Part shown: one piece after another, positions 1 to 64,000 of the stretch
How the letters are laid out: the number at the start of each line of letters is the position of its first letter
Position numbering within the stretch: the stretch's first letter is position 1
Assembly: GCA_044224525.1 (NCBI GenBank)
Contig: JBGAKI010000002.1
Span: 20,846 to 84,845 of the forward strand
Direction: 5' to 3'
From: Polyangiales bacterium
GTDB taxonomy: Bacteria; Myxococcota_A; Polyangia; Polyangiales; CBDCBC01
DNA length: 64,000 nt
The notes under the pieces: generated by a model
The model's input: only the letters and a program-made list of their open reading frames with translations
Told to the model about the DNA's origin: nothing
Databases searched by the model: none
Program-made: the position numbers and the translations under genes

Positions 1-1416
1 GAGGCGCGTTTTATGCAAGCACGCGCCTTGTTTTCGAAGAAGGCTCGCCAAGAAGGCATTCCGCTGATGCAGCAGGTGATTACACGATGTAAGGATGACG
101 ATCTGAAAACGCGCGCGCGGTTCTTGAAAGCTCAAGCGCTGGCGAATGTCGATGACAACACCCAAGCCATCGATGACTACACCTCGCTGTCACATGACGC
201 TACGCAACATCGCTTGGCAGATGACGCGCTTTTTAAAACCGCGATGCTTTTGGTCAGCGAAAAACGTCCGGTAGAGGCGCGCGCTGCGCTTGAAAGGCTG
301 ATAAACGATCATCCGAGCGGCGACATGCTTGAGCAGGCACGCTTTCAACTGGCGTGGCTCGCGCGAAGTGAGAAAGACTTTGCGCGTGCGCTTGAGCTTT
401 TTGAGCAGTTGAGCAATCAAGCCAGTGCACCCGCTGAGGATACCTCTGGGCGTTATGCGTATTGGCGAGCGCGTGTGCTCAGTGAACTGGGGCGAAAAAG
501 CGAGGCGGCCGAAGGTTATAGGCGTGTGATGCAGACGGTACCGCTGAGTTATTACGCGCAACAAGCCTACGTACAACTGCTTACGCTTGATGCGAACGGC
601 GCAAAAGTGGCGCTCGAAGGATGGCGGCCGCTGCGGCATGCGAAAGCAATCGCGGTGACGACGAAGGAGTATCCCAAGGATGCGTGGTTTGAGCGGGCCG
701 TAGCTCTGATGCGCGTAGGCGAGAGTGATTACGCCAACGAGGAACTGCGTTTTGGTAAGTGGCTTGAAAACTCACAAGATGCGGTGCAAGTTGAGCGCGT
801 TGCAAAGCTCTATTATCATTTTGAGCTCTATCCACAACTTGTGAGTTGGATGCGTAAACAGCGCAGTTTGTTGTTTACAGAAGTCGCTTCTAAGCCAACA
901 CCGCTTTGGACGCTGGCGTATCCCAACGCATATGCGCCATTGATCGAGCAGCTGAGTAAGAAGGCCAGCATTCCAGCAGCGTTTGTGCGTGCTATCGCGC
1001 GCGAAGAAAGTTCGTTTGATGCGAATGCGGTGTCCAATGCGGGCGCACACGGATTGATTCAGTTGATTGCACCCACGGCGAAACGCTGGGGCAGCGAGAT
1101 CAAGGTGCCTTACAGCGTGGATGCGTTGCATGTGCCCGAAAATAACCTACGCATTGGCGTGCGCTTTATGCAGGAGCTGTGGCGGCAGTGGGGCGCGAAC
1201 CCAGGCGTGATTCCCTCGGGCTATAACGCAGGGCCGATCGCAACGCAGCGCTGGTTGAGCGAACGCCCCGATGAGCCACTTGATGTTTGGATTGAGAATA
1301 TTCCCTATGAGGAAACGCGGCGCTATACACGACGCGTGTTACAAAGTTACGGCATTTATAGCTGGCTTGGCGAAGGAACATTGCCGTCGCTTTCTAAAAG
1401 CGCGGCGGGTCGTTAG
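1..1416 (+). CDS. Soluble lytic murein transglycosylase (Slt70-like); 5' end probably cut by the window edge
   Basis: ORF 13..1416 stays open in frame back to base 1. Helical/TPR-like N-part, then the SLT catalytic signature AIAREESSFDANAVSNAGAHGLIQLIAPTA. Confidence 0.85.
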   Translation, partial: EARFMQARALFSKKARQEGIPLMQQVITRCKDDDLKTRARFLKAQALANVDDNTQAIDDYTSLSHDATQHRLADDALFKTAMLLVSEKRPVEARAALERLINDHPSGDMLEQARFQLAWLARSEKDFARALELFEQLSNQASAPAEDTSGRYAYWRARVLSELGRKSEAAEGYRRVMQTVPLSYYAQQAYVQLLTLDANGAKVALEGWRPLRHAKAIAVTTKEYPKDAWFERAVALMRVGESDYANEELRFGKWLENSQDAVQVERVAKLYYHFELYPQLVSWMRKQRSLLFTEVASKPTPLWTLAYPNAYAPLIEQLSKKASIPAAFVRAIAREESSFDANAVSNAGAHGLIQLIAPTAKRWGSEIKVPYSVDALHVPENNLRIGVRFMQELWRQWGANPGVIPSGYNAGPIATQRWLSERPDEPLDVWIENIPYEETRRYTRRVLQSYGIYSWLGEGTLPSLSKSAAGR

Positions 1417-1423
1417 CGATTCA

Positions 1424-2095
1424 TCACTGGGTGGCCTGGCAGGGCAGATTAAGCGCGTCGATATACGCGATCATCGTGATGGTGGCCGCGGAATCGTCTT
1501 TCGTGTTGGTAGCGAGTTGACTCAGCAGATGCTGAACGTTGGCGCACGACCGCGCGCCCAGCTCCGACGTTGGCACACTGAGTTCGCGGGTGATGGTTGC
1601 TGACCACACGTTGTCGATGTGTTTTCCTGGCGTGAAGACGACATATTCCGAGACCGGTAAATCGTATTTCATCAACGCGGCCGTGTAGAACTGAATGTCG
1701 TTAAAGAAAAGACGAAGTGAGTCGTGTCGCGCGTCGGGGTTGAAATTGAGGATTTGAGTAAGGCGTCTTTCGATCGGGTTATGAGTGAATCCACCAGTGC
1801 CAAGTCGTGCGTCGAGCTCAGCAATATAGGCCCGAACAATGGTGTTGACGGTGTGGTTTAGCGATGGAATACACGCGTTGGGAGCCGCCACTTTGATCTC
1901 GTAGCCTTGACGTACTCCACAGCGCTCGGTGTGTGCGTGCCCTTCGCGAAATGGTTGCGAGAGCGGTGTTTTGCATACGACCAGTGTCTCGGACGCAGCC
2001 GGTGCGGCCTGCACTGAGGCGCGCGAGGGCGGCAGAAGAATGCTGAAGGCAACAAGCGCAAGGCGCAAAATATTACCAGGGATGGAAATAAGCAC
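1424..2095 (-). CDS. Hypothetical secreted protein
   Basis: 223-aa ORF with a hydrophobic N-terminal signal-like segment (LALVAFSILLPPSRASVQA). No family recognised. Confidence 0.5.
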   Translation of the reverse strand: MLISIPGNILRLALVAFSILLPPSRASVQAAPAASETLVVCKTPLSQPFREGHAHTERCGVRQGYEIKVAAPNACIPSLNHTVNTIVRAYIAELDARLGTGGFTHNPIERRLTQILNFNPDARHDSLRLFFNDIQFYTAALMKYDLPVSEYVVFTPGKHIDNVWSATITRELSVPTSELGARSCANVQHLLSQLATNTKDDSAATITMIAYIDALNLPCQATQ

Positions 2096-2216
2096 GAAAC
2101 CTCTAACAAATAAGTCGAAGCGTCGTATGTATACTGTATGATAGTCTGTGTGTCAACTCACAGACCCGTGCTTAAGTGCTTTAGTTCTGGCTAAACATCG
2201 TTAATGGCTGCGCGTG

Positions 2217-3278
2217 TTAGAGCTCTTCTTCGAGCTCGTGCATCAGCTTCTTCGCCTTTGACGAGAGCTTTTTGGGTACGCGCACCTGAACGACGGCAAT
2301 GTAATCGCCGCGACCGCGATGACCCACTTTGGGGATGCCCTTGCCTTTCAAGACCACGGTGCTGCCCGGTTGAGCACCGGCGGGAATATCTAGATCGAGC
2401 TCATCTTCTTCTGCGAGGGTAGGCACTTTGATTTTTGTGCCCAGCGCTGCTTGAGGAAAACTCAACTCAACGGCGTGAATTAAATCGAAACCATCGCGTT
2501 CAAATTTTGGATCGGCGTTCACCTGCAACACGACATATAAATGCCCTGCGGGGCCACCAAAGCGACCCGGTTGACCTTGGTGGGTTAAGCGCAAGGTTTG
2601 ACCATCGTCGACACCGGCTGGGATGGTTACGGTGACCGTGCGCGATGCTTTCTCTTCGCCCGCGCCGCCGCATTTTTTGCAGGGATCGCTGATCATTGAG
2701 CCTGTGCCGCGGCAGGTTGGGCAGGTTGATGAAAAAACAAAACCACCACGCGCGCGACCGACTTGGCCCATGCCTTCGCAGGTTTGGCAGGTTTGACGCT
2801 TTTTACTTTCCGAACCAGTGGCGCCGCACGCTGAACATGGGGCTGGGTATTCAAGCGGCACTTCTTTTTTGACGCCGCGAATGGCCTCTTTGAGTTCAAG
2901 GCGCATCAGCGTTTTCAAATCCGCGCCGCCAGCGGGCTCGTCGGGACGGCGGGGGCGTGAACGGGCGCCACCAAAACCGAACACGTCACCAAAGATGTCT
3001 TGAAACTGACTAAAGATGTCTTCAACGTTGCCAAAACCACCAAAGCCGGTGTCGCGTAAACCGTCATGACCGTAACGATCGTAACGCGCGCGCTTTTCGG
3101 CGTCGCTCAGCACTTCATAGGCCTCGGCGCACTCTTTGAACTTTTCTTCGGCCTCTTTGTTATCGGGATTGCGGTCAGGGTGAAACTGCAGGGCCTTAGC
3201 GCGGTAGGCCTTTTTGATCTCCTCGACGGTGACCGTTCGGCTTACCTCTAACACCTCATAATAGTCGCGTTTGGCCAT
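2217..3278 (-). CDS. dnaJ: Molecular chaperone DnaJ (type I, with zinc-finger domain)
   Basis: J domain DYYEVLEV...HPDRNP, a G/F-rich linker, and four CxxCxGxG repeats ([32 protein letters not shown]). Confidence 0.95.
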
Positions 3279-3370
3279 GGATATCGGCCTAGCCTAATCA
3301 TTCGGCTGCTTAGGTCAATATTTCTCGGCAAATTGTCGACTTTTAAGGGGCTCGGGCCATACTTTGGCGC

Positions 3371-4522
3371 ATGTTGTCTGAGGCGTCGGTCTATGTGCAT
3401 TTTCCCTGGTGCCTAAGAAAATGCCCCTATTGCGACTTTGTTTCGTATCGCAGCGAGGGTGGCGCCATCCCCCAACGCGCTTATACCGATGCGGTGCTGC
3501 GCGAGCTTGAGCTGCGTGCGCCAAGCGTGGCTGAGCGCAAGCTGGTATCGATTTTTTTTGGCGGCGGCACGCCTTCATTATGGGAACCTTCAGAACTTAA
3601 GCGCGTGATCGACGCGATTTATGCCACGTTCTCGAATCACGCTCGTGTTGAAGTGACGGTCGAATGCAATCCGTCGTCGCTAGACGAATTGCGCGCCGCG
3701 GCGTTGGTTGAGGCAGGGGTGAATCGATTGTCGGTGGGAGTGCAGTCGCTGCGCGAGCACCATCTGCAATATCTTGGGCGCTCGCACACACCCGAGCGTG
3801 CGCTTGAAAGTTTGGGTTATGCGATAAAGCACGCTGCGCAAGCGAGCGCTGATTTTATTTTTGGGTTACCCGAGCAAAAAGTTGATGCGTGGTGCGATGA
3901 TCTGACGCGCGTGATCGACACTGGCGTGAACCATGTGTCGGCCTACGCGCTCACGATCGAAGCCAAGACCCAGTTTGGTGAACGTTATCGCAAAGGCAAG
4001 TTGCCTATGGCCACCGACGATCTTTATGCCGATTTGTATCAGGCCACCGAACAGACCATGGCCGCGGCCGGGTTTGAGCACTACGAAGTGAGCAACTATG
4101 CGCGTGGTCAGCATGTGGCGCTGCATAACATGCATTACTGGCAAAGTGGCGACTACCTTGCGCTTGGCACCGGTGCTGTGGGCGCGCTCACGACGGCACC
4201 GGGGCAGGCGCGGCGCTACCGCAATATGAGCGATCCGGAAAAATATATGATGGCCACTCAAGTAGAGGCGTATGAGGGCGAGACAGAGCTGCTTGGGTCG
4301 TATGAGCTTATCTGTGAGGGGTTGATGCTCGGGCTGCGAACGGCGCAGGGCATGCACGTGCCCACGGTTGAACGCCGTGCGGGTGCAAGCGCAGAGGCTG
4401 ATCGAACGCCGGTTCTTCAGCGCATGTTCGCGCAGGGTGATATTTTACGCGCAGACACATACTGGCGTGTTCCTCAGGACAAATGGCTGCATCTTGATGG
4501 AATCGTTGCTTCGCTGTTTTGA
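3371..4522 (+). CDS. hemW: Radical SAM heme chaperone HemW / oxygen-independent coproporphyrinogen oxidase-like
   Basis: N-terminal VYVHFPWCLRKCPYCDF radical-SAM CxxxCxxC motif. Length and downstream motifs are typical of HemN-like proteins. Confidence 0.85.
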   Translation: MLSEASVYVHFPWCLRKCPYCDFVSYRSEGGAIPQRAYTDAVLRELELRAPSVAERKLVSIFFGGGTPSLWEPSELKRVIDAIYATFSNHARVEVTVECNPSSLDELRAAALVEAGVNRLSVGVQSLREHHLQYLGRSHTPERALESLGYAIKHAAQASADFIFGLPEQKVDAWCDDLTRVIDTGVNHVSAYALTIEAKTQFGERYRKGKLPMATDDLYADLYQATEQTMAAAGFEHYEVSNYARGQHVALHNMHYWQSGDYLALGTGAVGALTTAPGQARRYRNMSDPEKYMMATQVEAYEGETELLGSYELICEGLMLGLRTAQGMHVPTVERRAGASAEADRTPVLQRMFAQGDILRADTYWRVPQDKWLHLDGIVASLF

Positions 4523-5232
4523 TGGTGATGAAGGTTTTTGACGGCGACCCGCGCGACGGTTTAGAGTCGGAGCGCATGCCTTTTAATCGCATTCGCGTTG
4601 AGCACGTGAGCAAACGTCATGGCCGCACCATGGCGTTGAGCGACGTCGAGCTAACGCTTGATGCCGGGCGATTACATATCATTGAAGGGCCCAACGGTTC
4701 GGGAAAAAGCACCCTACTTTCGCTACTTGCGTTGCTCAGTCGCCCGACAACAGGCGCGATTCGTTATGGCGAGCACGAAGGCCAACATGAACGCAACTGG
4801 CTGCATGCCCATATTGGCTTATTGAGTCATGAGCCGATGGTCTATCCTGATTTGTCGGGTTTTGAGAATCTTTGGTTTGCAGCCAGGCTAGCGATGTTGA
4901 AGCATCCTGAGCATCGCATTATTCAGCTCTGTGAACAATGCGACCTTGGCGAGTGGGTGACGCGGCCGGCGCGCACGTATTCGCGCGGACAACTGCAACG
5001 GTTGAGCCTTGCGCGCACGCTGATTCACGTGCCGAAGCTTTTGCTTTTGGACGAGCCCACGGTGGCGCTTGATCATTCAAGTAGCAACCGTGTTGTGAAC
5101 GTGGTGAAAGCAGAAGCCACTCGCGGTGCGATCGTGGTGGTTGTTACGCATGACGTAGAACTTATTTCGGCGCTCGGCGCGGATGCTAAACGCTTCCGTC
5201 TTGAGCAGGGCCGCCTTGGGGAGGCCGCGTGA
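4519..5232 (+). CDS. ccmA: ABC transporter ATP-binding protein, CcmA-like heme exporter
   Basis: Walker A GPNGSGKST, signature YSRGQLQRL, Walker B LLLLDEP. 4-nt overlap with hemW and with the CcmB-like gene. The true start may be the internal MPFNRIRVEH. Confidence 0.75.
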   Translation: MMVMKVFDGDPRDGLESERMPFNRIRVEHVSKRHGRTMALSDVELTLDAGRLHIIEGPNGSGKSTLLSLLALLSRPTTGAIRYGEHEGQHERNWLHAHIGLLSHEPMVYPDLSGFENLWFAARLAMLKHPEHRIIQLCEQCDLGEWVTRPARTYSRGQLQRLSLARTLIHVPKLLLLDEPTVALDHSSSNRVVNVVKAEATRGAIVVVVTHDVELISALGADAKRFRLEQGRLGEAA

Positions 5233-5906
5233 GTGCGATCGTGCAGCTTTTATTGTTGGTGCGACGCGACTTGCGCATCGAACGTAAAAGTAGCGAGGTG
5301 CTGCTGAACACCACGTTGTTTGGTGTGCTGGTGGTGGTGATCGCGTCGCTCGCTTTTTATACTGATCCAGCGAGCGCACCCAAGCTTGCCTCGGGAGTGC
5401 TTTGGCTCTCGCTTGTGTTCAGCGGCATGCTTGCAATGCTGCGCGTGTGGGCGAAAGAACGCGAATGGAATGCGTTTTTGGCGTTGTGGTTGTCGTCAGT
5501 GCCGCGACCGGCGATTTATTTGGCCAAAATGATCAGCACGGTGCTTTTTATGTGTGCGATGGAAGTTGTGCTGATTCCGCTTGTTGCGCTGTTTTTTCAC
5601 CTTGAACTTGATGCGCGGCTTGCAGCGCTTGCGCTGTGTGTGTTCTTGGGCATCGTTGGATACGCTGCTGTGGGCACGCTGTTTGCAGCGATGAGCGTGC
5701 GCACCCGAGCGCGCGAACTAACGCTGAGTCTAGCGCTTTTTCCACTGACCGCGCCCGCGTTGATTGCAGGCGTGGTGGCCACGCGCGGGTTGTTTGTTGA
5801 TGCACCCACTGCTGAGTTGATGCAGTGGATCCGCGTGCTCTTGGCGTTTGATCTGGTGTTTGTGACCGCGAGCGCGCTGTTGTTTGAGCCACTCTTGAGC
5901 GACTAA
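5229..5906 (+). CDS. ccmB: Heme exporter protein B (CcmB-like) membrane protein
   Basis: 225-aa polytopic membrane protein, translationally coupled to the CcmA-like ATPase. The N-terminal LVRRDLRIERKS pattern is typical of CcmB. Confidence 0.75.
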   Translation: MSAIVQLLLLVRRDLRIERKSSEVLLNTTLFGVLVVVIASLAFYTDPASAPKLASGVLWLSLVFSGMLAMLRVWAKEREWNAFLALWLSSVPRPAIYLAKMISTVLFMCAMEVVLIPLVALFFHLELDARLAALALCVFLGIVGYAAVGTLFAAMSVRTRARELTLSLALFPLTAPALIAGVVATRGLFVDAPTAELMQWIRVLLAFDLVFVTASALLFEPLLSD

Positions 5907-5976
5907 TTCTGCGTTTCGCGTTCTGCGTTTCGCGTTCTGCGTTTCGCGTTCTGCGTTTCGCGTTCTGCGTTTCGCG
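5907..5976. repeat. Perfect tandem repeat, 5 x 14 bp (ttctgcgtttcgcg)
   Basis: Read directly. Five identical units start right after the ccmB stop and end 2 nt before the stop of the convergent tlpA-like gene. Confidence 0.95.
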
Positions 5977-5977
5977 A

Positions 5978-6601
5978 TTAGAGCAGCGACTCTAGAATAT
6001 CGAGGGTGAGCGGCGAGGACCAATCGTTGGGTCCGTCATAACGCAAGCGGATCACACCCTCTTTGTCGATGACCCATGTTTCGGGATAAAGCTTGGTGCC
6101 AAACTTATCGCGCACCACGTGGCGATCGGGGTCAAAGAGCACATGCAAGGAAGTTGCACCATGAAACACTTCGGCAACATCGGCCCAGTTTTTGTCGACG
6201 GTGACGGCGACAAGTTCGATGTCGCTACGCGATTTGATTACGTTGGCGAGGTTTTCAAGGCTGGGCATCTCTTCGATGCAAGGCTGACAGGTTTTGGTCC
6301 AGAAGTTTAACACGACAATTTTGCCGCGATGATCGGATAGCTTCCAGGTTTTGCCAAACTGATCTCGTAGTTCAAAATCGGGTGCGATGCGATCGTTGCC
6401 CAGGTAGTGCTGCTCGGTTTTTTTTCCTTGTTTGAGGGCTTTATAGGTTTGCTGGCCGAGCAAGCCTTCAAAGGGCGCCTCTTTGCGGCGCGCTTCGCCG
6501 TGTACAAACGCAATCGCAAGTAGTGTGCATGCAATGGTTGCGAACCCGGCAGCCGCAAGGGTCGGCCATGATAAAGCGCGTTTTTTTGTTTTATCGTTCA
6601 T
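5978..6601 (-). CDS. TlpA/ResA-family thiol:disulfide oxidoreductase (membrane-anchored thioredoxin fold)
   Basis: N-terminal TM segment and the redox motif NFWTKTCQPCIEEMP (CxxC). Confidence 0.85.
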   Translation of the reverse strand: MNDKTKKRALSWPTLAAAGFATIACTLLAIAFVHGEARRKEAPFEGLLGQQTYKALKQGKKTEQHYLGNDRIAPDFELRDQFGKTWKLSDHRGKIVVLNFWTKTCQPCIEEMPSLENLANVIKSRSDIELVAVTVDKNWADVAEVFHGATSLHVLFDPDRHVVRDKFGTKLYPETWVIDKEGVIRLRYDGPNDWSSPLTLDILESLL

Positions 6602-7086
6602 AATGTTTTCAGATAGTGGCGTTGACCGGCAAGCTCAAGGTACGTGCCTGACGTATCTTCGCGCAGATGTTCACCAAGTGCAACGAGTGCTGGTGTATCG
6701 AACTGCGCTTGCATGTCGCGTTCAGCGATGGTGCAATAAACCAAACCCGCAGCGTCGACGCGCAAGGTACTAGGGTCAAGGCGATAATGCTCTTGGTCGG
6801 ACACGTGAAGGTCTACGCCATCATTTGCCAACGCAAGCGAGCGCACAAAAAGGGGTGCGCCCTCGATAGTGACATAAGCCCAGTTGATGCTGTTTTTCAG
6901 ACAATAGCGACCGTCATCCGCACGCGTCAGCCACCGGTCAAATGCCGTACTGAGCCCGTGGTGGGTGATGCGAATACCTTCATTATACCAACGACCTTCG
7001 GCATCGCGGCGGATCTTGGTTTCGCGCGAAAGCCCGGCAAAGGGCTGCGCCGGGTCGATGTTGCCTGTTGAATTGGGGTCACTCAT
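6598..7086 (-). CDS. DUF1285-like protein
   Basis: RRDAEGRWYNEGIRITHHGL...GRYCLKN...YVTIEGAPLFV matches my recollection of the DUF1285 pattern. 4-nt overlap with the tlpA-like gene. Confidence 0.55.
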   Translation of the reverse strand: MSDPNSTGNIDPAQPFAGLSRETKIRRDAEGRWYNEGIRITHHGLSTAFDRWLTRADDGRYCLKNSINWAYVTIEGAPLFVRSLALANDGVDLHVSDQEHYRLDPSTLRVDAAGLVYCTIAERDMQAQFDTPALVALGEHLREDTSGTYLELAGQRHYLKTL

Positions 7087-7119
7087 GTTGGTATGCTTGG
7101 CTTAGAGCAGGACTATAGC

Positions 7120-7464
7120 ATGTACGATCAAGAGAATATTTTTTCAAAGATTATTCGTGGCGAGATACCAGCCAACAAAGTGTACGAGGACGAACATTGT
7201 TTGGCCTTTCGCGACATCAATCCCGTGGCACCGACACATATCTTGTTGATCCCCAAGGCGGCGATTGAGAAGCTGTCTGAAGCACGCAGCGAAGACGAAG
7301 GTGTGCTGGGTAAGCTGTTGCTCGCCGCTGCTAAAGTTGCCAAGCAAGAAAAGTTAGAAGACTTTCGTCTGGTGACCAACAATGGGGCGCGCGCGGGTCA
7401 GTCGGTCTTTCATTTACATCTGCACTTGATAGGCGGGAGACCTTTGAGTTGGCCTCCGGGATGA
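7120..7464 (+). CDS. HIT-family (histidine triad) nucleotide-binding protein
   Basis: IFSKIIRGEIPA N-terminus and the histidine triad HLHLHLIGG. The ORF track starts at 7093; the internal ATG at 7120 fits family length better. Confidence 0.9.
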   Translation: MYDQENIFSKIIRGEIPANKVYEDEHCLAFRDINPVAPTHILLIPKAAIEKLSEARSEDEGVLGKLLLAAAKVAKQEKLEDFRLVTNNGARAGQSVFHLHLHLIGGRPLSWPPG

Positions 7465-7486
7465 TGGCAGAGTTAGATACCAGACC

Positions 7487-9010
7487 TTAGTGGTAGATGC
7501 TGGCGCGGAAGGCGCCCGAGTCGATGCCAAGTTTGCGCATGCGTGCGCGAAGCGTGTTGGCATTGATGTTGAGCAACGCGGCAGCACCAAACACCCCACT
7601 GACGCGTCCGTGGGTGCGCTTGAGCGCTTCGGTGATGTGCGAGCGTTGCAATTCGTCGAGCGAAGCAAGCGACGCGTTCGAAGTGGACGCGTCAGGTGTG
7701 CTTACCTGAGATTGGGTAGACTCGGGCGGGGTACTTGTCGGTGTGCTGGGTTTAGGTGGCGGGATAGAACCCGTGCTCAAGTCGACTAAGACAAGGCGCC
7801 GACCTTGCCCTAGGATCACTGCGCGATCGATAACGGCAGCGAACTCGCGCACGTTGCCCGGCCAGTCGTATTCAAGCAAACGCGAAAGGCTTTTGCGATC
7901 GAGGGGTGGTGTGGCCAACCCAAACCGCTTACTGGCGCGTTCGATAAGATAATCGGCAAGCGGCTCGATGTCTTCTTTTCGTGCGCGCAAGGGTGGAATA
8001 TCGATCGGAAAAGTGCTGATTCGGTACCACAGGTCTTGTCGAAATTGTTGGGCTGCGACCATGTCGCGCAAATCGCAATGCGTCGCGGTGATGAGGCGCA
8101 CGTCGGTGTGCTCGGTCTTTTGACCACCGACGCGCTCGTAGGTGCCGTCTTGCAGTATACGCAAAAGACGCACTTGCACATCGGTCGGCATATCACCAAT
8201 CTCGTCAAGAAAAAGCGTTCCCTGATTGGCCCTTGCGAACCAACCTTGGCGCGTGGCGCTTGCGCCAGTGAAGCTGCCGCGTTCGTGGCCAAAGAGTTCC
8301 GAATCGATCAATTGTGGGCTGATCGCTGCGCAGTTTACGCGAATGAAGGGCTTGTCTTTACGCGCAGAGGTTTCGTGTACGGCGCGCGCAACAACCTCTT
8401 TACCCGACCCTGTTTCACCAAGTAAAAGCACGGGCATGTCGGTTGGCGCAACGAGCTCAACCTTTTTGAAAACGTCACTCAGGCCACCGTCGATGCCAAC
8501 GATATCGTTTGGCAATTGCTCGCGACCAAACTTCTGCAGCAAGCGCTGATTGTCGGCGACGGCGCGATTGCGTTCGTGCACCAATGCTTGAATCTCAAGA
8601 TCGTGCTCGAGCAAGCTTGTCATGACGTGTTTAAGTTCCTGAGCGGTGTCTTTGCTGACGTGTTGATTGCTGAGTAAGACAAAGTAACGCTCACCAACGC
8701 GAATCGCGCTCGCATGAGGCACGTGGTCAAACACGACGGGCGATATGTGTTCTTCGGGCAGTGGACGCTGCTCATCGGCGGGTGTTAGCAACCATGACAA
8801 AAGACGATCGCGAAGATTGGGTGGCAGGGCTTGCTTGGCATGCTGCGCGAGCGCACCGCCGTAGACGGCGCGCCAGCAACTTGAGCGCACGTCAAACTCA
8901 CACAATGCGAACTTTAATCCGGGATGTTTTCTTTCGAGCTCGTGGAGAAGTTGCTCAGGTGTATGTTTGAGCGAAGCGAGCTTGCAGAGATCGGTTGTGG
9001 TGAAGGTCAT
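7487..9010 (-). CDS. Sigma-54-dependent transcriptional activator (bEBP) with a non-receiver sensory N-domain
   Basis: AAA+ core with GETGSGKE Walker A, ELFGHERGSFTGA (GAFTGA-type loop), and a C-terminal Fis-type HTH (AAALLNINANTLRARMRKLGI). No receiver-domain Asp pocket is seen. Confidence 0.9.
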   Translation of the reverse strand: MTFTTTDLCKLASLKHTPEQLLHELERKHPGLKFALCEFDVRSSCWRAVYGGALAQHAKQALPPNLRDRLLSWLLTPADEQRPLPEEHISPVVFDHVPHASAIRVGERYFVLLSNQHVSKDTAQELKHVMTSLLEHDLEIQALVHERNRAVADNQRLLQKFGREQLPNDIVGIDGGLSDVFKKVELVAPTDMPVLLLGETGSGKEVVARAVHETSARKDKPFIRVNCAAISPQLIDSELFGHERGSFTGASATRQGWFARANQGTLFLDEIGDMPTDVQVRLLRILQDGTYERVGGQKTEHTDVRLITATHCDLRDMVAAQQFRQDLWYRISTFPIDIPPLRARKEDIEPLADYLIERASKRFGLATPPLDRKSLSRLLEYDWPGNVREFAAVIDRAVILGQGRRLVLVDLSTGSIPPPKPSTPTSTPPESTQSQVSTPDASTSNASLASLDELQRSHITEALKRTHGRVSGVFGAAALLNINANTLRARMRKLGIDSGAFRASIYH

Positions 9011-9150
9011 GGTAGAGATATATAGCGCTTTGGCAATAAACTTACCATATATAACGAAAAATTTGTCCGATCTGTCGACGTTGAAGGGGGATCACTGCTG
9101 TTCGCAAGAAAACAATAGTTAAATCAATCAGTTATATGTCTCGCGTTGAC

Positions 9151-9165
9151 GGCACACCCTTTGCT
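9151..9165 (+). promoter_or_regulatory. Candidate sigma-54 promoter (GGCAC-N5-TTGCT)
   Basis: cGGCACaccctTTGCT has correct GG-N10-GC spacing. It lies between the divergent bEBP gene and the cupin gene. The -24 T is replaced by C, and it sits very close to the first ATG (9178). Confidence 0.45.
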
Positions 9166-9177
9166 TAAGTGGGTGGT

Positions 9178-9720
9178 ATGCTCAAACACATTATCGAACA
9201 GATCGATGCCGCCGAACGTGCACTGACTCTCGAAGAGGTTCAGGCGCTTTTGGCACAGCCTGTGCGAAAGCGTGATCTTGAACAATGGATTAGTTTTAGT
9301 AACGAGCGCTACGCCCGACACGCGATCGTCCGCAACAAGTGGGCCGAGCTCTTGGCGATTTGTTGGTTGCCTGGACAAGCATCGGCGCCGCATCATCACG
9401 GGGGTTCGATTGGTGGCATGCGGATCATCGATGGAAGTGCGCGCGAGATTGGCTTTGATTCACAAGCCGCACAAGCCCGCGTGACGCGCGCGCTGTCGAT
9501 CAAAGCGCGAGAGGTATCGTTGATTGAGGCTGATGTTGTTCATCAGGTGGGTAACTTTTCCGATCGGCCACTCATCTCGCTGCATCTTTATTCACTCCCG
9601 CTGTCTGATAAGCCTAAGTCACTTGAGGTTAAGTTTAAAAGGCAGCGCGTCAGCGCTTATGGAAGACAGAGCCTTGCGTCGACGGTGTCTGCGGTGAGCG
9701 TGATGGTAGGTGCATCATGA
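9178..9720 (+). CDS. Cysteine dioxygenase type I-like cupin
   Basis: ICWLPGQASAPHHHGGSIGGMRIIDGSAREIGF resembles the CDO cupin core (W-PGQ-S-HDH...G-L-E). Confidence 0.7.
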   Translation: MLKHIIEQIDAAERALTLEEVQALLAQPVRKRDLEQWISFSNERYARHAIVRNKWAELLAICWLPGQASAPHHHGGSIGGMRIIDGSAREIGFDSQAAQARVTRALSIKAREVSLIEADVVHQVGNFSDRPLISLHLYSLPLSDKPKSLEVKFKRQRVSAYGRQSLASTVSAVSVMVGAS

Positions 9721-11138
9721 ATCCTAAACATGTTGTGATTATTGGTGGGGGTTTTTCGGGCGCATGCGTGGCTTGGCAGATCTTGGTTCAGTACAAGGGA
9801 TCTGCGCTTCAGATTAGCGTGGTCGAACCCGCCAGCGAACTTGGGCGTGGGGTGGCCTATGCTCGACAACAAGCATCGTTTGAACTTAATGTGCCAGCAA
9901 AAAAAATGTCGCTTGATCCCAGTCAACCTGACGATTTTGTTCATTGGCTTCAAGCGCAGGGGCTGCCATACAATAGTGACGACTACGCAACACGCGACGT
10001 GTTTGGTAGCTACGTGCAGACGCGTCTAAATGAACAGATTGTTGCTCGCAGAGGTGATGTCCGCTTTGCACACGTTCAAAGTAAAGTGATCGACATGACC
10101 TCACGCGCCGACGGATATCACGTTGTGCTTGAAGACGGACGTCAAATCGATGCGGATATTGTGGTGATTGCATCCGGCCTAGGAAAACTTATGATCCCGC
10201 AAGGGCTTAAACCCATTGCGGATCATTCGCGCGTGATCTTGGATCCTTGGAACGAGGCGCAGTTAAAGACCATTGCAGACAACAGCCATGTTGCTGTGAT
10301 TGGAATGGGGCTCACAGGCGCTGATATTGCGGACTGGTTGCTCAAGAACAAAAGCGCCAATGTGACTTTGATATCGCGTCATGGACTCTCGCCTAGAGCT
10401 CATTACAGCGATGACGATCGATCTCGACATACGCCGTTGAACCAAGCAGAGCGACTTGCGATGCAAACAATTGAAAGCCCCGCGGTGCTTGTGCGAATGG
10501 TGCGCAAACTTTGTGTGGCACGTCAAGCCCAAGGATTGTCTTGGCAGGCGGTATTTGACGCACTGCGCGAAGATACTGCCCTTATCTGGTCGCGTTGGAG
10601 CGTGCGAGACAAGCAGCGCTTCGTGCGGCATGTGCGGCCATTTTGGGAGGTGCATCGCCACCGCATCGTGCCACGTTTGGCCCGTACGCTTGCGCGTGCA
10701 CATTCTGAGCGGCGCTTGGTTTATAAGCAAGGGCATATTCGTACGGCGAAATTGATGTCGGCACGTATTGCGTTGAACTTGCGCACCAAAGAGCGCCTTG
10801 AAGCAATCGAAGTGGACCATGTTGTGTTGTGCACGGGCGCGTATGCGCATCCACTACAGGAGGCGGCGGAAACTAGACAGAGTTTTGAGACAACCTTGGT
10901 GCGGCACGGTCTTGCACGCATTGATGCGATCGGCGTTGGGCTGGAGGTTGACGATAAGGCTCAGCTTGCAACCAATCTCTTTGCGTTAGGTGCGCGGTGT
11001 CGCTCCGCACGTTGGGAAACAACCGCGGTGCCAGAACTGGCCGCGCAAGCAAAAATGATTGCTTCAACGATAGTGGGAATGTTGACATGCGTGGTGCCCG
11101 CGCGTGACCGGCTGGCATTGTTGTCGCTCTCACTTTAA
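9717..11138 (+). CDS. FAD/NAD(P)-binding oxidoreductase (NAD_binding_9-like)
   Basis: N-terminal dinucleotide fold VVIIGGGFSGACVA and a second GxGxxG VAVIGMGLTGADIA. 4-nt overlap with the cupin gene. Confidence 0.75.
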   Translation: MNPKHVVIIGGGFSGACVAWQILVQYKGSALQISVVEPASELGRGVAYARQQASFELNVPAKKMSLDPSQPDDFVHWLQAQGLPYNSDDYATRDVFGSYVQTRLNEQIVARRGDVRFAHVQSKVIDMTSRADGYHVVLEDGRQIDADIVVIASGLGKLMIPQGLKPIADHSRVILDPWNEAQLKTIADNSHVAVIGMGLTGADIADWLLKNKSANVTLISRHGLSPRAHYSDDDRSRHTPLNQAERLAMQTIESPAVLVRMVRKLCVARQAQGLSWQAVFDALREDTALIWSRWSVRDKQRFVRHVRPFWEVHRHRIVPRLARTLARAHSERRLVYKQGHIRTAKLMSARIALNLRTKERLEAIEVDHVVLCTGAYAHPLQEAAETRQSFETTLVRHGLARIDAIGVGLEVDDKAQLATNLFALGARCRSARWETTAVPELAAQAKMIASTIVGMLTCVVPARDRLALLSLSL

Positions 11139-12419
11139 GATTGACGCGGGCGCTGGCATCAGGTTCCAAGTGAAGAACGCGCCTGCGTGCTCGCGTTTGG
11201 TGATCACGGCTTTGTTCCACTTCTTTGTGGCGCTGTCGAAAATGTACTGACGTAGTTCACCTTGATCGTCGCTTGCCACGTAAAGCTCATCGCGACCGTC
11301 ACCATCTAAATCGGCAAGCAGTGCGGCGTGTTCAAAACCACTGGAGCTTGGGTCGATAAGTTCTTTTTGCCACGTACCGCTCGCGCTTGGTCTGAGTAGC
11401 CATACGCCACTACGAAACGCGGCTGCTACCATTTCTTTACGACCGTCGCCGTCGATATCACCGGCGGTCAAGAATCGACACAGCCGATCGTCGATGGTGG
11501 CGACCACTTCACCTTGATTGGCCGGCGTGCCCGCAAGAAAGCGTCGAATCTCGACTGGGTGTTTCAGCGTGATCGCTTGGCCGGTACCTTCGGTCTCGGC
11601 TTCAACCGAGACATAAAGCTCGTCTTTGCCGTCATTGTTCATGTCGGTGACAAGGATCTCTTTGGCGTGACGGTTGCCAAGTTTGGCCACCACACTGCGC
11701 GCTTCGTTGGTTTTTGGAATGTAGCGAACCACCTCGCCTTGTTGGATCGATCCGTCTAGCTTGTTGGGTTCGCTTGGTGTTGCGTAAACTTCTTTTACGC
11801 CATCGCCGTTTAAGTCGCCGATTTCGATCTCGTGAACGAAAGTGTTGGCGCGCTGATCGAGCTCTTTGATGTCGACGCTTGGCCCCTTAGGAATGGCGAG
11901 CGCAACCACGCCTTGGTCGTGGGTGGCCACCGCGATGACCGCGCGGCCATCGTTATAAAGATCGGCGACTTCGGCGTCGCGCATGCGGTTGAACTTTCCG
12001 CCAAAATCTTTTTGCCAAAGGGTCTGCGCTTTCCATTGGCCAGCCTCGTGTTTCCATAACTTAAGCATCGCTTGCATACCGCCCAAGGTTAAGATGCCAG
12101 CGGGTTGTTTGGTGTTTGGATAAATGAGCGCTTTATGAAAAACATTGCTTTGCGCGTCTTCGATCGCGGCTTGCGCTTGCCATGTGCCCTTTTGTTTACC
12201 CCAGACTTCAAGCCGCGCCGCCGTGGGTTTGGCGGAAATGCGCCCGTCTGCTTCAACAGCGAACTGCGAGAGCGCGACCAACAACACCTTGTTATAAGAA
12301 GCCGCGGTCGATGGCGCAGTGTTTGCGGGTTTTGTCGCCGAGGGCTTCTTGGTTCCGCATGCCGCCACGCTGTGAAGGCTAATCCATAGGGTTAAAAGGG
12401 TTGGCAGTGTTTTACGCAT
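11130..12419 (-). CDS. FG-GAP/VCBS repeat lipoprotein
   Basis: Repeated Ca-binding-type motifs DLNGDGVKEVY, DMNNDGKDELYV, GDIDGDGRKEMV, ADLDGDGRDELYV. Lipobox LHSVAAC after MRKTLPTLL, which is the start chosen (the ORF track extends to 12455). Confidence 0.8.
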   Translation of the reverse strand: MRKTLPTLLTLWISLHSVAACGTKKPSATKPANTAPSTAASYNKVLLVALSQFAVEADGRISAKPTAARLEVWGKQKGTWQAQAAIEDAQSNVFHKALIYPNTKQPAGILTLGGMQAMLKLWKHEAGQWKAQTLWQKDFGGKFNRMRDAEVADLYNDGRAVIAVATHDQGVVALAIPKGPSVDIKELDQRANTFVHEIEIGDLNGDGVKEVYATPSEPNKLDGSIQQGEVVRYIPKTNEARSVVAKLGNRHAKEILVTDMNNDGKDELYVSVEAETEGTGQAITLKHPVEIRRFLAGTPANQGEVVATIDDRLCRFLTAGDIDGDGRKEMVAAAFRSGVWLLRPSASGTWQKELIDPSSSGFEHAALLADLDGDGRDELYVASDDQGELRQYIFDSATKKWNKAVITKREHAGAFFTWNLMPAPASILK

Positions 12420-12540
12420 AAAAGAGCCTTGTTTGTTGGCGGACACCATAGCCATTAAGCGCAGCTGCGTCTAGAAAACAAGGCAGTTGGTAAAACCTGC
12501 GAGGTTGACAATTGGGGTCCACGGGTTAGACTTGCCCGTT

Positions 12541-12720
12541 ATGACCGATACGAAACTTTACGACAAGCGCACAGCTGCGCGTCATATTTTGCGCGGCGCG
12601 ATTTCAAAGGCCGATTACGAGCGTTTTAATGCTGACTTGAAAGATGTTAGCGACAACATGGACGTCGTCACGATCAAAATCGAAGACGAAGACGACACCA
12701 GCGAAGAAACCACGGAATAG
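12541..12720 (+). CDS. Small acidic hypothetical protein
   Basis: 59 codons from the ATG at 12541, with an acidic tail EDEDDTSEETTE. Directly upstream of the DUF1844-like gene. Confidence 0.4.
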   Translation: MTDTKLYDKRTAARHILRGAISKADYERFNADLKDVSDNMDVVTIKIEDEDDTSEETTE

Positions 12721-12745
12721 GCCTTCGTAAACAGCCGAGACGCCC

Positions 12746-13090
12746 ATGGCCCAACCGAGCGAAGCACCCAGATCAGAGCACGAAGCGGACGCGGATCGCG
12801 AGATCAACGAGCGTTACGAACAAATCGTCGGCGGCAAGGCATTTGGGGCTTATCCGCCGGTCGATTTTACCACCTTTGTTTTGTCGCTTAAAACCTCATG
12901 TTTGATCAGTTTGGGTCAGGCTGACTCGGCATCAGAGATTGATTTGCCGATGGCTCACCATGAAATTGAGCTGCTATCGATGCTCGAAGAAAAAACGCGT
13001 GGGCTGCTCGATGGTGATGAGGAGCGCCTGCTTTTGCAGGTGCTGCGCGATTTAAAAGTGCGATTTGTGAAAATCGCATCTAAAAACTAA
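12746..13090 (+). CDS. DUF1844-like protein
   Basis: FTTFVLSLKTSCLISLGQ...MAHHEIELLSMLEEKTRGLLDGDEERLL matches the DUF1844 pattern as I recall it. Confidence 0.6.
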   Translation: MAQPSEAPRSEHEADADREINERYEQIVGGKAFGAYPPVDFTTFVLSLKTSCLISLGQADSASEIDLPMAHHEIELLSMLEEKTRGLLDGDEERLLLQVLRDLKVRFVKIASKN

Positions 13091-13371
13091 CGTTTGCGCG
13101 GCAAACGCGTGGGGCGCTTGGGGATCGGCGCGTAAGCAGGCTTGCGCACGGGCACTATTACTGGCACCAATGCTTCGAGCTGCTTGGCGAGCCTATCAAC
13201 TATGTCCTTAATATGTGGGATAATTTTCATCATAAATGGAATATTGCAGCTCTTATTAAATAGTATAAGGTTTGCATACATCTCGTCAACCTAAGAACCT
13301 AATTTATTTTGGCAAGGGCGGGCTTATTCTGGCACTTTTCGCTAACTCCACTAAATTGCTAGCTTAATTCA

Positions 13372-14784
13372 GTGCGTATCCATCTAATAGGCGTCGCAGG
13401 AACCGGCATGGCTTCGCTTGCGGGGCTCTTAATTAAGCTTGGTCATCAGGTCACCGGCAGCGATCAGCGTTTCTATCCACCCATGAGCGACGTCATCGCA
13501 AAATTGGGCATTCAAACTTTTGAGGGTTATCGCGCCCAGAACATCGACGCGGCCAAACCCGAACGCGTGATCATTGGCAATGTGGTACGCGCCGATAATC
13601 CCGAGGCGCTTCGGGCGCGCGCGCAAAAGCTTGAGTGTTGGTCGATGGCACACACCTTGCGTGAGGTATTGCTGAACGATCGCAGGTCGCTTGTGATCGC
13701 AGGTACCCACGGCAAAACAACAAGCACGGCGCTTGCGGCATATTTGCTTGAGGGCGTGGGCGCTGATCCTGGCTATTTGATTGGCGGTATGCCGATCGGA
13801 GCGGCGACGAATGTTGCGACCGGACACAGCGATGGCTTCTTTGTGATTGAGGGCGATGAATACGACAGTGCGTATTTTGAAAAGCAACCGAAGTTTTGGT
13901 CGTACAACCCTTATGCCGCGTTGATTACGTCGATCGAGCACGATCATCTGGACATTTATCCCGATGAGGAAAGTTATCTTGTCGCTTTTCGTGGTTTGGT
14001 TGAACGCGTTACGGCAGAGGGCCGCGTGGTTGCGTTTGCAGGTGATGCGCGTGTGCGTGAAATCGTGAAGAAAAGCGCTGCACCTGTTGAGTATTATGCG
14101 CTTAATACCGACCACTGTGGTGATGTGACGCCTGTTTGGAGCGCTGCGTTGGCAGATACAACACCGGACTATCAAGCGTTTGATTTTTATGTGGGGGGTT
14201 CATACGCGGGCCGTGCGATGACACGCCTTTATGGCGAGCATAATGTGCGTAACGCTTTGGGTGTGATCGCGCTCCTTGCAAGTGCAGGTGATTTTAAGCT
14301 ACGCGATTTGATCAAATACCTGGGAAACTTTCGCGGCATCAAACGACGGCAAGAGTTGCTCGGTCATCACAAAGGCATTTATGTTTATGATGATTTTGCA
14401 CATCATCCGACTGCGGTGGGTGAAACCATTGCCGCGCTTAAGCGCCGTCATCCGGGTGAAAAGTTGATTGCCGTGTTTGAACCGCGCAGCGCAACGGCGT
14501 GTCGTAATATTCATCAAGAGGTTTATCCGCGGGCATTGGCCAGTGCGGATGTGGTGTATGTGGCGCCGCTCGGTCGCGCGAACTTACATGAAAGTGAACG
14601 GCTTGATATCGAGCGCGTGGTTAGCGACGTGCGCAGACTTGGCCCAGAAGCCCATGGCGCAAGTTCACTTGACGCGCTTTACGAGCGCCTCAAGGACCAG
14701 GTGCGCGGCCCCGCCGTTGTGCTTTTCATGTCAAACGGCGACTTTGGTGGGTTGCCCAAACGCTTTTGCGAGACGTTGGTTTAG
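13372..14784 (+). CDS. mpl: UDP-N-acetylmuramate:L-alanyl-gamma-D-glutamyl-meso-diaminopimelate ligase
   Basis: (M)RIHLIGVAGTGMASLAGLL..GHQVTGSD..YPPMS is collinear with the E. coli Mpl N-terminus. Mur ligase P-loop GTHGKTTST. Confidence 0.9.
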   Translation: MRIHLIGVAGTGMASLAGLLIKLGHQVTGSDQRFYPPMSDVIAKLGIQTFEGYRAQNIDAAKPERVIIGNVVRADNPEALRARAQKLECWSMAHTLREVLLNDRRSLVIAGTHGKTTSTALAAYLLEGVGADPGYLIGGMPIGAATNVATGHSDGFFVIEGDEYDSAYFEKQPKFWSYNPYAALITSIEHDHLDIYPDEESYLVAFRGLVERVTAEGRVVAFAGDARVREIVKKSAAPVEYYALNTDHCGDVTPVWSAALADTTPDYQAFDFYVGGSYAGRAMTRLYGEHNVRNALGVIALLASAGDFKLRDLIKYLGNFRGIKRRQELLGHHKGIYVYDDFAHHPTAVGETIAALKRRHPGEKLIAVFEPRSATACRNIHQEVYPRALASADVVYVAPLGRANLHESERLDIERVVSDVRRLGPEAHGASSLDALYERLKDQVRGPAVVLFMSNGDFGGLPKRFCETLV

Positions 14785-15464
14785 TAGTGGGCGGTAAAAC
14801 GCGCGACGGCTTCTTCGAGGGCGGGTTTAGCGCCGGGGCCAACGATGTCGCCGTGGGTCATTAGAACGCGATCAATGTCCCACTTGAGGATTTCGCGTAC
14901 GCTGTTTGCAACAGCTTTTTTATCGTCGGCCTTCCAGACCCATAAACGACTCATGGCGAAATGTTTGTATGTACCGAAGATTGTCAAGAACAAGCGACTC
15001 ATGAATCCCGAAGGAGGCGATTGCAGGTTGAAGACCATGTCGGTGGTGATCAACGTGCGTGATGCTTTGTGAAAAAAGACCACTTCGTTTATGCTGCTTG
15101 CGCCCTCGATCAGATGCTGCTCGAAGTCGTTGGACCACGCGGGGGGCGCGGTGCGCGTAAGATGTTGGTCCCAAAAAATGTCTCGGCGCCGATCTTCAAG
15201 CCCTGGTGCTGCGTAAAGTTGCGCGCCGGGGAAGTGTTTTTTGGCTTCTTCGACAAAGAGATTGTGGAACAGATTGGGAGCGATGATGTGTTTCACCTCG
15301 CCCAATGCTTTAATTTCGGTTACCAGCGTTTGGTCCATTTTGACGGGCGAATGGATCCATAGGTCACCGTTTACAAGCCTAACGACGGTCATGCGCAAAG
15401 GTAGCCGCGGAAAATCGAGTGAGCTTTCAGCACACCAAACGTTGTCGACGATGGGTTTGAGCAT
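14781..15464 (-). CDS. DUF4336-like (metallo-beta-lactamase-fold-related) protein
   Basis: RMTVVRLVNGDLWIHSPV...VKHIIAPNLFHNLF...AAPGL matches the recalled DUF4336 pattern. Confidence 0.55.
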   Translation of the reverse strand: MLKPIVDNVWCAESSLDFPRLPLRMTVVRLVNGDLWIHSPVKMDQTLVTEIKALGEVKHIIAPNLFHNLFVEEAKKHFPGAQLYAAPGLEDRRRDIFWDQHLTRTAPPAWSNDFEQHLIEGASSINEVVFFHKASRTLITTDMVFNLQSPPSGFMSRLFLTIFGTYKHFAMSRLWVWKADDKKAVANSVREILKWDIDRVLMTHGDIVGPGAKPALEEAVARFTAHY

Positions 15465-15469
15465 GTAAT

Positions 15470-17998
<2,529 letters not shown>

Positions 17999-18286
17999 TC
18001 AAGGTGAGTGCTAAGATCTTGAAAAAAATGGTGTTTCTTTTAGTTGTCGGGCTTCGCATCATCGGCTCTTCGCGGAGCGCTAACCGTATGCTAAATTATG
18101 CTGCTGTCGCTATTTTCTAGTTTGTTGGTAGCTTATGAAGAGTCGATTTCTTAGTGTTTGTTTTTATTTGATACCCTTCGTTTTGTTTAGCGTAGCGTTT
18201 GCTCTTAAAATGGGCGCTGCACGCTAAAATTTGCTGGATTTGCCGTGCATTGGGTGCTTTGGGTCGTTGCGGACTATGATGCTCCT

Positions 18287-20032
18287 ATGCGACATGCGAT
18301 CGACGGTTGGGTCTACACGTATACCTTGATTGGCGCGATGTGTTCCGTGGCGAGCGGGTGTGGAAAAAGTGATAACGAGCTTGCACCAGCCTGCGTGCCC
18401 AGCGCCGAGCAATGCAACAACAGAGACGATGATTGTGATGGGCAGGTCGACGAAGACTTTTCGGGCGCCCCATTACAGATCGTGTCGGTGAGCCCCGATA
18501 ACAACGCGACGGGTGTTGGGACCCTGTCCACAGTCAGCATCGAGTTCTCGCGGCCTGTGGCGCCCGCGACCATTTCGAATGCGAGCGTTGTGGTAACAGG
18601 CCCGGTTGGCGCATTCGTGGGCGATTTTAGTTTTGATGCGGCCAAAGTCGTGTTCACGCCGCGCAATGGTTTTGGGGTGCTTACGAGCCATCACGTTAAG
18701 GTGAGTAGTGTGAAGGCCGGCGACGATTGCGGCGCGCTCGATATGACACGGGAGTGGGACTTCACAACCGCGGACGGCGCATGGAATGATGCAGTGACTG
18801 TTTATAGCGATACCCAGGACAAGGCGGAAGTGCTTGAGCTGGCGGGGGTGCTCGATGATCAAGATCTTGGCACAGCACTCATGATTCGAAAGTTTGGCGA
18901 TGGACAAAAGGAAGTGGACGTTTTTCACACCAACAAGGTTAATCAGTGGGCGGGGCGCGACACGTTGCAAGATAAAGGCAGCGACGAACCTCGTCATTTG
19001 CAGCTTGCACAAAATGTGGATGCGACGGTGCTGGCGTTGTGGCAAATGGGAGCGGACAATTTTGCCCAGCTAATTTGGCGTGAACTTACACCAACGGGAT
19101 GGACTGCAGCGGGGGTTGTCGCGCCGGGTCAGCCGCGCGCGCGTCCTTCGCTTGTGGTTGATGCGAATAGGCAAGCGCACCTTGGTTTTTTTACTCAGGT
19201 CGATATCGCTGGGTCGGACACAACCTATGCAGTTGATTTTTCTGGCGGACAGTGGGGAGCACCTGCGCTGCTTGCACCGCTTTCTTCACTTGCGAGCTCA
19301 AGCCAAATGGCCACGGCGCCCGACGGTCACGCGATGTTTGTATGGGGCGATCTAACGAAGAAGCGCATCCTCTTTAGTCGCTTTACGCCAGGTAGTGGTT
19401 GGGACGCGAGTGCCGGGAATGTTAGCGAAATGGTGATCGACGCTGCAGCGAGTATTGGCGTGGGTATGGATGCCGAGCACAATGCAATAGCGGTTTGGAT
19501 CAGCAAAAATGGTGCACGTAAAACGGTATGGGTTGCGCGCTATCACGCGAGCGAACAAGCCTGGGATTCGCCCGTGGCGCTCAAAGACAACAACAGTGAC
19601 GACGCGAAGGAAGCGCAGTTGGTGGTTTCGGCGTCAGGTCATGCCATAGCGGCGTGGACGTACCAAACACAGAATCAAGCGGTGTGGGCGGCAACCTATG
19701 ATGGGAGTGGTTGGCAGCCGGCAAGCGCGATCAGCCAGAACAGCAATGCGGCTCAGCTACTTTGTCGCCATGCGCTTTTTATTGACCCGCGTGGGCACGC
19801 CGTAGCGTTGTGGCAAAACGGCAACGCAGGTGGGCTGGTTTATAATCGTCATCGCGCGAGCGAAAACACTTGGGTGGGCGCGAACGATTTAGCTACTTTG
19901 AATGCCGATGCGATCGGCCTTTGTGATTTGAATGGAAATCGCAACGGGCATGGTGCCGCGCTTTGGACGCGCGTGCTTAGCAGTGGTAATGCGGTCAGTG
20001 AAGGTCGGGTTGAAGCCAGGCTTTTTCGTTAG
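18287..20032 (+). CDS. Secreted lipoprotein with a cysteine-rich DDDCDG motif, an Ig-like domain and a repeat-rich C-part
   Basis: Lipobox VASGC after MRHAIDG... (the ORF track starts at 18245). CNNRDDDCDGQVDEDF motif. SbsA-Ig/Big_5-like LQIVSVSPDNNATGV...IEFSRPV. Recurrent A-x-A-x-W ... W-V/A-A-x-Y units. Confidence 0.7.
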   Translation: MRHAIDGWVYTYTLIGAMCSVASGCGKSDNELAPACVPSAEQCNNRDDDCDGQVDEDFSGAPLQIVSVSPDNNATGVGTLSTVSIEFSRPVAPATISNASVVVTGPVGAFVGDFSFDAAKVVFTPRNGFGVLTSHHVKVSSVKAGDDCGALDMTREWDFTTADGAWNDAVTVYSDTQDKAEVLELAGVLDDQDLGTALMIRKFGDGQKEVDVFHTNKVNQWAGRDTLQDKGSDEPRHLQLAQNVDATVLALWQMGADNFAQLIWRELTPTGWTAAGVVAPGQPRARPSLVVDANRQAHLGFFTQVDIAGSDTTYAVDFSGGQWGAPALLAPLSSLASSSQMATAPDGHAMFVWGDLTKKRILFSRFTPGSGWDASAGNVSEMVIDAAASIGVGMDAEHNAIAVWISKNGARKTVWVARYHASEQAWDSPVALKDNNSDDAKEAQLVVSASGHAIAAWTYQTQNQAVWAATYDGSGWQPASAISQNSNAAQLLCRHALFIDPRGHAVALWQNGNAGGLVYNRHRASENTWVGANDLATLNADAIGLCDLNGNRNGHGAALWTRVLSSGNAVSEGRVEARLFR

Positions 20033-20035
20033 TCG

Positions 20036-20068
20036 CCAGTTGACTACCAGTTGACTACCAGTTGACTA
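20036..20068. repeat. Tandem repeat, 3 x 11 bp (ccagttgacta)
   Basis: Read directly. It begins 4 nt after the stop of the upstream gene, and each unit carries a TTGACT hexamer. Confidence 0.9.
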
Positions 20069-20098
20069 AGGGCTGGGTTGGTCATAGCTTGCTTAGCG

Positions 20099-20569
20099 AT
20101 GAGTGCGCTGCTTGCCTATTTTCACTATTTCGGTTTTGCACTGTGTGTCGCTGGTGTGCTTTTGCGTGGAAGAGGTTTTAAGCAAAGCAAAACGACGCCC
20201 AGTGTCGAGGCCACCAGCTTGACCCTGCTCGGTGATAACTTATGGGGGGTGGGCGCGCTGTTGATGCCAATTACAGGGTTCATTCGCGCATCGGGCTTAT
20301 ATGAAAAGCCTTGGGAATTTTATCTACACAACCATTTGTTTTGGACGAAAGTTGGGCTCTTTGCGGTGATTGGCGTTATCGAAACGCCGATTATGATTCA
20401 GCTGATTCGTTTTCGGCGCGCTCGAAAAGCTGATCAGCCGCTAGCGCTTGGCGCGCTGACTTTTGCGAAATACTATCGCATCAACCATATTGAACTTGGT
20501 TTGCTTTTTTTGATTCCGATTTTGGCGGTGATGTTGCATCGGGGCGTCGGATACGTTGCACCGCATTAG
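20099..20569 (+). CDS. Hypothetical integral membrane protein (about 4 TM segments)
   Basis: Hydrophobic segments throughout. ATG at 20099; the ORF track uses an upstream TTG at 20078. Confidence 0.6.
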   Translation: MSALLAYFHYFGFALCVAGVLLRGRGFKQSKTTPSVEATSLTLLGDNLWGVGALLMPITGFIRASGLYEKPWEFYLHNHLFWTKVGLFAVIGVIETPIMIQLIRFRRARKADQPLALGALTFAKYYRINHIELGLLFLIPILAVMLHRGVGYVAPH

Positions 20570-21777
20570 CTTGCGGCTGTAACACGTGCGACGAGGAATT
20601 TGAGATAGCGGCCTTCGGGGTGCGAGACCAATACCGGATGATCGGGCGCGTGGCCCACGTCGTGAATGATTTGAAGGTTAACTTTGGCGTGGTACGCCGC
20701 TTTGGCGAGCACTTCGTGAAAAGCGTCGGGCGACACTTGCGCGGTGCAGCTCGCGGTTGCGATCAAGCCGCCGCGATCGACCACGCGCAGGGCTTTTTCA
20801 TTGAGATGAAAATAGGCCTTAAGCGCCGCGTCACGTTGGTCTTTGCTTCTGGCCATGCTCGGCGGGTCGCAGATCACAACGTCGTAGCGCTTGGCTTGCG
20901 AATGGGCGCGCGTTAAAAACTCGCTGACATCTTCGGCGACGAAAAGATCTGACGCGGGGTTGAAACCATTGAGCGTGTGATTGTGTTTTGCGTTTTCGAT
21001 GGCTCCCGGGGAAATGTCGACTTGTGTCACCTGGGTTGCCCCGCCGCGACGCGCATAGAGCCCAAAAGCACCTGTGTAGGCGAAAAGATTGAGCACGCTT
21101 TTGTTGTGTGTGATGGTTTCTATCCACGCGCGATTGTCGCGGTGATCTAAAAATAGCCCTGACTTTTGGCCGCGTTCAAAGTTGACGTTGAACTTGAGGC
21201 CGTTTTCGAGCACCTCAAGCGTGGCTGGTGCGCCCTGCCCCTTGAGGATGTTGAGCCTTGAGCCCTTGGAGTCGTCGTCGTGTTTGTGTACGATGCCTTG
21301 GATGTTTGAATCAAGCTCGCTCAGCGTTTGGACAACTGTTGGAAGCAAGGTCTTGATGCTTTCGGCGTAAGTCAGCGCAACCAAATGATCGGCATAGCGA
21401 TCGATGACAAGCCCGGGCAATAGATCGCCCTCACCAAAAATGACGCGATACGCATTGGTGTGCGGCGCCTCATGAAGCGTGGCGCGCGCATGCCATGCAG
21501 CACGCACACGCTCTTTGACGAGCGCGGCGGGATCTTGAAGCTTGCGCGAAAAGATGCGCAGTGCGATCGGCGATGTGGCGTCCCAAAGACCCAAACACTG
21601 TGCGTCTTTGGCCTTAACATTCACCCAAGTGCCCGAGGTGAAGCGCGCGCTCTTGGGCACGTGGTCGCGATAAATCCAGGGGTGCCCGCTTGTGATCACC
21701 TTGTGCATGGAGGCAGGTAGCTCGACCACGGGCAGCTTGGGCACTACCGGACGAATATTGACCGTGTCTCGTCGCAT
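20566..21777 (-). CDS. Class I SAM-dependent rRNA methyltransferase, RlmI-like
   Basis: LNLFAYTGAFGLYA (SAM motif I) and VICDPPS (motif IV). The internal start MRRDTVNI... gives about 403 aa and removes the overlap with rimO. Confidence 0.8.
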   Translation of the reverse strand: MRRDTVNIRPVVPKLPVVELPASMHKVITSGHPWIYRDHVPKSARFTSGTWVNVKAKDAQCLGLWDATSPIALRIFSRKLQDPAALVKERVRAAWHARATLHEAPHTNAYRVIFGEGDLLPGLVIDRYADHLVALTYAESIKTLLPTVVQTLSELDSNIQGIVHKHDDDSKGSRLNILKGQGAPATLEVLENGLKFNVNFERGQKSGLFLDHRDNRAWIETITHNKSVLNLFAYTGAFGLYARRGGATQVTQVDISPGAIENAKHNHTLNGFNPASDLFVAEDVSEFLTRAHSQAKRYDVVICDPPSMARSKDQRDAALKAYFHLNEKALRVVDRGGLIATASCTAQVSPDAFHEVLAKAAYHAKVNLQIIHDVGHAPDHPVLVSHPEGRYLKFLVARVTAAS

Positions 21778-21781
21778 GGGC

Positions 21782-23203
21782 TTAACCGTTGGCCCCAAGG
21801 ACTCGCAGATGTTTTCGCGCGTTTGTGTTGCCGGCGGCCGACTGCAGTCGACCGACAAGGTCGTAATCGGCGGATTTGGTGATATGCACTTTGGCGAAGG
21901 TGCCAGGTTCAATGGTTATTTGTTTACGCGCAGGCAAGGTAATGATCACTTTGCCGTCGATTTCGGGCGCTTGGCCGGCGTGACGGCCCTCAAGCAAGAA
22001 CTCGCTCTCTTCGCTTTCGCCTTCAATCAACACGTCGATGTCTTTGCCCACCCATGTTTTGTTTTTGGTGCGACTAATCGTTTGCTGCGTTTGCATCAGC
22101 GAGTGATAGCGCGCTTCGATGACATCGGGCGCGACAAGGTCAGTCATGGCGCCAGCGTGGGTGCCTTCTTCATGTGAATAGGCGAATACTGCTAAGCGAT
22201 CAAACTTCGCCCACTCAATGAATTTTTGCAGTTCGGAAAAATCGGCTTCTGTTTCGCCGGGGTGGCCCACTATGAACGCTGAACGAAAGGTCATGTTCGG
22301 GATTTTTTCGCGCATGCGCTCAACCAGCGTGTAAAGCCGCTCGCCGCCGTGACCGCGACGCATGCGGGTGAGCATGTTGTCACTTGCGTGTTGTAAGGGC
22401 ATGTCGATATAGGGCACCACCTTGGGATGCGACGCGAAGAGCTCGAAAAGTTCGTCGCTGAGTTTTTCTGGGTAAAGATAAAACACGCGCAACCAACGCA
22501 GGTGGTCAAGCTCACCCAGACGTTTGATGAGCTCGACGAGTTGACCACGTTCCTTGAGATCGCGGCCATATGAAACAGTGTCTTGGCTAATCAGATTGAG
22601 TTCGACGACGCCTTGTTCGGTGAGACGTTTGGCTTCGGCGTATAGATCGTCGATGCTGCGTGAACGCTGCTTGCCGCGAAACGATGGGATGGCGCAAAAC
22701 GAACACGCGCGTGAACAACCTTCGGCGATTTTTAGGTAAGCGCTGTAACTGTATTGTGATAGGCGCCGCGGATCGAGCGCGCTGAGCGTGTGTTCGGCGG
22801 GATTGCCGATCAGCATGCGCGGCGGAATGCTTTTTAGATCGCTCGCCTTAAGGATGTCTTTAAGTTTGAGCATGTCGCCGGTACCCAAGAAGTGGTCGAC
22901 TTCGGGCATGCTCTGAGCAAGTTCGGCGCCGTAACGTTGCGAGAGGCAGCCGGTCACCACCAGTTTTTGGCAGTTGCCATCTTGTTTGAGACGCGCCATC
23001 TCAAGAATGGTGTCGATCGACTCTTGTTTAGCAGCATCGATGAATCCACACGTATTGATTACGATAACTTGTGCAGCGTTTGGGTCTGATACATGCTGAT
23101 ACTGCTGATCGTCACTGACACCGAGCATGACCTCGGTATCGACGCGGTTTTTAGGGCAACCGAGCGAAACGAAATGAATGGTCGGTTGAGGAGGGTTGGC
23201 CAT
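21782..23203 (-). CDS. rimO: Ribosomal protein S12 methylthiotransferase
   Basis: MANPPQPTIHFVSLGCPKNRVDTE is collinear with the E. coli RimO N-terminus. Radical SAM CSRACSFCAIP and a C-terminal TRAM-like region. Confidence 0.9.
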   Translation of the reverse strand: MANPPQPTIHFVSLGCPKNRVDTEVMLGVSDDQQYQHVSDPNAAQVIVINTCGFIDAAKQESIDTILEMARLKQDGNCQKLVVTGCLSQRYGAELAQSMPEVDHFLGTGDMLKLKDILKASDLKSIPPRMLIGNPAEHTLSALDPRRLSQYSYSAYLKIAEGCSRACSFCAIPSFRGKQRSRSIDDLYAEAKRLTEQGVVELNLISQDTVSYGRDLKERGQLVELIKRLGELDHLRWLRVFYLYPEKLSDELFELFASHPKVVPYIDMPLQHASDNMLTRMRRGHGGERLYTLVERMREKIPNMTFRSAFIVGHPGETEADFSELQKFIEWAKFDRLAVFAYSHEEGTHAGAMTDLVAPDVIEARYHSLMQTQQTISRTKNKTWVGKDIDVLIEGESEESEFLLEGRHAGQAPEIDGKVIITLPARKQITIEPGTFAKVHITKSADYDLVGRLQSAAGNTNARKHLRVLGANG

Positions 23204-23315
23204 GAAAAGGTTGCAAATTATGAACTTTTTTAGGGTTTTGGTCAACCGAGCGGCAAAAAGCGGGCTTTTTGCACAGAAGTGTTGTCAGTTAGGAGCGAAA
23301 CCTTTATTGTGAAGT

Positions 23316-23579
23316 GAGGTGCTGGCGGATGGGTCTAGGCCCCGGAATGTTCTGAAACTTTCGCAAGAAAGATCGCGCTGGTAGGACTGTGAGGCATCTG
23401 CCTTTGTTATCGAACGCTTTCAGCTGCAACAAGAAAGCGCCGGCTTGTCCGGGGGAGGGTTAGAAATGAACTGCACTAAACGTAACCTCTTGCTGAGGGT
23501 TGTCATCAGTTAGTTCTCTGCCCTCGCAAGAGGATTTCGGAGGGGCGGCTTTCACAAGAAGGCCGCCCCTTTTTCTTTT
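23316..23579 (+). ncRNA. Candidate unclassified structured small RNA, or a micro-ORF transcript
   Basis: Plus-strand promoter-like TTGTCA-17nt-TATTGT (23281-23309), a GCAA-loop hairpin, a 13-bp bulged hairpin (23486-23533) and a strong intrinsic terminator. There is no plus-strand gene on either side. The 5' end is a guess. Confidence 0.3.
23541..23579 (+). terminator. Rho-independent terminator (plus-strand polarity)
   Basis: aggggcggc/gccgcccct stem, extendable to about 13 bp, followed by TTTTTCTTTT. On the minus strand no U-tract follows the hairpin. Confidence 0.75.
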
Positions 23580-23584
23580 AGGCG

Positions 23585-24829
23585 CTAGGGAAGTTGAAAG
23601 AATAGGCCGTTTTGTGCGGCTTGTGGATTCGTAATGGAGGACAAAAAGGTTTGCGTGGCGGTGCCGTCGTAACTTGTGTCGTCGTCTGTGCCGGATTCAA
23701 GAACGAGCGAGTCGGCAGGTGTTTGTGTAAAACTTCCGCCGTCGGTGCGTGCGAAGCGTGACAAACACGCAATGGTGGATTGTGCGCGCGCTTCGCTTTG
23801 TTCTTGTTTGATTTGGTTAAACACATTAACAACATAGTCGCGAAAGAAGCGTGACTTACCAATGTATTTGGTGCGCATCGACCGGCACTTATTGAGTTGG
23901 GTTGCGTCCAACACATTGGTCTCACTTAGCGCTGCGAGCGGAAAGCAGTTGGCATTACTGACCGCTCCATAAATGGTCATTTGTGTTCTGCCCTGATCGA
24001 TTTGATAGAGTGGACCGCCTGAGTCGCCTGGGTTGGTTTGGGGGCCTAGCTTTGCATCACAATCACGATCTGGATAAAAAGCGATTTGTGAGATGTCGTC
24101 AAAGGTCTTGTAATCGTAGATAGTTATTAGCGGATCGGTGAACATGAATGAGGTACCGCTGGCCATGTGCGTGCGTGTGGCAGCAAAGGCTTTGTCTAGA
24201 CACGCCGTGTCATTGTCGTCGACACACTTGCCGTAGTTGGTGCTGATGCGATAGGCCGCTTCGGAGTCGATGTTGGCGCCGCCGGCATCGAGTGTTTTGA
24301 TATCCGCGGGCGGATCGGGTGAGAACGCAACTGGCAAAAGATTGAGTCGCGCAGCCGCCGAGAATTGCGCCTGCCTGAAGGGCGTGGGCCAATGCAATGC
24401 GGCTAAATCGTGTGGAAAACTTAAGCCGGCGGTGGCGCTTGCTTTGGAATGATATACCCAACCGATATTCGAGCGCTTCTCGCACAAAGGTTCAAGAAAA
24501 CCTTGGTTAAAAATCACACAGATGTATTGTGTCTCAGCGGCCGTAATAAAGCTAGACACCACATGCGCGGCGGTAAGAATGACGTCGCCCGCTGTGCCCA
24601 CCACAACACCGGTGCCGCGTTTTGAAGTTGCAGATTCTTTCAAGCGTTTGAGCGTGGTCGAGTCCCAGTGCAAGATCGGTTCACTGTGACCCACGAGCAC
24701 CACAACATTTGGATCGCCCGGACCGAAGTTAACCGTTTCGGTTGATGCATCATCACTCGAGCTGCAGGCGACTAATAATAACCCAAGCGCACAACTCAGA
24801 TAAGTGAGTCGTTGGCGACCAGCGTTCAT
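23585..24829 (-). CDS. Trypsin-like (S1 family) serine protease lipoprotein
   Basis: Lipobox LLVAC, His motif VILTAAHVV, Asp HDLAAL, Ser motif NPGDSGGPLY. Confidence 0.8.
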   Translation of the reverse strand: MNAGRQRLTYLSCALGLLLVACSSSDDASTETVNFGPGDPNVVVLVGHSEPILHWDSTTLKRLKESATSKRGTGVVVGTAGDVILTAAHVVSSFITAAETQYICVIFNQGFLEPLCEKRSNIGWVYHSKASATAGLSFPHDLAALHWPTPFRQAQFSAAARLNLLPVAFSPDPPADIKTLDAGGANIDSEAAYRISTNYGKCVDDNDTACLDKAFAATRTHMASGTSFMFTDPLITIYDYKTFDDISQIAFYPDRDCDAKLGPQTNPGDSGGPLYQIDQGRTQMTIYGAVSNANCFPLAALSETNVLDATQLNKCRSMRTKYIGKSRFFRDYVVNVFNQIKQEQSEARAQSTIACLSRFARTDGGSFTQTPADSLVLESGTDDDTSYDGTATQTFLSSITNPQAAQNGLFFQLP

Positions 24830-25773
24830 GAGCCTTTAACTTTTGCGAGCAGCGCATCGATGATTTCAGCGGCAAGGTCGCGCTTTAAGATGGGGCCCAT
24901 CGCTTGGATGCCGGTCGGGCTCGTCACGTTAACCTCGATCAGTTTTCCGGCGAGAATATCGAGGCCAACAAACCACAAACCGTCGGCTTTAAAGCGCGGC
25001 GCAAGCTTGGCGACAATGTCGCGATCGTGTGTGGTCAGTGTGTCGGCTTCGGCGCGGGCGCCGATGGCGAGGTTACTGCGAATGTCATCGGCGCGCGGAA
25101 TGCGGCGCATCGAGCCTAGGATTTGGCCGTCGAGTACGAGCACACGTTTGTCGCCTTCGCTTTGAATTTCGGGCATGAACGCCTGCACCATGACTAAACG
25201 TTTGCCGAGCCTTGTTTGCAGCTCGACGATACCGCGATAGTTGGTGTCGCTTGCGCGCAGCACCATCACACCTTCGCCGCCTTTGCCGTCGAGCGGTTTG
25301 ATCACTGCTTGGCCGCCCTGTGCATCGACAAAGCTGCGGATCTCGGTGTGGTCGCTGGTGACGATGGTCGGCGGCATCAGATCGGCAAAAAAATGCGTGT
25401 AGAGTTTTTCGTTGGCCTCGCGCAAACCACGAGGGTCGTTGAGCACAAGGGTTTGTGAGCGCGCAAGTTCGAGAATTTGTGTAGCCCACAAATAGGCGTC
25501 GTCGAAGGGAGGCTCTTTACGAATCAGAACAGCAGCATAATCGTCAAGGTAAACTCGGCTCACCTCACCAAGCTGTAAGGGTGGGTCACTTGCGCGCGAT
25601 GCTTGTGCTGGGCGCGCGTAGGCAAATGCGCGCGCTTGTTCGAGCCCCAAATCGCTGACCAAACAATGTTCGATTTGAAATCCGCGTTTTTGTAACTCGA
25701 GCATCCAGGCAAACGAAGTATCGCTTGCCGGGCGAACGGTGTGCACGGGATCCATGACAAAGAGAAAGCGCAT
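24826..25773 (-). CDS. gshB: Glutathione synthetase (ATP-grasp)
   Basis: MRFLFVMDPVHTVRPASDTSFAWMLELQKRGF is collinear with the E. coli GshB N-terminus; ATP-grasp C-part. Confidence 0.9.
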   Translation of the reverse strand: MRFLFVMDPVHTVRPASDTSFAWMLELQKRGFQIEHCLVSDLGLEQARAFAYARPAQASRASDPPLQLGEVSRVYLDDYAAVLIRKEPPFDDAYLWATQILELARSQTLVLNDPRGLREANEKLYTHFFADLMPPTIVTSDHTEIRSFVDAQGGQAVIKPLDGKGGEGVMVLRASDTNYRGIVELQTRLGKRLVMVQAFMPEIQSEGDKRVLVLDGQILGSMRRIPRADDIRSNLAIGARAEADTLTTHDRDIVAKLAPRFKADGLWFVGLDILAGKLIEVNVTSPTGIQAMGPILKRDLAAEIIDALLAKVKGS

Positions 25774-25852
25774 TGCGGCTAAGTTTGGCGCATTGGGCTT
25801 GCCTAATCAAGCCCGGCTCGTATGGTTAGCGCGTTTATTGAACGAGGACGTC

Positions 25853-27544
25853 ATGCGAATTATCTCATTGATAACAACCCTTTCGGTTCTTCTTTTTGTT
25901 ACAAGCGCTCAAGGCGAACAAAAAACGCATTTCAGCGAATATGCGGTGGTTGCGGGCGAGGCGCAGGCTGCACAAGCGGGCGCGCAGATTATTGAGCAGG
26001 GCGGTAGTGCGGCCGATGCGGCGGCGGCGGCGATGTTAACGCTCGGATTGACGAGCCCGATGTCGAGTGGTTTTGCCGGTGGCGGATGGGGTTTGTATTA
26101 CGACGCCAAAACGGCCCAAACCGTGTTTCTTGATTTTCGCGAACGCGCTCCAAAAATGGCATCACCGAACATGTTCGTAAAGCAAAAAAATCCGGCAGAG
26201 GCATCGCGTATTGGCGGTCTCGCAGTGGCTGTGCCCGGAGAACCCAAAGGGATAGAGCAGCTGGTTAAACGTTTTGGTAAACTCGATCTTGAACATGTGA
26301 CCGCGCCCGCTCGCCGCTTGGCTGAGAATGGCTTTTATTTGTCGGGCTATTTTGTGCAGATGGCAGGCAAGTTTAAAAGCCAGATTTACAAGGACCCGTA
26401 TGCGTCGACGTGGTTCAACAATGTCGGGCGCATTGAAGCTGGGACCGTGCAGCGCAATCCGGCCTTAGCAGAAGTGCTTGCTTGTTTTGCACGCGAAGGT
26501 TCGAGTTGTTTTTATACCGGTAAAGTGGCTAAGGCGATGGTCGCTGAGATCAAAAAGCGCGGAGGCGTCTTGTCGCTAGAGGATCTGAAAGACTATCAAG
26601 TGTTTGAGCGACAAACGCTGAGCGCCGAACATTTTGGTTATGAGTTTGTGACAGCGCCTGCGCCCAGTGCAGGCGGATACATCATGCTTGCAAGCCTTGG
26701 GCTTTTAGAAGAGTGGCTTGGTAAGCGCAAACCAAGCGAGAACGCCGAGTGGTACCATATGCTTGCAGAATCATGGAAGGGGCCTTTTATCGATCGCACT
26801 CAATACATCACCGACCCTGTCGACACGACCGTGTTGATGAGCGAGCTGCTTAACCCGGCCCGCATTGCCAAGCGCGCCAAGGTTTTCAATCGGCAAACTG
26901 CGCAAGAGCCGGAAAAATATGACGTTCCACTGGGTGAGCGCGCGCGCAAGAACTATCCCGCTGAAGACCATGGCACGTCACACGTGTGCGTGGTTGATAA
27001 AGAAGGCAACGTGGCGTCGTTCACCACGAGCGTGAACTTGCCGTTTGGCGCTGGATTTAGCGTACATGGCATGTTTATGAACGACACGATGGACGACTTT
27101 AACCAACCTGGAGGTGCGAGCAACGCTTTTGGTTTACACAGCGGTGAGCTCAACCAACCGAAACCAGGACGCACTCCAGTGTCGAGTACCACGCCCACGA
27201 TTGTTTTCAAGAACGGTAAGCCGGTCATGTGTGTGGGCGGCAGCGGCGGATCGCGAATTGTAACTGCTGTCGAGCAGGCGGCGCTTAGGGTGCTGCTGAT
27301 GAAGCGATCTGTGCTCGATGCTGTTACCCAACCGCGTATTCATCATCAGGCGATGCCCAACGAAATTTCGTATGAAGACATGGATGCCAAAACGATGATT
27401 GCGCTCACCAAAATGAAGCACAAGACAAGCGGTGACGCGCCTTTTTCTGGCGCAGTGCAGATGATTCATATCGGTGAGGGTAAAACGCGTTCGCTCGAAG
27501 CAGCGAGTGATCCACGCAAACAAGGGTACGCGGCGGGGCGTTAA
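25853..27544 (+). CDS. ggt: Gamma-glutamyltranspeptidase
   Basis: Signal peptide MRIISLITTLSVLLFVTSAQG (the ORF track starts earlier, at 25739). Autoprocessing/nucleophile site GTSHVCVVDKEGN. GGSGGSRI motif. Confidence 0.92.
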   Translation: MRIISLITTLSVLLFVTSAQGEQKTHFSEYAVVAGEAQAAQAGAQIIEQGGSAADAAAAAMLTLGLTSPMSSGFAGGGWGLYYDAKTAQTVFLDFRERAPKMASPNMFVKQKNPAEASRIGGLAVAVPGEPKGIEQLVKRFGKLDLEHVTAPARRLAENGFYLSGYFVQMAGKFKSQIYKDPYASTWFNNVGRIEAGTVQRNPALAEVLACFAREGSSCFYTGKVAKAMVAEIKKRGGVLSLEDLKDYQVFERQTLSAEHFGYEFVTAPAPSAGGYIMLASLGLLEEWLGKRKPSENAEWYHMLAESWKGPFIDRTQYITDPVDTTVLMSELLNPARIAKRAKVFNRQTAQEPEKYDVPLGERARKNYPAEDHGTSHVCVVDKEGNVASFTTSVNLPFGAGFSVHGMFMNDTMDDFNQPGGASNAFGLHSGELNQPKPGRTPVSSTTPTIVFKNGKPVMCVGGSGGSRIVTAVEQAALRVLLMKRSVLDAVTQPRIHHQAMPNEISYEDMDAKTMIALTKMKHKTSGDAPFSGAVQMIHIGEGKTRSLEAASDPRKQGYAAGR

Positions 27545-27565
27545 CATTTTGGATGACGTGCTTTG

Positions 27566-27648
27566 GGTGACATGCACTTTAGTGCGTGTCACCCATTCTG
27601 TGAGTTACCTCAAATCCAGAGGTGACACGCACTAAAGTGCATGTCACC
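27566..27648. repeat. Inverted pair of a 28-bp near-palindromic element (ggtgacatgcactttagtgcgtgtcacc)
   Basis: Copy A at 27566-27593 and its exact reverse complement at 27621-27648, separated by 27 nt. A third copy lies at 52423-52450. Confidence 0.9.
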
Positions 27649-27707
27649 GTGAAGTGCATGTCACCGTGAAGTGCATGTCACCGTGAAGTGCATGTCACCG
27701 TAAAGTG
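27632..27707. repeat. Tandem repeat of about 4.5 x 17 bp (gtgaagtgcatgtcacc), derived from one half of the 28-bp element
   Basis: Read directly. Units at 27632, 27649, 27666 and 27683, plus a partial unit that runs up to the stop codon of the convergent gene at 27708. Confidence 0.9.
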
Positions 27708-28214
27708 TTAGAGTTTGTGTGCGGCAATGTATTTCTGCGTGAACCCGTAGATGCGGTCGTAATGTGCTTTAGTGGTTTCGACGATTAACTTTTCGACCAT
27801 CTTGCCGAGGCCAAGAATGCGCACGTTCACGTCGCATTCGCATACGCGTTCAACGCTGTGGTCGGTTATTTTGTCGAGCCAAATTGTGCCTTGGATTTCC
27901 ACCTTGTCGGGAACTTGCGAAGGGATGACTCGGTACTGCCAACGACCGGTACTCGGATCGAAATGGCCGTGTTCAACGTATCGAACGCGTTGACCGATAA
28001 CCTTGCGCAGCAAGTCGGGGATTTCAACGTTGGGCTCAAGTGAAAGTTTACGCTCGAGGCTACCGTCGTCGTTTTTTTCGAAATCGATGATTTCAAAATG
28101 CGCAAAGCCTAAACCTTCAAGATAGGCCTCGCGGTTGTATCGTTCGTCAAAAAAAATCTTGTCCCAAAAGACGTCTTTGGAAACGTTGTAAACATTGCGA
28201 ACCTCAAAGTGCAT
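27708..28214 (-). CDS. SRPBCC-fold protein (DUF2505-like)
   Basis: 168 aa with size and pattern consistent with a START/SRPBCC-like lipid-binding fold. The assignment is weak. Confidence 0.5.
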   Translation of the reverse strand: MHFEVRNVYNVSKDVFWDKIFFDERYNREAYLEGLGFAHFEIIDFEKNDDGSLERKLSLEPNVEIPDLLRKVIGQRVRYVEHGHFDPSTGRWQYRVIPSQVPDKVEIQGTIWLDKITDHSVERVCECDVNVRILGLGKMVEKLIVETTKAHYDRIYGFTQKYIAAHKL

Positions 28215-28226
28215 AGCGCGTGGAGA

Positions 28227-29102
28227 CTATTTTGAACCAGATTTGCGCGATTTGTCACTTTTATTTCGTTTGACGCCTTTGCTCGGCTCTTCCTTCTGCG
28301 CGGGCGGGTGGCTTTGGGCCTTGGTTTTTGCTTTGTTATCTGCTGCGACCAACACGACGGTGATGTTGTCTTCGCCGCCATTTTCGTTGGCTTCCTGAAT
28401 CAGCGCCTTGCAACCCTTGTCGAGATTGCCGTCTGCCGCGAGCACAACCTCACAAAGCTTCTCGTCGCTCAGCATGCCGCTTAGACCGTCGGAGCAGAGC
28501 AAAAAGATATCACCTGGCAAAACCTCTTCGGTGGTGACGTCAACGACGACCGTGCTTTGCATGCCAAGTGCGCGGGTAATTACGTTCTTAGGAAGCTCTT
28601 GACGTTGCTCGGGAGAAATGTCTGGCAAGAAGATCATGTACTCGTTGATGAGCGAATGATCGCGGGTCAACATCGTGATCTTTTTGTCGCGTATGCGATA
28701 GGCGCGGCTATCGCCCACATGGGCAATGTATGCGCGTGCGCGATCGGGCACATGCACCAGCGCCACGACGGTCGTGCCCATCCCATACATTTCTTTGTCT
28801 GCGTAAGATGCTTCGAAGATCTTTTTGTTGGCGAGTTTTATGCCCGACACCAAACGATTTTCTTCGACTGTTAATTTAGGATCGTAGTGAAAAGGCCAGG
28901 TCACATCTTCGCGCTGCGTTTCTGAGAAAAAGCGCGAGAGCACTGCTGTGGCCATTTTGCTCGCAATGTCGCCGGCGCGATGACCGCCCATGCCGTCGGC
29001 AACCACGTAAAGAGAATGTTCTTCACAAAGGCAGAAGCTATCTTCGTTATGTTCACGTTGAAGGCCGACGTCGGTTTGACCGGCACAGGTAACCTTAATC
29101 AT
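28227..29102 (-). CDS. PP2C-family Ser/Thr protein phosphatase with a Lys-rich C-terminal tail
   Basis: GQTDVGLQREHNEDS, VADGMGGHRAGDIAS, LLCSDGL, GGEDNITVVLV. Tail KAKTKAQ...KRNKSDKSRKSGSK. Confidence 0.9.
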   Translation of the reverse strand: MIKVTCAGQTDVGLQREHNEDSFCLCEEHSLYVVADGMGGHRAGDIASKMATAVLSRFFSETQREDVTWPFHYDPKLTVEENRLVSGIKLANKKIFEASYADKEMYGMGTTVVALVHVPDRARAYIAHVGDSRAYRIRDKKITMLTRDHSLINEYMIFLPDISPEQRQELPKNVITRALGMQSTVVVDVTTEEVLPGDIFLLCSDGLSGMLSDEKLCEVVLAADGNLDKGCKALIQEANENGGEDNITVVLVAADNKAKTKAQSHPPAQKEEPSKGVKRNKSDKSRKSGSK

Positions 29103-29262
29103 GATAGCTACGCATCACCCTTAGCGGATGATTTTAACCCATATCCGAGCGACTGTCCGCCCCTTGGGGATAAAAACACGAAAAAAGACGGGTCGATTGC
29201 AGGCGGACGCAAGACTGATATAGGCTATATTGGCGGGCGATCAGGTCCTAAACGAGCTTTTA

Positions 29263-30114
29263 ATGCGCGCAAACACACTATCTAATCGGTCACGGGTCAT
29301 TTTAGGCGATAGCCTTGAGGTCCTTCGCACCTTGCCCTCGCAATCGGTGGACCTTGTGTATATCGACCCGCCCTTCAACACAGGCAAGGTGCAAAAGCGC
29401 GTGTTTCTAAAAACCACACGCACTGAAGCGGGCCAGGGCACACGGCGAGGTTTTCAAGGGCAGCACTATCAAAGCGAAGTGCAGAGCGAAGCGGCTTACG
29501 GCGACAAGTTCGACGATTACCTGGCATTCTTAAAGCCGCGCATCGAGGAGACCCATCGCGTGTTGAAGATGACCGGGTCTTTTTACTTTCATATCGATTA
29601 TCGCGAAGTGCATTATTGCAAGGTGCTGATCGATGGCATCTTTGGGCGCGACAATTTTTTGAACGAGATTATTTGGGCATACGACTACGGTGCGCGGGCC
29701 ACCAAACGTTGGCCGGCAAAACACGACAACATCTTGTTTTACGCGCGCGATAAAGGTCAGTATTATTTTGACACTACAGAAGTCGATCGCATTCCGTATA
29801 TGGCGCCAGGCTTGGTGGGCGAGGAAAAAGCTGCAAAGGGAAAACTGCCTACCGATACGTGGTGGCACACCATTGTGAGCCCCACAGGCAAAGAAAAGGT
29901 GGGTTACCCCACACAAAAGCCACTGGGCATTTTGCGGCGCATTGTGCGCGCGTCGTGTCCGCCCGAAGGCGTGGTGCTCGATTTTTTTGCCGGCAGCGGC
30001 ACGACGGGCCACGCTGCACTTGAGTCAGGCAGGCAAGCGATTTTGGTCGACGCGAACCCCGAAGCCGTCGAGATTATCGAACGGCGGCTAAAGCGCGTTA
30101 GTTTGCAGGCTTGA
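29263..30114 (+). CDS. Site-specific DNA methyltransferase, beta-class (N6-adenine or N4-cytosine); orphan
   Basis: Motif IV DLVYIDPPFNTG precedes motif I VLDFFAGSGTTGHAA, with YPTQKPLGIL between them. No nuclease gene is adjacent. The ORF track uses an upstream TTG at 29230. Confidence 0.88.
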   Translation: MRANTLSNRSRVILGDSLEVLRTLPSQSVDLVYIDPPFNTGKVQKRVFLKTTRTEAGQGTRRGFQGQHYQSEVQSEAAYGDKFDDYLAFLKPRIEETHRVLKMTGSFYFHIDYREVHYCKVLIDGIFGRDNFLNEIIWAYDYGARATKRWPAKHDNILFYARDKGQYYFDTTEVDRIPYMAPGLVGEEKAAKGKLPTDTWWHTIVSPTGKEKVGYPTQKPLGILRRIVRASCPPEGVVLDFFAGSGTTGHAALESGRQAILVDANPEAVEIIERRLKRVSLQA

Positions 30115-30284
30115 GCGGTAGCCGATCGTGCGCTTGTTGCGCGATCAGTGAGGTCATCGTCGTAAACCCAAGTGCATGTATCTCGACAATGGGCCTAAAT
30201 GTAGCAGTGTTGAGTGTTTGGCAAAAAGGGCTTATTTATTGGATATTTACTGGAATAAAGCTGCCAATGCGCTAGTGATTAGCG

Positions 30285-30674
30285 GTGAAGATTTGGATAA
30301 CGTTGTTTGGGGTCGCGCTTTTGGCGAGCGGGTGCCAATCGAAGATTGGTGACAGCTGCGGCTCGTCGATCAACTGCTCGTTTGCGGGTAACCGTATTTG
30401 CGACGGAACTCAACCGAGTGGATATTGTACGATTCGCGGTTGTGAGGCGAACTCGTGCCCGGGTGAAGCCACGTGTGTGAAGTTTAGACCCGACACCGAG
30501 CGACTTTCAAGCACCTGGTGCATGCGTAAATGTGGTGGCAACGGCGATTGCCGCGATGACAGCAGCGCCACGTCGCACTATCGCTGTGTGACCGGCGACG
30601 AGATGGGCACCAACGTTGCGCGCGTGATCGACAAGAACACGGCGCAAACGTTTTGTGCGTCGATGCCGCGCTAA
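30285..30674 (+). CDS. Small cysteine-rich lipoprotein
   Basis: Lipobox LLASGC. The mature part is rich in Cys (CGSSINC, CDG, CTIRGC, NSCPGEATC ...). Confidence 0.6.
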   Translation: MKIWITLFGVALLASGCQSKIGDSCGSSINCSFAGNRICDGTQPSGYCTIRGCEANSCPGEATCVKFRPDTERLSSTWCMRKCGGNGDCRDDSSATSHYRCVTGDEMGTNVARVIDKNTAQTFCASMPR

Positions 30675-30697
30675 ATCACCTGTATGGGTAGCAAGAA

Positions 30698-30842
30698 AGG
30701 TTGAGTTGAACAGGCTCGGGAAGAGGCTAAACCCGCTCACTTTTCGTTGCGCCGCTGCGCGACGAGAAAGAGCGCTACGCCTTTGGCTTCGCGAATCGTT
30801 CGCTACTGTTTAGCCCCTTCCCGCGCCTGCTCAACTCAACCT
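30698..30842. repeat. ~145-bp long-hairpin intergenic repeat, copy 1
   Basis: ~34-nt arms aggttgagttgaacaggctcgggaagaggctaaa / tttagccccttcccgcgcctgctcaactcaacct flank a core shared with 48878-49022 and 44560-44705. Confidence 0.85.
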
Positions 30843-30944
30843 CTCTTTATACGAGTTTCATGCAGTTCACTTGACCGTAGCGCGCGGTTGTTTTTTTCCC
30901 GGCAATCTTGCGCATGGCCTTATAATGCTGCGGGGCTTGTTTAA

Positions 30945-31889
30945 ATGTATTTTCTTTCGCGAGCATTGCGTGCAGCACTCACCGTTTGGGGTGTGTCGAC
31001 ATTTGCGTTTTTATTATTGAGGCTCACGCCTGGTGATCCAGCGCAGGCGATGCTGGGTGATCAGGCAAGCCCCGCTGAGATTGCAGCGCTGCGCAGCACG
31101 CTTGGGCTTGATCGCTCGATCGGCGTACAATATGCGGATTTTTGTCGGCATGTTGTCGATGGCAGCCTTGGACATTCGTTTCGTAAGCCTGAGCAGAGCG
31201 TGCGCGCCGTGATCAGCGAAGCGTTGCCCAATAGCGCCAAACTCAGCGCGTATGCGCTTGCGATCGCGTGGCCTATTGGCTTAATCCTGGCAATCGCCGC
31301 AGCCCTTTGGCCACGATCGCGCGTCGAGCGCGGGATCGACAACGCGTCGCTCTTGGGCTTGGTGGCACCGAGTCTGTGCACCGCACCGCTCGCCATTTTG
31401 GTCTTCGCTGTCAAGCTTCGATGGTTGCCGCTGCCAGGTGATGACGAGGCGGGTGAAGCGTTGTGGGTGCTACCGGCGGTGATTTTAGCGATTCCACTCG
31501 CGTCGATTTTGACGCGCCAAGTGGGCGCCGCAATGCACACCATTCGCGACGAGCTTTATTATCAAGCGGCGCGGGCGCGCGGCTTATCCCCACTGCGCGT
31601 GTTTATGCGTTATGGCCTGCGCAATGCGCTGCTTACGATTATTACACTCGCGGCGCTTCAACTTGCGGCGCTTCTGACAGGTGTTGTTGTCGTTGAGAAG
31701 ATTTTTGAGCGACCTGGACTTGGGTTGTTGATTCTTGAGGCCTTTAACACGCGCGATCTGCCGTTGATTCAAGGGTGCGTTTGGTTTACTGGGCTCGTGT
31801 ACGCAGTGGTGAATTTTGCGCTGGAAATGGTTTATGGCTGGGCTGATCCGCGCACACGAGAAGCGAGCGCAGATCGAGGAACATCATGA
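30945..31889 (+). CDS. ABC transporter permease (Dpp/Opp B-type)
   Basis: 314-aa polytopic protein with an N-terminus typical of OppB/DppB (ALRAALTVWGVSTFAFLLLRLTPGDP). Confidence 0.88.
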   Translation: MYFLSRALRAALTVWGVSTFAFLLLRLTPGDPAQAMLGDQASPAEIAALRSTLGLDRSIGVQYADFCRHVVDGSLGHSFRKPEQSVRAVISEALPNSAKLSAYALAIAWPIGLILAIAAALWPRSRVERGIDNASLLGLVAPSLCTAPLAILVFAVKLRWLPLPGDDEAGEALWVLPAVILAIPLASILTRQVGAAMHTIRDELYYQAARARGLSPLRVFMRYGLRNALLTIITLAALQLAALLTGVVVVEKIFERPGLGLLILEAFNTRDLPLIQGCVWFTGLVYAVVNFALEMVYGWADPRTREASADRGTS

Positions 31890-32701
31890 ACGCGCGATTT
31901 TTACCCAAGTATCGCGCGGCATTTGGTATATGCGCGCTCTTTGTTGCATTGGCAGCGCTTGGGCGTGCGCTTGCGCCTTATGATCCGCATCGACTTGATC
32001 TGCGCGCAAGCTTTGCCGCGCCATCGACTGCGCATTGGCTGGGCACGGCTGACAATGGTGTTGACTTGTTAAGCGCCCTACTTTACGGCGCACAGCGTTC
32101 GGCGATTGTTGCACTAAGCACTGTCGCGTTGTCGCTTAGCGTGGGCGTGCTGATTGGCGTGGTCGCTGCGGTGCGCGGCGGCACACTTGATTTTGTGCTG
32201 ATGACGGTTGCCGATTGGGTGCAATCTTTTCCAGGACTTGTGCTCAACGTGGCGATTTTTGCCACGGTTAAGGATCCTAATCTGTGGCACTTGGTCGGGG
32301 CGCTATCACTGCATGGTTGGGTGCTTTTTGCGCGACTTGCACGCGCCGAGGCGCTCACGATTCGATCGACCACGTTTATTGAAGCTGCACATGCGCTTGG
32401 GATCCCAGGGTGGCGCGTGTGGCTATTTCATTTCATTCCCAACTTGGCGGCGCCTCAGCTGGTTCAAGCGTCGAACGCGGTGGGTCATGTGATCATTGCC
32501 GAAAGTACGTTGTCATTTTTAGGCGTGGGTCCCTCGTCGAGTTTGTCTTGGGGCTTGCTACTGGATCAAGGACTCGGTGTGCTCTTGGTTCATCCACACA
32601 TCACGTTGATTACGGCAGGGCTGATCGCGGTGGTTGCGCTTGCGTTCAACGTCGCTGGTGATGGCTTGCGCAAGACATGGTTGCTGTCGTCAGGTTCCTA
32701 G
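31886..32701 (+). CDS. ABC transporter permease (Dpp/Opp C-type)
   Basis: 271 aa with 4-nt overlap with the upstream permease. HWLGTADNGVDLLS is typical of OppC/DppC. Confidence 0.88.
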   Translation: MNARFLPKYRAAFGICALFVALAALGRALAPYDPHRLDLRASFAAPSTAHWLGTADNGVDLLSALLYGAQRSAIVALSTVALSLSVGVLIGVVAAVRGGTLDFVLMTVADWVQSFPGLVLNVAIFATVKDPNLWHLVGALSLHGWVLFARLARAEALTIRSTTFIEAAHALGIPGWRVWLFHFIPNLAAPQLVQASNAVGHVIIAESTLSFLGVGPSSSLSWGLLLDQGLGVLLVHPHITLITAGLIAVVALAFNVAGDGLRKTWLLSSGS

Positions 32702-33819
32702 CGATGCCGTTTGCGTCGACGTAGCGCCCAGACGCCGCCAGTGACTAGTGTGAGCGCAAGCAATGTGAGGGCAATCGGGTAAATCCACTCGCGCAGGCGA
32801 CCAAAACGAAGAATCGATTGCTCGGTATCTTTGTCAGGCTCACTCGGGGGCCCTTGTGACTCAAGAGGCTTGCGACCTTTAAGCTCTTCGTGGGTGAGCG
32901 CACGCACGCAAAGGTGGTTCATGACCTCGCGCTCGACGCCGCGCACAAACACTTCTTCAACCCCCGCGTCGTTAAGGCGTGTCTTGCTAGTGTTTTTTTG
33001 CTCGCGCACACCAAGCCCAAGTCGCGCTTCCCAGCGGCCACCACTTGGCGAGCTAACGATATGTCCACTCAAGAACATGGTGCTTGACCCGCCCCCGTCG
33101 AGATTGAGTGCACTGAATGCGCCCAAATCGACAAAGGTGCGTCCAAGTGCGTAGAGCGTCATGCCGCGACTTGAAGTGCGCCGACCGTCGGCCACTATTA
33201 CGATCACCTTGTCGCCAGCTTTATTGACACCAATCGCGGTGCGCGGATGACGCAGCTCGGAGCTTGAAAACGCGTCGAGCGATTTTTCATCAAGTTTGCC
33301 ATCGCGCACCAGCATCGGCTCGCCAGAAAGTGCGTCGCGCAAACGCTCTGGCGCAACGTTTTCAATCACTTGCTCGGGTGGGCTGATCCAGGCCTGCCCT
33401 TGACGGGTTATCGCAAAAAAACCTACCTCTTCGTCGTCATCACCGTCGGGCCAGCGCTGGCCGCCGCCCGCGGTGATTCCTTCAGCGCGCTGCATCATGC
33501 CCCAAAAGCCGCCGTTGGTAGCCGCAACGCAGCGATTTTTTTTGGCGAAATCCGAAACGGGTTGCCAACGATCAGCATAAGGCGTGGCAAAAACCTCGAC
33601 ACCCGGGGCCTTTAAATCGACAACCAACGCGTAAAGCACGCTTGGGATCGACGTGCGGCGCACCAAATAGCGCACGCCCGCATAAGGTTCTGACCACGTG
33701 TCTTCGTAAGTGAAGGGCGTGGTGGCTCCTTCGGTCGCACGCGCATCAGTCGCATAGAGCGAAAAAAACGATACGCTCAGCGCCAACACCAAAAGCTGAA
33801 TGTTTACCCTTGAACGCAT
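32698..33819 (-). CDS. Phosphodiester glycosidase family protein (NAGPA-like, DUF2233) with a C-terminal TM anchor
   Basis: Signal peptide from MRSRVNIQLLVLALS (the ORF track extends to 33945). ATNGGFWG and LNLDGGGSSTM motifs. C-terminal TM plus RRRKRHR. Confidence 0.75.
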   Translation of the reverse strand: MRSRVNIQLLVLALSVSFFSLYATDARATEGATTPFTYEDTWSEPYAGVRYLVRRTSIPSVLYALVVDLKAPGVEVFATPYADRWQPVSDFAKKNRCVAATNGGFWGMMQRAEGITAGGGQRWPDGDDDEEVGFFAITRQGQAWISPPEQVIENVAPERLRDALSGEPMLVRDGKLDEKSLDAFSSSELRHPRTAIGVNKAGDKVIVIVADGRRTSSRGMTLYALGRTFVDLGAFSALNLDGGGSSTMFLSGHIVSSPSGGRWEARLGLGVREQKNTSKTRLNDAGVEEVFVRGVEREVMNHLCVRALTHEELKGRKPLESQGPPSEPDKDTEQSILRFGRLREWIYPIALTLLALTLVTGGVWALRRRKRHR

Positions 33820-33936
33820 GTTCGCCGAAGTGTGCACTCTGTTGGGCCGTCGCTCAAGTGCCGGAAAAAAAAGGCTGCAAAGAGCGCTTTTAACGGTTGA
33901 CCCAGACGCATAGCTGCGCTTTGTTTTAGGGGTCCA

Positions 33937-35181
33937 ATGCGTCATTTTATAAATGAATCCGCTACCTTGCCACGAGTCAATCTGCGGCGCTTAAGACTGC
34001 TGCGCTTTGGGATGGTGATACTGTGGTCGCTTGCGGCATGTGGCGGGCGCAACGTGCAGCATAAAAAGCCCAAAAAAGTCACCGATGCCGGAGCGACGCT
34101 TAGCACAGCACCGGACAATAGCAGTCGGCTGGGTTTGGTGAACGGATTGTTTTTTGGTCTGCCTGAAAACAAACAACGCGATAGCCTTGCGGCAAGCGAG
34201 ATCCGCGACGTGAAACTGGGGTCGGGTGGGCGTAGCATCGGTTTTAAGATCACGTTGACCGATGGCACGGTGGGCTATTTTAAGCCAGAGCAGACATTCT
34301 CGGGTGCACACTATTATTCCGAACTTGCGTCGTATTATTTAGATCGCGAGCTTGGCATTGGGCGCGTGCCGCCAACGGTGGGACGCAGGGTCGACTGGAA
34401 GCTGCTTGTGAAGCCGCTTGGATATGATGTGCGGCGCGAAGAGTTAATTGTCCCTAAGGACGAACAATTACGCGGTGCATTTATTTGGTGGGTGCCCGAG
34501 AAGCTAATTCCGATTCGACCAGGAAAAAACTGGGAGCGGTGGATTCGCATTCGTGGATGGCCTTCATCGGCGGTTACACCTTTTCAGCGCCCGCGTGTTT
34601 ATCTGCAAAAGCTTGGCATCGTGCCTACGGGTGACGAGGCCGCGGCACTGCCAAACTCAGAAACGCCTGCACCTGCGGGCGCTCAGGACGTTCAAGATGC
34701 TCAGCGCGCTGAAACCGCCGGCCTTGGCGAGGTGTCACGCCAGAGCGCGCCAGCAACGAAGGAACCCGAAGCGGTCAAAGAGCCCGACACGCCCGAGCGC
34801 GCCGCTGAGCTCTCGGATATGATTGTGTTTGATTATTTAATTATTAATCTTGATCGCTGGGGTGGCGAGTACACAAATGTGCGCACGCGCGGCGAACATG
34901 GACCTTTGATCTACTTGGACAATGGCGCTGGGTTTATTGCGCAGGCCTCCAATGGATTAATGCGCGCCCGGCTGCATGCTGTGGAAAAGTTTCGCAAAGC
35001 AACAATCGACGCCATTCGCGCGCTGGATATCGATAAGCTTGAAAAGCGCATGCAAACAGACCCCCTTTGGCCTTTTATTACTGAACAACATCTGACTCAC
35101 CTCGCGGCACGTAAACAAGATGTGTTGGACCACGTTGAAGCGATGCATGCTAAATATGGCGATGCCATTTACGCCTGGTGA
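33937..35181 (+). CDS. Fam20-like (secretory-pathway kinase-like) lipoprotein
   Basis: Lipobox LAACGG. Collinear matches to recalled Fam20C motifs: GYFKPEQ (FKPMK), YSELASYYLDRELGIGRVPPTVGR (AEIAAFHLDRILDFRRVPP), VFDYLIINLDRWGGEY (FDFLMGNMDRHHYE), IYLDNGAGF (IHLDNGRGF), TEQHLTHLAARK (QPHLEALDRR). Confidence 0.7.
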   Translation: MRHFINESATLPRVNLRRLRLLRFGMVILWSLAACGGRNVQHKKPKKVTDAGATLSTAPDNSSRLGLVNGLFFGLPENKQRDSLAASEIRDVKLGSGGRSIGFKITLTDGTVGYFKPEQTFSGAHYYSELASYYLDRELGIGRVPPTVGRRVDWKLLVKPLGYDVRREELIVPKDEQLRGAFIWWVPEKLIPIRPGKNWERWIRIRGWPSSAVTPFQRPRVYLQKLGIVPTGDEAAALPNSETPAPAGAQDVQDAQRAETAGLGEVSRQSAPATKEPEAVKEPDTPERAAELSDMIVFDYLIINLDRWGGEYTNVRTRGEHGPLIYLDNGAGFIAQASNGLMRARLHAVEKFRKATIDAIRALDIDKLEKRMQTDPLWPFITEQHLTHLAARKQDVLDHVEAMHAKYGDAIYAW

Positions 35182-35187
35182 TGGTTT

Positions 35188-36231
35188 ATGACGCCACGTT
35201 TTGCACACATGATGCCCGCCGAGTGGGCCAAGCACGACGCGTATTGGCTGGCGTGGCCCGCTGATGGCGCGCTTTGGCTTGAGAATCTAGCGCCTGCTCA
35301 AACAAGTTGGCTCAAGATGGCGCGAGCGATCGGCGAAAAGAGAACGAGTGGTGCGCCCGCCGAACGTCTTGAGATCTTGGTGCATCCTGATGTGGACGAT
35401 CAAACAGTGCATCGCATGCTTAGTGAACTTGGCGACGTTGACTCGCGCATTCATCGCATACCTTATGGCGATATTTGGCTGCGCGATACAGCGCCACTTT
35501 TTATGCGTGGTCGTGATGGGACCGTCAGCAACGTGCGGTTTCGGTTTAACGGTTGGGGCGGAAAATACGTGCTGGTGCATGACGATAACGTCGCTGAACG
35601 CATTGCGCAGGCGGCTGACATGCCAAGTCAAGCCTTTGAGTGGATCCTTGAGGGTGGTGCGGTTGAAGTAAACGGCGAGGGCCTTTGTTTAACGACTGAA
35701 AGCTGTCTACTTAATCCCAATCGCGGCGTGACCGAGCGCGGTGTCATCGAAGCGCATTTGTGCGAAGCGTTGGGCGTTGAGAAAGTGGCGTGGCTGCGAC
35801 GTGGCTTGAACTTTGATCATACCGACGGGCATGTCGACAATATTGCGCGCTTTGTTAGCGAGGACACGGTGGTGTGTATGCGACAAAGCAGCCCGACCGA
35901 CCCGCATGCGGATGCCTACCCGCTTATTCGGGAAGACTTGCTGCGTGTGCGCAACACCAAGGGCACCAAGCTCAACATCGTGGAGGTACCCTCGCCAGGT
36001 GTGGTGCTGAGCACAAATGGCGAGCCCATGCCCGCCAGTTACCTTAATTTTATTATTGCCAATCACACGGTGGTCGTGCCGGTTTATGGCACCGCGCATG
36101 ACGAGGCCGCGTTGAAGGTGCTCGAGTCGTTATTTAAAGGTCGGCGTATCGTACCCGTGGAGGCATATGCTATCCTGTCGGGCGGCGGCGCCTTTCATTG
36201 CATCTCGCAACAACAACCTTCTCAGGGTTAA
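35188..36231 (+). CDS. aguA: Agmatine deiminase
   Basis: MPAEWAKHDAYWLAWP N-terminus and the C-terminal catalytic Cys motif GGGAFHCISQQQP. Confidence 0.9.
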   Translation: MTPRFAHMMPAEWAKHDAYWLAWPADGALWLENLAPAQTSWLKMARAIGEKRTSGAPAERLEILVHPDVDDQTVHRMLSELGDVDSRIHRIPYGDIWLRDTAPLFMRGRDGTVSNVRFRFNGWGGKYVLVHDDNVAERIAQAADMPSQAFEWILEGGAVEVNGEGLCLTTESCLLNPNRGVTERGVIEAHLCEALGVEKVAWLRRGLNFDHTDGHVDNIARFVSEDTVVCMRQSSPTDPHADAYPLIREDLLRVRNTKGTKLNIVEVPSPGVVLSTNGEPMPASYLNFIIANHTVVVPVYGTAHDEAALKVLESLFKGRRIVPVEAYAILSGGGAFHCISQQQPSQG

Positions 36232-36253
36232 GCAGCGCCAAAGAGGACACATC

Positions 36254-37105
36254 ATGGCTGGCAGCGATTCGATTATTTTAGGGGTGGTGCAGTGTGAACT
36301 AAATAACAGCCCCTACGAGAACATTGCGCTTTTGAGTGAGCTTATACGTGAGGTGTCTAACCAAGGTGCACAGGTGATCTGCCTGCCGGAGTTGATCGAA
36401 GGGCCTTATTTTTGTAAAAGTGCGGACGATACTTTTTTTGATCAGGCACAACCGCTTAATGACCATCCTGTCGTGCACGGGTTTTCGCAAATCGCGCGTA
36501 AGAACAATGTGGTGCTGCCGGTGTCGCTCTTTGAACGTGATGGGAACCATTTTTATAATACGGTGGTGATCATCGATGCCGATGGCGAAGTGCTTGGCAG
36601 CTATCGCAAGAGCCATATTCCCACCGGACCGGGTTACGAAGAAAAGTATTATTTTAGACCTGGGCAAAGCGGCTTCAAGGTTTGGCAAACACAATATGGT
36701 GTGGTCGGCGTGGGCATCTGCTGGGATCAATGGTTTCCGGAGTGTGCGCGAGCGATGGCGTTGATGGGCGCCGAGGTGCTGCTTTACCCCACGGCGATTG
36801 GTTCTGAACCCGCCAACCCTCAACTTGACACCTCGGCACCGTGGCAACGTGCGATGATCGGGCACGCAGTATGTAACGCCATGCCAATTGCTGCTGCCAA
36901 TCGCATCGGCACCGAAGAGGGGCAACGTTTTTATGGGCGGTCGTTCATATGCGATCATCGCGGCGATACGGTGGCCGACTTGGGAGCGCGGCAAAATGTC
37001 GGCCTTGCTAGCTTTAGTCGCAAGGAGCTCGCACGTTATCGCGCGGCGTTTGGCTTTTTTCGCGACCGGCGGCCAGAGCTTTACGGTGATCTAGTTAAAG
37101 CCTAG
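36254..37105 (+). CDS. aguB: N-carbamoylputrescine amidase (CN-hydrolase)
   Basis: Nitrilase-superfamily motifs LPEL, YRKSHIP and GVGICWDQWFPE. Directly follows aguA. Start chosen at MAGSDSIILG (the ORF track starts at 36167). Confidence 0.9.
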   Translation: MAGSDSIILGVVQCELNNSPYENIALLSELIREVSNQGAQVICLPELIEGPYFCKSADDTFFDQAQPLNDHPVVHGFSQIARKNNVVLPVSLFERDGNHFYNTVVIIDADGEVLGSYRKSHIPTGPGYEEKYYFRPGQSGFKVWQTQYGVVGVGICWDQWFPECARAMALMGAEVLLYPTAIGSEPANPQLDTSAPWQRAMIGHAVCNAMPIAAANRIGTEEGQRFYGRSFICDHRGDTVADLGARQNVGLASFSRKELARYRAAFGFFRDRRPELYGDLVKA

Positions 37106-37249
37106 TGGGTTGCTCAGTTACGACCCTCGGTAACAGACTTTGTCTGTCAGAAATACAAGGACGCGGTTGAGGCAAGGAAGTTTGTTGCACTAGCCTCCCC
37201 ATCCTCGTTTTGGTATCTTTCTAGACACGGCATGGGTGCAAGGATGTCT

Positions 37250-37948
37250 ATGAAAGTTTTACGAGTGGTTTTTGTCTTAAGTGTTGTTGCGTCTTGTAGC
37301 AACGAGGCCCCCCTTGCCGATGTATCCATGGCGGTTGGGCCGAGTCTTTGCTCGTTGCAAGCACTGGCGCAAAAAACGCTTACGCTGCGCTGCAAACGGC
37401 GCTTTGCACCTTGGGGGACACCTAAACGCGCGGCGCATAATCTCGATTTAGGGCATCGAGACTATACGGTCTATCGCGGACGGAGCCAGGGCGTAGCACA
37501 GCTCGAAGTAGCCAACGTGGACGATCGTACCTTCGTACCGGGGATTGCCGCCGATCTTTTAGACAATCTCATTGAAGAAGGCTTCTTTGAAGGGGAAACA
37601 GTTTCGACGATCAAGGCCAGTCGCGTGCACATGGTCGTTTATCAGTGCGCGCGCGGTGCGGGGCTTGAATGTGGCGACAAGATTTACACCCCTGCAGAGG
37701 AAGGCGGCGAGATCAACCAGACGCTTGCCGAACGCGCAGAGCGACATCTAACCAGCTACATCGATGATGTGCTTACGACAGTCCGCCGGGAGTGCAACGC
37801 CCATGGCCGAACACTCAATATTAACGGTCAACGCAACGTTGTGCGACATCGTTGTAAAGAATTCAATGGCACGAATGTGCAGATAAGCCAGTGCAGCGTA
37901 GACGATGAGGGTTGGCTTAGTGCCGACGCGTTCGAAGAGCAGGAGTAA
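37250..37948 (+). CDS. Hypothetical lipoprotein
   Basis: MKVLRVVFVLSVVASCS lipobox with AAGGA 7 nt upstream. No family recognised. Confidence 0.55.
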   Translation: MKVLRVVFVLSVVASCSNEAPLADVSMAVGPSLCSLQALAQKTLTLRCKRRFAPWGTPKRAAHNLDLGHRDYTVYRGRSQGVAQLEVANVDDRTFVPGIAADLLDNLIEEGFFEGETVSTIKASRVHMVVYQCARGAGLECGDKIYTPAEEGGEINQTLAERAERHLTSYIDDVLTTVRRECNAHGRTLNINGQRNVVRHRCKEFNGTNVQISQCSVDDEGWLSADAFEEQE

Positions 37949-38015
37949 CGACGCGCCATGCTTTATCAAGCGTTGCCGACCCGTTCGCATGAATGAGCAG
38001 CGCCGATAAGGCGAT

Positions 38016-39799
38016 CTATTGCTCAGAAATTATGACTCTTACCGAGGTGGGGTCGTGGGGTTCGGGGCGCGCGCCGGTGGTGCGCACGAGACCAATGTTG
38101 AGGCCAAGTTGATCGATGAGCACTTTTTCGCCATATGAGACTTCGTGCCATGATCGCAGTATGTCGCCCTTGCGTAACCACGCCGGCGAAAGCAGGCCGT
38201 CGAATAAGAGATCGACGCGCCTGGGTTGAAAGCCAACGCCAAAACGTAAAGCGAGATCGTGCGCGCATGCTTCGTGTGCGGTTAAGTAGAGCGCGACGCC
38301 TTGTGTTCCAGCGTTGCCATCGGATGTTTCCCAGCGCGCGCGGTTCACCGATAAGCATCGTGTCAAGGGTTGGTCGCTCGCAAAGAACTGTTTAGCCTTC
38401 ACAAAATAACGAGCGGCATCACCCTTTCGGCCTGAGCGCCATTTGCGCAGCATGAGCCAAGGGCCAAAGCGGCGCGGCTCGCCATATTTTGGGCGCGCCA
38501 TCCAGTTGCGCACGTTGGGCTCTTCGTCCACGCGAATCAAGCCGTCGTCGTGTAAGAAGCGATCGCGATGACTGATATCGAGCACAATGATATGCCCGCC
38601 TTGATCGGGTGGGGGTTGGCGAAATGCTTCGACGCGTTCGGCCAAATGTGGCAGCAGTGCGTCGGGTGCTTGCAATGGCGTGTCAGGCCCAATCAGCGCC
38701 AAGAGAGCGCGCGATTGAACAGTTCGCGTGTCGGCGTGAAACATCGACCATTGGTAGTTTTTTGAGATGGGACTTGCGCCTTTGTAATAATGAAACGCAG
38801 CGAGTGATGATAGACAAGACACGATGAGCACGTTTCGCAGAGATGGCACGCGTTTTACGATGCGGCTTAACCCATCGATGCTTGCAAACATCAAGGGCGC
38901 GAGCGCAGGCGTAAGATAGTGTGAGCCTAGATCAAGCGTGCCAGGAAATTGCGAGAGTAGATTGATCGCAAGGATGGGCAAGGCGCAAACCATCCATTTT
39001 GGTGAAAGCCACGCCAAACCAAGCAGCGGCATTGTAATCAACGGCAGATAGGTAATGCGCTCTTTTGAAAACAGGTATGCGATCAGATCAAGCGGGTGCG
39101 TAACGACGTAAAACAACGCCTGACTGAAGGTTTTACCGAAGCGACCGAAATGCTGCTCCATCGAACCGCCCGGGGGTGCAAAGATCGGATGTAAGATCAG
39201 AACAAAGATCGCAAAGTAGATCAACGACACCTTGATAATGCGCTGCGCCACGCGCTCTTGCGCTGAATCGCCTTCGAGCCAAGCGATGGATGCTAAAAGT
39301 GATGTCATCAAGGCCAAGTCTTCGCGGCACATCAACACGCCGATGCAAGCGCGATAAAGCAGCTTTGCGTCTTTGCGATCGAGCGCCTCGAGCGCCCAGG
39401 CGAGCGGCAGAAGCGCGATCGTGCCGGGATGAAATTCGCTGGTCAACACCTCGGTGAGGTTGGGGTAAAGCACCCATGCGGCGCAAACCAGAAACGCGCC
39501 ACAGGCACGGTGCCAAAGATTGCGCCAAGCGCACCGAGTGGAATGAGGACGGGCGAAATGTGTAAACCCACAATGGGTGCATTAAGGATCGAGACCCACG
39601 GCACCAAATGCACCATGCCCCACGCCATGCGTGCGTAAAACGCAAGATCGAAGGTTTGGTTGTGCACCGTATGAAAGCGTGCGAACGCCATCCACAACCA
39701 AACGGGCACTGCTGCGGCTGGAAGCATCCAGCACAGCGCAATCAGTAATTTAGTGCGATGACGCGACGATGCGGCCGGTTCGGCGAATGAACCCGTCAT
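38016..39799 (-). pseudogene. DUF2079-like polytopic membrane protein split by a frameshift
   Basis: The N-terminal 118-aa ORF (39443..39799, FDLAFYARMAWG...GLHISPVLIPL) and the 485-aa ORF (38016..39473) overlap in different frames. Together they form one DUF2079-length protein. Frame analysis implies a single 1-nt indel near 39445-39530. Confidence 0.6.
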
Positions 39800-39806
39800 G
39801 GCAGGT

Positions 39807-40622
39807 TTAGTGAATGCCTTGACTCTCGAAATAACGAATGCCGGTTTCCACTGAACTCAGTAGCGATTCGTGCACAAGCTTGGCAACCTCGTTGGGTGAT
39901 TGCTTGAGCGCTTCGTAATAACGTTGACGCTCGGTAAAATGAATGATGATCGGCGGGTAGCCTTGGCGCAGCGCGATCAGGTTCATGATTAAGCGCGCCA
40001 CCTTTCCGCTGTGCTTGTTGAAGGGATAGATATACAAAAGCTCGGCATGCGCGCGAGACGCAAGGCGCAAGGGGTGCGTTGTGCGCTGGGTTTCGGGTGC
40101 GTTGATCCAGTCGATCAATAAGCGCATGCGATAGCCAATCTTGTCGGGCGGCGCGATGTCGTGAAAGTACAAGCGATGTAGCGGCATGTCTTTGCGATAT
40201 TTCACCGCTGCTTTGGTTGGCGCTTCGTCGGGCGCAAGGATGCAGTAAATCTGCTTGATGACTTCGAGGGTGATGGCTGCTTTCTTCTTGTCCGTCATCT
40301 CGCGCACAAGCGTGATCGCCTGCATTGACTGGCGGATCTCGTCATAAAGCGGTGCGAGCGCGGGATCGGTGGGCTCTTGTCCGCCGAGCGCGGCGTTGAG
40401 TTCGGGGGGATTGTAAACAACACCTTCGAGTGCGCTATCGTGATAGATCCACGATAACCGCAACCGTTCGTAGTACCCATCGAGAACCTCAGGACGCGCT
40501 TTAGCAATAAGTGCTTGTAAACGTCTGACCTTGTCGTCGGTGCTAACGAGTTGCGAGGTGTTATCCACTATCTCTCTTTGCCTCTTGCTGTTGTCGGTCT
40601 GGCCCGCAGCGTTTGGGATCAT
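39807..40622 (-). CDS. Fic-fold protein with a degenerate active-site motif
   Basis: HDSALEGV upstream motif. At the position of HPFx[DE]GNGRxxR the sequence reads YPFNKHSGKVAR, with the catalytic His replaced by Tyr. Confidence 0.8.
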   Translation of the reverse strand: MIPNAAGQTDNSKRQREIVDNTSQLVSTDDKVRRLQALIAKARPEVLDGYYERLRLSWIYHDSALEGVVYNPPELNAALGGQEPTDPALAPLYDEIRQSMQAITLVREMTDKKKAAITLEVIKQIYCILAPDEAPTKAAVKYRKDMPLHRLYFHDIAPPDKIGYRMRLLIDWINAPETQRTTHPLRLASRAHAELLYIYPFNKHSGKVARLIMNLIALRQGYPPIIIHFTERQRYYEALKQSPNEVAKLVHESLLSSVETGIRYFESQGIH

Positions 40623-40709
40623 AGTTAGCTCAATTCTGGGATGTTTATAGCATCCTCAAAAATGATCAGCAAGAATCAATAACGATTCTATCGTGTATTT
40701 GTCGTATAA

Positions 40710-42257
40710 TTACACAGCGTTAGGAATCTCGAGCGAAAATCTAGCGCCTCCCTGAGGGAGGTTCTCGCATGAAATTTGGCCTTGATGCTCAAGAATGATC
40801 TTCTTGACGATCGCTAGACCCAAGCCCATCCCGTCGGGTTTGGTGGTGACTTTAGCGTCAAAAACCTTGGTCAGTAGTTCAGGCGCGATGCCCGGACCCT
40901 GATCGTCAATCTCGATAACCGAATGTGAGGCCCCTTCGCGTAGGCGCACAGTGAGCGCGCCTTGTTGGTGCACTTTATTTTTGCTATCGGTCATCGCCTG
41001 CACGGCGTTACGAACGATGTTATCGAGCGCGCGGCGCAAAAGCAGCGGGTCGATGGACGCCGTCACGGCATGATCGGGTAATTCGAGATGAACCTGCGTT
41101 TGCCACGCTGCATCGTTGCGTTCGACATCGGCGCGCACCAAATCTTGCCAAGGCACTTCGCGAAGAAACGCTACGAGGTCGCCCTGTATAAGATGTGCTT
41201 CTGGTAGGCGTGCAAAGGCGCTGAAGCTTTCGACGAGCGCGCGCAGGCTTGAAATTTCTTCTTCGACCATGCTGCGCATGGTCGCCAAGCGTTCGCCATG
41301 TTTGGCGTCTGATCCATCGTAACTTTTAACGGTTTCTTGAACAGAAAGTTGAATGGGTGTGAGCGGGTTTTTGATCTCGTGGGCCAGATGCTGGGCAAAG
41401 TCTTGCCATGCGTTGACTTTTTGCAGGTAGTCGATACGCTCGCGCGAGCGTTTTAGGTCGTCGACCATTTGATTGAAGGCATGGGCAAGTTCGCCGATTT
41501 CGTCTTGTTGTGTGGTGGGCACGCGCACGTCGAGCTTTCCCGCACCAACCTGTCTGGATGCGTCCGCAAGACTCGACAACCTGCGCGTCAAGCGCCTTAC
41601 GCTGATGACGCCGATCGCCAACCCAAACGCGGTCACAAAGACGAGCATTAGTGTGTAGCTGACAAGGTAGATATTGGCGGCATATTCACGCTCGCGCGCG
41701 AGGTGCTGATACGTGTTGCTGACGTCGCTGATGCGCTTGTAGTTTTCAAAAAGTGTTTCGGGAAGAAAAAAGTGCAGCTGCGCCTGACAGTTGGAGCGCG
41801 TGGGCACGGGGCGCGTCACGATGAGTTCGCGCACATGCGTGGCGCGCAGCGCCTGGTCACGTTGTGCGCTTTCGATCGTTTGCCCAGACACGTTGATCGC
41901 AAGCCGATCAAGTTGAGGCAAAGTGCGAAAGGCCCGTTTTTGCAGGCTATCAAAAAGTTGTGAGCGAGTGTTTGAAGCGCGCGGTTCACACAAGGCGGGC
42001 GCAAGCCTAAAGCGCGCGAGTAGAAGATCACTTTGTAGTTCAAGTTGTGTTTTGGTCGTGACCAGGTAAGCGCGGTGGGTTTTGGCACTTTCGCGCAGGG
42101 CGCTCAATAAGCGCGGGTTAACGCCGACGTTATAGGCTTCGCGAAACACGCGGCGACTCAGCGACAGCACGCCGATCAAGGGCATGACGGCCACGATGAC
42201 GATGAGCACGGCCAGCTTGTGCTCAAAACGGCGCTTGACGACGGGTTTACATTCCAC
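40710..42257 (-). CDS. Sensor histidine kinase, NtrY-like (TM-HAMP-HisKA-HATPase)
   Basis: HAMP RRLTRRLSSLADASRQVGAGKLD, H-box HLAHEIKNPLTPIQLS, N/G boxes NIVRNAVQA and DDQGPGI...GMGLGLAIV. Confidence 0.9.
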   Translation of the reverse strand: MECKPVVKRRFEHKLAVLIVIVAVMPLIGVLSLSRRVFREAYNVGVNPRLLSALRESAKTHRAYLVTTKTQLELQSDLLLARFRLAPALCEPRASNTRSQLFDSLQKRAFRTLPQLDRLAINVSGQTIESAQRDQALRATHVRELIVTRPVPTRSNCQAQLHFFLPETLFENYKRISDVSNTYQHLAREREYAANIYLVSYTLMLVFVTAFGLAIGVISVRRLTRRLSSLADASRQVGAGKLDVRVPTTQQDEIGELAHAFNQMVDDLKRSRERIDYLQKVNAWQDFAQHLAHEIKNPLTPIQLSVQETVKSYDGSDAKHGERLATMRSMVEEEISSLRALVESFSAFARLPEAHLIQGDLVAFLREVPWQDLVRADVERNDAAWQTQVHLELPDHAVTASIDPLLLRRALDNIVRNAVQAMTDSKNKVHQQGALTVRLREGASHSVIEIDDQGPGIAPELLTKVFDAKVTTKPDGMGLGLAIVKKIILEHQGQISCENLPQGGARFSLEIPNAV

Positions 42258-42951
42258 GTTCGACCTGCCTGACCGATGAAGTGGTCTTTTGGGTCAATAC
42301 GGGCGGCACGATCAGCACTTGGCTATTAAATTCAAGATGGCGCTCTGATTTGGAAAGATGGCGCGACAGAAAAAAGCCAACCATCGAACCCAAAAGCGAT
42401 TTGTCGCTGTCGCGTTGCGCGTAGTTGCCTTTTGCAAGCCACTGCTGAATGCGTGCGCGTGCTTGCTCGCTTGTAGGATTAAAGTCGACCTCCACGCGAA
42501 ACAAAAAAGGCTCATCGCCGAGCTCAAGATAGGTTTCGCGCGAACCTACGCTCATGTGGCTGACATCAAAGCACGGCAAGATTTTGTTCTTGAGCGAGTT
42601 GAGCGCCAGCACTTGCCACCCGGCGGCCACACGATATTCGACGCGGTAATGGTTGGCCCATAGATCATATGTGTAGCGGCAAACCAGTGGCGTAAAGGCC
42701 AGGGTCTTTTTGCCACGCTCGCGCACCACGTATACGCGTGTGATCACCGTTTGTGGCAAGCCGCTTTGCAGCTTTTCGATGACGTCGCGCGTAAGCATGT
42801 CGCGTGCGCCAAACGACACGGCGGGAACGCTTGCTTTCCAGTTTGCGCCGACGCGCCGTGTTTTGGTCTCGGCACGCGCATCGCGCGCGAACAACGCCAC
42901 GAAAAGAGCGACCAGCGTCGCAAAAAAAGCTGAACAGCTGCGGCTTACCAT
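42247..42951 (-). CDS. Secreted hypothetical protein (DUF4390-like)
   Basis: Signal peptide. Position immediately upstream of, and overlapping, an NtrY-like kinase, plus the pattern TRVYVVRER...YTYDLWANHYRV, resemble DUF4390. The assignment is weak. Confidence 0.45.
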   Translation of the reverse strand: MVSRSCSAFFATLVALFVALFARDARAETKTRRVGANWKASVPAVSFGARDMLTRDVIEKLQSGLPQTVITRVYVVRERGKKTLAFTPLVCRYTYDLWANHYRVEYRVAAGWQVLALNSLKNKILPCFDVSHMSVGSRETYLELGDEPFLFRVEVDFNPTSEQARARIQQWLAKGNYAQRDSDKSLLGSMVGFFLSRHLSKSERHLEFNSQVLIVPPVLTQKTTSSVRQVERGM

Positions 42952-44507
42952 CGCACAAACCCAAAAAGCGTCGACAGACCCAGACGAAACACGCCGATAT
43001 CGGTATCGATGACCGCGCCGATATCGAAGGTCAGGCCAAGGGGAATGGCTTCAAACCCCGTATAGCCCGGAATGCCCGTGCGAATGTGTTGCATGCTGCC
43101 AAGGCTAAACAGCCCCGCCCCTAGATACGCGTCAACACCATAGATGCCATGTTCACCTCGATGCAGCGCCACTGCATATTCGGTGTCGAGACGTGCTGCA
43201 AGGTTTTCTTGACGCATCTCGCCAATCGACGTGCCAAGAATGTTCGGCGGCGCGCGGCGGTCTAAGTTTAGACCCAGCATGCGCGCGGGGATCAACTCGG
43301 TTAAGTCGGCGGGATAGAACTTGTAAAAGAAGGGCGCACGGCCGACGATGGCGCCCGCGAATGCGCCAACACGTAGCACGTGTTTGCTTGCAAGAGGGAA
43401 CCACTTGCGCAGGCTTGCTTGATATTTTGAAAAACCATATCCGCTGCCGATGATGATGCTGCTTAGATCGGCGTCGCCTGTTACGAGCCAACCGCGCCGC
43501 GTGAACACAGCGGCGTCGCGTGTGTCGTAGCTCAAGCCAAGGTTGAGCATCGAAACATGACTCATGCCGTCGTCGATTGAAAAGTCGATTGGCACCGTGC
43601 GCGTGCCGAGCTTTTCGCTTGCGGCGTCGGGTTTGGCGTAAACGTCGACCATCTCGAAGCGCCAACCGAGTTTGAGTGCGAACGATTGACCAAAATAGCG
43701 ACGCGCTTCAGTACCAAGGCCATAACGGCGATAGAGCACAACAGCGTTTTTGGCGAGCACCGATTCAGGGCAATCGGCTTGCGTTGTGCCGGCGGGGCAA
43801 CGAATGCTGACTTTGGTGTCGTCGTCGCCAAAAAAATCGCGCGCGTTATTAAAAAATAGAAAGCTGCGAAGCGCGGTGCCTTTACCGAGCACGCCAGGTT
43901 GATCGATCTCAAGGCGCACACCTTGCTGCGGCGAAGACACCACGGTTGCAAGTGAAAGTGCGGTGCCCGAACCGAGAAAGTTTCCTTCGAGTGCCTCGAT
44001 GCCTAAATAGGGCACGAGATCAGGATGCACGTCGGCGGTATTTTTGACGCCTTCGGACACGCCGAGTGCGACACGTTTAATGACAATCGTGTTGCGCTCT
44101 TTCACGCGCACCACTAAACGCACCGAGCCTGGCTTTTTGCCGCGTTTGAGCGCGAGCTGGACATCGCGAAACCAGCCTGTGCCAAGTAAACGCCAGCGCA
44201 GCTCTTCAAAACGCGGGTCGTCGACGTCAACCGTGGCGCCTGGTTCTAGATCGATGAGATCGACCAAGGTCGATTTGCGTGTCTTGCTGTTGCCTTCGAC
44301 GTCAACTCCTTCGAGGCGATAACGAATGATCGTTGCATCGCCGGGCGTTTGGCTAACCTGCGTGAACACCGGCGCGTCCGGTGGCGCCTCTTGGGCTCGC
44401 GCAAGGTTCGCTGCCCATGGCAACAGGGTGCAGACACCGAGCGGCGCCAAGCAAGCCACGATGAACCTGTTAAATGGGTGCTTTTTCTGACACAACCTTG
44501 CCGGCAC
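42945..44507 (-). CDS. Omp85/BamA-family outer-membrane protein (short, few POTRA domains)
   Basis: Signal peptide, POTRA-like RYRLEGVDVEGNSKTRKSTLVDLIDLEPG, a beta-strand-rich C-part, and a terminal aromatic (…FGFVRW). Confidence 0.7.
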   Translation of the reverse strand: MPARLCQKKHPFNRFIVACLAPLGVCTLLPWAANLARAQEAPPDAPVFTQVSQTPGDATIIRYRLEGVDVEGNSKTRKSTLVDLIDLEPGATVDVDDPRFEELRWRLLGTGWFRDVQLALKRGKKPGSVRLVVRVKERNTIVIKRVALGVSEGVKNTADVHPDLVPYLGIEALEGNFLGSGTALSLATVVSSPQQGVRLEIDQPGVLGKGTALRSFLFFNNARDFFGDDDTKVSIRCPAGTTQADCPESVLAKNAVVLYRRYGLGTEARRYFGQSFALKLGWRFEMVDVYAKPDAASEKLGTRTVPIDFSIDDGMSHVSMLNLGLSYDTRDAAVFTRRGWLVTGDADLSSIIIGSGYGFSKYQASLRKWFPLASKHVLRVGAFAGAIVGRAPFFYKFYPADLTELIPARMLGLNLDRRAPPNILGTSIGEMRQENLAARLDTEYAVALHRGEHGIYGVDAYLGAGLFSLGSMQHIRTGIPGYTGFEAIPLGLTFDIGAVIDTDIGVFRLGLSTLFGFVRW

Positions 44508-44559
44508 AGCCTAGACTATCGTACTCGGGCGGTCTTAGCCAGGCGGCCCTTATTGGAAT

Positions 44560-44705
44560 AACCGAGTGGGCACACTGAGTTCAGGAGGGCCAAACCCGCT
44601 CACTGGCCGGCGCGCCGCAGCGCGACGCGGAATAGCGCTAAGCCTTCGGCTCCGCGAATCGTTTGCCACGGTTTGCCCTGCCGAGCTCGATGTGCCCGCT
44701 CGGTT
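44560..44705. repeat. ~145-bp long-hairpin intergenic repeat, copy 2 (divergent arms)
   Basis: Arms aaccgagtgggcacactgag.. / ..ctcgatgtgcccgctcggtt. The core shares gctcac...cgc.gcgcgacg...agcgct..gccttcggctccgcgaatcgtt with copies 1 and 3. Followed by T7. Confidence 0.8.
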
Positions 44706-44708
44706 TTT

Positions 44709-46079
44709 TTATGGGAAGATACCGCGCTCGTTATAAACGGCGCCGATCGACTGCAAGGCCAGTGCATATGCGGCAAGACGCATGCTGCATTTTTTGTCGC
44801 GGGAGAAGTCACGCACGCGGCGATAGTTTTCGAGCATGTTCTTCTCGAGGCGCGTTTCGACTTCTTCGGCGTCCCAGGTTTCGCTGCGCTTGTTTTGCAC
44901 CCATTCGTAATAGCTCACTGTCACGCCGCCCGAGTTTGCCAGAATGTCGGGGATGACGTCGATGCCACGTTCAAGTAGAATCTTTTCGCCATCGGGCGTC
45001 ACGGGGCCATTGGCGCCTTCTGCAATCAAACGAACCTTGAGCACCTTGGCCTCTTCCGTGCCAACTTGGTTTTCCAGCGCGGCCGGTATAAAAATGTCGG
45101 CCTTGGTCGCAAAGAACTCCTCGCGCGTGATCTTGTCGCCAAAACCATATCCGTCGATCGAGCCGTTCTTTTTAACGTGTTCGCTAAGTTTATGTGCGTT
45201 CAAACCTTCGCCGCTTGCCAAGTAACCGGTGTGATCGCCCACAGCGACGACTGACACACCCAGCTTGGCAAGTAAAAGCGCAGCGTGCGAACCCACGTTA
45301 CCAAAACCTTGGATGATCGCGGTCTTGCCCTCGAGGTCGAACTTGTTGTCTTTGGCCCATTCGAGCACGCAGTGCACCAAGCCTTGGCTGGTGGCTTTTT
45401 CGCGACCACGCGAACCGCCCGACGACAAGGTTTTGCCGGTGACCACGCGACGGTTGGCTTGCTTTTCAACATGGCCGACGGTGTTCATGTAGGTGTCCAT
45501 GATCCACACCATCGTTTGCGCGTTGGTGCCAACATCGGGCGCGGGGATGTCGTATTCGGGGCCAATGTTTGAGCCGAGCGCGTGGGTGAAGCGGCGTGTC
45601 AAACGCATGAGCTCGTTTTGCGACAGTGAGCGCGGGTTTACCTTAATGCCTCCCTTACCGCCACCAAAAGGGATCTGCATGAGCGCACACTTCCAGGTCA
45701 TCATCGAGGCAAGCGCTTTGACGTCGTCGAGCGTGACCGTCTCGTGATAACGCAGGCCCCCTTTGAATGGCCCGAGCAAGTTGCTGTGTTGGACACGGTA
45801 ACCTTTGAACATGCGCAGCTCGCCGTTGTCCATGCGCACGGGGAAATGCACCATGATCTCGTTTTTCGGTTGCGATAGAATCGCCGCCACTTCGCTCGAC
45901 AAGTTGATCAGCTTTGCAGCTTGGTCGAGATAACCTTGAATCGCCGAGAAAAATGGGTTCTCTTCTTTTTTGGGTTGCTGGTCCATGATCTGACTCCCTG
46001 CGTTGTCGTTGCCTTGGCTGTGCTTCGCCGATGCTTTGGGGTGCTGACTTTTGTGTGCGGTTGGTTTAACGGTGCTCAC
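44709..46079 (-). CDS. gdhA: Glutamate dehydrogenase
   Basis: Glu/Leu/Phe/Val dehydrogenase signature IPFGGGKGGI and NAD(P) fold IQGFGNVGSHAA. The true start may be the internal MDQQPKK (45986). Confidence 0.93.
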   Translation of the reverse strand: MSTVKPTAHKSQHPKASAKHSQGNDNAGSQIMDQQPKKEENPFFSAIQGYLDQAAKLINLSSEVAAILSQPKNEIMVHFPVRMDNGELRMFKGYRVQHSNLLGPFKGGLRYHETVTLDDVKALASMMTWKCALMQIPFGGGKGGIKVNPRSLSQNELMRLTRRFTHALGSNIGPEYDIPAPDVGTNAQTMVWIMDTYMNTVGHVEKQANRRVVTGKTLSSGGSRGREKATSQGLVHCVLEWAKDNKFDLEGKTAIIQGFGNVGSHAALLLAKLGVSVVAVGDHTGYLASGEGLNAHKLSEHVKKNGSIDGYGFGDKITREEFFATKADIFIPAALENQVGTEEAKVLKVRLIAEGANGPVTPDGEKILLERGIDVIPDILANSGGVTVSYYEWVQNKRSETWDAEEVETRLEKNMLENYRRVRDFSRDKKCSMRLAAYALALQSIGAVYNERGIFP

Positions 46080-46118
46080 GGGTATTTCCTTATGATTATT
46101 TTAAGTAGGTTGTTGATT

Positions 46119-46937
46119 TTAGCGCAGGTGCCCGGCGTAGAGCCAAAGAGCGACCGAGCTAAATAAGAACGAGTCGACCCTATCAAACATGCCGCCGTGC
46201 CCGGGCAGAATGGCGCCGCTGTCTTTTTGCCCAGCGACACGTTTAATTAATGATTCTGAGAGGTCACCCAGTTGGCCAAGCATGCCGACAAAGATGCCTA
46301 TCGCTGCCACCTCAATCCAAGTTAGCGCGGGTAGATACCATAACTTGGCAACGCATGCAGCAAACAAACTGCCAAAAAGCCCGGCGATTGAACCCTCGAT
46401 GGTTTTGGAGGGCGAGACCTGGGGCGCAAGCGGATGTTTACCCAATCGTTTGCCGGCAAAATATGCGGCCGAATCGGCAACCCAAGCAAGGGTCAAGCTG
46501 AGCATGACCCAACCGGCACCCAAAGGCAGCTGATGCATGTCGATGATCGCGCGACACGATAGATAGATAAAAAGTGGGCCAAGGCCAAGCCATGCATAGC
46601 CCTTGGGACTCTCGAGCACTTCGCTTGGTCGTGCCAAACCTAAAAGCAGCGCCCCAAAAATGACGAGCATCGATTCGATTTCGCTGGCCAAGGCCGGCAC
46701 GTGTTTTGGCAACCAGGCATGCGCGGCGAATAAAGCCACGGGCGTGATGATCGTCCAACTGCGAAAGATGGCGCCTTTAAACATCATCGCCGCGAACTCG
46801 ATCGCGCTGAGCACGCAGATTGAGAATATCAAACATTGAAATGCAAGCTCGGGCGCAAACCAAATGAACCAGTAGATGACTGGAATGGCGATGGCCGCGG
46901 TCAACAAACGCAGCATGAGGTTGGTGTCCAGACGCAT
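46119..46937 (-). CDS. cdsA: Phosphatidate cytidylyltransferase
   Basis: C-terminal signature SLIKRVAGQKDSGAILPGHGGMFDRVDS; polytopic membrane protein. Confidence 0.9.
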   Translation of the reverse strand: MRLDTNLMLRLLTAAIAIPVIYWFIWFAPELAFQCLIFSICVLSAIEFAAMMFKGAIFRSWTIITPVALFAAHAWLPKHVPALASEIESMLVIFGALLLGLARPSEVLESPKGYAWLGLGPLFIYLSCRAIIDMHQLPLGAGWVMLSLTLAWVADSAAYFAGKRLGKHPLAPQVSPSKTIEGSIAGLFGSLFAACVAKLWYLPALTWIEVAAIGIFVGMLGQLGDLSESLIKRVAGQKDSGAILPGHGGMFDRVDSFLFSSVALWLYAGHLR

Positions 46938-47777
46938 CTAAACAGCCCGAAGCATGGTAGGTTGCTCGATGCGTTTAGCAGACGCCGATGCGTCCACCGC
47001 TCGCTCGCGTGTTTTGTCTTTTTCGCGCGAATCGTGCTCCGCAACAAAGCTTTCATCGGAAATCACTTTACCAAAGCGGCGCTCGCGGCGCTGATATTCA
47101 GCGATTGCTTCAAAGAGATCGGCGTCACGAAAATCAGGCCACATTTTATCGCTAAAATAAAGTTCGGCGTAGGCGCTGCCCCACAATAAAAAGTTACTGA
47201 TGCGCTGCTCGCCGCCGGTGCGAATCATTAGGTCGACAGGGCCCACGTCCATCGAGGGCAATCGCGAGGTTAGCGCTTGCTCGGTGATGTCGTGCGTGTT
47301 GATCGATCCATTGGCAACTTGTTCGGCAAGCGCTTTGGCGGCGTCGACAATTTCTTCGCGCCCGCCATACGAAAGCGCGAGCGTTAACGTCAGCCCGGTG
47401 CCAGCCGCTGTGGCCTGCGCGACATCATCGACGAGCGCGCGAACGAAACGCGGGAGCAGGTCGAGTCTGCCGATCGCGCGAAAGCGAATTTGACGTTGAA
47501 TCATTTCTTCGCGCTCGCTGCTAAGAAACTCTTCGAGCAGGGCCATCAGCGCTTCGATTTCGCTGCTGGGGCGCGCCCAGTTTTGTGCGCTAAAAGCAAA
47601 GAGCGTGAGCGCGTTGATGCCGAGTTTGCGGCACGCTGTCACGGTGGTGCGCACGGTTTTGCTGCCGGCGCGATGACCCTCGGTGCGGGGCCGATGTTGC
47701 AGGTTGGCCCAACGGCCATTGCCGTCCATGACGATAGCGATGTGTCGCGGCAGGGCGGTTAACCTAACCAAAGCCAT
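46938..47777 (-). CDS. uppS: Undecaprenyl diphosphate synthase, with about 40 extra charged C-terminal residues
   Basis: HIAIVMDGNGRWA, FAFSAQNW and RISNFLLWGSAYAELYF motifs. Confidence 0.93.
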   Translation of the reverse strand: MALVRLTALPRHIAIVMDGNGRWANLQHRPRTEGHRAGSKTVRTTVTACRKLGINALTLFAFSAQNWARPSSEIEALMALLEEFLSSEREEMIQRQIRFRAIGRLDLLPRFVRALVDDVAQATAAGTGLTLTLALSYGGREEIVDAAKALAEQVANGSINTHDITEQALTSRLPSMDVGPVDLMIRTGGEQRISNFLLWGSAYAELYFSDKMWPDFRDADLFEAIAEYQRRERRFGKVISDESFVAEHDSREKDKTRERAVDASASAKRIEQPTMLRAV

Positions 47778-47895
47778 CTGTCGCGGTTACCACGTTCGCG
47801 CCTTTATATCAAGGCAGCGGCGCGCTTTAAGAGGCATTGCATTTGCTAGTAAAGAGGCTTATCGATAGTCGAGGAGACTAATCAGTTACAACAAC

Positions 47896-48864
47896 ATGGC
47901 GATGCGAGACCTTTACGAGGTGCTTGGTGTATCAAGAACGGCAAGCAAAGACGATATCAAGAAAGCTTACCGCACGCTTGCGCGTAAGCTGCATCCTGAC
48001 AAAAACCCCGGCAATAAGAAGGCCGAGGATCAGTTCAAAGAAGTCGCGTACGCAAACGAGGTGTTGAGCGACGACAAAAAGCGTACGCTTTATGATCAGT
48101 TTGGCGAGGCAGGTTTGAAAGAAGGCTTCAATGCCGACGCTTATCGCGCGTGGCAGCAAGCTGGCGCACGCGGGGGCGGTGGGCGTCAAGTTGATTGGAG
48201 CACATTCGAAGACATGTTTGGTGGCGCACGCGGACAAGCGGGCGGCCAATATGTGGATATCGGCGATTTGTTTGGCGATTTGGGCAGCATGTTTGGCGGC
48301 GGGCGGGCGCGCGGTGGACGCCAAGGTCGTAATGCACCGAAAGGCACAGATTTGACCGCGACGATCACGGTGCCGCTACGCGATGCGGTGCTTGGGGCTG
48401 AAAGAGAAATCGGCGTGCACCAAGGTGCAAAAACCAAAGAGCTGAAGGTAAAGATCCCGGCGGGCGTGGCCGATGGGGCTGTCATGCGCTTGGCGGGACA
48501 AGGCGCCAATGGCGGCGATTTGCTCTTGACTGTTAACGTGCAAACGCACCCATGGATCGAGCGTAAGGGGGCTGATTTGTACGCAGATCTGCCGATTAGC
48601 CTGAGCGAAGCTTGGTTTGGCGCGAAGGTGGAGCTGCCGACCTTCCATGGCAACTTGTCGCTTAAGATCCCGCCGCTGACGCAAAGCGGGGCAAAATTGC
48701 GATTGCGCGCAAAAGGGGTGCATAAGCGTGATGGTTCGAGCGGCGATTTGATTGTGCGGGTGCTTGTGCAGATCCCCAAAGAGGCGCAAGAGGGTGTGAC
48801 GCCGCTGATGGAGAAGATTAAAACTTTGGATGTTGCAGACCCGCGTAAGGACCTGATCTTGTAA
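47896..48864 (+). CDS. cbpA: J-domain co-chaperone, CbpA-like (no zinc finger)
   Basis: [34 protein letters not shown], a G-rich linker, then DnaJ C-terminal domains without CxxCxGxG. Confidence 0.85.
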
Positions 48865-48877
48865 TGGAGCAGCAAAG

Positions 48878-49022
48878 AAGTTTGTGTGAGCGGGCTCGAG
48901 AAGGGGCTAAACCTGCTCACTTTTCGTTGCGCCGCTGCGCGACGAGAAAGAGCACTGCGCCTTCGGCTCCGCGACTCGTTCGCTACTTTTTAGCCCCTTC
49001 TCGAGCCTGCTCACACAAACTT
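48878..49022. repeat. ~145-bp long-hairpin intergenic repeat, copy 3
   Basis: 34-nt arms aagtttgtgtgagcgggctcgagaaggggctaaa / tttagccccttctcgagcctgctcacacaaactt, with a single G-T pair. The core is nearly identical to copy 1. Confidence 0.9.
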
Positions 49023-49082
49023 AACCTTGATTTATTGGCGGCAGGGGACACGTTTCACGTGAAATAACATGTGGTCGACACA

Positions 49083-50249
49083 ATGAGTTCGTTTGATAAA
49101 ACCGTGCGCGCAAAGCTCGATGCGTTGATGGCTGCGAACGCACTTAGGACGGAACGGGTGCTTGCGGCGGCCGATGGGGCGTTTGTAGAGGTTGGCGGCA
49201 AACGGCTATTGAGCCTGGCCTCGAATAACTATTTGGGGCTTAGCCAAAATACGGAGCTTAGGGCTGCGGCAATACAAGCGCTTGATCAGTGGGGCGTGGG
49301 AAGCGGGGGTTCGCGGCTGGTCTGCGGCACCACAAACGCACATCGCCAATGTGAAGATGCGTTTGCGGCTTATGTTGAGCGGCCCGCGGCGATGTATTTT
49401 GCGAATGCATACGCGGCTAATTTGGGGGTAATTCCGGCTTTATTTGGCGAAGGTGATCTGATTTTGAGCGATGCGCTCAATCATGCGAGCCTGATCGACG
49501 CGTGCCGTCTTTCGCGGGCCGAAAAGAAAACCTATGCGCATTTGGACCTTGAGGCGGTGGAGAACATTTTGCGAGCGGAACGCGCCAGACACAAACATTG
49601 CCTGCTTGTAAGCGAAGCGGCGTTTTCGATGGATGGCGATTGCGCCGATATGTCGGCTTATGAGCGCTCGCCGATCGGCAGGAGGCCATGATGATCGATG
49701 AAGCGTATTTCGATCGGCGTATTTGGACCCGGCGGACGGGGGCTTTGCGCACAACATGGGGTCGAGCCCGATATTGGTGTGTACGGCCTTGGCAAAGCAT
49801 TTGGACTTTTTGGGGCGTTTGTAAGCGCAAGCGATGAAACCATTCGGCTGCTGCGCAGCAGCGCCCGCGCGTACATTTATACGACCGCGGCACCGGCTTT
49901 TTGGCTTGAGGTTGTCAAAGCGGGGATTGGGTTGGTCGAACGCGCGGATGCGGCTCGAGCCACGGTGATGGCACACGCCGAACGCCTGCGAAGCGGCCTG
50001 CAGAGGGCAGGGTTGCACGTGAAACCAGGTACAGCACCGATTATTCCTTTAATTATAGGTACTAACGACGCCAGTTTGAAAATCGCGGCACTTTGCGCAG
50101 AAAAGGGGCTTTTTGTGCAGGCGATTCGCCCGCCCACGGTGCCCGAAGGAACAAGTCGGTTGCGCCTCGTGCCGACCGCAGCGCACACAAGCCAAGACAT
50201 CGAACACGCGCTAAGCTTGCTCATTGAAGCATGTCGCGCGCAAAGATAA
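49083..50249 (+). pseudogene. bioF: 8-amino-7-oxononanoate synthase (BioF), interrupted by in-frame TGA TGA caused by two compensating 1-nt indels
   Basis: ORFs 49071..49691 and 49698..50249 share one frame and together are collinear with BioF. The conserved ...LADRQEAMMIDEAY segment is readable only in another frame, between about 49665 and 49709. Confidence 0.8.
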
Positions 50250-50908
50250 TCTGTGTTACCGGAACCGGTACGGGGGTCGGAAAGACTTATGTCTGTTGCG
50301 CAATTTCGCGCATGTTGCAAGAGCGGGGACAGAATGTAGCCGCGATCAAACCCATTGAGACGGGATGCGATCCTGATCCGTCTGACGCCAGCGCGTTGGC
50401 CGACGCATGTGGAAAACAGCATTTAATTCAACAAGTTACATTCTATCGCGCGCGACTTCCGCTCGCTCCATATGCAATCACACTTGAAACTGGTCGACCA
50501 GGTCCCGACTTAGATTTGATCCGCAACACGATCCTTAGGCTCAGCCATGATCATGATTTCGTGCTTGTTGAGGGCGCTGGGGGTCTCTTAGCGCCCCTGG
50601 ATGCGCAACGCAGTTTTGCTGATTTGTGTGAAGGGTTGGATGCGCAGCTGATCCTTGTATGCGGTGATTATCTGGGAACGATCTCGCACACGCTAACGTG
50701 TATCGAATCAATCAGCCGGCGCAGACTTGATCTGTCTTGCGTTGTACTCAATGCGATCCCCCACGCGCAGCACGTTGAATCTAACCTTGGGGTGTTGCAG
50801 TCGCTGTGCCGCGCGCCAGTCATTGCCTTTGGCGGCAACCATGATCTTGTCCGATCGTTTGATCAGCTTTCGACGAGCTTGGCTTTGGCTGCTACACTAC
50901 AAACATAA
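50231..50908 (+). CDS. bioD: Dethiobiotin synthetase
   Basis: IICVTGTGTGVGKTYV P-loop and VLVEGAGGLLAPL motif. Overlaps the bioF 3' end. Confidence 0.88.
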   Translation: MSRAKIICVTGTGTGVGKTYVCCAISRMLQERGQNVAAIKPIETGCDPDPSDASALADACGKQHLIQQVTFYRARLPLAPYAITLETGRPGPDLDLIRNTILRLSHDHDFVLVEGAGGLLAPLDAQRSFADLCEGLDAQLILVCGDYLGTISHTLTCIESISRRRLDLSCVVLNAIPHAQHVESNLGVLQSLCRAPVIAFGGNHDLVRSFDQLSTSLALAATLQT

Positions 50909-50926
50909 CTTGTTTTGTGAGGTTGT

Positions 50927-52114
50927 ATGCGAAACTTATCTTTGCTTAGGCTGAAGGCGTCTGCCTTTTTTCCATTGTTGATCACCTTATCGTTTGCGTG
51001 TTCATCCGCTGATCCGCTTTCAAGTGGCGAAGGTGCGCTGCGCTCGGATTCGTCGAGCGCGGTGCGTGCTGGCGACGCGAACACATTGAGCATTCTGGGA
51101 CTGTATGAATATTCGGGCAGTGGCCTACAGAAGCAAAAATGGGGAACAGGCATGATCTGGCGAAATAAGTCGCGCGTGATCCTGACTGCCGCCCACGTGG
51201 TACGCGATCTTTTCGATACAAGCTTCAACCCCGAAGCGAATAGCATTACGATGATTTGTCTCGGGGCAAATTTCGATGTTCCTGACCATGATGACATTGC
51301 CAATAATGATCCTGATGCCATCTGTATATCAAAGAACACCATTGGGCTGGAATATAAGGTATTCAGCGCAGATCCCTTGCCACGACAATATCAGGATGAC
51401 ACCCGCGATGTGGGTATGTTGATCCTTCCGCCCAATGCTGTGTTTGATCACCCTGCTATCAAGGCCATTGAACTGAGCGCGGAACTGCCTCCCAAAGATA
51501 CATACTTTCAAGTTGAAGGTTCAAAGGATCATGGCGTTGCTCCGTTGAACGAGAATATTGCTGCCTATGACACCTACGTGCGCAATAAGGCTGCGGGCCT
51601 CAATCCACAATTCGAGAAACCTTACACTTACAACAGCACGGAACGCGACTTGACCCCTAACATCAATGATCCAGAGCTCAACGTGATTGGATTGGTGGGC
51701 ACGCGTACTTATCAACCGGGGGAGCTGAATCCGGGCAACCCTTGGAATCTAAGCGATACAAAACAACTAGCGTATAGCCCCCTTACGGAAGAAGGTGACT
51801 CGGGTGGTGGATTGATGGGTACCTTTCATCATTTCCTAGGCGCGGATTATCTTGCCCTGTACGGGTTGGTTACCTCAGGTTTTGTGACGCCCACGGCGTT
51901 GCTAAAGTCTACCGACTATTACTCGAGCGATGAGTTTATTCGCGTATATGGAAGCACGATGAAAGACATCGTTGCCAACACACCTTCTGATGCCAACACG
52001 GTGCTTTTTCAGGCAAATTTTGTGCGTGTGGATTGCGCGGCGCCTGTTCCAGTAGGCAAGTCAGAGAATGCCTGTTCTTGGATAAAAAGCCAAGTAGCAG
52101 TTTACGACCCCTAA
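50927..52114 (+). CDS. Trypsin-like (S1 family) serine protease lipoprotein, paralog of 23585..24829
   Basis: Lipobox SFACSS, His motif VILTAAHVV (identical nonamer in the paralog), Asp RDVGMLIL, Ser motif EEGDSGGGLMG. Confidence 0.75.
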   Translation: MRNLSLLRLKASAFFPLLITLSFACSSADPLSSGEGALRSDSSSAVRAGDANTLSILGLYEYSGSGLQKQKWGTGMIWRNKSRVILTAAHVVRDLFDTSFNPEANSITMICLGANFDVPDHDDIANNDPDAICISKNTIGLEYKVFSADPLPRQYQDDTRDVGMLILPPNAVFDHPAIKAIELSAELPPKDTYFQVEGSKDHGVAPLNENIAAYDTYVRNKAAGLNPQFEKPYTYNSTERDLTPNINDPELNVIGLVGTRTYQPGELNPGNPWNLSDTKQLAYSPLTEEGDSGGGLMGTFHHFLGADYLALYGLVTSGFVTPTALLKSTDYYSSDEFIRVYGSTMKDIVANTPSDANTVLFQANFVRVDCAAPVPVGKSENACSWIKSQVAVYDP

Positions 52115-52225
52115 CGAGTCGACGCTGAAAGTGACTCGCCGCGAGCAGCGCTCGTGGATCGGTGCCCGGGTTTCGGTTGCTTTGCGGCCCCTTGTTGGCT
52201 ATGTTTCGCGGCGACAGAAGCAAAT

Positions 52226-52299
<74 letters not shown>

Positions 52300-52308
52300 C
52301 TGATTGTG

Positions 52309-52403
52309 GTCCACGTACAGTTGTGCGTGGACCAGTTGATCATAGTCCACGTACGGTTGTGCGTGGACTAATCATTCTAGTCCACGTACGGTTGTGCGTG
52401 GAC
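52309..52403. repeat. Three copies of a 24-nt hairpin repeat (gtccacgtacRgttgtgcgtggac), 35-36 bp apart
   Basis: Copies at 52309-52332, 52345-52368 and 52380-52403. Each forms a 10-bp stem (one G-T pair) with a 4-nt loop, and the array starts 10 nt after tRNA-Ala. Confidence 0.9.
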
Positions 52404-52422
52404 CAGTGATTCTGGGAAAACC

Positions 52423-52450
52423 GGTGACATGCACTTTAGTGCGTGTCACC
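52423..52450. repeat. Third copy of the 28-bp near-palindromic element
   Basis: ggtgacatgcactttagtgcgtgtcacc is identical to 27566-27593. It ends 15 nt before the serC ATG. Confidence 0.9.
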
Positions 52451-52465
52451 CAGCATGGAGTCAAG

Positions 52466-53555
<1,090 letters not shown>

Positions 53556-53557
<2 letters not shown>

Positions 53558-53588
53558 CGCGCCAATCGAAGCTCGCTGTTGGCGCGCT
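53556..53588 (+). terminator. Possible terminator hairpin after serC (no U-tract)
   Basis: 10-bp perfect stem agcgcgccaa/ttggcgcgct with a 13-nt loop, overlapping the serC stop codon. Confidence 0.35.
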
Positions 53589-53760
53589 CCTTCGAGGCGC
53601 AAATTATGCCCCAACGCCGTTACACGCGATGTTCCTGTGCGCCGTCACCGGCAAACTATCAGGTTCAAACGCTGGCCCAAGCTCGCGTTAAACCGGCGTA
53701 ATACGCTGAGTTATCTAGCTTAATCAGCGTTACAACGTGGCTAGACTCGCCATCTGTTTT

Positions 53761-53776
53761 TGGCACGTATATTGCT
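53761..53776 (+). promoter_or_regulatory. Sigma-54 promoter (TGGCACG-N4-TTGCT)
   Basis: TGGCACGTATATTGCT matches the -24/-12 consensus exactly (GG-N10-GC). It lies 38 nt upstream of the ATG at 53814, which has a GGGAGAAG SD. Confidence 0.7.
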
Positions 53777-53813
53777 TCGCTGATCAGTCGTGCGTGTAAA
53801 GGGAGAAGAAGCA

Positions 53814-54737
53814 ATGAACAAGAGCAATAATTTCTTTTTAACCTGCCTTAGCGTCGGGCTCGGCACGGCTTTGCTTGCGTGCGGAAGCTCAACCGGTTCT
53901 TCCGATCCCTACGGCTCGGGCGGTGAAGCCAGCAGCCTTGAGTGCAAAGCGGGTGAATGTGCAGAATATGCGGTCACGTATGTGGATCCATGTCGAGATT
54001 CACAGTCGAGCTTTTGGGCGCTCACATTTGTGCTGAATCTAGAACTGCTCGACAGTACAAAAAAATGGCCCAGCGGCGATGTGATATTCAATGCATTTGC
54101 CGGCGACGGGACGAAGCGAACGCTGAGCGGCGTGGGAGGAAAGGGTACGCCATCGATTGACGTTGCGGATCCAACCAAAGCCACCCTTAACTTTTCCTCC
54201 ACCGGCATGGCGCTGGGTCCAGTGAGAAAAGCGGGCGCGATGTTTGCCGAGCCCAATACAGATTTCAAAATTGTCGATATCACCGTTGTGAAGGATAAAA
54301 ACCCTATCGTTCCTGAGGGCACATCGATTGAAGCTGCGGCTTGCTTACCCGTTGTCGCGACAGTGGCTACGGCGAGCAATCCAAAGTTCCAGCAGTTTGG
54401 CGCAGAAAAGTATTGGGATATCGCGTTTTCCGGAAAAGACTGCGTATCCGGGCAGACGCGTTTTTTGAAAACGACGATCATCAACGGCAGCAATGCGAAG
54501 AAAACGGTCAAAATCCGGTATGCAGATCAAATCCAAACAGGCCCCGATCTGAAAAAGTTTGACATCAACGCCGGGGCAAATGTCGAGATGGATTTAGGCG
54601 ACCTGAGTAACAACTCGTTAGATATTCTCTTCCCTTACATAGAGGGCGAGACTACGGAACAAGCCGCGACGATGTACAAAGCCAGCGCGGTTAATACCGG
54701 CACCAGCTTTGACTTTGTTTGCATCGGGCAGACATAG
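53814..54737 (+). CDS. Hypothetical lipoprotein, probably sigma-54 dependent
   Basis: MNKSNNFFLTCLSVGLGTALLAC lipobox followed by an S/G-rich linker. No family recognised. Confidence 0.6.
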   Translation: MNKSNNFFLTCLSVGLGTALLACGSSTGSSDPYGSGGEASSLECKAGECAEYAVTYVDPCRDSQSSFWALTFVLNLELLDSTKKWPSGDVIFNAFAGDGTKRTLSGVGGKGTPSIDVADPTKATLNFSSTGMALGPVRKAGAMFAEPNTDFKIVDITVVKDKNPIVPEGTSIEAAACLPVVATVATASNPKFQQFGAEKYWDIAFSGKDCVSGQTRFLKTTIINGSNAKKTVKIRYADQIQTGPDLKKFDINAGANVEMDLGDLSNNSLDILFPYIEGETTEQAATMYKASAVNTGTSFDFVCIGQT

Positions 54738-54763
54738 TCGACCCCGATCACTTCACTGGTGTG

Positions 54764-54796
54764 AGCGCCGTGCTGAAAAGTACGGCGCTTTTTTTT
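54764..54796 (+). terminator. Rho-independent terminator
   Basis: Stem agcgccgt/acggcgct with a 10-nt loop, followed by T8. Confidence 0.8.
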
Positions 54797-54822
54797 AAGC
54801 AGCTTGCGCTGTGCCAAGACGC

Positions 54823-55779
54823 TTAACCCACAAGCGCGGTCGCGCCCTTGACCGGCGCTGGTGGCGCTTCAAGCGCTTTAACGTTTTGCTTTTGCACAAT
54901 ATAGATGCCGGTAAGTACCAAGGCACCACTGATCCACTCTTTGGCGCCCAAAAGTTCGCCGAATGCAAAAACACTGCCCACCGCCACAACAAAAGGCTTG
55001 AGATTCGCGAAGACAGCTACCTGCGAGGGCGCAAGTTTGGTGAGTGCGAAGCTCCACACCACATACACGCCAACGGAACTAATCACTACCAGATAGGCGA
55101 GCGAACCCAATGCAGCGCTGTCGTGGATTGGCACGGGATGCAAATGGTTGTGCATCACAAGCGTGCCCAGAAACACCGTCGGCAATGCCAAAAGCGACAC
55201 CCAGACCATCATTTGCAGCGCACCATGTTCCAGCACAAGTGGCTGCGTGACCACGGTGTAGTGAGCCCAGACCATCACTGCAGCTAGAATCACCAAGTCG
55301 CCTACCAGCGCGTCGGCGTGCGCTGGGTTTGTGCCGGGTTTGATTAACACGACCATGCCCACCACGGCGATCAAGATACCCGTCAGGCGTGAGCGCGAGG
55401 GCGCCTCGAGTTTCATAGCGATAGCGTAGGCGTAAACAATCAACGGCGTGAGCGAGTGAATGACCACCGCGTGACTGGTCGGTGCGCCGTGTGACAGACC
55501 AAACATGAAGAGACCTTGATTGATCGACACACCCAAGGTTGCTGCAAACAAGATGCGCCAGGTGTCGCGCTTGGGGGGTTTGATCGGTAATTTAGCAAGC
55601 CACGCGACGACCAAGAGCACCAGCGCACTACCGAAGGTGCGCACACATAAGGTGGTTAGCGGGGCAACCTTTGAAAGCGCAATCTTTGCGGCGAAATAAT
55701 AACCGCTACTGAGCAGCGTATAACCGCACCCCGCCAATAACCCGACTGTATGTGCAGAATACGAGCGTTTTGTGCGCAT
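54823..55779 (-). CDS. EamA/DMT-family transporter
   Basis: 318 aa with about 10 TM segments and a duplicated EamA-like architecture. Confidence 0.85.
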   Translation of the reverse strand: MRTKRSYSAHTVGLLAGCGYTLLSSGYYFAAKIALSKVAPLTTLCVRTFGSALVLLVVAWLAKLPIKPPKRDTWRILFAATLGVSINQGLFMFGLSHGAPTSHAVVIHSLTPLIVYAYAIAMKLEAPSRSRLTGILIAVVGMVVLIKPGTNPAHADALVGDLVILAAVMVWAHYTVVTQPLVLEHGALQMMVWVSLLALPTVFLGTLVMHNHLHPVPIHDSAALGSLAYLVVISSVGVYVVWSFALTKLAPSQVAVFANLKPFVVAVGSVFAFGELLGAKEWISGALVLTGIYIVQKQNVKALEAPPAPVKGATALVG

Positions 55780-55888
55780 TGGGTTTTCTTAGCCAAGCTT
55801 CAGGGATATGCAAGCTGGGGGGCATCGACGCCTGGCAAGAGCCATGTTAAGCTTTGTGCGCCAATCTTTTTGCGAGGAAAAAGCGACC

Positions 55889-56707
55889 ATGAGCACCGAT
55901 TTGTCTCTTGATGCCATCTTTCAGCGTTTGTGGGCCGACTATGAACGCATCACGCCACAGGCCACGCGCATTCATGGGCTGCTTGAGGCGCGCGGCGAGA
56001 AATTTAGAAACGATCACATCGCGTTTCGCACCTATAACTTGCCAACTTTGAATCTTGAGAAGCTTGCGGCGCCATTCTTAGAGCGTGGGTATGTGCAAAG
56101 CGGCACTTACGTGTTTAAGCAAAAGAAGCTTGATGCGCGTAGCTATAGCCATCCCAGCGGCCAGTATCCTCGGGTATTTATTTCGGAGCTGCGTACCGAA
56201 GCGTTTTCACAAGAAGTTCAGGGCATTATCAAGAACATTGTTTCGCGGGTGAATTCGAGTGTCTCTGGGATTGAGCTATTGCTTGAACGGCCCACGTGGC
56301 CCGCGGTCAGGCTTGACGAATATGAAACGTTGCTCGAGGTGTCGGAGTTTGCTGCGTGGCTTTCAGCATTTGGCATTCGCGCCAACCACTTTACGGTGTC
56401 GTTTAATGATTTGAAGCGATTCGCTTCCATGAGTGAGTTTGCCGATTTTCTATCGAGTGAAGGATTTTCACTTAACAGTGCGGCAAAGCCAATTTTGGGC
56501 TCGCCGGCAGAGCTTTTTGAACAGTTTTCAACGCGGGCCGAGCCGATCGAGTGGACTTTTGCCAACGCCGTCAAAAAGGAAATTCCGAGCTGTTATTATG
56601 AGTTTGCGCGACGCTACGTCGACCCCAGCACAAACCAAATGTTCGATGGATTTTTGACCGACAATGCCGACAAGATTTTTGAATCGACGAACGTGCGATC
56701 GGTTTAG
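55889..56707 (+). CDS. DUF1338 / HglS-like 2-oxoadipate dioxygenase-decarboxylase family protein
   Basis: IFQRLWADYERITPQATRIHGLL...NDHIAFRTYN is the DUF1338 N-terminal pattern. Start chosen at MSTDLSLD. Confidence 0.75.
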   Translation: MSTDLSLDAIFQRLWADYERITPQATRIHGLLEARGEKFRNDHIAFRTYNLPTLNLEKLAAPFLERGYVQSGTYVFKQKKLDARSYSHPSGQYPRVFISELRTEAFSQEVQGIIKNIVSRVNSSVSGIELLLERPTWPAVRLDEYETLLEVSEFAAWLSAFGIRANHFTVSFNDLKRFASMSEFADFLSSEGFSLNSAAKPILGSPAELFEQFSTRAEPIEWTFANAVKKEIPSCYYEFARRYVDPSTNQMFDGFLTDNADKIFESTNVRSV

Positions 56708-56738
56708 CGGACATAGCTACTATTAGAGAGGTAAACAA

Positions 56739-57997
56739 ATGGAATCGCTAAAGAAGATTAACCACCTAACCCTTTTTGTCATTTCGATGGCGGCATTACA
56801 CGCTTGCACCGACCCACATCTGCAAGTTGATCCAAACGCTGTCAACATATTACCAAACGATGAGCAAACGTCGCTCAGGATCATCAACGCCAACTACGAC
56901 GCCACGAACGTCAATGTAGCCGAGCCATTAAAGGTGTGAATGGCAGCGATACGCTTTTTGATGTCACGGCTGACCTCACTACAGGTTTCGCGCATACTGC
57001 GGTCATCTTTAAAGCCACGCCGGGCGTCGAGGCGTCGGCCATCCGATCACACGTCGAGCCTGTGGTTGCCCCGTCTGGCAAAGCGCAGGTGCGATTCATT
57101 CATGCATCGACAGACCTTGGCAGTGTGGACGTCAAGCTGGGAACCGGCAGCGCTACGGCGTTGTTTGCCGCGAAAGACTTTAAGTCAGGGACTGACTACG
57201 AACTGCTTGATGCGGGCGATCAGCAGTTTGTTTTGACCGCGGCAGGTTCAACCACACCGATCGCAAGTTACAACCCCATCGCGCTTGAAAACGGTAAAGT
57301 TTATACGATCGTTGCGCTAGGCACGATCGCGGCCGATAGCGTTGATTTCAAAGTGCGGGTGTTTAGTGATAGCGGCGAAGGCAAAGCATTCGTTGATCTA
57401 ACAGAACAAAGCAATGTGCCTCTTCGCGCGATTCACGCTTCGCCCGATGCACCCGATGTCGACTTATTGATCGATGGCGCGGTCGTCAGCACAGCGTTGG
57501 CGTATCCAACAGCAACCGCGTATATCAATACCACGTCGGGTTTGCATACCCTTAAAGCTAACACTACAGGCACAGCGAACTCGCTCATTACCGAAGAGCT
57601 CAACCTGACACCGGGCAAGACTTATTCAGTCTTTGTCGCGAATCTTCTTGCAACCATCGAACCGATCGTGGTGGAAGACGACCTGAGCGCCCCCGCTGCG
57701 GGTAAAGCGCGCATTCGCGTGGCGCACATGGTGCCTGACGGGCCAGCGGCTAATTTAGAGATCTTGAACGGCGTGAACGTATTTGCTTCGATCGGTAACA
57801 CCACGTTCAAGTCGGTGAGCAACTTTATTGAAGTCGACGCGGGCACGTTTGATCTGCAACTTCGTGATGCTACCAACGACGTTATTTTGCTTGGACCTGT
57901 GCCAGTGACTTTCGTTGATGGAAAGATCTATACATACGTGCTCTATGGTCAGGTGGGCAACACCTCCGTCGGAACGCTGACTATCGAAAACAATTGA
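56739..57997 (+). pseudogene. DUF4397 repeat lipoprotein split by a frameshift at GTGTG (56934-56938)
   Basis: The 66-aa ORF carries the lipobox (AALHAC) and the start of the first DUF4397 repeat. ORF 56936..57997 continues with VRFIHASTDLGSVDV, LRAIHASPDAPDVDL and IRVAHMVPDGPAANL repeats. Removing one TG restores ...LKVNGSDTLF. Confidence 0.6.
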
Positions 57998-60039
57998 ACC
58001 CGTTTAAAATAGCAAGCGACTATCAGCCCAAGGGCGATCAACCCAAAGCGATTGAATCGCTGGTCACGGGACTGCGCGAAGATCGACCATCGCAGGTGCT
58101 CTTGGGCATTACGGGCAGCGGCAAGACATTTACTGTCGCGAACGTTATTCAAGAAGTTCAACGGCCCACGCTGATTATCGCGCCCAACAAGACGTTGGCA
58201 GCGCAGCTTTATGGCGAATTTAAGCAGTTTTTCCCAAACAACGCTGTTGAGTATTTTGTTAGTTACTACGACTACTATCAGCCCGAAGCGTACGTGGCGT
58301 CGACCGATACGTTTATTGAGAAAGATGCTCAGATAAACGACGACATCGATCGCATGCGCCATTCGGCGACCCGTTCGCTTTTGTCGCGCCGCGACACGAT
58401 CATCGTGGCCAGCGTGTCGTGCATCTATGGTATCGGTTCGCGCGAATGGTATGAGGGCATGCTTATTCAGCTCAAAAAGGGCGACCATTTTCGCCGCGAC
58501 GAGCTTTTGCATGCACTGGTCGACTTGCACTATGAGCGCAAAGACAACGACTTTCATCGCGGCACGTTTCGGGTGCGTGGCGATGTCATCGACGTTTTTC
58601 CCGTGTATGAAGAAAGTGTAGCGCTGAGGGTTGAGTATTGGGGCGATGATATCGAGCGCTTGGTGGAGATCGATCCGATGCGCGGCACGGTGATTCGTGA
58701 AGTGGAAAGTTATGCCATTCACCCTGGGTCGCACTATGTGACACCCGATGAAGTGAAGCACAAAGCGATCAAATCGATTCGCGAAGAACTGCAGGTGCGA
58801 CTGAAGCAACTTGAAAGTTTGGGCAAAGTGATCGAGCGGCATCGCCTTGAGCAACGCACGATGTTTGATCTTGAAATGCTCGAACAAGCGGGGTTTTGTC
58901 ATGGCATCGAGAACTACTCGAGGCATTTTTCAGGGCGCAAGCCAGGTGAGCCGCCACCGACACTGCTCGATTATTTTGCAAACGATTATTTGTTGATCAT
59001 CGATGAGTCGCACCAAACCGTGTCACAGATTGGCGCGATGTATCGGGGAGATCGGGCGCGTAAAGAAGTGCTCGTTGAACACGGTTTTCGTTTGCCGAGC
59101 GCGCTCGACAACCGCCCGCTTAAGTTTGAGGAGTTTGAAGAGCGCGCTAAACAAACGATTTATGTGAGCGCTACGCCTGGCGATTATGAGCTGAAAAAGA
59201 GCGAAGGTGAGGTCATCGAACAAATCGTCAGACCGACCGGGCTTTTAGATCCCTTGATTCACATTCGCCCTGTCGGCAAACAAGTGGATGATTTGCTTGG
59301 CGAGATTCGCATTCGGGCTGAGCGCAACGAACGCGTGCTGGTGACTACGCTTACTAAACGCATGAGCGAAGATTTGGCAGAGTATTATCGCGAGCAGGGC
59401 ATCAAAGTAAAATACCTGCATAGCGACATCGAAACGCTCGAGCGTGTTGAGATTCTATCTGACCTGCGCAAGGGCACCTTTGATGTGTTGATTGGCATTA
59501 ACCTTTTGCGCGAAGGGTTGGATTTGCCGGAGGTGTCGCTGGTGGCGATTCTTGATGCCGATAAAGAAGGTTTTTTGCGCTCGGCGCGCTCGCTAATTCA
59601 AACCATCGGTCGTGCAGCGCGCAATAGTCACGGTGAAGTGATCATGTATGCCGACACGATCACAAAATCGATGGACGCTGCGATCGGCGAGACTCGACGC
59701 AGGCGCGCGGTGCAAGAAGCTTACAACACAACCCACGGCATCGTGCCTAAAACGATTGAAAAGCTGATTTTGGACATGCGCCCAGAGGAGCTGCAGGCAC
59801 TTGAGCGCGAAGCCAGCAAGACCATCGGAGCGGATATCGAGGCCATGAACAACGACGAGCTGCATCAGGCGATGGTCGAGGCCGCGGAGGCCCTCGATTT
59901 TGAGCGAGCGACCGTTCTACGTAACGCGCTCAAACAACGCGAAGGGTCGGCCTTGAAGATTTCGAGCAAAAAGAAGCCAAAAATGCTAAAATCAGGCTCA
60001 CACAACGCTCGTGGTCGAGCGGCAAAATCACGACGATGA
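57994..60039 (+). CDS. uvrB: Excinuclease ABC subunit B
   Basis: [27 protein letters not shown] Walker A, DESH box, helicase motifs, and the C-terminal UVR domain ([13 protein letters not shown]). Confidence 0.98.
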
Positions 60040-61826
60040 AGTCTTTGATCAAACCCCTTTTTGGGCTTGTTTTTAGCGTGATCTGCGCCCGTGGCGTTCA
60101 CGGTCCACATCGTGCGTGCGCGCAAGAGCAGCGCATTCTAGATGTGCATGTGGTGCCCACTAAACGCCTACAGTTGGCGGTTTGGATTGAAAAAGACGAC
60201 GGCACATATTTGCGCACGATCGCGCTCACCGAAAGTGTGGGACGTTATGGCTTGGGCAACAGACCGGGCGCGTCGCAAATGAACAGCGGCTTTCATTGGC
60301 CTTATGGGCGCCGCGAACAAGTGCTGCCGATTTGGGCCTATGCCCGCGCGCATGCGCCGGGTGCGCAGCTTTTCAAACGGGTGATTTTTCAGAATCGATC
60401 GTCCGAAGGGTATGCGTCGCGCACGTCGAACGACTTCTCGCCCGACAATCACTATTGCGTCTCGTTCACGCAATCAAACAACAGCATCGATGTGATGAGC
60501 TGTGCAAGCATGAGCAAAACCGACAAAGGCCGCTACATCACAAGCCAAGATGTTGCCAACGGCTACGCTGAGCCGGCTCAAAACGGTGCAAGTGCGAGCG
60601 GTTATGAGCGCAAGCTTGATGTGTATTCGCTTTACCCGCCACGTCGCGACATCGATCAGGTGTTTCAATCCAATGGATTTTACGACACGAGCGACGTGGC
60701 TGATTACAGAGGCCACGCCAAAGCGGTGATGCCAGAAATTGATTTCGTGTCGACCGCTACGCCGCCGGCGCAAACCGAACAAGTCTTTAGTTTTACGGTG
60801 CCTGCCGATTGGGAAGACGGAAAGTATAAAGTGTGGGTGGAAGCGCACCAAGAGGCCGATTTTAATGGATGTTTTACAACGCAAGCCAATCCCACGCCGA
60901 CGCAGCCCCAAGCACAATGGGATTCGTGGGCAATGCAACTTGGTTTTCCTTTCAGAGGCCAGCCCTCGGTGGCTTATCAGGCAACGGTGAATGTTGGCAC
61001 CATTGAAGAGGTGAAAGTTAAAAACCCAGCGGGCATGAGCTCGTGGGACATGCTTACGATGAATGCAGCGCCGATGCAGGCGATGAGCAACTGCATGAGC
61101 AATGACGCGGGTGGTGCACCCGGTAGCGGCGCTGACCGCTTGTTATTGACGGACAATTCGTGGCGCGTCAAAGTTCAGTCGCGGGTGGTCGATTGCTCGA
61201 AGATGCCCGATCCTGAGCCCGTCGAGAATATTAAGGTTGAACCCTACCCTGATCGTAAACAAGCGCATCAATGGGTGCGGCTGTCGTTCACTGCGCCTAA
61301 TACACAAGATGAAGCGAGCTACGCTTATGTTATTAAGGTGAGTCGCTCGCCGATCACCGATGATGAAACGTTCACCAATGCCCAACCGGCCTATGCGGCA
61401 AGCTCAGAGAACGAAGCGGCAAAGGTGCCCACAACCTCGCCTGGCAGCGAAGCGGTCGTTGATCTCGGCGGGTTGGTCGCACAGACGCGTTATTATATTG
61501 CTGTGCGCGCACGCAACGCGTGCAACAAACCTGGGCCCATTAGCAGCGGTGATATTCAGACGATGGGTGTTCAATACACCACGGTGTCGCCGTGTTTTGT
61601 CGCAACTGCTGCCTATGGCTCAAAGGACCATCCCGATGTGCGCTGGCTACGTTATGTGCGCGATCATCACATGCGTTTTAATTGGGCTGGGCGGGCGTTT
61701 ATCGACTGGTACACTCAGAACGGGCCGGCGGCCGCGCAGTTCGTGCTGGATCATCCGTGGCTACAACCCGCAGCACGCGCCATGCTTAAACCTTTCATTT
61801 TGCTGACGCATTGGCTATTAGATTAG
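60036..61826 (+). CDS. Large secreted hypothetical protein with a C-terminal CFxxTAAYGS...LRxxRD domain
   Basis: Signal peptide. N-part [20 protein letters not shown] (DUF2271-like flavour; weak). C-terminus [27 protein letters not shown]...[10 protein letters not shown]. Overlaps the uvrB stop by 4 nt. Confidence 0.6.
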
Positions 61827-61828
61827 CG

Positions 61829-62032
61829 ATGATCGCAGTCATAACGCTTGCTTTAGTTTGTTTGGTGTCGTGCGCCAGCGCCAAACCCTATGAGCGTGAA
61901 AACTTGAGCAAACCTGCGATGGACACAAGCGGCGAAGAGCAGCGCACTGCTTTTTGCCAACACGTCTTTGAGTCGCGCGAAGGCGGTAAAACATTTAGCG
62001 GCAGACCAGGGGCCGGATGCGGCTGCAATTAG
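61829..62032 (+). CDS. DUF4266 lipoprotein
   Basis: MIAVITLALVCLVSC lipobox, KPYERENLSKPAM, and the C-terminal GAGCGCN signature. Confidence 0.7.
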   Translation: MIAVITLALVCLVSCASAKPYERENLSKPAMDTSGEEQRTAFCQHVFESREGGKTFSGRPGAGCGCN

Positions 62033-63168
62033 TCGGATCCTTGTTGCTGGGCTTGCTTGTTTTTTTGGGCAGGCTTGATGCGGCACACGCCGATGAAACT
62101 GACGGCACGTGGTCGGGCAATGTTGAGCTCACGGGTAACTATTATTACGAGCGTTCAACACGCGTGATGGCGCCAGCCATGAATGCGCGCGTGGTCACGC
62201 CTGACGGTTTACAAGTTAACGCGCGCTATTTGGTGGACGCGATCACCAGCGCAAGTTTAGCCACCGGCGTAGTGCGCGACACAACCTTCACCGAAATCAG
62301 GCACGATGTGACCGTGGGCGTGTCGGGCGAAGTGCCCATCGAGAATGTACCGGTGCGCTTTCGCGCCCAAACGCGTGTGAGTTATGAGCCTGACTACCTT
62401 GCGCGGGGTTTGTCATTGGGTGCAACCGTTGCCCTCAATAAACGCGCTACGCTGCTCAACATCGACCTTGGCGTGATCAACGATGACGTGGGCCGCATCT
62501 TGCGCGGTGTGCCGGTGCCAGGAACGTTTACCTTTCGCAACACGCAGCGCGAGGATGTGGGTTCGATTTTTGGTATCAGCACAGGTTTGAGCGTTTCGCA
62601 CGCGTTGACAAGCGAGCTTATGCTGAGCGCGGGTTATGAATTAAGCCAGCTTCATGGGTATTTGGCCAACGTTTATCGCACTGTGCCGATCGAAGGTACA
62701 CCCAAAAATGAAACCCATCCTGACAACCGAACGAGGCATGCGTTTTCGGCATCTGCGGCTTATTATATAACGCCACTGCGTGGTGCGTTGCATCTGACGC
62801 CCAACTTTTATACCGATAGTTACGGCATCGTGGGCGGCGGACCCGAGGCGCTTTATTATCAAGAAGTTGGTGAGTACGTATTGCTACGCGCGCGTGGTCG
62901 CATTTATTGGCAAAGCGCCGCGTCGTTTTACAAGCCACCTGCGGAATATACCGCGAGTGAGCGCTACTTCACCGCGGACCCAAAGATGACAGAATTTCAT
63001 ACGGTGCTCGCAGGTCTGCAGGCGTCGATCAAACTCGACTTTTTGGAAAAAAGTCCGCTGCATATTTTTCATGAAGGTCTGCTTACGCTGAGCTTTGAAC
63101 GCTATTGGAACACCAATCGCTTTGGGCCAGGTGTCATCGCTCAAAGCGGTATCTTGATGCCCTTTTGA
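62017..63168 (+). CDS. DUF3570-like outer-membrane beta-barrel protein
   Basis: Signal peptide, alternating beta-strand pattern, NYYYERSTRV and DAITSAS motifs, terminal Phe. Overlaps the DUF4266 gene. Confidence 0.55.
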   Translation: MRLQLVGSLLLGLLVFLGRLDAAHADETDGTWSGNVELTGNYYYERSTRVMAPAMNARVVTPDGLQVNARYLVDAITSASLATGVVRDTTFTEIRHDVTVGVSGEVPIENVPVRFRAQTRVSYEPDYLARGLSLGATVALNKRATLLNIDLGVINDDVGRILRGVPVPGTFTFRNTQREDVGSIFGISTGLSVSHALTSELMLSAGYELSQLHGYLANVYRTVPIEGTPKNETHPDNRTRHAFSASAAYYITPLRGALHLTPNFYTDSYGIVGGGPEALYYQEVGEYVLLRARGRIYWQSAASFYKPPAEYTASERYFTADPKMTEFHTVLAGLQASIKLDFLEKSPLHIFHEGLLTLSFERYWNTNRFGPGVIAQSGILMPF

Positions 63169-63902
63169 AATCCGAGATCGCCCAACACGTTCTCAAGATC
63201 GGCGCCGAGCGCGCAGGTGAAACGCATCGGGCTGTTTGTGCGCGGATGGTTAAAACCAAGCGCGCTTGCGTGCAAGAAGTGACGAGAGAGTCCTTCGATG
63301 ACCTCGCCTCCATAAAGCACATCGCCCACCAGCGGACAACCGATGGCCGACAAATGAACGCGTATTTGATGACGATGCGCACTGGGCGCACTGGCCACAA
63401 GCAAGGTATGTTCTTGGTGTGACGCGCACCACTCGATTCTGGTGAGGGCTGGCTTGGCTTTTAAGCGTTTTGCTTCGCGCGCTACAATACACGCTTTGCT
63501 TTTGCGTTTGTTGCGTGGATGGTTGGCAATGGGAAATACGATCTGCTGGCACTCAACCTGCGCCGAGCATAGCGCTATGTACTTTTTGCTAAAGGTGTGC
63601 GCACCGAGCTGCGTGCGTAGATTTTCAAAATCCACGCGCGAACGCGCTGCCACAAGTAACCCCGAAGTTGCCACATCGAGTCGATGCACAAGACCCGCTT
63701 GCAGCGGTTCGTAGCCAATTGCGCTCATTTCTGGATAATGCGCGAGCAACCAATCGGCGAGTGTGGGTTCTTGATTTTTCACGATCGCGTGCGAATGCAA
63801 CCCTGCGGGCTTGTTGACCACGACGATGCTTGCATCCTCAAAGATAAGCTCGGGCGTGAGACTCGTCTTGGTATTGATTGAAGATTGTGATATGGGGTTC
63901 AT
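63141..63902 (-). CDS. RluA-family pseudouridine synthase
   Basis: Catalytic motif HRLDVATSGLLVAA and C-terminal HQIRVHL. Confidence 0.88.
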   Translation of the reverse strand: MNPISQSSINTKTSLTPELIFEDASIVVVNKPAGLHSHAIVKNQEPTLADWLLAHYPEMSAIGYEPLQAGLVHRLDVATSGLLVAARSRVDFENLRTQLGAHTFSKKYIALCSAQVECQQIVFPIANHPRNKRKSKACIVAREAKRLKAKPALTRIEWCASHQEHTLLVASAPSAHRHQIRVHLSAIGCPLVGDVLYGGEVIEGLSRHFLHASALGFNHPRTNSPMRFTCALGADLENVLGDLGFQKGIKIPL

Positions 63903-63907
63903 CAGCT

Positions 63908-64000
63908 ATGCGCTTTGAGGGTAACTATTATAAGCTGCTTGAGCTTGATGCAAGTGCCAGTGCTGCTGACATCAAGCGTGCTTACCAGGCCCTTGCGTTA
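63908..64000 (+). CDS. J-domain protein, 3' truncated by the window edge
   Basis: ATG at 63908. MRFEGNYYKLLELDASASAADIKRAYQALAL looks like the start of a J domain. Only 31 codons are visible. Confidence 0.5.
   Translation, partial: MRFEGNYYKLLELDASASAADIKRAYQALAL

Follow-up and report, generated by a model that had tools for sequence, protein, structure and literature searches.

The locus analyzed here raises the question of what, if anything, is encoded on the plus strand of an intergenic region flanked by two minus-strand genes of a Polyangiales bacterium. The analyzed stretch of DNA, referred to as the window, comprises 64,000 nucleotides; in it, rimO (21782–23203; Pfam domains UPF0004, Radical_SAM and TRAM) and a trypsin-like protease gene (23585–24829; Pfam domain Trypsin_2) are both located on the minus strand, and a reading made without database searches (the sequence-only reading) had placed between them an orphan plus-strand transcription unit for a structured small RNA or a 15-codon micro-ORF. 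The intergenic gap is as described there, and its size needs correction, since the 339 bp given previously presume a rimO start at TTG 23245, whereas the deposited RimO product (473 aa) starts at ATG 23203, which yields 381 bp (23204–23584). No plus-strand gene follows in the window, the convergent protease gene being found instead, and automated annotation calls no gene over the RNA element in any locus, leaving genes such as this one invisible.

Polyangiales are characterized by very large genomes and a rich secondary metabolism. To our knowledge, Myxococcota have so far yielded very few regulatory RNAs, and none were found described for Polyangiales in the literature searched. The comparative analysis reported below leads us to interpret the plus-strand interval 23317–23579 as a stand-alone gene for a ~260-nt RNA, with transcription predicted. 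The element belongs to an RNA family of Polyangiales that matches no Rfam 15 family. As judged by sequence comparison, the structured nature of this family is well supported, and its members enclose an apparently translated micro-ORF.

Predicted Transcription Unit

All features pointed out in the sequence-only reading were located within 1 nt of their reported positions. For the promoter-like hexamers (TTGTCA-17-TATTGT), this places the −35-like TTGTCA at 23282–23287 (+), 17 nt upstream of the −10-like TATTGT at 23305–23310 (+), which in turn lies 9 nt upstream of helix P1 of the fold described below. Taken alone this is a weak signal (9/12 consensus matches, with 2 such sites in 1.1 kb vs. 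0.6 expected). A −10-like element, mostly of the extended TGTTAnnnT type, is found 9–14 nt upstream of P1 in most homologues, and ~30 nt upstream of it in the homologue from a second Sandaracinaceae MAG (L002). If the −10 hexamer is taken to set the start and the T-run of the terminator to set the end, the predicted transcript covers 23317–23579 (+, ~262 nt); family members measure 264–484 nt between the same landmarks.

The 3′ end is formed by a candidate intrinsic terminator (23539–23579, +), in which the previously noted 13-bp GC-rich stem (23539–23572) is followed by UUUUUCUUUU and the T-run TTTTTCTTTT ends at 23579. A terminator scan is by itself not above chance (1 found vs. 1.7 expected from shuffles). 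Across the family, a terminator-like stem with a U-run closes every member whose 3′ end is present on the contig, and a UUUU(U)CUU tail is shared by the window, L201 and L002. Read on the minus strand, this stem is followed by CUCCGAAAUCC, which is not a U-tract.

Family Members and Genomic Context

A search with the RimO protein yielded one contig (Logan contig L202) identical to the window and, beyond it, best identities of 61–64%; with the next RimO relative only 64% identical, there are no syntenic close relatives. An exact look-up of the protease sequence likewise gave no record. A single-sequence nhmmer search with the intergenic region against 80 rimO loci returned one match (L003), which is not syntenic, being located in a Sandaracinaceae MAG 3.8 kb from rimO in the opposite orientation (full locus, L201). 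The shared core motif, GCGCCGGCNNGTCCGGNGGAGG, occurs once in the window, and a metagenome scan with the 19-base core motif returned 120 loci, most of them chance matches in GC-rich coding DNA, with six loci (five distinct sequences) representing true homologues. These are longer (~410–480 nt) and located downstream of a small lipoprotein gene. Use of the lipoprotein as bait provided eight more distinct members, one lipoprotein homologue being named Labilithrix sp., and a covariance-model search added L002. Neither a scan of viral contigs with the core motif nor a chimeric six-frame “protein” query for spuriously called ORFs over the RNA gave any matches. Overall, 15 further distinct homologues were collected (16 members including the window), originating from two Sandaracinaceae MAGs, several Labilithrix-like MAGs and, for the rest, metagenome contigs; this sample of 16 sequences comes from a single bacterial order, as Labilithrix and Sandaracinaceae both belong to Polyangiales.

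The genes surrounding the element differ substantially between members: a convergent protease gene in the window, a GNAT gene in L201, HhH-GPD and VWA genes in L222, and a transposase, DUF2330 or Peptidase_Mx1-like gene in others. In seven loci (L155, L173, L203, L204, L205, L207 and L217) a tRNA-Gly(CCC) gene is found after the terminator of the element, in most of them with an apparent promoter of its own (TTGACA-N17-TACGAA), and the same seven loci share a conserved upstream cluster, asparaginase_2 – hypothetical – lipoprotein. In three Sandaracinaceae-like genomes (window, L002/L222 and L003/L201) the element lies less than 4 kb from rimO, with different orientations and intervening genes; this proximity could be a remnant of an ancestral neighborhood or a coincidence. 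This variation of the neighbors excludes that the element is the leader of rimO, the 3′ UTR of the protease gene or an attenuator of the classical kind. The orphan nature of the unit proposed previously thus stands, and the comparison of loci indicates that the unit moves as a whole between genomic contexts.

Two repeats were observed near individual members. In L107, a 172-nt direct repeat (1783–1954 and 2261–2432, 89% identity) flanks the element on a short metagenome contig; it stems either from tandem duplication of the unit or from an artefact of assembly. L204 carries ~8 tandem copies of the hexamer GAGGTC in the stretch that separates the lipoprotein gene from the element (~3640–3700).

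Conserved Fold of the 5′ Domain

The 5′ ~140 nt of the element fold into a domain in which helix P1 closes a multi-way junction with hairpins P1a, P1b and probably P1c, followed by P2, P3 and P4. The 5′ strand of P1 (23320–23330, +) pairs with 23372–23383 (G23375 bulged), with double-sided changes at 10 of 11 pairs across the family, and is reproduced by the covariance-model alignment. Inside the junction, P1a (GGGU-CUAG-GCCC, 23331–23342) has double changes at four of six pairs and P1b (CUUUC-GCAA-GAAAG, 23358–23371) at six of seven, the latter appearing as CCC-GCAA-GGG in L201 and as GCGGAGG/CCUCCGC in Labilithrix-like members. Between them, a tentative mini-hairpin P1c (CGG-AAUGUU-CUG, 23343–23354), read by eye, holds the conserved motif GGAAUG.UC.G; most members have CGG/CCG as its 3-bp stem, which is replaced by CGG/CUG in the window and by CAC/GUG in L002, around the loop AAUGNU. 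P2 (GAGGC-AUCU-GCCUU, 23391–23404) has double changes at five of seven pairs. P3 (CGCUUUC/GAAAGCG with an 11-nt loop, 23415–23439) is preceded by the conserved GAA of junction J3 and takes the form CGUCCGCG/CGCGGGCG or CACUCG/CGAGUG in other members, with an extra hairpin, P3a, inserted in it in the long-form members. All of these features, as well as P4, are located on the plus strand.

P4 (CCGG-CUUGU-CCGG, 23440–23452) differs from the other helices in that its four-pair stem is invariant among all 16 sequences; as it never varies, covariation speaks neither for nor against its pairing, and the invariance suggests sequence-specific recognition or an alternative pairing. Minor variations were seen around it: the loop has only 4 nt in L205 and L217 (CCGG-CACG-CCGG), GUG replaces GCG ahead of the hairpin in L205, and the region reads CCGGC-UGCG-GCCGG in L210.

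Out of seven helices tested, six are supported by compensatory changes, P4 being the invariant one. When 15 sequences were aligned by hand, 99.5% of 584 cells were paired and 35/49 pairs were changed on both sides, and in a covariance-model alignment of 16 sequences 94.1% are paired and 31/42 pairs are double-changed. Fitting to the structure, whether manually or through the model, was part of making each alignment, which inflates these counts somewhat; the contrast with controls is nevertheless large, as none of 500 shuffles reached the values observed for the hand alignment and sliding the 3′ partners by 1–3 columns left 41–57% of cells paired with at most 10 double-changed pairs. In the window, all 36 modelled pairs are standard. 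A covariance model (R1) built from 14 non-window sequences, when applied to both strands of the 64-kb window, gave a single match at 23322–23458 (+) with 48.8 bits and an E-value of 7.5e-11, spanning model positions 1–156 of 156 and reproducing the hand-assigned helices. The fold-energy z-scores of the window are nearly equal for the two strands (−2.09 on plus, −1.96 on minus). Thus the single-sequence signals are weak, and the case rises above chance because the homologues, the covariation and the leave-one-out covariance model all single out this interval and this strand.

The assignment to the plus strand is further based on frequent G-U pairs (e.g., UG in six sequences at columns 162/250 and GU in eight at columns 217/234), which would turn into A-C mismatches if the minus strand were transcribed; the plus strand also carries the Shine-Dalgarno (SD) sequence, the AUG and the terminator in readable sense. 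Among the features of the element are those expected of a riboswitch-type RNA, namely a complex covarying fold with an invariant GGA.U..UCCG, the GAA before P3, and P4. We consider it highly probable that the plus strand of the element genuinely encodes a conserved, structured RNA.

The structured-RNA half of the sequence-only reading is borne out by the homologue and covariation analysis, which places a conserved covarying fold in the 5′ half, and some of its details had to be revised. The ctttc-GCAA-gaaag hairpin it had pointed out exists and is now P1b; the hairpins, which it had treated as isolated elements, turned out to be parts of one multi-helix domain. A long-range pairing had also been suggested between segments at about 23338 and 23449. 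Both segments exist (GCCCCGGA at 23339–23346 and UCCGGGG at 23448–23454), and the consensus fold pairs them locally instead, within P1a/P1c and P4. The long-range pairing is thus not supported: CCGG being an invariant palindrome, it could be drawn for any member, and covariation has no say on it, both segments being nearly invariant.

Micro-ORF and 3′ Hairpin

Immediately 3′ of P4 is the SD sequence GGGAGGG (23453–23459, +; GGAGG 23454–23458, GGAGGG 23454–23459), which in the window forms part of the core GCGCCGGCTTGTCCGGGGGAGG (23437–23458) and is followed by an ORF of 15 codons plus stop, MNCTKRNLLLRVVIS, running from ATG 23466 to TAG 23513 (+). The micro-ORF had thus been described correctly, including the position of GGAGGG 6 nt before the ATG (a 7-nt spacer if counted from GGAGG). 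The arrangement CCGG-N-GGAGG, an A-rich spacer of 7–10 nt with variable sequence, a start codon (ATG, or GTG in L002) and a short ORF is present in 16/16 members, the ORF length being 13–15 codons in 15 of them and 22 in L002. On this comparative evidence, translation initiation at the micro-ORF start is probably functional.

The peptide is weakly conserved, with a loose consensus M-[QHN]-x-[TR]-x-G-S-x-x-x-G-x-T-[PS], from which the peptides of the window (MNCTKRNLLLRVVIS), L201 (MHSTNGLLPEVSCF) and L002 (MNQTSTSDFNHARTLNREVTVL) diverge after ~4 residues. Some signs of coding are observed: the codons for Thr4, His, Ser and Pro vary synonymously, the stops are variable (TAA, TAG, TGA), and the window ORF has an in-frame 3-nt insertion relative to L201. 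At codons 2–7, pairwise comparison gives 35 synonymous vs. 167 non-synonymous differences, and the nucleotide differences by codon position (108/99/133) show little third-position excess. As the conserved Gly-Ser and Gly codons form both strands of a covarying hairpin, their conservation could be explained by RNA constraints. The main output is thus probably something other than the sequence of the peptide.

The 3′ end of the ORF is held in the 13-bp bulged hairpin seen previously at 23486–23533, here named P5 (CCUCUUGC(U)GAGGG with CCCUCGCAAGAGG, +), in which 23486–23499 pair with 23521–23533 and the stop codon lies in the loop. L201 has an equivalent 12-bp hairpin with CCUCUU/AGAGG kept and a covarying inner part; in the window, L201 and L002 alike, the ORF enters a strong hairpin and its stop codon is in the loop. 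In the minimum free energy structure of the window, the SD sequence (GGGAGGG) pairs with CCCUC (23521–23525) in place of P5, possibly a modelled translation-off state; this pairing is not conserved in L201. By-eye inspection across members found no positionally conserved anti-SD. The predicted unpaired fraction of the SD sequence ranges across members from 0.18 to 0.59 (transcript mean, 0.31–0.37), with no consistent open or closed state of the SD sequence and start codon.

Comparison With Known RNA Families

Searches of the window, L155 and ten other loci against Rfam 15 at gathering and E-value thresholds yielded only tRNA and terminator-driven noise, in agreement with the earlier impression that no known family is matched. 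The best sub-threshold match, L20_leader (RF00558), scored 25.7 bits vs. a gathering threshold of 58.7, its alignment being carried by the terminator stem and U-run, and was rejected. Resemblances to T-box, ykkC and CsrA sites (UGGU, GGUCCG and GGA motifs) were likewise dropped, with no model support. The Downstream-peptide family (RF01704) gave no match at E ≤ 10 for the window interval and L155, and none at E ≤ 5 for six other loci. Literature searches on myxobacterial and Polyangiales RNA motifs gave nothing relevant except Pxr and general uORF/sORF categories.

Several described systems share part of this architecture. Dual-function sRNAs with very small ORFs include Spot 42/SpfP, SgrS/SgrT and RNAIII/hld, and RNAs of the Spot 42, SgrS and RNAIII type act by base-pairing via known seed regions, mostly in an Hfq-dependent manner. 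The Polyangiales element resembles them in that it is predicted to be transcribed independently as a small RNA, from a promoter to a terminator of its own, and to combine a structured RNA with a short ORF; it differs in that its structured part is upstream of the ORF and leader-like. Type I toxin mRNAs encode a hydrophobic membrane peptide of ~19–60 aa and are accompanied by an antisense or overlapping antitoxin RNA; this candidate was rejected, as most peptides here have 13–15 aa (22 in L002) and are mostly hydrophilic (e.g., MHERSGSHPGEQT). The sRNA Pxr is known from Myxococcus and related bacteria and is not known to contain an ORF. The likeness in this case is that of a myxobacteria-specific small RNA with multiple stem-loops (PMC5568312), and the difference is that the element matched no Rfam family of any kind. 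The uORF attenuators, such as the ilvB uORF motif (PMC11109978), also have an SD sequence and a short ORF that is overlapped or followed by a hairpin plus intrinsic terminator, and their stop codon is located in or beside a hairpin; the Polyangiales element differs from them in lacking a consistent downstream gene or a conserved run of regulatory codons and in having a large conserved domain upstream of its ORF.

The closest published analogue in architecture is Yfr6/Downstream-peptide (the glutamine-II riboswitch candidate, RF01704). In Yfr6, a ~250-nt RNA of cyanobacteria, the Downstream-peptide motif constitutes the 5′ UTR of a short ORF (PMC2864571). The shared features are an RNA of ~250 nt, first taken as non-coding, and a short ORF behind a structured 5′ UTR. 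On the other hand, there is no similarity to the Polyangiales element at the level of sequence or covariance model, the hosts are different (cyanobacteria vs. Polyangiales), the Polyangiales fold is larger, with a multi-way junction and three more helices, and the ORFs have 13–22 codons vs. 17–100 in Yfr6/Downstream-peptide. The element thus resembles a Yfr6-type unit and is not a member of that family.

Proposed Function and Alternative Explanations

By analogy with this system, the element may be a small regulatory mRNA of the Yfr6/Downstream-peptide type, an assignment that we put forward as plausible and tentative. Its central feature, gating of micro-ORF translation by the 5′ domain, is itself a possibility that we rate between doubtful and roughly even. 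In such a mechanism, the folded 5′ domain would sense a metabolite, ion or protein, or act as a folding switch, and would thereby control the access of ribosomes to the adjoining SD sequence and AUG; translation of the micro-ORF through P5 would then remodel or stabilize the 3′ part of the RNA, so that the output would be the act of translation or the state of the RNA, not a conserved peptide sequence. A more specific version, in which the 13–15-codon ORF of a stand-alone transcript is controlled by a 5′ domain serving as aptamer for a riboswitch class not yet described, or as some other RNA that senses a ligand or protein, appears rather improbable; if true, it would mean that no downstream gene is needed for the cell to read a metabolic signal, the readout being either how ribosomes occupy a tiny ORF or the micro-peptide that is released.

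Two alternatives concern the relation between the fold and the ORF. The element might be a purely non-coding sRNA, trans-acting or protein-binding, with a functional fold, an incidental ORF and the GGAGG-AUG stretch serving as a binding or seed region (e.g., a purine-rich decoy). The fold is indeed far better conserved than the peptide, the P4 and GGAGG block is nucleotide-invariant as would be expected of an RNA or protein recognition site, stop-free runs of 13–15 codons are common by chance, and the conserved residues coincide with hairpin strands. We nonetheless regard this possibility as unlikely in view of the start codon being kept at SD-optimal spacing in all 16 members while the spacer sequence varies freely, the in-frame indels, the synonymous variation of Thr, His, Ser and Pro codons, and the narrow range of ORF length (13–15 codons in 15/16). 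The same coding signs could be taken further, to an ordinary micro-protein gene with the 13–15-aa peptide as the effector and the 5′ domain as a stabilizing or regulatory UTR, and a canonical SD sequence and ATG, together with a peptide motif recognizable across the Labilithrix-like and L208/L210/L211 groups with synonymous changes, would be in line with it. Against this reading stand the peptides of the window, L201 and L002, which have little in common with the others past positions 1–4 despite the retained fold, the dominance of non-synonymous differences, and a covarying 140-nt leader far more elaborate than a 45-nt ORF requires; we consider it quite improbable.

The remaining two explanations would deny the element its independence or its existence. 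As a cis-regulator of a neighboring gene, it would be a leader-peptide attenuator or riboswitch for a downstream gene, the 5′ leader of rimO, or the 3′ UTR and terminator of the minus-strand protease gene. The succession of ORF, hairpin and terminator is attenuator-like, three consecutive Leu codons of the window ORF fall in the hairpin strand, rimO is near in three genomes, and the terminator stem lies 6 nt from the protease stop codon; however, the downstream genes vary, with none following on the plus strand in the window and tRNA-Gly having its own promoter, the Leu-Leu-Leu run is confined to the window (Leu-Leu in L201, absent elsewhere), the orientation relative to rimO differs between genomes, and the G-U pairs, SD sequence and U-run all mark the plus strand. 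Such a role is accordingly very unlikely. That the features are the chance content of an ordinary intergenic spacer would agree with the 9/12 promoter, the terminator scan and z-scores of about −2 on both strands, and is effectively refuted by 15 homologues sharing the fold with compensatory changes and by the E-value of the leave-one-out model.

For the small regulatory mRNA considered here as the leading interpretation, the questions raised are whether a complex leader controls a 15-codon ORF, what it would sense, and whether the peptide or the RNA is the output. The family is directly testable, as a covariance model is now at hand and its 16 examples extend to genera that can be cultivated (Labilithrix, and relatives of Sandaracinus).

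Other Features of the Locus

Several additional observations were made around the element. A promoter-like sequence on the minus strand (TTGACC-17-CATAAT, 23245–23217) ends ~11 nt ahead of the rimO ATG (23205–23203), with no SD sequence, implying a very short rimO leader and possibly leaderless translation; the longer TTG-start rimO ORF would start within this promoter-like sequence. Between it and the divergent promoter of the small RNA is a perfect palindromic hairpin, GCAAAAAG-CGGG-CTTTTTGC (23255–23274), which might serve both sides as an operator or insulate them from each other. On the other side of the element, gshB (24826–25773, minus) overlaps the start of the trypsin-like protease gene by 4 nt, so that the two probably form an operon, and a gamma-glutamyltranspeptidase gene diverges at 25739; together, the protease, gshB and gamma-glutamyltranspeptidase genes (23585–27544) look like a glutathione-related cluster.

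Follow-up and report, generated by a model that had tools for sequence, protein, structure and literature searches.

Small palindromic repeats shape the intergenic DNA, the mRNA ends and the genome plasticity of bacteria. Only in Proteobacteria have they been studied well; there they are defined by a GTAG tag together with a RAYT transposase. The locus considered here lies in a 64 kb stretch of DNA, hereafter the window, and consists of a 28-nt palindrome that occurs as an inverted pair in the spacer between two converging genes, is followed there by tandem copies of half of itself, and recurs intact about 25 kb away. What kind of element is this? Does it mark the ends of transcripts, bind a protein, serve a recombinase or belong to a dispersed family of repeats? 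How might half of it have come to be reiterated? On balance we lean towards the view that the 28-mer belongs to a dispersed family of the REP/REPIN type, non-coding and hairpin-forming, and of the kind described as untagged.

Copies of the palindrome and their surroundings

The 28-mer, its exact reverse complement and the distant third copy lie precisely where a preliminary description of this DNA had placed them, and all are exact matches (Table 1). Searching the 64 kb with GGTGACATGCACTTTAGTGCGTGTCACC gives three matches within three mismatches, as against none in 100 dinucleotide shuffles. Copies 1a and 1b form an inverted repeat with 28-nt arms that are 100% complementary and separated by 27 nt, which bears out the potential 28-bp stem with a 27-nt loop that had been proposed. 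Each 28-mer is also by itself the near-perfect dyad that had been noted, with the form 13+2+13 and a single non-Watson-Crick position (8/21), where one strand reads T.G and the opposite strand C.A. The pair is the one inverted doublet of REPIN style in the window; the second locus holds a singlet. Copies 1a and 2 have 30 nt in common, including a 3′ CA, and are direct repeats 24.9 kb apart. A covariance model (R1) constructed from 18 related hairpins and run with the filters off detected nothing further in the 64 kb; the match ranked after these three copies had an E value of approximately 0.7. No half-sites beyond chance occur elsewhere in the window.

Table 1. Features at the two loci; positions are counted from the first nucleotide of the window.
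Feature	Position	Strand	Basis and remarks
Gamma-glutamyltransferase gene ggt	25739-27544	+	PF01019, E 1e-137; 3′ UTR would carry copy 1a
Copy 1a, 28-nt palindromic element GGTGACATGCACTTTAGTGCGTGTCACC	27566-27593	+	Exact match; T.G at stem positions 8/21 on the + strand
Inter-arm segment CATTCTGTGAGTTACCTCAAATCCAGA, 27 nt	27594-27620	.	Sequence; folds into a small stem of its own
Copy 1b, exact reverse complement of copy 1a	27621-27648	-	Exact match; 'sense' on the - strand, like the DUF2505 transcript
Tandem array of 17-bp units AAGTGCATGTCACCGTG	27635-27707	+	TRF and repeat-family search
DUF2505 gene, convergent to ggt	27708-28214	-	PF10698, E 1.4e-14
Copy 2, singlet identical to GGTGACATGCACTTTAGTGCGTGTCACC	52423-52450	+	Exact match; 'sense' on the + strand

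The window has a G+C content of 54%, is approximately 93% coding and contains 27 intergenic spacers that total 4.6 kb. Copies of the 28-mer are confined to two of these spacers, with none in genes. Pfam was run on 57 of the 58 long open reading frames (ORFs) of the gene map, and the genes covered include gyrB, uvrB, dnaJ, gshB, uppS, cdsA and miaB-like, gdh-like and serC-like genes. The exception, a 448-amino acid ORF at 20566-21912, was read as a translation only and reads as a SAM-dependent methyltransferase.

The two convergent genes that flank the first locus are confirmed as ggt, ending at 27544, and, on the minus strand, a gene of the DUF2505 family. A database protein (P0001) that is 100% identical to the ggt product implies a start at approximately 25853. 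The DUF2505 protein is complete, with the match covering positions 16-158 of the 158 in PF10698, and its stop codon occupies 27708-27710. Copy 1a starts 21 nt past the ggt stop codon, whilst on the opposite strand the 3′ UTR of the DUF2505 gene would begin with the array of half-units and then run through copy 1b. The claim that a single motif makes up the whole spacer holds for approximately 115 of its 163 nt (about 71%), and fails for the first 21 nt (27545-27565) and for the segment between the arms (27594-27620).

At the second locus the order is tRNA-Ala(CGC) at 52227-52300, three hairpins of 24 nt, the 28-mer, 15 nt and then the serC ATG at 52466. The 24-nt hairpins, present in three copies, are unrelated to the 28-mer, and each carries a T.G on the + strand.

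The 28-mer might in principle be the core site of a tyrosine recombinase, arranged 11-6-11 like the 28-bp dif/Xer site, in which case recombination within the inverted pair would turn the 27-bp segment around, and the direct pair would enclose an excisable segment of 25 kb. A length of 28 bp, two arms of 11-13 bp around an asymmetric centre (CTTTAG), the direct repeats 24.9 kb apart and a tRNA-Ala gene 123 nt before copy 2 are all in keeping with such a site. We nevertheless judge the idea highly improbable. No integrase or recombinase was found among the 57 ORFs of the window scanned with Pfam, the repeat lies outside the tRNA, and the related hairpins described below have centres of variable length. 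Dif/Xer is a single 28-bp site per replicon, unlike the three copies found here within 25 kb with no recombinase nearby, and the 28-mer does not appear to fit the dif consensus. The 25 kb between the direct copies carries core genes (gdhA-like, uppS, cdsA, Omp85-family and biotin genes), and a genomic island bounded by them was rejected for that reason.

No exact or near-exact 28-mer occurs in 185,579 species genomes or in the JGI metagenomes, collections that do not include the source genome. A search of the contigs of those 185,579 species genomes based on ggt found no relative. Among relatives of the ggt product, the next after the identical entry is 53% identical and the named matches, which are metagenome-assembled genomes of Myxococcota, are near 47%. 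The 53% relative (L032) has kept gshB-ggt and has a different downstream gene; no hairpin was found in it. Rfam gave no family match, only sub-threshold matches resembling miRNA precursors of the sort that a generic long hairpin attracts, and BLAST against plasmids and phages produced no match to the element. Matches in viral contigs were discarded, being either coding or chance occurrences that lacked the inner pairing. A literature search with the motif as a string returned only unrelated primer or eukaryotic matches. The family of the 28-mer seems to be undescribed; its kind is well known.

Hairpin folding and the ends of transcripts

The 163-nt spacer folds with -88.4 kcal/mol on the + strand and -84.3 kcal/mol on the - strand, compared with approximately -45 kcal/mol for shuffled sequences (z approximately -10.5 and -11, respectively). 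A single 28-mer forms a 12-bp stem with a 4-nt loop, worth -20.2 kcal/mol on the strand that has the G.U pair as against -16.2 kcal/mol on the strand that has C.A. When flanking G/C pairs are included copy 1a reaches a 14-bp stem, again with a 4-nt loop, at -25.9 kcal/mol for the + strand RNA versus -21.9 kcal/mol for the opposite strand. The sense strand thus folds 4 kcal/mol better than the antisense.

In all three copies it is the G.U form that falls in the local transcript, which is the + strand for ggt, the - strand for DUF2505 and the + strand for tRNA-Ala/serC. The GC skew is positive throughout the window, so the + strand is probably leading throughout and the copies would then lie on both replication strands. 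This is suggestive, with three copies only, of an orientation that matters at the level of RNA and not at the replication fork. The rule is broken by two of the ten hairpins of the Aminicenantes family discussed below.

Such a bias raises the question of whether the element is purely a functional RNA structure for 3′ ends, namely a terminator or stabilizing hairpin under selection at each site, with no mobility involved and with the array supplying alternative pairing partners. Every copy places the better-pairing G.U in the local transcript, and the copies are sited 21 nt past the ggt stop, where the 3′ array of DUF2505 ends and downstream of a tRNA, in keeping with such a structure. Among the related hairpins, one at a dtd stop codon is followed by T7 and several others by GGATTT(T). 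A G+C-rich hairpin shortly after a stop codon and between converging genes is also what an intrinsic bidirectional terminator looks like. Unlike such terminators, however, no copy has a U tract on either strand, the 3′ tails being CAUUCUGUGAGU, UCUGGAUUUGAG and CAGCAUGGAGUC, and a terminator scan identified no intrinsic terminator at either locus. Canonical forms are in use in this genome, as judged from a textbook bidirectional terminator with U8 in a convergent spacer at approximately 54763-54798 of the window. The position of copy 2, 15 nt before the start of serC, would be odd for a terminator. In addition the copies, although they lie at unlinked sites and have unrelated flanks, are identical over 28 of 28 nt (30 of 30 for two of them) including the loop, which argues for copying and against the independent evolution of terminators. 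We therefore regard a role confined to RNA 3′ ends as unlikely, albeit an account to be kept in mind.

Related hairpins in Aminicenantes and known repeat families

A metagenome scan with the relaxed pattern GGTGACNNGCACNNNNGTGCNNGTCACC gave 29 loci, 11 of which come from one sample (IMG 3300032069). The matches in high-GC contigs (L004, L006, L011 and others) were rejected as chance; they are single copies, show no sign of a repeat family and have a much lower model score. The contigs of 45-57% G+C hold a genuine repeat family with two subtypes, one perfect (GGTGACAGGCACC....GGTGCCTGTCACC) and one, 'wobble', of the form GGTGACATGCA...GCGTGTCACC. Hairpins of the wobble type are identical to the window 28-mer at 26 of 28 positions in L009, 25 of 28 in L021 and 24 of 28 in L010, and the T.G is at the same position. 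Named protein neighbours place these contigs in the Aminicenantes. The organism of the window does not belong there, its ggt and uppS products being only 30-32% and 44% identical, respectively, to theirs.

The Aminicenantes hairpins begin 8-20 nt after stop codons. Three in tandem fill a convergent spacer in L009/L042, and in L021 they occur as an inverted pair. The inner stem ranges from 28 to 43 nt with the pairing kept, and between the two conserved feet lie 14 to 29 nt. Across 18 sequences, the pair at 8/21 is G-C in nine and U.G in eight. In Aminicenantales contigs with a ggt 74% identical to that of L010 the ggt-DUF6305 synteny is kept, and no hairpin occurs in approximately 100 kb. The absence of the hairpin from these relatives despite the kept synteny suggests that the Aminicenantes elements come and go as insertions. 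As a separate observation, the hairpin at the dtd stop codon, with its T7, constitutes a canonical terminator.

These comparisons bear on whether the 28-mer is a site in duplex DNA for a dimeric protein, for example a regulator, a nucleoid factor or a segregation factor, as had been entertained at the outset. The near-perfect dyad with conserved feet (GGTGACA/TGTCACC), the reiteration of half-sites in direct orientation and the overlap of copy 2 with the region just upstream of serC would suit such a protein. In the enterobacterial motif matS, GTGACRNYGTCAC, the half-sites are similar to these feet, a likeness useful as a lead only. A fixed footprint is, however, incompatible with feet 14 to 29 nt apart in the related hairpins, where changes in the inner stem compensate one another. 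The conserved asymmetry of T.G and C.A would have meaning for a single strand only, copies 1a and 1b are placed where converging genes have their 3′ ends, and the window offers no half-sites beyond chance. We do not favour a dimeric binding site and consider it improbable.

How does the element compare with REPs? According to the accounts in PMC3733652 and PMC3337134, these are repeats of 20-40 bp that are mostly downstream of genes, in unidirectional and convergent spacers, and that often form inverted dimers and tandem clusters. The window element is a short imperfect palindrome of 28 nt, with a stem of 12-13 bp and one T.G / C.A position. It shares with the BIMEs of Escherichia coli and the REPINs of Pseudomonas fluorescens, as these are portrayed in PMC3733652, PMC3337134 and PMC3479197, an extragenic position, largely past the ends of genes and in convergent spacers, the occurrence as a singlet and as an inverted doublet able to close into one long hairpin, local tandem clusters, an irregularity in the stem and a presence specific to a lineage.

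There are also clear differences. The stem irregularity of the element is a single T.G wobble, not a mismatched bulge, and its cluster reiterates half a unit whereas the REP literature describes whole units or dimers with flanking DNA. The tag that defines REPs is, in the treatments of PMC3733652 and PMC3479197, a conserved GTAG or CGTC tetranucleotide that stays unpaired at one end of the palindrome. Inspection of the flanks, which read ...gctttg and cattct, ...cttcac and tctgga, and ...aaaacc and cagcat on the left and right of the three copies, shows neither GTAG/CTAC nor CGTC/GACG abutting any of them. A RAYT, the Y1 (HUH) transposase gene that in such systems is usually flanked by the repeats, was not found in the 64 kb. 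Y1/HUH transposases (PF01797), other transposases and integrases are absent from the 57 ORFs of the window scanned with Pfam, and tblastn with a RayT probe gave nothing convincing. High copy number genome-wide, in the tens to hundreds, is a hallmark of REPs; the count of three complete copies, which occupy two of the 27 spacers, is one for the 64 kb of the window only. REPIN-RAYT systems are described in bioRxiv 10.1101/2022.05.22.493013 as being for the most part inherited vertically, unlike the present case in which near-identical hairpins occur in a different phylum.

RAYT candidates were also sought among the hairpin-flanked ORFs of the Aminicenantes loci with Pfam, and there were none. 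ORFs of 135 amino acids bracketed by hairpins in the SXG contigs were rejected because they have no Pfam match and are antisense to an apparent rpsP-like gene, and a 149-amino acid ORF in L022 because it is antisense to an apparent dtd gene.

Families without the tag do exist. PMC3733652 lists untagged REP-like families in Mycobacterium tuberculosis, Deinococcus, Bordetella, Brucella and cyanobacteria. The window element resembles these in being a dispersed palindromic stem-loop that lacks a terminal tag and a known dedicated transposase, and differs in being a different sequence family, one that matches no literature string searched and no Rfam family. A further comparison is with MITEs, since the doublet is a non-coding unit of 83 bp (27566-27648) with perfect 28-bp terminal inverted repeats and a short core. 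Unlike MITEs, the copies show no visible target-site duplication, each terminal repeat is itself palindromic and can occur alone, as copy 2 does, and no matching transposase was seen.

We therefore file the element, with no GTAG/CGTC tag and no RAYT found in the window, as untagged and REP-like, not as a RAYT-REP. The earlier suggestion of a REP-like element is upheld with respect to its resemblances, that is the short palindrome, the extragenic position, identical copies at unlinked sites, the doublet and a related family, but does not extend to the class mobilised by RAYTs. On the untagged REP/REPIN reading, the hairpin may be copied and pasted as a single strand by a trans-acting enzyme encoded outside the window, for which HUH/Y1-type nucleases would provide a precedent by analogy. 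Gene conversion would be an alternative route to the copies. They would persist where they are harmless or useful, just downstream of genes. Once transcribed, a hairpin could protect or define the 3′ end of an mRNA, and the doublet could contribute a long double-stranded RNA stem where the convergent transcripts meet.

The array of half-units

TRF assigns to 27635-27707 a period of 17, 4.3 copies, 98% matches, no indels and a score of 139, which agrees well with the 4.5 or so tandem half-sites counted previously. Each unit consists of the copy 1b 3′ arm with 3 nt added. That arm is itself the first unit of the array, and is followed by three extra complete half-sites and a 5-nt stub, AAGTG. 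The same AAGTG bounds the array at both ends, and the array runs directly into the stop codon of the DUF2505 gene. Among its complete 17-bp units, three have the same sequence, whereas the fourth ends in GTA and not GTG, a difference of one base; from this we infer that the array is young. With units head to tail and no spacers between them, and with no cas genes among the Pfam-scanned ORFs of the window, it is not a CRISPR, in which direct repeats of 24-48 bp alternate with unique spacers of similar length.

Other perfect short arrays fill spacers of the window from stop to start, 14 bp × 5 at 5907-5976 and 11 bp × 3 at 20036-20068, and indicate a local tendency to slippage. On these grounds replication slippage, the origin put forward in the preliminary description, is plausible as an origin that we infer, and slipped-strand duplication is plausibly the simplest account of the array. 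The array would then postdate the hairpin, with slipped-strand mispairing reiterating the '3′ arm + 3 nt'.

A similar arrangement is found in Aminicenantes. In L040, downstream of a ggt homologue, a full hairpin is followed by two tandem units of '3′ arm + 9 nt' with a 23-bp period, the same layout as at 27621-27707 of the window. The recurrence of hairpin plus 3′ half-units suggests that the hairpin may favour the formation of such arrays. The flanks invite comparison also, in that the window has GTGTCACC-TCT-GGATTTGA where L040 has GTGTCACC-GGATTTGA, a match noticed after the fact. The right end of the inter-arm segment, TCAAATCC, matches the flank of Aminicenantes units when L010 and L040 are compared.

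Might the hairpins with GGTGACA feet be one tagless family, spread horizontally between a Myxococcota-like lineage and Aminicenantes, which colonizes post-stop and convergent spacers and grows by reiteration of its 3′ half? We hold this to be doubtful, with a small chance of being correct. The similarity between window and Aminicenantes could be in part coincidental, as the information in a perfect palindrome is only half of what its length implies, and chance alone should yield some matches to the pattern. The only unusual points are the look-alikes in another phylum and the half-unit arrays, and neither is secured.

The interest of the question lies in a tagless family in uncultured lineages, with its closest look-alikes in a different phylum and the layout of hairpin and half-hairpin in both. 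Were the family shared, it would supply a test case for the spread of tagless stem-loops. Can repeats of this type cross phyla? Do hairpins drive local tandem expansion? A cross-phylum family would point to an undescribed protein that mobilizes or binds the hairpin, and to a hairpin-templated duplication distinct from ordinary slippage. If there is no shared family, then the 28-mer would be one more species-specific REP-like repeat and likely a marker for strain typing.

Could the assembly itself be at fault? The window comes from one metagenome-type contig, 104,465 bp long, and the assembler might have distorted the number of units or the doublet. An independent k-mer assembly of run SRR28480385 breaks inside the array; its Logan contig L001 is identical to 27703-29747 over 2,045 bp and ends at 27703, 5 nt past the DUF2505 stop; the next base would have told the last unit (T) from the consensus (C). 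Look-ups by exact protein led to this 2-kb contig alone, with no record for ggt or serC. That node is unique in the k=31 graph, so a branch at this end of L001 would mean heterogeneity among the reads. The break is a weak hint of such heterogeneity, which bears on the possible VNTR of the preliminary description, and a drop in coverage would look alike. An artefact is very unlikely, in our estimation. The feature spans 142 bp, less than a typical read pair, and a 150-nt read would exceed the 73 bp of the array; each of the flanking genes is intact to its stop codon, the 28-mer is intact at its second locus, and equivalent layouts occur in unrelated contigs from other projects. Two assemblies of related arrays are 99.99% identical and contain no polymorphism information.

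A second hairpin repeat and other spacer repeats

A 24-nt hairpin repeat, GTCCACGTAC(A/G)GTTGTGCGTGGAC, is distinct from the palindromic 28-mer and is present in three copies in the window. The copies lie immediately 3′ of tRNA-Ala, ahead of a copy of the 28-mer, and all three carry a T.G on the + strand. With the 28-mer next to it, the second hairpin repeat forms a mosaic resembling a BIME, in which two stem-loop families are combined.

Two perfect tandem arrays were also identified. The five 14-bp units occupy a 71-nt convergent spacer nearly from stop codon to stop codon. The design, a convergent spacer filled by an array, is the same as in the ggt/DUF2505 spacer, although here there is no palindrome. 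The three 11-bp units make up most of a 45-nt spacer, the flanking genes of which are co-directional.

A third dispersed intergenic repeat is shared by two spacers over approximately 121 bp at 91% identity, with a 52-bp piece in another. Its terminal inverted repeats of approximately 20 bp, GGCTCGGGAAGGGGCTAAAC ... GTTTAGCCCCTTCCCGAGCC, mark it as MITE-like or as a structured RNA. No Rfam match to this repeat reached the gathering score.

Repeats and associated features of the window and of other contigs
Feature	Sequence	Positions	Context
gyrB	window	15470-17938	
Tandem array, 14 bp x 5, unit TTCTGCGTTTCGCG	window	5907-5976	spacer of ccmB and thioredoxin-like gene
Tandem array, 11 bp x 3, unit CCAGTTGACTA	window	20036-20068	
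Second hairpin repeat	window	52309-52332, 52345-52368, 52380-52403	period 35-36 bp
Third dispersed repeat	window	30713-30833, 48893-49013, 44612-44663	intergenic
DUF6305 paralogues	L040; L042	4840-5412; 681-1280	Aminicenantes contigs of IMG 3300032069
GGTGACAGGC-type hairpin	L022	4630-4680	3′ end of dtd-like gene
Long near-perfect inverted repeats	L032	284-432; 4660-4826	two spacers

Hairpins and inverted repeats in other contigs

In the related family of GGTGACA-footed hairpins from Aminicenantes, both tandem hairpin arrays adjoin DUF6305 paralogues, which share 34% identity with each other. This adjacency may be a coincidence since relatives lacking the hairpins retain the ggt-DUF6305 synteny. 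The start of the GGTGACAGGC-type hairpin falls within the stop codon of the dtd-like gene, and T7 follows the hairpin. In the Aminicenantes genome, certain members of the family thus also serve as canonical intrinsic terminators. In L032, which comes from the closest relative of the window organism, the inverted repeats are nested, with arms of 21-30 nt separated by 53-107 nt, and share no sequence relationship with the 28-mer.

Replication context and individual genes

GC skew is positive in all 8-kb bins of the window (1-64000; +0.04 to +0.11). From this and the position of gyrB, the window seems to lie on a single replichore, with + as the leading strand.

A class I/II aminotransferase gene (49071-50249), bioF-like to judge from the adjoining dethiobiotin-synthase-like gene, is broken into ORFs at 49071-49691 and 49698-50249. 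Pfam positions of approximately 166-205 are absent and an imperfect 14-bp duplication (49703-49734) is placed exactly at the break. The gene could be a pseudogene, or the split could stem from a frameshift or from misassembly.

The ORF at 33937-35181, adjoining a phosphodiester glycosidase (NAGPA) gene, matches PF06702, the Fam20C Golgi casein kinase C-terminal domain (E 2e-12), which is unusual in a bacterium.

What the first reader, a model, noticed from the sequence alone, without database searches (positions are those of the whole stretch)
30698..30842. Dispersed ~145-bp long-hairpin repeat family whose arms covary between copies
There are three intergenic copies, at 30698-30842, 44560-44705 and 48878-49022.
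- **Shared core.** Copies 1 and 3 share an almost identical ~75-nt core (gctcacttttcgttgcgccgctgcgcgacgagaaagagc...gcctt[ct]ggct.cgcga.tcgttcgctac). The flanking ~34-nt arms are reverse complements of each other.
- **Covarying arms.** The distal arm sequence differs between copies, but each copy keeps its own left/right complementarity. Copy 1 has ttgagttga...tcaactcaa, copy 3 has tttgtgtga...tcacacaaa, and copy 2 has gagtgggcaca...tgtgcccgctc. This is what selection or repair on a hairpin would produce. Simple MITE copying would give identical TIRs.
- **Core substructure.** The core holds small hairpins: gcgc-cgcw-gcgc, gcc-ttcg-ggc and gcga-atcgt-tcgc.
- **Location.** All copies sit in short spacers between co-directional genes (lipoprotein>permease, cbpA-like>bioF, gdhA>omp85-like), in both orientations relative to transcription. 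This resembles ERIC/BIME/Correia-type elements.
- **Other points.** No transposase is nearby. The mismatches do not point consistently to one RNA strand.
Basis: seen in the sequence. Interest (0 to 1): 0.7.

Follow-up and report, generated by a model that had tools for sequence, protein, structure and literature searches.

The report
Three-copy long-hairpin intergenic repeat family
Three copies of a previously undescribed ~145-base foldback repeat sit just after stop codons in an uncultured myxobacterial (Polyangia) genome; it is another ERIC/Correia-like intergenic repeat, but its centre is conserved while its long stem changes sequence and stays paired.

Summary
Copies at 30698-30842, 44560-44705 and 48878-49022 each consist of a 35/36-nt arm, a 75-nt core with no indels, and the complementary arm. 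They fold far better than shuffled sequence.

- **Covariation.** It is real for the long stem. 22 of 35 pairs change on both sides and 93% of cells are paired. Copies 1 and 3 differ by six fully compensated positions. The outer ~26 bp of copy 2 are unrelated in sequence but still self-complementary.
- **Core hairpins.** The small hairpins in the core are not supported by covariation.
- **Searches.** I found no Rfam match, no transposase in the window, and no further copy in any genome, metagenome, viral, plasmid, phage, E. coli or protein collection searched.
- **Host.** It is a singleton Polyangia MAG contig. Syntenic loci of its nearest, distant relatives lack the element.
- **Classification.** Classical MITE features (shared terminal repeats, target duplications) are not met.

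Best reading: a lineage-restricted, non-autonomous foldback repeat that is co-transcribed in 3' UTRs or intercistronic spacers. Its arms are kept complementary by template-switch homogenisation or by selection for structure. Three copies cannot separate these two. It is a new family of a known kind and of moderate interest.

The parts
30698..30842 (+). Copy 1. Left arm 30698-30732, 75-nt core 30733-30807, right arm 30808-30842. It starts 24 nt after the stop codon of a lipoprotein ORF (30285-30674) and is oriented with transcription.
   Evidence: Arms are 32/35 complementary and the RNA fold z-score is -11.9.
30681..30697 (+). 17-nt left tail (TGTATGGGTAGCAAGAA) shared with copy 3 (48860-48877). 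In copy 1 its inner part also pairs imperfectly with 30843-30852, giving 45-nt arms at 87% complementarity.
44560..44705 (+). Copy 2, the divergent copy. Left arm 44560-44595 with a bulged C, 75-nt core 44596-44670, right arm 44671-44705. It starts 3 nt after the gdhA stop codon (44709-44711, minus strand), so it is inverted relative to local transcription.
   Evidence: Arms are 28/35 complementary. The outer 26 bp are unrelated to those of c1/c3.
48878..49022 (+). Copy 3. Left arm 48878-48912, 75-nt core 48913-48987, right arm 48988-49022. It starts 14 nt after the stop codon of the CbpA/DnaJ-like gene, lies upstream of bioF, and is oriented with transcription.
   Evidence: Arms are 33/35 complementary and the RNA fold z-score is -14.2.
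48860..48877 (+). Left tail of copy 3 (TGTAATGGAGCAGCAAAG), homologous to the copy 1 tail. It contains the cbpA-like stop codon.
30872..30899 (+). Canonical terminator-like hairpin plus T7 run downstream of copy 1. This places copy 1 inside the 3' UTR of the lipoprotein gene, so copy 1 is not itself the terminator.

Best explanation
This is a lineage-restricted, non-autonomous foldback repeat of an uncultured Polyangia (Myxococcota) bacterium, of the same general kind as ERIC, Correia and REPIN elements.

**The unit.** It is about 145 nt, or about 162 nt with a 5' tail in c1 and c3. A 75-nt sequence-conserved centre is closed by a ~35-bp stem whose sequence is free to change.

**Spread (inferred).** Copies were dispersed to positions just 3' of stop codons. 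The process does not rely on conserved terminal sequences, so it is probably not a classical DDE cut-and-paste MITE. A hairpin or ssDNA-dependent route or a recombinational route is more plausible.

**Arm complementarity (inferred).** The arms are kept complementary, or made so again, at the DNA level. The likely mechanism is intramolecular template switching between imperfect inverted-repeat arms, also called quasipalindrome correction. It copies one arm onto the other and yields multi-nucleotide compensated changes in one step.

**Effect on expression (by analogy, not shown).** Because the copies lie inside transcription units, each is transcribed as a ~35-bp double-stranded RNA stem in either orientation. 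It would act as a 3' exonuclease barrier and/or an RNase III target that uncouples the upstream gene from the downstream gene.

**Shown:** the anatomy, the copy number in the window, the covariation of the long stem, the absence of the element elsewhere, and the genomic context.
For: **Anatomy and covariation**
- Three copies share an indel-free 75-nt core and arms of equal length.
- They form extreme hairpins under both RNA and DNA parameters.
- 22 of 35 stem pairs change on both sides; 0/500 shuffles reach the observed values and slid-register controls collapse.

**Against a classical MITE**
- The outermost arm sequence is the least conserved part: 15/52 positions differ between c1 and c3, against 8/93 for the inner stem plus core (Fisher p = 0.002). 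Against c2, 39-42/52 differ.
- No adjacent direct duplications are present.
- No transposase, RAYT, integrase or reverse transcriptase is in the window.

**For DNA-level templating**
- Compensated positions 6-9 form one contiguous block.
- One-sided mismatches (c1 3, c3 2, about 7% summed over the arms) are close to the c1-c3 core divergence of 8%.
- Mismatches do not favour one RNA strand, and the element occurs in both orientations relative to transcription.
- Template switching is documented to homogenise and extend inverted-repeat arms and to create compensated hairpin changes (PMC7202029, PMC8794818, PMC13100816).

**For lineage-specific gain**
- Synteny with Polyangia MAGs is conserved, but cbpA and bioF abut in L006 and no comparable hairpin is present in L006, L007 or L025.

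**For transcription as a UTR**
- Each copy starts 3-24 nt after a stop codon.
- A separate terminator follows c1.

**Comparable elements**
- Compensatory changes in REPIN hairpins (PMC3116915).
- RNase III cleavage or protection of Correia hairpins (PMC2649163).
- Other Polyangia loci carry their own unrelated foldback repeats, so the kind is common in this clade.
Against: - Only three copies are available, all within 18.3 kb. No transposition footprint, empty-site polymorphism in a close relative, or mobilising enzyme is known.
- The nearest relatives are very distant (about 40-70% amino-acid identity for neighbouring proteins), so their empty junctions are weak evidence for insertion.
- The equal arm length (35/35/36) and the exact 75-nt core fit a selected unit better than independent inverted-repeat expansion does.
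- All four single-base c1-c3 differences in the core fall in predicted unpaired positions, and a fifth and sixth form a compensated pair at the base of H1. This hints at selection on structure rather than pure neutrality.
- There is no expression or processing data at all.
Confidence: 0.45

Rival explanations
1. It is a selected structured RNA module, for example a 3' UTR or intercistronic stabiliser, or an RNase III processing site that may release the 75-nt core. Under this reading the core sequence and the stem pairing are maintained by purifying selection and ordinary compensatory evolution.
For: - The conservation pattern is the one typical of functional RNAs: the core is conserved in sequence, while the stem is conserved only in pairing and length.
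- All c1-c3 core differences lie in predicted loops or junctions, or are compensated.
- Arm lengths are identical and the core has no indels.
- All three copies lie immediately after stop codons inside apparent operons.
Against: - Copy 2 is inverted relative to transcription, so its core would be read as the complement.
- H1 is disrupted at five pairs in c2 without compensation, and the c2 core folds no better than shuffled sequence.
- Mismatches are not biased towards G-U on the transcribed strand.
- There is no Rfam match, even at permissive E-values.
- There is no homologue at syntenic sites or anywhere in 1.4 Mb of Polyangia DNA.
Confidence: 0.25
2. A ~95-nt core element with short inner repeats (GGGCYAAAC/GTTTRGCCC) inserted into the centre of pre-existing host palindromes such as REP-like or terminator hairpins. 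Under this reading the locus-specific outer arms are target DNA and not part of the element.
For: - Homology between c2 and c1/c3 stops about 9-10 bp into the stem.
- The genome carries other palindromic repeat families.
- Hairpin-targeting insertion is a known phenomenon, for example IS elements inserting into REPs (own knowledge, not tested here).
Against: - The outer arms have the same length in all three copies, and c1 and c3 outer arms are homologous to each other at 20/26 positions.
- No empty version of any outer palindrome occurs in the window.
- c1 has its own separate terminator downstream.
- The T-run after c2 is the complement of the ancestral A-run that follows the gdhA stop codon, also seen in L006. 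It is not a terminator tail.
Confidence: 0.1
3. It is a classical MITE, or a PATE/REPIN-type element mobilised in trans by a transposase encoded elsewhere in the genome. Copies 1/3 and copy 2 would belong to different subfamilies whose ends co-evolved with their enzymes.
For: - The size, foldback shape, intergenic location and multicopy nature all fit.
- A TTTATTGG-like motif occurs in direct orientation in all six 25-nt flanks (null p = 0.003). This could be a preferred target or cleavage motif like those of IS200/IS605-type elements.
- c1 and c3 share a 5' tail, which is reminiscent of the tailed hairpin intermediate proposed for REPINs (PMC3116915).
Against: - The terminal sequences are the least conserved part.
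- The flank motif lies at variable distance (3-11 nt) from the hairpin, and left and right copies are not identical within a locus. At c2 the right-hand motif is the native end of gdhA.
- No transposase is in the window.
- The core is not built from two inverted REP-like units.
Confidence: 0.15

Closest known systems
ERIC / IRU (enterobacterial repetitive intergenic consensus)
   Same: An imperfect palindrome of about 127-150 nt, located in transcribed intergenic regions in either orientation, with a conserved central region and no associated transposase. ERIC is proposed to affect mRNA stability. The ERIC properties are from my own knowledge.
   Different: No sequence similarity: blastn against 5,426 E. 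coli genomes found nothing. The host phylum is different. Here the stem is much longer and nearly perfect, and its sequence is replaced between copies.
Correia repeat-enclosed elements (Neisseria)
   Same: A foldback of about 100-155 nt with an inverted repeat and a conserved core, co-transcribed with neighbouring genes. The RNA hairpin is bound, cleaved or protected by RNase III (PMC2649163).
   Different: Correia elements have conserved 26-bp terminal repeats, a TA target duplication and an IHF site (own knowledge). Here the termini are variable, no TA or other duplication is present, and there is no sequence similarity.
REPINs (REP doublets forming hairpins) with RAYT transposases
   Same: Long hairpin units in extragenic space. 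Compensatory changes on the two sides of the hairpin are common, and length and pairing rather than sequence are constrained in part of the unit (PMC3116915).
   Different: In REPINs the conserved 16-mers/REPs are at the two ends and the spacer is variable. Here the centre is conserved and the ends are variable. No RAYT is in the window, and the core is not two inverted REPs.
Quasipalindrome template-switch mutation / inverted-repeat homogenisation
   Same: It explains one-step, multi-nucleotide compensated changes and the outward extension of arms, as in the 45-nt imperfect arms of copy 1 (PMC7202029, PMC8794818, PMC13100816).
   Different: It is a mutational mechanism and not an element family. 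It does not explain dispersal or the conserved core.

Membership tests
Classical MITE (DDE transposon derivative) | Terminal inverted repeats are conserved between copies, because the transposase recognises them. | tested here: not met
   The outer 26 bp of the arms differ at 39/52 (c1-c2) and 42/52 (c3-c2) positions. c1 and c3 differ at 6 compensated positions. The termini are the least conserved part.
Classical MITE (DDE transposon derivative) | A target-site duplication directly flanks the element. | tested here: not met
   No identical direct repeats abut any of the hairpins. Only a degenerate TTTATTGG-like motif is present, at a variable 3-11 nt distance.
Classical MITE (DDE transposon derivative) | A cognate autonomous IS with matching ends exists in the genome. 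| not testable with these tools
   No transposase is in the 64-kb window.
REPIN / REP-RAYT | Two inverted, highly conserved REP sequences at the ends, with a variable spacer between them. | tested here: not met
   The conservation pattern is the reverse: conserved centre, variable ends. The core is asymmetric (H1, then H2, then H3), not two inverted units.
REPIN / REP-RAYT | An associated single-copy RAYT (Y1 transposase) gene flanked by REPs. | not testable with these tools
   None is in the window, and the remainder of the genome is unavailable.
Integron attC site | R''/R' boxes (RYYYAAC ... GTTRRRY) at the outer ends, a variable centre, and a location in cassette arrays next to intI. | tested here: not met
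   The outer ends do not carry the boxes. The only similar strings (GGCTAAAC/GTTTAGCC) are at the inner end of the stem, and GTTTAGC violates GTTRRRY. The flanking genes are housekeeping genes in conserved synteny. No integrase is present.
Intrinsic (Rho-independent) terminator | A GC-rich hairpin immediately followed by a U-tract on the transcribed strand. | tested here: not met
   There is no U-tract after c1 or c3, and a separate terminator follows c1. The T7 run after c2 is on the non-transcribed strand and overlaps the gdhA stop codon.
Any Rfam 15 RNA family | A covariance-model match at the gathering score. | tested here: not met
   The only hit in the window is a tRNA. Permissive scans of the three loci give only sub-threshold chance hits.
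ERIC/Correia-like structured intergenic repeat (functional analogy only) | A dispersed foldback of about 100-150 nt in transcribed intergenic DNA, in either orientation, without coding capacity of its own. | tested here: met
   Transcription itself is inferred from position, not measured.

The most novel reading that the evidence does not exclude
The element may represent a class of structure-defined bacterial repeat in which only a ~95-nt centre is inherited as sequence. The ~26-bp outer stem would be re-templated at each locus, with one arm copied from the other or from flanking DNA by fold-back or template-switch synthesis. Propagation or function would then depend on a long perfect hairpin of fixed length and not on terminal sequence. 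This is either a new ssDNA-hairpin mobilisation mode or an RNase III-processed RNA module released from 3' UTRs.
Probability: 0.15. Interest if true: 0.7.

Novelty: new member of a known kind. Interest (0 to 1): 0.4.

Why it matters
Small foldback repeats shape operon expression and genome plasticity in well-studied bacteria, but they are essentially uncharted in Myxococcota. This family shows clearly a stem whose pairing and length are kept while its sequence turns over around a conserved centre. With a complete genome or close relatives, it would be a compact natural test of template-switch homogenisation against selection for RNA or DNA structure. It could also point to a mobilisation route that does not read terminal sequences. 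With three copies in one MAG contig, it remains a descriptive finding for now.

Tried and rejected
**Searches for more copies (all negative)**
- Two core patterns against GTDB species-representative genomes and JGI metagenomes gave 0 hits, 0 hits, and 2 chance hits.
- A viral-contig pattern scan gave 18 chance hits inside coding DNA.
- blastn against plasmids, phages and E. coli genomes found nothing.
- I searched the 5.8-billion-protein collection with the element's open frame, and then with all 18 frame translations concatenated. The aim was to catch spurious ORF calls on other copies. Both found nothing.
- nhmmer and covariance models over 1.4 Mb of Polyangia loci found nothing.

**Walking the source genome**
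- Only short Logan contigs of one run (SRR28480385) are retrievable.
- Two of them break inside the element. The 39-nt run shared by c1 and c3 fully explains those breaks, so they say nothing about copy number.

**Readings considered and rejected**
- **attC site:** the boxes are absent and the context is wrong.
- **Terminator:** there is no U-tract on the transcribed strand.
- **tRNA-like, Y RNA, 6S or ribozyme:** there is no Rfam signal.
- **Small protein gene:** a frame is open in all three copies, but there is no conserved start. It stops early in c1 when read from its ATG, and it is antisense to local transcription at c2.
- **Assembly artefact:** the three copies are diverged, lie inside a 104-kb contig, and sit at gene ends.
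- **Target-site duplication:** the TTTATTGG-like flank motif is not one. The left motifs of c1 and c3 resemble each other more than they resemble their own right motifs. At c2 the right-hand motif is native gdhA sequence.

**A weakened argument**
- The claim that arms evolve faster than the core between c1 and c3 is significant per position (p = 0.002). It weakens if the 4-nt block counts as one event.

Full report
**1. What is there**

Each consists of a left arm of 35 nt (36 in copy 2, because of one bulged C), a core of exactly 75 nt with no indels, and a right arm of 35 nt that is the reverse complement of the left arm. The coordinates are:

| Copy | Left arm | Core | Right arm |
|---|---|---|---|
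| c1 | 30698-30732 | 30733-30807 | 30808-30842 |
| c2 | 44560-44595 | 44596-44670 | 44671-44705 |
| c3 | 48878-48912 | 48913-48987 | 48988-49022 |

All three have the core in the same orientation on the + strand. nhmmer, short-word blastn and a covariance model of the core plus inner stem, run with filters off, find these three copies and nothing else in the 64 kb.

Folded as RNA, the + strands give -87.4, -80.1 and -96.0 kcal/mol for c1, c2 and c3, against shuffled means of -46 to -59. The z-scores are -11.9, -5.2 and -14.2, and the minus strands are similar. DNA parameters give the same structures. This is far beyond chance.

**2. The covariation claim**

- **Arm complementarity.** It is 32/35 in c1, 33/35 in c3 and 28/35 in c2.
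- **c1 against c3.** The arms differ at 11 pair positions. Six of them (2, 6, 7, 8, 9, 22) are exactly compensated on the other arm and five are one-sided. With arms mutating independently, six compensations never occurred in 200,000 simulations.
- **Formal pair count.** I built a model from c1+c3 and let it align c2. On that alignment the long helix has 35 pairs, 22 of them with changes on both sides, and 93% of cells paired. None of 500 shuffles reaches any of the five measures. Sliding the 3' partner by 1-3 columns drops pairing to 36-45%. This alignment is fitted to the structure, which favours pairing. The c1/c3 result does not depend on that, because their alignment is ungapped.
- **Qualification 1.** Homology between c2 and c1/c3 covers only the core and the inner ~9-10 bp of the stem (GGGCYAAAC/GTTTRGCCC). 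The outer 26 bp differ at 39/52 and 42/52 positions, which is what unrelated sequence gives. For c2 the stem has been replaced or saturated, not changed step by step.
- **Qualification 2.** Four of the six c1/c3 compensated positions are contiguous (GAGT to TGTG), which looks like one event.
- **Qualification 3.** The small core hairpins are not supported by covariation. H1 has one compensated pair (C-G to U-A at its base), but five pairs are broken in c2. H2 and H3 never vary. The c2 core folds no better than shuffles (z = +0.8, against -2.6 and -2.0 for c1 and c3).

**3. Context**

Pfam and NCBIfam scans give the following neighbours.

- **c1** starts 24 nt after the stop of a 129-aa ORF with a signal peptide and lipobox (LLASGC). 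It precedes two ABC permease genes. A canonical hairpin plus T7 terminator-like site lies 30 nt beyond c1 (30872-30899), so c1 sits inside that gene's 3' UTR.
- **c3** starts 14 nt after the stop of a CbpA/DnaJ-like gene and lies upstream of bioF.
- **c2** lies on the opposite strand's transcription unit. It starts 3 nt after the gdhA stop and is followed by an Omp85-family gene, so its core is inverted relative to transcription.
- **The T-run next to c2** is the complement of gdhA's stop codon and of an A-run that also follows gdhA in a relative (L006: CCG TGA AAAAGG). It is not a terminator tail.
- **Mobile-element genes.** No transposase, RAYT, integrase or reverse transcriptase occurs among about 50 ORFs across the window.

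**4. Whose genome, and is the element elsewhere?**

- **Source.** Every window protein I looked up is a singleton cluster from one NCBI contig of 104,465 bp. Identical short contigs come from one Logan run, SRR28480385.
- **Taxon.** GdhA is 72-74% identical to Polyangia/Sandaracinaceae MAGs. The gene order bioF-cbpA-uppS-cdsA-gdhA-omp85 and the genes beyond it are shared with them. The host is therefore an uncultured Polyangia (Myxococcota) bacterium with unusually low G+C (54%).
- **No other copy found.** The list of negative searches is:
  - two independent core patterns against 185,579 species-representative genomes and JGI metagenomes;
  - viral contigs;
  - plasmids, phages and E. coli genomes;
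  - translated-frame searches of 5.8 billion proteins;
  - nhmmer and covariance-model searches of 1.4 Mb of syntenic Polyangia DNA;
  - Rfam, including permissive scans.
- **Syntenic sites in relatives.** In the closest syntenic locus (L006) cbpA and bioF abut or overlap, and no comparable hairpin exists in L006, L007 or L025. This fits lineage-specific gain. These relatives are distant, however: neighbouring proteins are 40-70% identical.
- **Contig breaks.** Two Logan contigs break inside the element. The 39-nt run identical between c1 and c3 fully explains those breaks, so they carry no information on copy number.

**5. How it most likely works**

Three observations argue against a classical TIR-dependent MITE.

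- The termini are the least conserved part.
- There are no abutting target duplications.
- The conserved part is central.

Three observations argue for a DNA-level, strand-symmetric process keeping the arms complementary.

- The element occurs in both orientations relative to transcription.
- Arm mismatches are not biased towards G-U on either strand. The two c1 transitions would be wobbles only on the minus strand, the c3 one only on the plus strand, and c2 is mixed.
- The summed one-sided mismatches of c1 and c3 (5 in 140 arm nucleotides, about 7% summed over the two lineages) equal their core divergence (6/75, 8%). That is expected if each copy began with perfect arms and has since decayed neutrally.

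Intramolecular template switching between imperfect inverted repeats is documented to correct quasipalindromes, to homogenise and extend arms, and to generate multi-nucleotide compensated changes in one step (PMC7202029, PMC8794818, PMC13100816). It would account for the contiguous 4-nt compensated block and for the imperfect outward extension of the c1 arms to 45 nt.

Other features hint at selection on the folded unit.

- The arm lengths are equal.
- The core is exactly 75 nt in all copies.
- All four single c1-c3 core differences fall in predicted unpaired positions.

I therefore commit to this reading: a dispersed, non-autonomous foldback repeat whose stem is maintained mainly by templated arm homogenisation. 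When transcribed, it forms a ~35-bp dsRNA stem in 3' UTRs or intercistronic spacers. By analogy with Correia elements (RNase III cleavage or protection, PMC2649163) and ERIC/REP elements, it would act as a processing site or exonuclease barrier. The RNA effect and the mode of dispersal are inferred, not shown.

**6. Rivals**

- **(a) A selected structured RNA module.** This fits the conservation pattern. It fits poorly with the inverted c2, its broken H1 and the absence of any homologue elsewhere.
- **(b) A ~95-nt core inserted into pre-existing host palindromes.** This fits the homology boundary in c2. It does not fit the equal arm lengths, the related c1/c3 arms, or the lack of empty palindromes.
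- **(c) A MITE/PATE/REPIN-type element with trans-acting enzyme and subfamilies.** Supporting evidence:
  - A TTTATTGG-like motif occurs in all six flanks (null p = 0.003).
  - c1 and c3 share a 17-nt 5' tail.

  Against it:
  - The motif lies at variable distance from the hairpin.
  - It is not identical within a locus.
  - At c2 it is native gdhA sequence.

**7. Comparison and novelty**

Functionally and architecturally the closest known elements are ERIC, Correia elements and REPINs. REPINs also show compensatory changes in their hairpins (PMC3116915). There, however, the conserved REPs are at the ends and the spacer varies, which is the reverse of this element.

Membership in MITE, REPIN, attC, terminator or any Rfam family was tested where possible and not met. 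What holds is the analogy to ERIC/Correia-type structured intergenic repeats.

Other Polyangia loci carry their own unrelated foldback repeats, including a classical MITE pair with conserved TIRs in L063 and a foldback directly after gdhA in L052. The kind is therefore common in the clade.

Verdict: a new family of a known kind, with an unusual conserved-centre, variable-stem layout. Interest is moderate and limited by having only three copies.

Noticed in passing
window 27566-27593, 27621-27648, 52423-52450; tandem array 27635-27702: A second repeat family. It is a 28-nt perfect or near-perfect palindrome, GGTGACAYGCACTWWAGTGCRTGTCACC, at three intergenic sites. At the first site there are also four tandem 17-nt units (AAGTGCATGTCACCGTG). 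The half-site GGTGACATGCAC occurs 10 times with up to 1 mismatch, against 0.3 expected. It looks REP-like or like an operator or iteron array.
   Followed up: partly
window 52307-52412: Three tandem 35/36-nt units, each with the palindromic core GTCCACGTACRGTTGTGCGTGGAC. They lie directly 3' of tRNA-Ala(CGC) (52227-52300) and are followed by a copy of the 28-nt palindrome.
   Followed up: partly
window 49071-50249: bioF is split into two ORFs of 206 and 183 aa by two consecutive in-frame stop codons at 49689-49694 (...GRRP**SMK...). This could be a pseudogene, a frameshift or assembly error, or a local error in the MAG.
   Followed up: partly
25-nt flanks of the three hairpins (30673-30697, 30843-30867, 44536-44560, 44705-44729, 48853-48877, 49023-49047): All six flanks contain a TTTATTGG-like octamer with up to 2 mismatches, in direct orientation, 3-11 nt from the hairpin. 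The null probability from random intergenic segments is 0.003. It might be a target or cleavage motif, or simply stop-codon-rich context. At c2 the right-hand copy is the native gdhA end.
   Followed up: partly
L052 11328-11498; L011 5611-5781; L020 6775-6939; L042 3371-3535; L049 16846-16932: Other Polyangia MAGs carry long foldbacks with arms of about 27-37 nt and loops of about 30-110 nt. Their arms are built from short tandem sub-repeats, for example (GTCTAGA)n or (CACGGAGT)n. The L052 foldback lies directly after gdhA, the same position as copy 2 here, but is unrelated in sequence.
   Followed up: no
L063 9593-9743, 13709-13835, 15083-15219: A 9-Mb Polyangiales chromosome has three foldback elements within 6 kb. 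Two share conserved terminal repeats (TTTGGGGACAGGGTCAGATCTGA...) but have different centres. This is the classical MITE pattern and the opposite of the window's family.
   Followed up: no
window 30872-30899: A canonical terminator-like hairpin with a T7 run, 30 nt downstream of copy 1.
   Followed up: yes
whole window: The host looks like a divergent Polyangia lineage with low G+C (54%). Every protein checked is a singleton at 90% identity in a 15-billion-protein collection.
   Followed up: partly

What the first reader, a model, noticed from the sequence alone, without database searches (positions are those of the whole stretch)
32698..35181. Divergent pair of two 'Golgi-type' enzymes: NAGPA-like phosphodiester glycosidase and Fam20-like kinase
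The NAGPA-like (DUF2233) phosphodiester glycosidase has NGGFWG and LNLDGGGSS motifs and is membrane-anchored at its C-terminus. It is transcribed divergently from the Fam20-like lipoprotein, across a shared control region of about 120 bp (33820-33936).

Both families are best known from the eukaryotic secretory pathway: the mannose-6-phosphate uncovering enzyme, and the secretory kinases. The pairing suggests a coupled extracytoplasmic phosphorylation and phosphodiester-processing module acting on a glycan or glycoprotein. The functional link is inferred from adjacency only.
Basis: inference. Interest (0 to 1): 0.6.

Follow-up and report, generated by a model that had tools for sequence, protein, structure and literature searches.

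The report
Conserved myxobacterial Fam20 kinase–NAGPA glycosidase pair
Two exported enzymes best known from the animal Golgi, a Fam20-type kinase and an NAGPA-type phosphodiester glycosidase, sit back-to-back here and in many related myxobacteria, so the pairing is inherited rather than accidental, but it is not obligatory and its function is untested.

Summary
32698-33819(-) encodes a 373-aa NAGPA/DUF2233 protein with a signal peptide, an invariant DGGGS motif and a C-terminal membrane anchor. 33937-35181(+) encodes a 414-aa Fam20-fold lipoprotein with all kinase catalytic residues. They are divergent across 117 bp.

- Starting from Fam20-like genes in 80 species-level genomes, an orthologous NAGPA gene is the immediate upstream neighbour in 11. 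That is 11 of 27 evaluable deep-branching loci, scattered over nearly all deep subclades, 10 of them divergent.
- A shallow 47-species clade has none.
- Starting from NAGPA orthologues, 5 of 6 blind look-ups have the divergent Fam20 neighbour, 114-143 bp away, with unrelated outer flanks.
- 80 generic NAGPA loci have no Fam20 gene.

So the pair looks like an ancestral unit of Polyangia-type Myxococcota that has been lost repeatedly. The more widely conserved partner of the kinase gene is the downstream aguA-aguB-like pair (62/80 loci, often overlapping stop/start).

A kinase makes phosphomonoesters and NAGPA needs phosphodiesters, so the two are not obvious consecutive steps. Any shared substrate is inferred. 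An ATP source outside the cytoplasm is unexplained.

The parts
32698..33819 (-). NAGPA-like phosphodiester glycosidase gene. 373 aa, type I membrane topology: signal peptide, catalytic core, disordered linker, C-terminal TM helix and a basic tail.
   Evidence: ORF. Pfam PF09992, 119 bits. Profile hits to 3ohg (3.1e-22) and vertebrate NAGPA 6pku (2.3e-18). AF2 pLDDT 82.9. Foldseek top hits are 3ohg and the NAGPA structures.
33736..33819 (-). Predicted signal peptide of the NAGPA-like protein, residues about 1-28.
   Evidence: Hydrophobic window from residue 5. AF2 helix at residues 2-23. Aligned hydrophobic N-termini followed by A-x-A-Q/E in orthologues.
33007..33537 (-). NAGPA (PF09992) catalytic domain. 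Contains NGGFWG (33499-33516) and LNLDGGGSS (33082-33108).
   Evidence: D241-G-G-G-S is invariant in 10 orthologues; in the 44-orthologue set D241-G242-G243-G244 and S246 are invariant and S245 is at least 90% conserved. The DGGGS motif and its Asp (human D286) are essential in human NAGPA (PMC13474241).
32701..32802 (-). Conserved juxtamembrane GRLREW motif (32785-32802), TM helix (32722-32784) and cytoplasmic RRRKRHR tail (32701-32721).
33820..33936 (.). 117-bp divergent intergenic spacer.
   Evidence: Sequence. Spacers of 114-179 bp in 6 of 7 gene-called paired loci. No conserved motif. No sigma-70-like site inside it.
33937..35181 (+). Fam20-like kinase gene. 414 aa, a lipoprotein with a disordered tether (residues about 36-65) and a disordered insert (residues about 234-270).
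   Evidence: ORF. PF06702, 47.6 bits. Family profile against human Fam20C 5yh3, E 3.7e-23, over both lobes. AF2 pLDDT 79.9. The top 28 Foldseek hits are all Fam20A/B/C, E about 1e-13.
34030..34041 (+). Lipobox L-A-A-C (Cys35).
   Evidence: It follows RRLRLLR and a hydrophobic stretch. Lipobox Cys or a plain signal peptide is seen in homologues.
34276..34935 (+). Kinase active-site motifs: YFKPE (K116, 34276-34290), SELASYYLDR (E129, 34318-34347), NLDRWGG (D306, 34846-34866), LDNGAGF (D328/N329, 34915-34935).
   Evidence: K116, E129, D306, D328 and N329 are invariant in 46 homologues. They align with the FKP, EIAAFHLDR, MDRH and LDNGRGF motifs of human Fam20C.
35188..36231 (+). aguA-like gene (PAD_porph, agmatine-deiminase-like). 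It starts 6 nt after the Fam20-like stop codon.
   Evidence: PF04371, 351 bits. TIGR03380 scores 232 bits, below its cutoff of 381.8. Found downstream of the Fam20-like gene in 62 of 80 loci, immediately downstream in most.
36167..37105 (+). aguB-like gene (N-carbamoylputrescine-amidase-like CN hydrolase). The likely start is M30, at 36254.
   Evidence: PF00795, 187 bits. TIGR03381 scores 400 bits against a cutoff of 410.25. Present in 60 of 80 loci.
38016..39799 (-). DUF2079 membrane-protein gene, syntenic with the block and disrupted in this window.
   Evidence: PF09852. The two tblastn segments are in different frames (39506-39766 and 38034-39500) and about 29 residues are missing. DUF2079 lies within 10 kb in 14 of 33 deep loci and in L161, L164 and L165.
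30945..32701 (+). Two ABC (Opp/Dpp-type) permease genes, convergent with the NAGPA-like gene.
   Evidence: PF00528 and PF19300. The same arrangement occurs in L164 and L001. In L064, L066, L072 and L077 the permease gene abuts the Fam20-like gene with NAGPA missing.

Best explanation
The locus holds an ancestral, vertically inherited divergent gene pair of Polyangia-type Myxococcota. It encodes two enzymes that work outside the cytoplasm.

- The NAGPA-like protein is anchored in the inner membrane by a C-terminal helix, with its catalytic domain in the periplasm. This is the same type I topology as human NAGPA. It most likely removes a sugar, probably GlcNAc, from a sugar-1-phosphodiester and leaves a phosphomonoester.
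- The Fam20-like protein is a lipid-anchored kinase on a flexible tether with a complete active site. It most likely transfers phosphate from a nucleotide to a hydroxyl of an envelope glycan or glycoprotein.

I propose that they act in parallel on the same envelope phospho-glycoconjugate, as two routes to phosphomonoester groups, and not as consecutive steps. I also propose that they are co-regulated from the short spacer. The kinase gene is in addition co-transcribed with the cytoplasmic aguA/aguB-like genes.

Shown: family, fold, catalytic residues, predicted export and anchoring signals, recurrent adjacency. Inferred: shared substrate, co-regulation, phosphate donor.
For: Identity of both proteins. 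Invariant catalytic residues.

Export and anchoring signals.

Adjacency:
- 11 of 27 evaluable deep Fam20-seeded loci, spread over almost all deep subclades; 10 divergent, and 1 co-directional with a gap of about 170 bp.
- Both closest complete relatives have the pair.
- 5 of 6 blind NAGPA-orthologue look-ups have it.
- The spacer is 114-179 bp in 7 of 8 gene-called loci.

The outer flanks differ: permease, TonB_C-like, sulfate transporter, 2-hydroxyacid dehydrogenase, NUDIX, Ser/Thr kinase. Only the pair is constant.

None of 80 generic NAGPA loci has a Fam20 gene.

Distance matrices of the two proteins correlate: r = 0.40, Mantel 32/2000.

An unrelated Fam20-like subfamily is divergently paired with a polysaccharide deacetylase, another glycan-acting enzyme.
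Against: - The pair is not obligatory. Of the shallow 47-species clade, 46 loci are evaluable and none has NAGPA. 16 evaluable deep loci also have none. In four loci NAGPA is missing from an otherwise syntenic block.
- One orthologous NAGPA gene lacks a Fam20 neighbour.
- The complete chromosome CP070713.1 shows a Fam20-like protein (P0109) but no NAGPA orthologue among the listed hits. This is only suggestive, because the lists are truncated.
- No conserved spacer motif and no promoter.
- The surrounding genes are housekeeping. No glycan-synthesis or GlcNAc-1-P-transferase gene was found among the ORFs scanned.
- No ATP source is known in the periplasm (general knowledge).
- Other Fam20-like subfamilies have unrelated contexts.
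- The correlation of distances is expected from shared species history alone.
Confidence: 0.45

Rival explanations
1. Inherited synteny only. The two genes are neighbours because of common descent within one bacterial class. They work on different substrates, and the adjacency decays by neutral loss.
For: - All paired loci belong to one group of Myxococcota.
- Wider synteny also recurs: Cys-rich lipoprotein, ABC permeases, aguA/B and DUF2079.
- The kinase gene persists without NAGPA in 62 evaluable loci.
- There is no conserved spacer motif.
- In eukaryotes the two families have no functional link (established knowledge).
Against: - The pair outlasts all of its flanks. Six different families sit on the far side of NAGPA in eight gene-called loci.
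- Orientation and spacer length are kept down to about 36-38% pairwise protein identity.
- 5 of 6 NAGPA orthologues keep the partner.
Confidence: 0.35
2. The functional partners of the Fam20-like gene are the downstream aguA/aguB-like genes, which belong to arginine and polyamine metabolism. NAGPA is incidental.
For: - aguA-like is present in 62 and aguB-like in 60 of 80 loci, mostly 30-45 bp downstream on the same strand.
- The gap is 6 nt here, and the genes overlap by 10 nt in L162 and L168.
- In the shallow clade the operon reads OCD/mu-crystallin, Fam20-like, aguA, aguB, thiE.
Against: - The kinase is exported, whereas the AguA-like and AguB-like proteins lack signal peptides.
- Many paired loci have no aguA/B at all: L005, L033, L051, L061, L065, L069, L073, L076, L161, L164, L165 and L169.
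- There is no known chemistry linking a Fam20 kinase to agmatine.
Confidence: 0.12
3. The Fam20-like lipoprotein is released, for example on vesicles, and acts on prey or neighbouring cells where ATP is available. NAGPA is a separate housekeeping envelope enzyme.
For: - The protein has a lipoprotein signal followed by a long disordered tether.
- The lack of periplasmic ATP makes an external or foreign-cell site attractive (general knowledge).
- Many Myxococcota are predatory (general knowledge).
Against: - The gene lies in a core housekeeping neighbourhood and in an operon with metabolic genes.
- It is a single-copy, vertically inherited family without the variability typical of effectors.
- No secretion-system genes are adjacent.
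Confidence: 0.08

Closest known systems
Eukaryotic Fam20 secretory-pathway kinases (Fam20C Golgi casein kinase, Fam20B xylose kinase, Fam20A pseudokinase)
   Same: - Same Pfam family and same fold.
- Same active-site residues: the FKP Lys, the helix-C Glu, the DR(H/W) catalytic Asp and the DNG metal-binding Asp.
- Located on the non-cytoplasmic side of a membrane.
   Different: - Only 15-20% identical to the solved structures.
- A bacterial lipoprotein or signal-peptide protein rather than a type II Golgi protein.
- Smaller, with a disordered tether and insert.
- Substrate and phosphate donor are unknown.
- Operon-linked to aguA/aguB-like genes.
NAGPA / mannose-6-phosphate uncovering enzyme, and bacterial DUF2233 proteins (BACOVA_00430, PDB 3ohg)
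   Same: - Same domain and fold, with the invariant DGGGS motif.
- Signal peptide plus a C-terminal TM helix and a short cytoplasmic tail, as in human NAGPA (PMC13474241).
   Different: - No EGF-like stalk. A short disordered linker and a subfamily-specific VRGVEREVMNH / GRLREW module take its place.
- No evidence for a furin-type propeptide.
- The substrate cannot be a mannose-6-phosphate N-glycan of lysosomal enzymes.
- The partner that would make the phosphodiester, a GlcNAc-1-P transferase or Stealth protein, was not found among the ORFs scanned.
CotH spore-coat kinases of Bacillus
   Same: Bacterial atypical kinases related to Fam20C that modify a cell-surface structure (PMC12189002).
   Different: - This protein matches PF06702 Fam20C, and no CotH match appeared at E up to 0.01.
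- It keeps the DNG motif.
- It is exported through a lipoprotein signal, whereas CotH acts in the mother cell.
Conserved divergently transcribed gene pairs used as predictors of functional association
   Same: The head-to-head orientation and short spacer are retained across divergent genomes.
   Different: Such pairs typically join a regulator and its target. Here both products are enzymes, and no shared operator could be detected.

Membership tests
Fam20 kinase family (PF06702) | Sequence match above the curated Pfam threshold | tested here: met
   47.6 bits against a cutoff of 26.8, E 2.1e-12. PF06702 is precomputed for all 120 listed homologues.
Fam20 kinase family (PF06702) | Fam20 fold covering both the N-lobe and the C-lobe | tested here: met
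   The family profile hits 5yh3 Fam20C at E 3.7e-23 in two stretches covering both lobes. The AF2 model's top 28 Foldseek hits are all Fam20A/B/C, with TM 0.45-0.60. PI4KII comes next.
Fam20 kinase family (PF06702) | Catalytic residues: ATP-binding Lys, helix-C Glu, catalytic Asp, metal-binding Asp of DNG | tested here: met
   K116, E129, D306 and D328/N329 are invariant in 46 sequences. They align to the FKP, EIAAFHLDR, MDRH and LDNGRGF motifs of human Fam20C. Human residue numbers are recalled from memory and were not tested.
Fam20 kinase family (PF06702) | Residence on the lumenal or extracytoplasmic side | tested here: met
   Lipobox LAAC after a basic and hydrophobic leader. Homologues carry a lipobox, a signal peptide or an N-terminal anchor. 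This is a sequence prediction only.
Fam20 kinase family (PF06702) | Phosphotransfer to S-x-E proteins or to a glycan xylose | not testable with these tools
   Needs an enzyme assay.
NAGPA / DUF2233 phosphodiester glycosidases (PF09992) | Sequence match above the curated threshold, and the fold | tested here: met
   119 bits against a cutoff of 25. Profile hits to 3ohg (3.1e-22) and 6pku (2.3e-18). Foldseek hits to 3ohg (1.6e-15) and vertebrate NAGPA (about 1e-13).
NAGPA / DUF2233 phosphodiester glycosidases (PF09992) | Invariant DGGGS motif with the essential Asp (human D286) | tested here: met
   LNLDGGGSS at residues 238-246. D241-G-G-G-S is invariant in 10 orthologues; in the 44-orthologue set D241-G244 and S246 are invariant and S245 is at least 90% conserved. 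The role of the motif is taken from PMC13474241.
Vertebrate NAGPA (uncovering enzyme) architecture | Type I membrane protein: signal peptide, lumenal core, C-terminal TM helix, cytosolic tail | tested here: met
   The human architecture is described in PMC13474241.
Vertebrate NAGPA (uncovering enzyme) architecture | Cysteine-rich EGF-like stalk and a furin-cleaved inhibitory propeptide | tested here: not met
   No EGF domain by Pfam. Residues 272-330 are low-confidence or disordered, with no Cys-rich module. The propeptide was not assessed.
Vertebrate NAGPA (uncovering enzyme) architecture | Hydrolysis of GlcNAc-alpha-1-P-6-Man | not testable with these tools
   Needs an enzyme assay.
Agmatine deiminase pathway (AguA/AguB) | Score above the NCBIfam equivalog cutoffs | tested here: not met
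   AguA-like: TIGR03380 232 bits against 381.8. AguB-like: TIGR03381 400 bits against 410.25. Family-level membership in PF04371 and PF00795 is clear; the exact substrate is not established.
Functionally coupled conserved gene pair | Adjacency retained across divergent genomes while the flanks change | tested here: inconclusive
   Retained in 11 of 27 deep Fam20-seeded loci and 5 of 6 NAGPA-seeded loci, with varied flanks. Absent in a 47-species clade and in 16 other loci.
Functionally coupled conserved gene pair | Co-expression or a shared regulatory site | tested here: inconclusive
   No conserved motif in 6 aligned spacers. No sigma-70-like site in the spacer. Expression data are not available.

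The most novel reading that the evidence does not exclude
Polyangia-type Myxococcota possess a working extracytoplasmic, nucleotide-dependent Fam20 kinase system. It is genetically linked to an NAGPA-type uncovering enzyme and forms a bacterial 'phospho-glycan editing' pair. That pair shares ancestry with two Golgi enzymes, or was the source of them, in line with proposals of myxobacterial contributions to the eukaryotic endomembrane system.
Probability: 0.07. Interest if true: 0.85.

Novelty: new variant of a known kind. Interest (0 to 1): 0.5.

Why it matters
Fam20 kinases are treated in the kinase literature as eukaryote- or metazoan-specific (PMC9758233). Only a 2026 preprint lists FAM20B among possible myxobacterial contributions to eukaryotes.

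This work shows a sizeable bacterial family: 770 representatives at 50% identity with E up to 1e-10. Its members have intact catalytic residues and export signals. That raises a concrete question: how does a kinase work outside the bacterial cytoplasm, and on what substrate?

The recurrent link to an NAGPA-type enzyme gives a testable first hypothesis, a phosphorylated envelope glycoconjugate. It also gives a pair of genes to knock out together.

If the link is only synteny, the finding reduces to two new members of known families.

Tried and rejected
- Metagenome scan seeded with the NAGPA alignment. The NLDGGGSS pattern pulled in generic DUF2233 genes (at most 42% identity over the best segment for most; short best segments reach 52%) rather than orthologues. 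It was useful only as a background: 0 of 80 have Fam20.
- Alignment of six spacers. No conserved block.
- Sigma-70 and terminator scan. Nothing convincing in the spacer.
- Clustering all ORFs of the 80 loci. It was confounded by spurious antisense ORFs in GC-rich DNA, so it was replaced by targeted tblastn/jackhmmer and by gene-called look-ups.
- Identifying the source contig or names. P0001 is not on record for contig look-up, and the cluster look-ups gave no names, apart from one Kofleriaceae member.
- Testing whether DUF2079 is a GT-C glycosyltransferase. There was no PDB sequence hit and no cross-family Pfam hit. The GT-C clan assignment is only my recollection and is not used as evidence.
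- A literature search for a described bacterial Fam20/NAGPA pair. None was found.
- A crude lipobox regular expression over all loci. It missed the window's own lipobox, and its counts (24 of 42 deep loci flagged, 8 of 47 shallow) are too noisy to separate deep from shallow clades or NAGPA-linked from unlinked genes.
- The idea that the kinase and the glycosidase are consecutive steps was rejected on chemical grounds. One makes a monoester; the other needs a diester.


Full report
**1. What is there**

The window, about 54% GC, carries two long ORFs at the stated place.

The ORF 32698..33945(-) matches Pfam PF09992 NAGPA: E 3.1e-34, 119 bits. Alignment with orthologues puts its start at the Met at 33819, giving 373 aa. 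After the start come:
- a hydrophobic signal sequence;
- the catalytic domain, with NGGFWG at 33499-33516 and LNLDGGGSS at 33082-33108;
- a conserved VRGVEREVMNH segment;
- a disordered linker;
- a conserved GRLREW motif;
- one hydrophobic helix at 32722-32784;
- the tail RRRKRHR.

The ORF 33937..35181(+), 414 aa, matches PF06702 Fam20C with 47.6 bits against a cutoff of 26.8. It begins with a basic and hydrophobic leader that ends in the lipobox LAAC, with Cys35. With these starts the spacer is 33820-33936, 117 bp.

**2. Are the family assignments sound?**

For the kinase:
- A profile of 20 homologues hits human Fam20C (5yh3) at E 3.7e-23. It also hits zebrafish Fam20C, Fam20A, the C. elegans enzyme and Hydra Fam20 (xylosylkinase). 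The matches fall in two stretches covering both lobes.
- The AF2 model has pLDDT 79.9 and is disordered at residues 1-10, 36-65 and 234-270.
- The model retrieves only Fam20 structures in its first 28 Foldseek hits, at E about 1e-13, followed by type II PI4-kinases.
- K116 (YFKPE), E129, D306 (NLDRWGG) and D328/N329 (LDNGAGF) are invariant in 46 homologues. They align with the FKP, EIAAFHLDR, MDRH and LDNGRGF motifs of Fam20C.
- So an active kinase, not a pseudokinase, is predicted.

For the glycosidase:
- The orthologue profile hits Bacteroides DUF2233 (3ohg, 3.1e-22) and vertebrate NAGPA (6pku, 2.3e-18).
- The AF2 model has pLDDT 82.9 and retrieves the same structures.
- The DGGGS motif is conserved: invariant in 10 orthologues, and in the 44-orthologue set D241-G244 and S246 are invariant with S245 at least 90% conserved. 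Its Asp is essential in human NAGPA (PMC13474241).
- The topology is signal peptide, core, C-terminal TM helix and short tail. This is that of human NAGPA, but there is no EGF-like stalk.

**3. Is the pairing conserved?**

*Starting from the kinase.* The kinase family is large. More than 413 clusters were found in the word-indexed search, and every hit that carries a source name is a Myxococcota-type MAG. The exhaustive search found 1572, 770 and 167 representatives at E up to 1e-3, 1e-10 and 1e-30.

A scan of one genome per species returned 80 loci with flanks of up to 10 kb. tblastn and an iterated jackhmmer search found an NAGPA gene next to the Fam20-like gene in 11 of them. aguA-like genes were found in 62 and aguB-like genes in 60.

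A neighbour-joining tree and a position table resolve this:
- 47 loci form one shallow, densely sampled clade. Its proteins are 333 aa with a plain signal peptide. None of its loci has NAGPA (46 are evaluable), and 45 have aguA/aguB immediately downstream. In L023 the operon reads OCD/mu-crystallin, Fam20-like, aguA, aguB, thiE.
- The other 33 loci are deep-branching, and 27 have enough upstream sequence to evaluate. Of those, 11 have NAGPA as the immediate upstream gene.
- Ten of the 11 are divergent. One (L075) is co-directional, with a gap of about 170 bp.
- The NAGPA-linked loci occur in nearly every deep subclade.
- In L064, L066, L072 and L077 the ABC permease gene abuts the kinase gene. 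In the window that permease gene lies beyond NAGPA, so NAGPA has been lost from an otherwise syntenic block.

*Starting from the glycosidase.* The reciprocal test gives a stronger picture. 80 generic NAGPA loci from metagenomes contain no Fam20 gene. The window's NAGPA instead belongs to a distinct orthologous subfamily of about 110 clusters.

Six of its members on long contigs were chosen without knowledge of their neighbours:
- Five have a divergent Fam20C-domain gene 114-143 bp away: L161, L162, L164, L165 and L167.
- One, L166, has AhpC and Rce1-like genes there instead, with aguA/B still nearby.

The two closest complete relatives of the window's kinase also carry the pair (L168 and L169). 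L169 has no aguA/B and entirely different flanks.

Across the eight gene-called paired loci, the gene beyond NAGPA belongs to six different families. Only the pair itself is constant. Pairwise identities within paired loci go down to about 38% for NAGPA and 36% for Fam20. The two distance matrices correlate modestly (r = 0.40, Mantel 32/2000). That is compatible with joint vertical inheritance but not diagnostic.

**4. Interpretation**

The simplest history is an ancestral block in this class of Myxococcota: Cys-rich lipoprotein, ABC permeases, NAGPA, then Fam20-like, aguA, aguB and DUF2079. From this block NAGPA, aguA/B or DUF2079 have been lost or moved in different lineages.

The NAGPA/Fam20 adjacency survives more flank turnover than any other junction. 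It also keeps its orientation and spacer length. This is what selection for co-regulation or co-inheritance would produce, and it is why I rank functional coupling first.

The coupling is facultative. Most sampled species keep the kinase without an adjacent NAGPA gene.

The mechanism cannot be the linear one implied by 'phosphorylation and phosphodiester processing':
- A kinase produces a phosphomonoester.
- NAGPA hydrolyses a sugar-1-phosphodiester made by a sugar-1-phosphate transferase (PMC13474241; established pathway knowledge).
- No such transferase was seen among the ORFs scanned between about 20.5 and 47 kb. Those are housekeeping genes: MiaB-like, glutathione synthetase, GGT, GDH, CdsA, a histidine kinase and an Omp85 protein.

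My working model is therefore two parallel routes to phosphomonoester groups on one envelope glycoconjugate. One enzyme is tethered to the inner membrane and the other is held by a lipid anchor on a long flexible linker.

An independent hint towards glycans comes from a distant Fam20-like subfamily. It is divergently paired, 80 bp apart, with a polysaccharide deacetylase (L170/L171). Another subfamily sits in an operon with a HEAT-like protein and an MFS transporter instead, so no general rule emerges.

The main physical objection is the phosphate donor, because the periplasm is not known to contain ATP.

**5. The aguA/aguB link**

The kinase stop codon and the aguA-like start are 6 nt apart here. 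They overlap by 10 nt in L162 and L168. This is the most widespread association of the kinase gene.

Both downstream proteins lack signal peptides. Both score below the NCBIfam equivalog cutoffs: 232 against 381.8, and 400 against 410.25. I find no chemical rationale for a link to an exported kinase. Twelve paired loci lack aguA/B altogether. I therefore treat it as co-transcription of uncertain meaning and list it as a rival explanation.

**6. Comparison with what is known, and novelty**

Both proteins are clear members of their Pfam families. The membership table lists what was met and what was not: the EGF stalk is absent, and the equivalog cutoffs are not reached.

- NCBI already labels the NAGPA orthologues 'phosphodiester glycosidase family protein'. 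The kinase homologues are 'hypothetical'.
- The literature searched contains no description of a bacterial Fam20/NAGPA pair.
- A kinome survey calls the FAM20 cluster eukaryote- or Metazoa-specific.
- One 2026 preprint lists FAM20B among possible myxobacterial contributions to endomembrane functions, with equivocal signal.

I rate the finding a new variant of known kinds. It is an exported bacterial Fam20 kinase family with a recurrent but dispensable genetic link to an NAGPA-type enzyme. Interest is moderate (0.5): the existence and topology of the kinase family is the more surprising part, and the pairing supplies a testable hypothesis rather than a mechanism.

Noticed in passing
window 35182-37105; L001-L080: The Fam20-like gene is followed on the same strand by aguA-like and aguB-like genes in 62 and 60 of 80 species loci. 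The gap is 6 nt here, and the genes overlap by 10 nt in L162 and L168. In the shallow clade the operon is OCD/mu-crystallin, Fam20-like, aguA, aguB, thiE. Why an exported kinase is co-transcribed with cytoplasmic arginine and polyamine enzymes is unexplained.
   Followed up: partly
window 38016-39799 (-): The DUF2079 membrane-protein gene is broken. Homology to the L161 orthologue runs in frame -1 (39506-39766) and then in frame -3 (38034-39500), with about 29 residues missing. This is either a pseudogene or an assembly error. DUF2079 is a recurrent member of the syntenic block (14 of 33 deep loci, plus L161, L164 and L165).
   Followed up: partly
L170 4769-7251; L171 4243-6725: A more distant Fam20-like lipoprotein (P0324, about 165 bits to the family profile) is divergently paired, 80 bp apart, with a Polysacc_deac_1 (CE4) gene. 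This is a second case of a bacterial Fam20-like gene placed head-to-head with a glycan-acting enzyme.
   Followed up: no
L172 6001-10030; L173 6001-9908: Another Fam20-like subfamily, with an N-terminal membrane anchor and including a Kofleriaceae member, lies in a conserved three-gene operon. The order is Fam20-like, a protein of 440-490 aa (with HEAT repeats in L173, no Pfam match in L172), then an MFS transporter.
   Followed up: no
L166 (JACKEJ010000004.1) 1423-6299: An NAGPA orthologue has no Fam20 neighbour. Rce1-like and AhpC/TSA genes occupy the position, while aguA/aguB remain about 1.7 kb away. This looks like replacement of the kinase gene.
   Followed up: no
L075 8686-13409 (OZ245758.1): The NAGPA, Fam20-like, aguA and aguB genes all lie on one strand, with a gap of about 170 bp between NAGPA and Fam20. 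This is the only co-directional arrangement found.
   Followed up: no
window 30285-30674 (+): A 129-aa Cys-rich predicted lipoprotein has no Pfam family. It is conserved upstream of the ABC permease genes in 10 of the 80 loci and so is part of the same syntenic block.
   Followed up: no
window 37232-37948 (+): A 238-aa predicted lipoprotein (leader ending VVASC) lies between aguB and DUF2079. It has no Pfam match and no homologue in any of the 80 related loci, so it may be a lineage-specific insertion.
   Followed up: no
window 39807-40622 (-); L165 1-275: A Fic-domain gene lies next to DUF2079 in the window. A Fic gene is also near DUF2079 in L165, so this may be a further syntenic element.
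   Followed up: no
L057 and L060 (MAG P01_F01_bin.48): One MAG carries both locus types on different contigs. L057 is of the shallow-clade type without NAGPA and is nearly identical to L056 from another bin. L060 is NAGPA-linked. This is either true paralogy or a binning artefact.
   Followed up: no
window 28227-30114: A PP2C-type Ser/Thr phosphatase-like ORF (28227-29102, -) is divergent from a 294-aa ORF resembling a DNA methyltransferase (29230-30114, +). Both labels are judged from the translated sequence only; neither ORF was run against a family library. They have almost no counterpart in the related loci (3 and 1 hits of 80).
   Followed up: no
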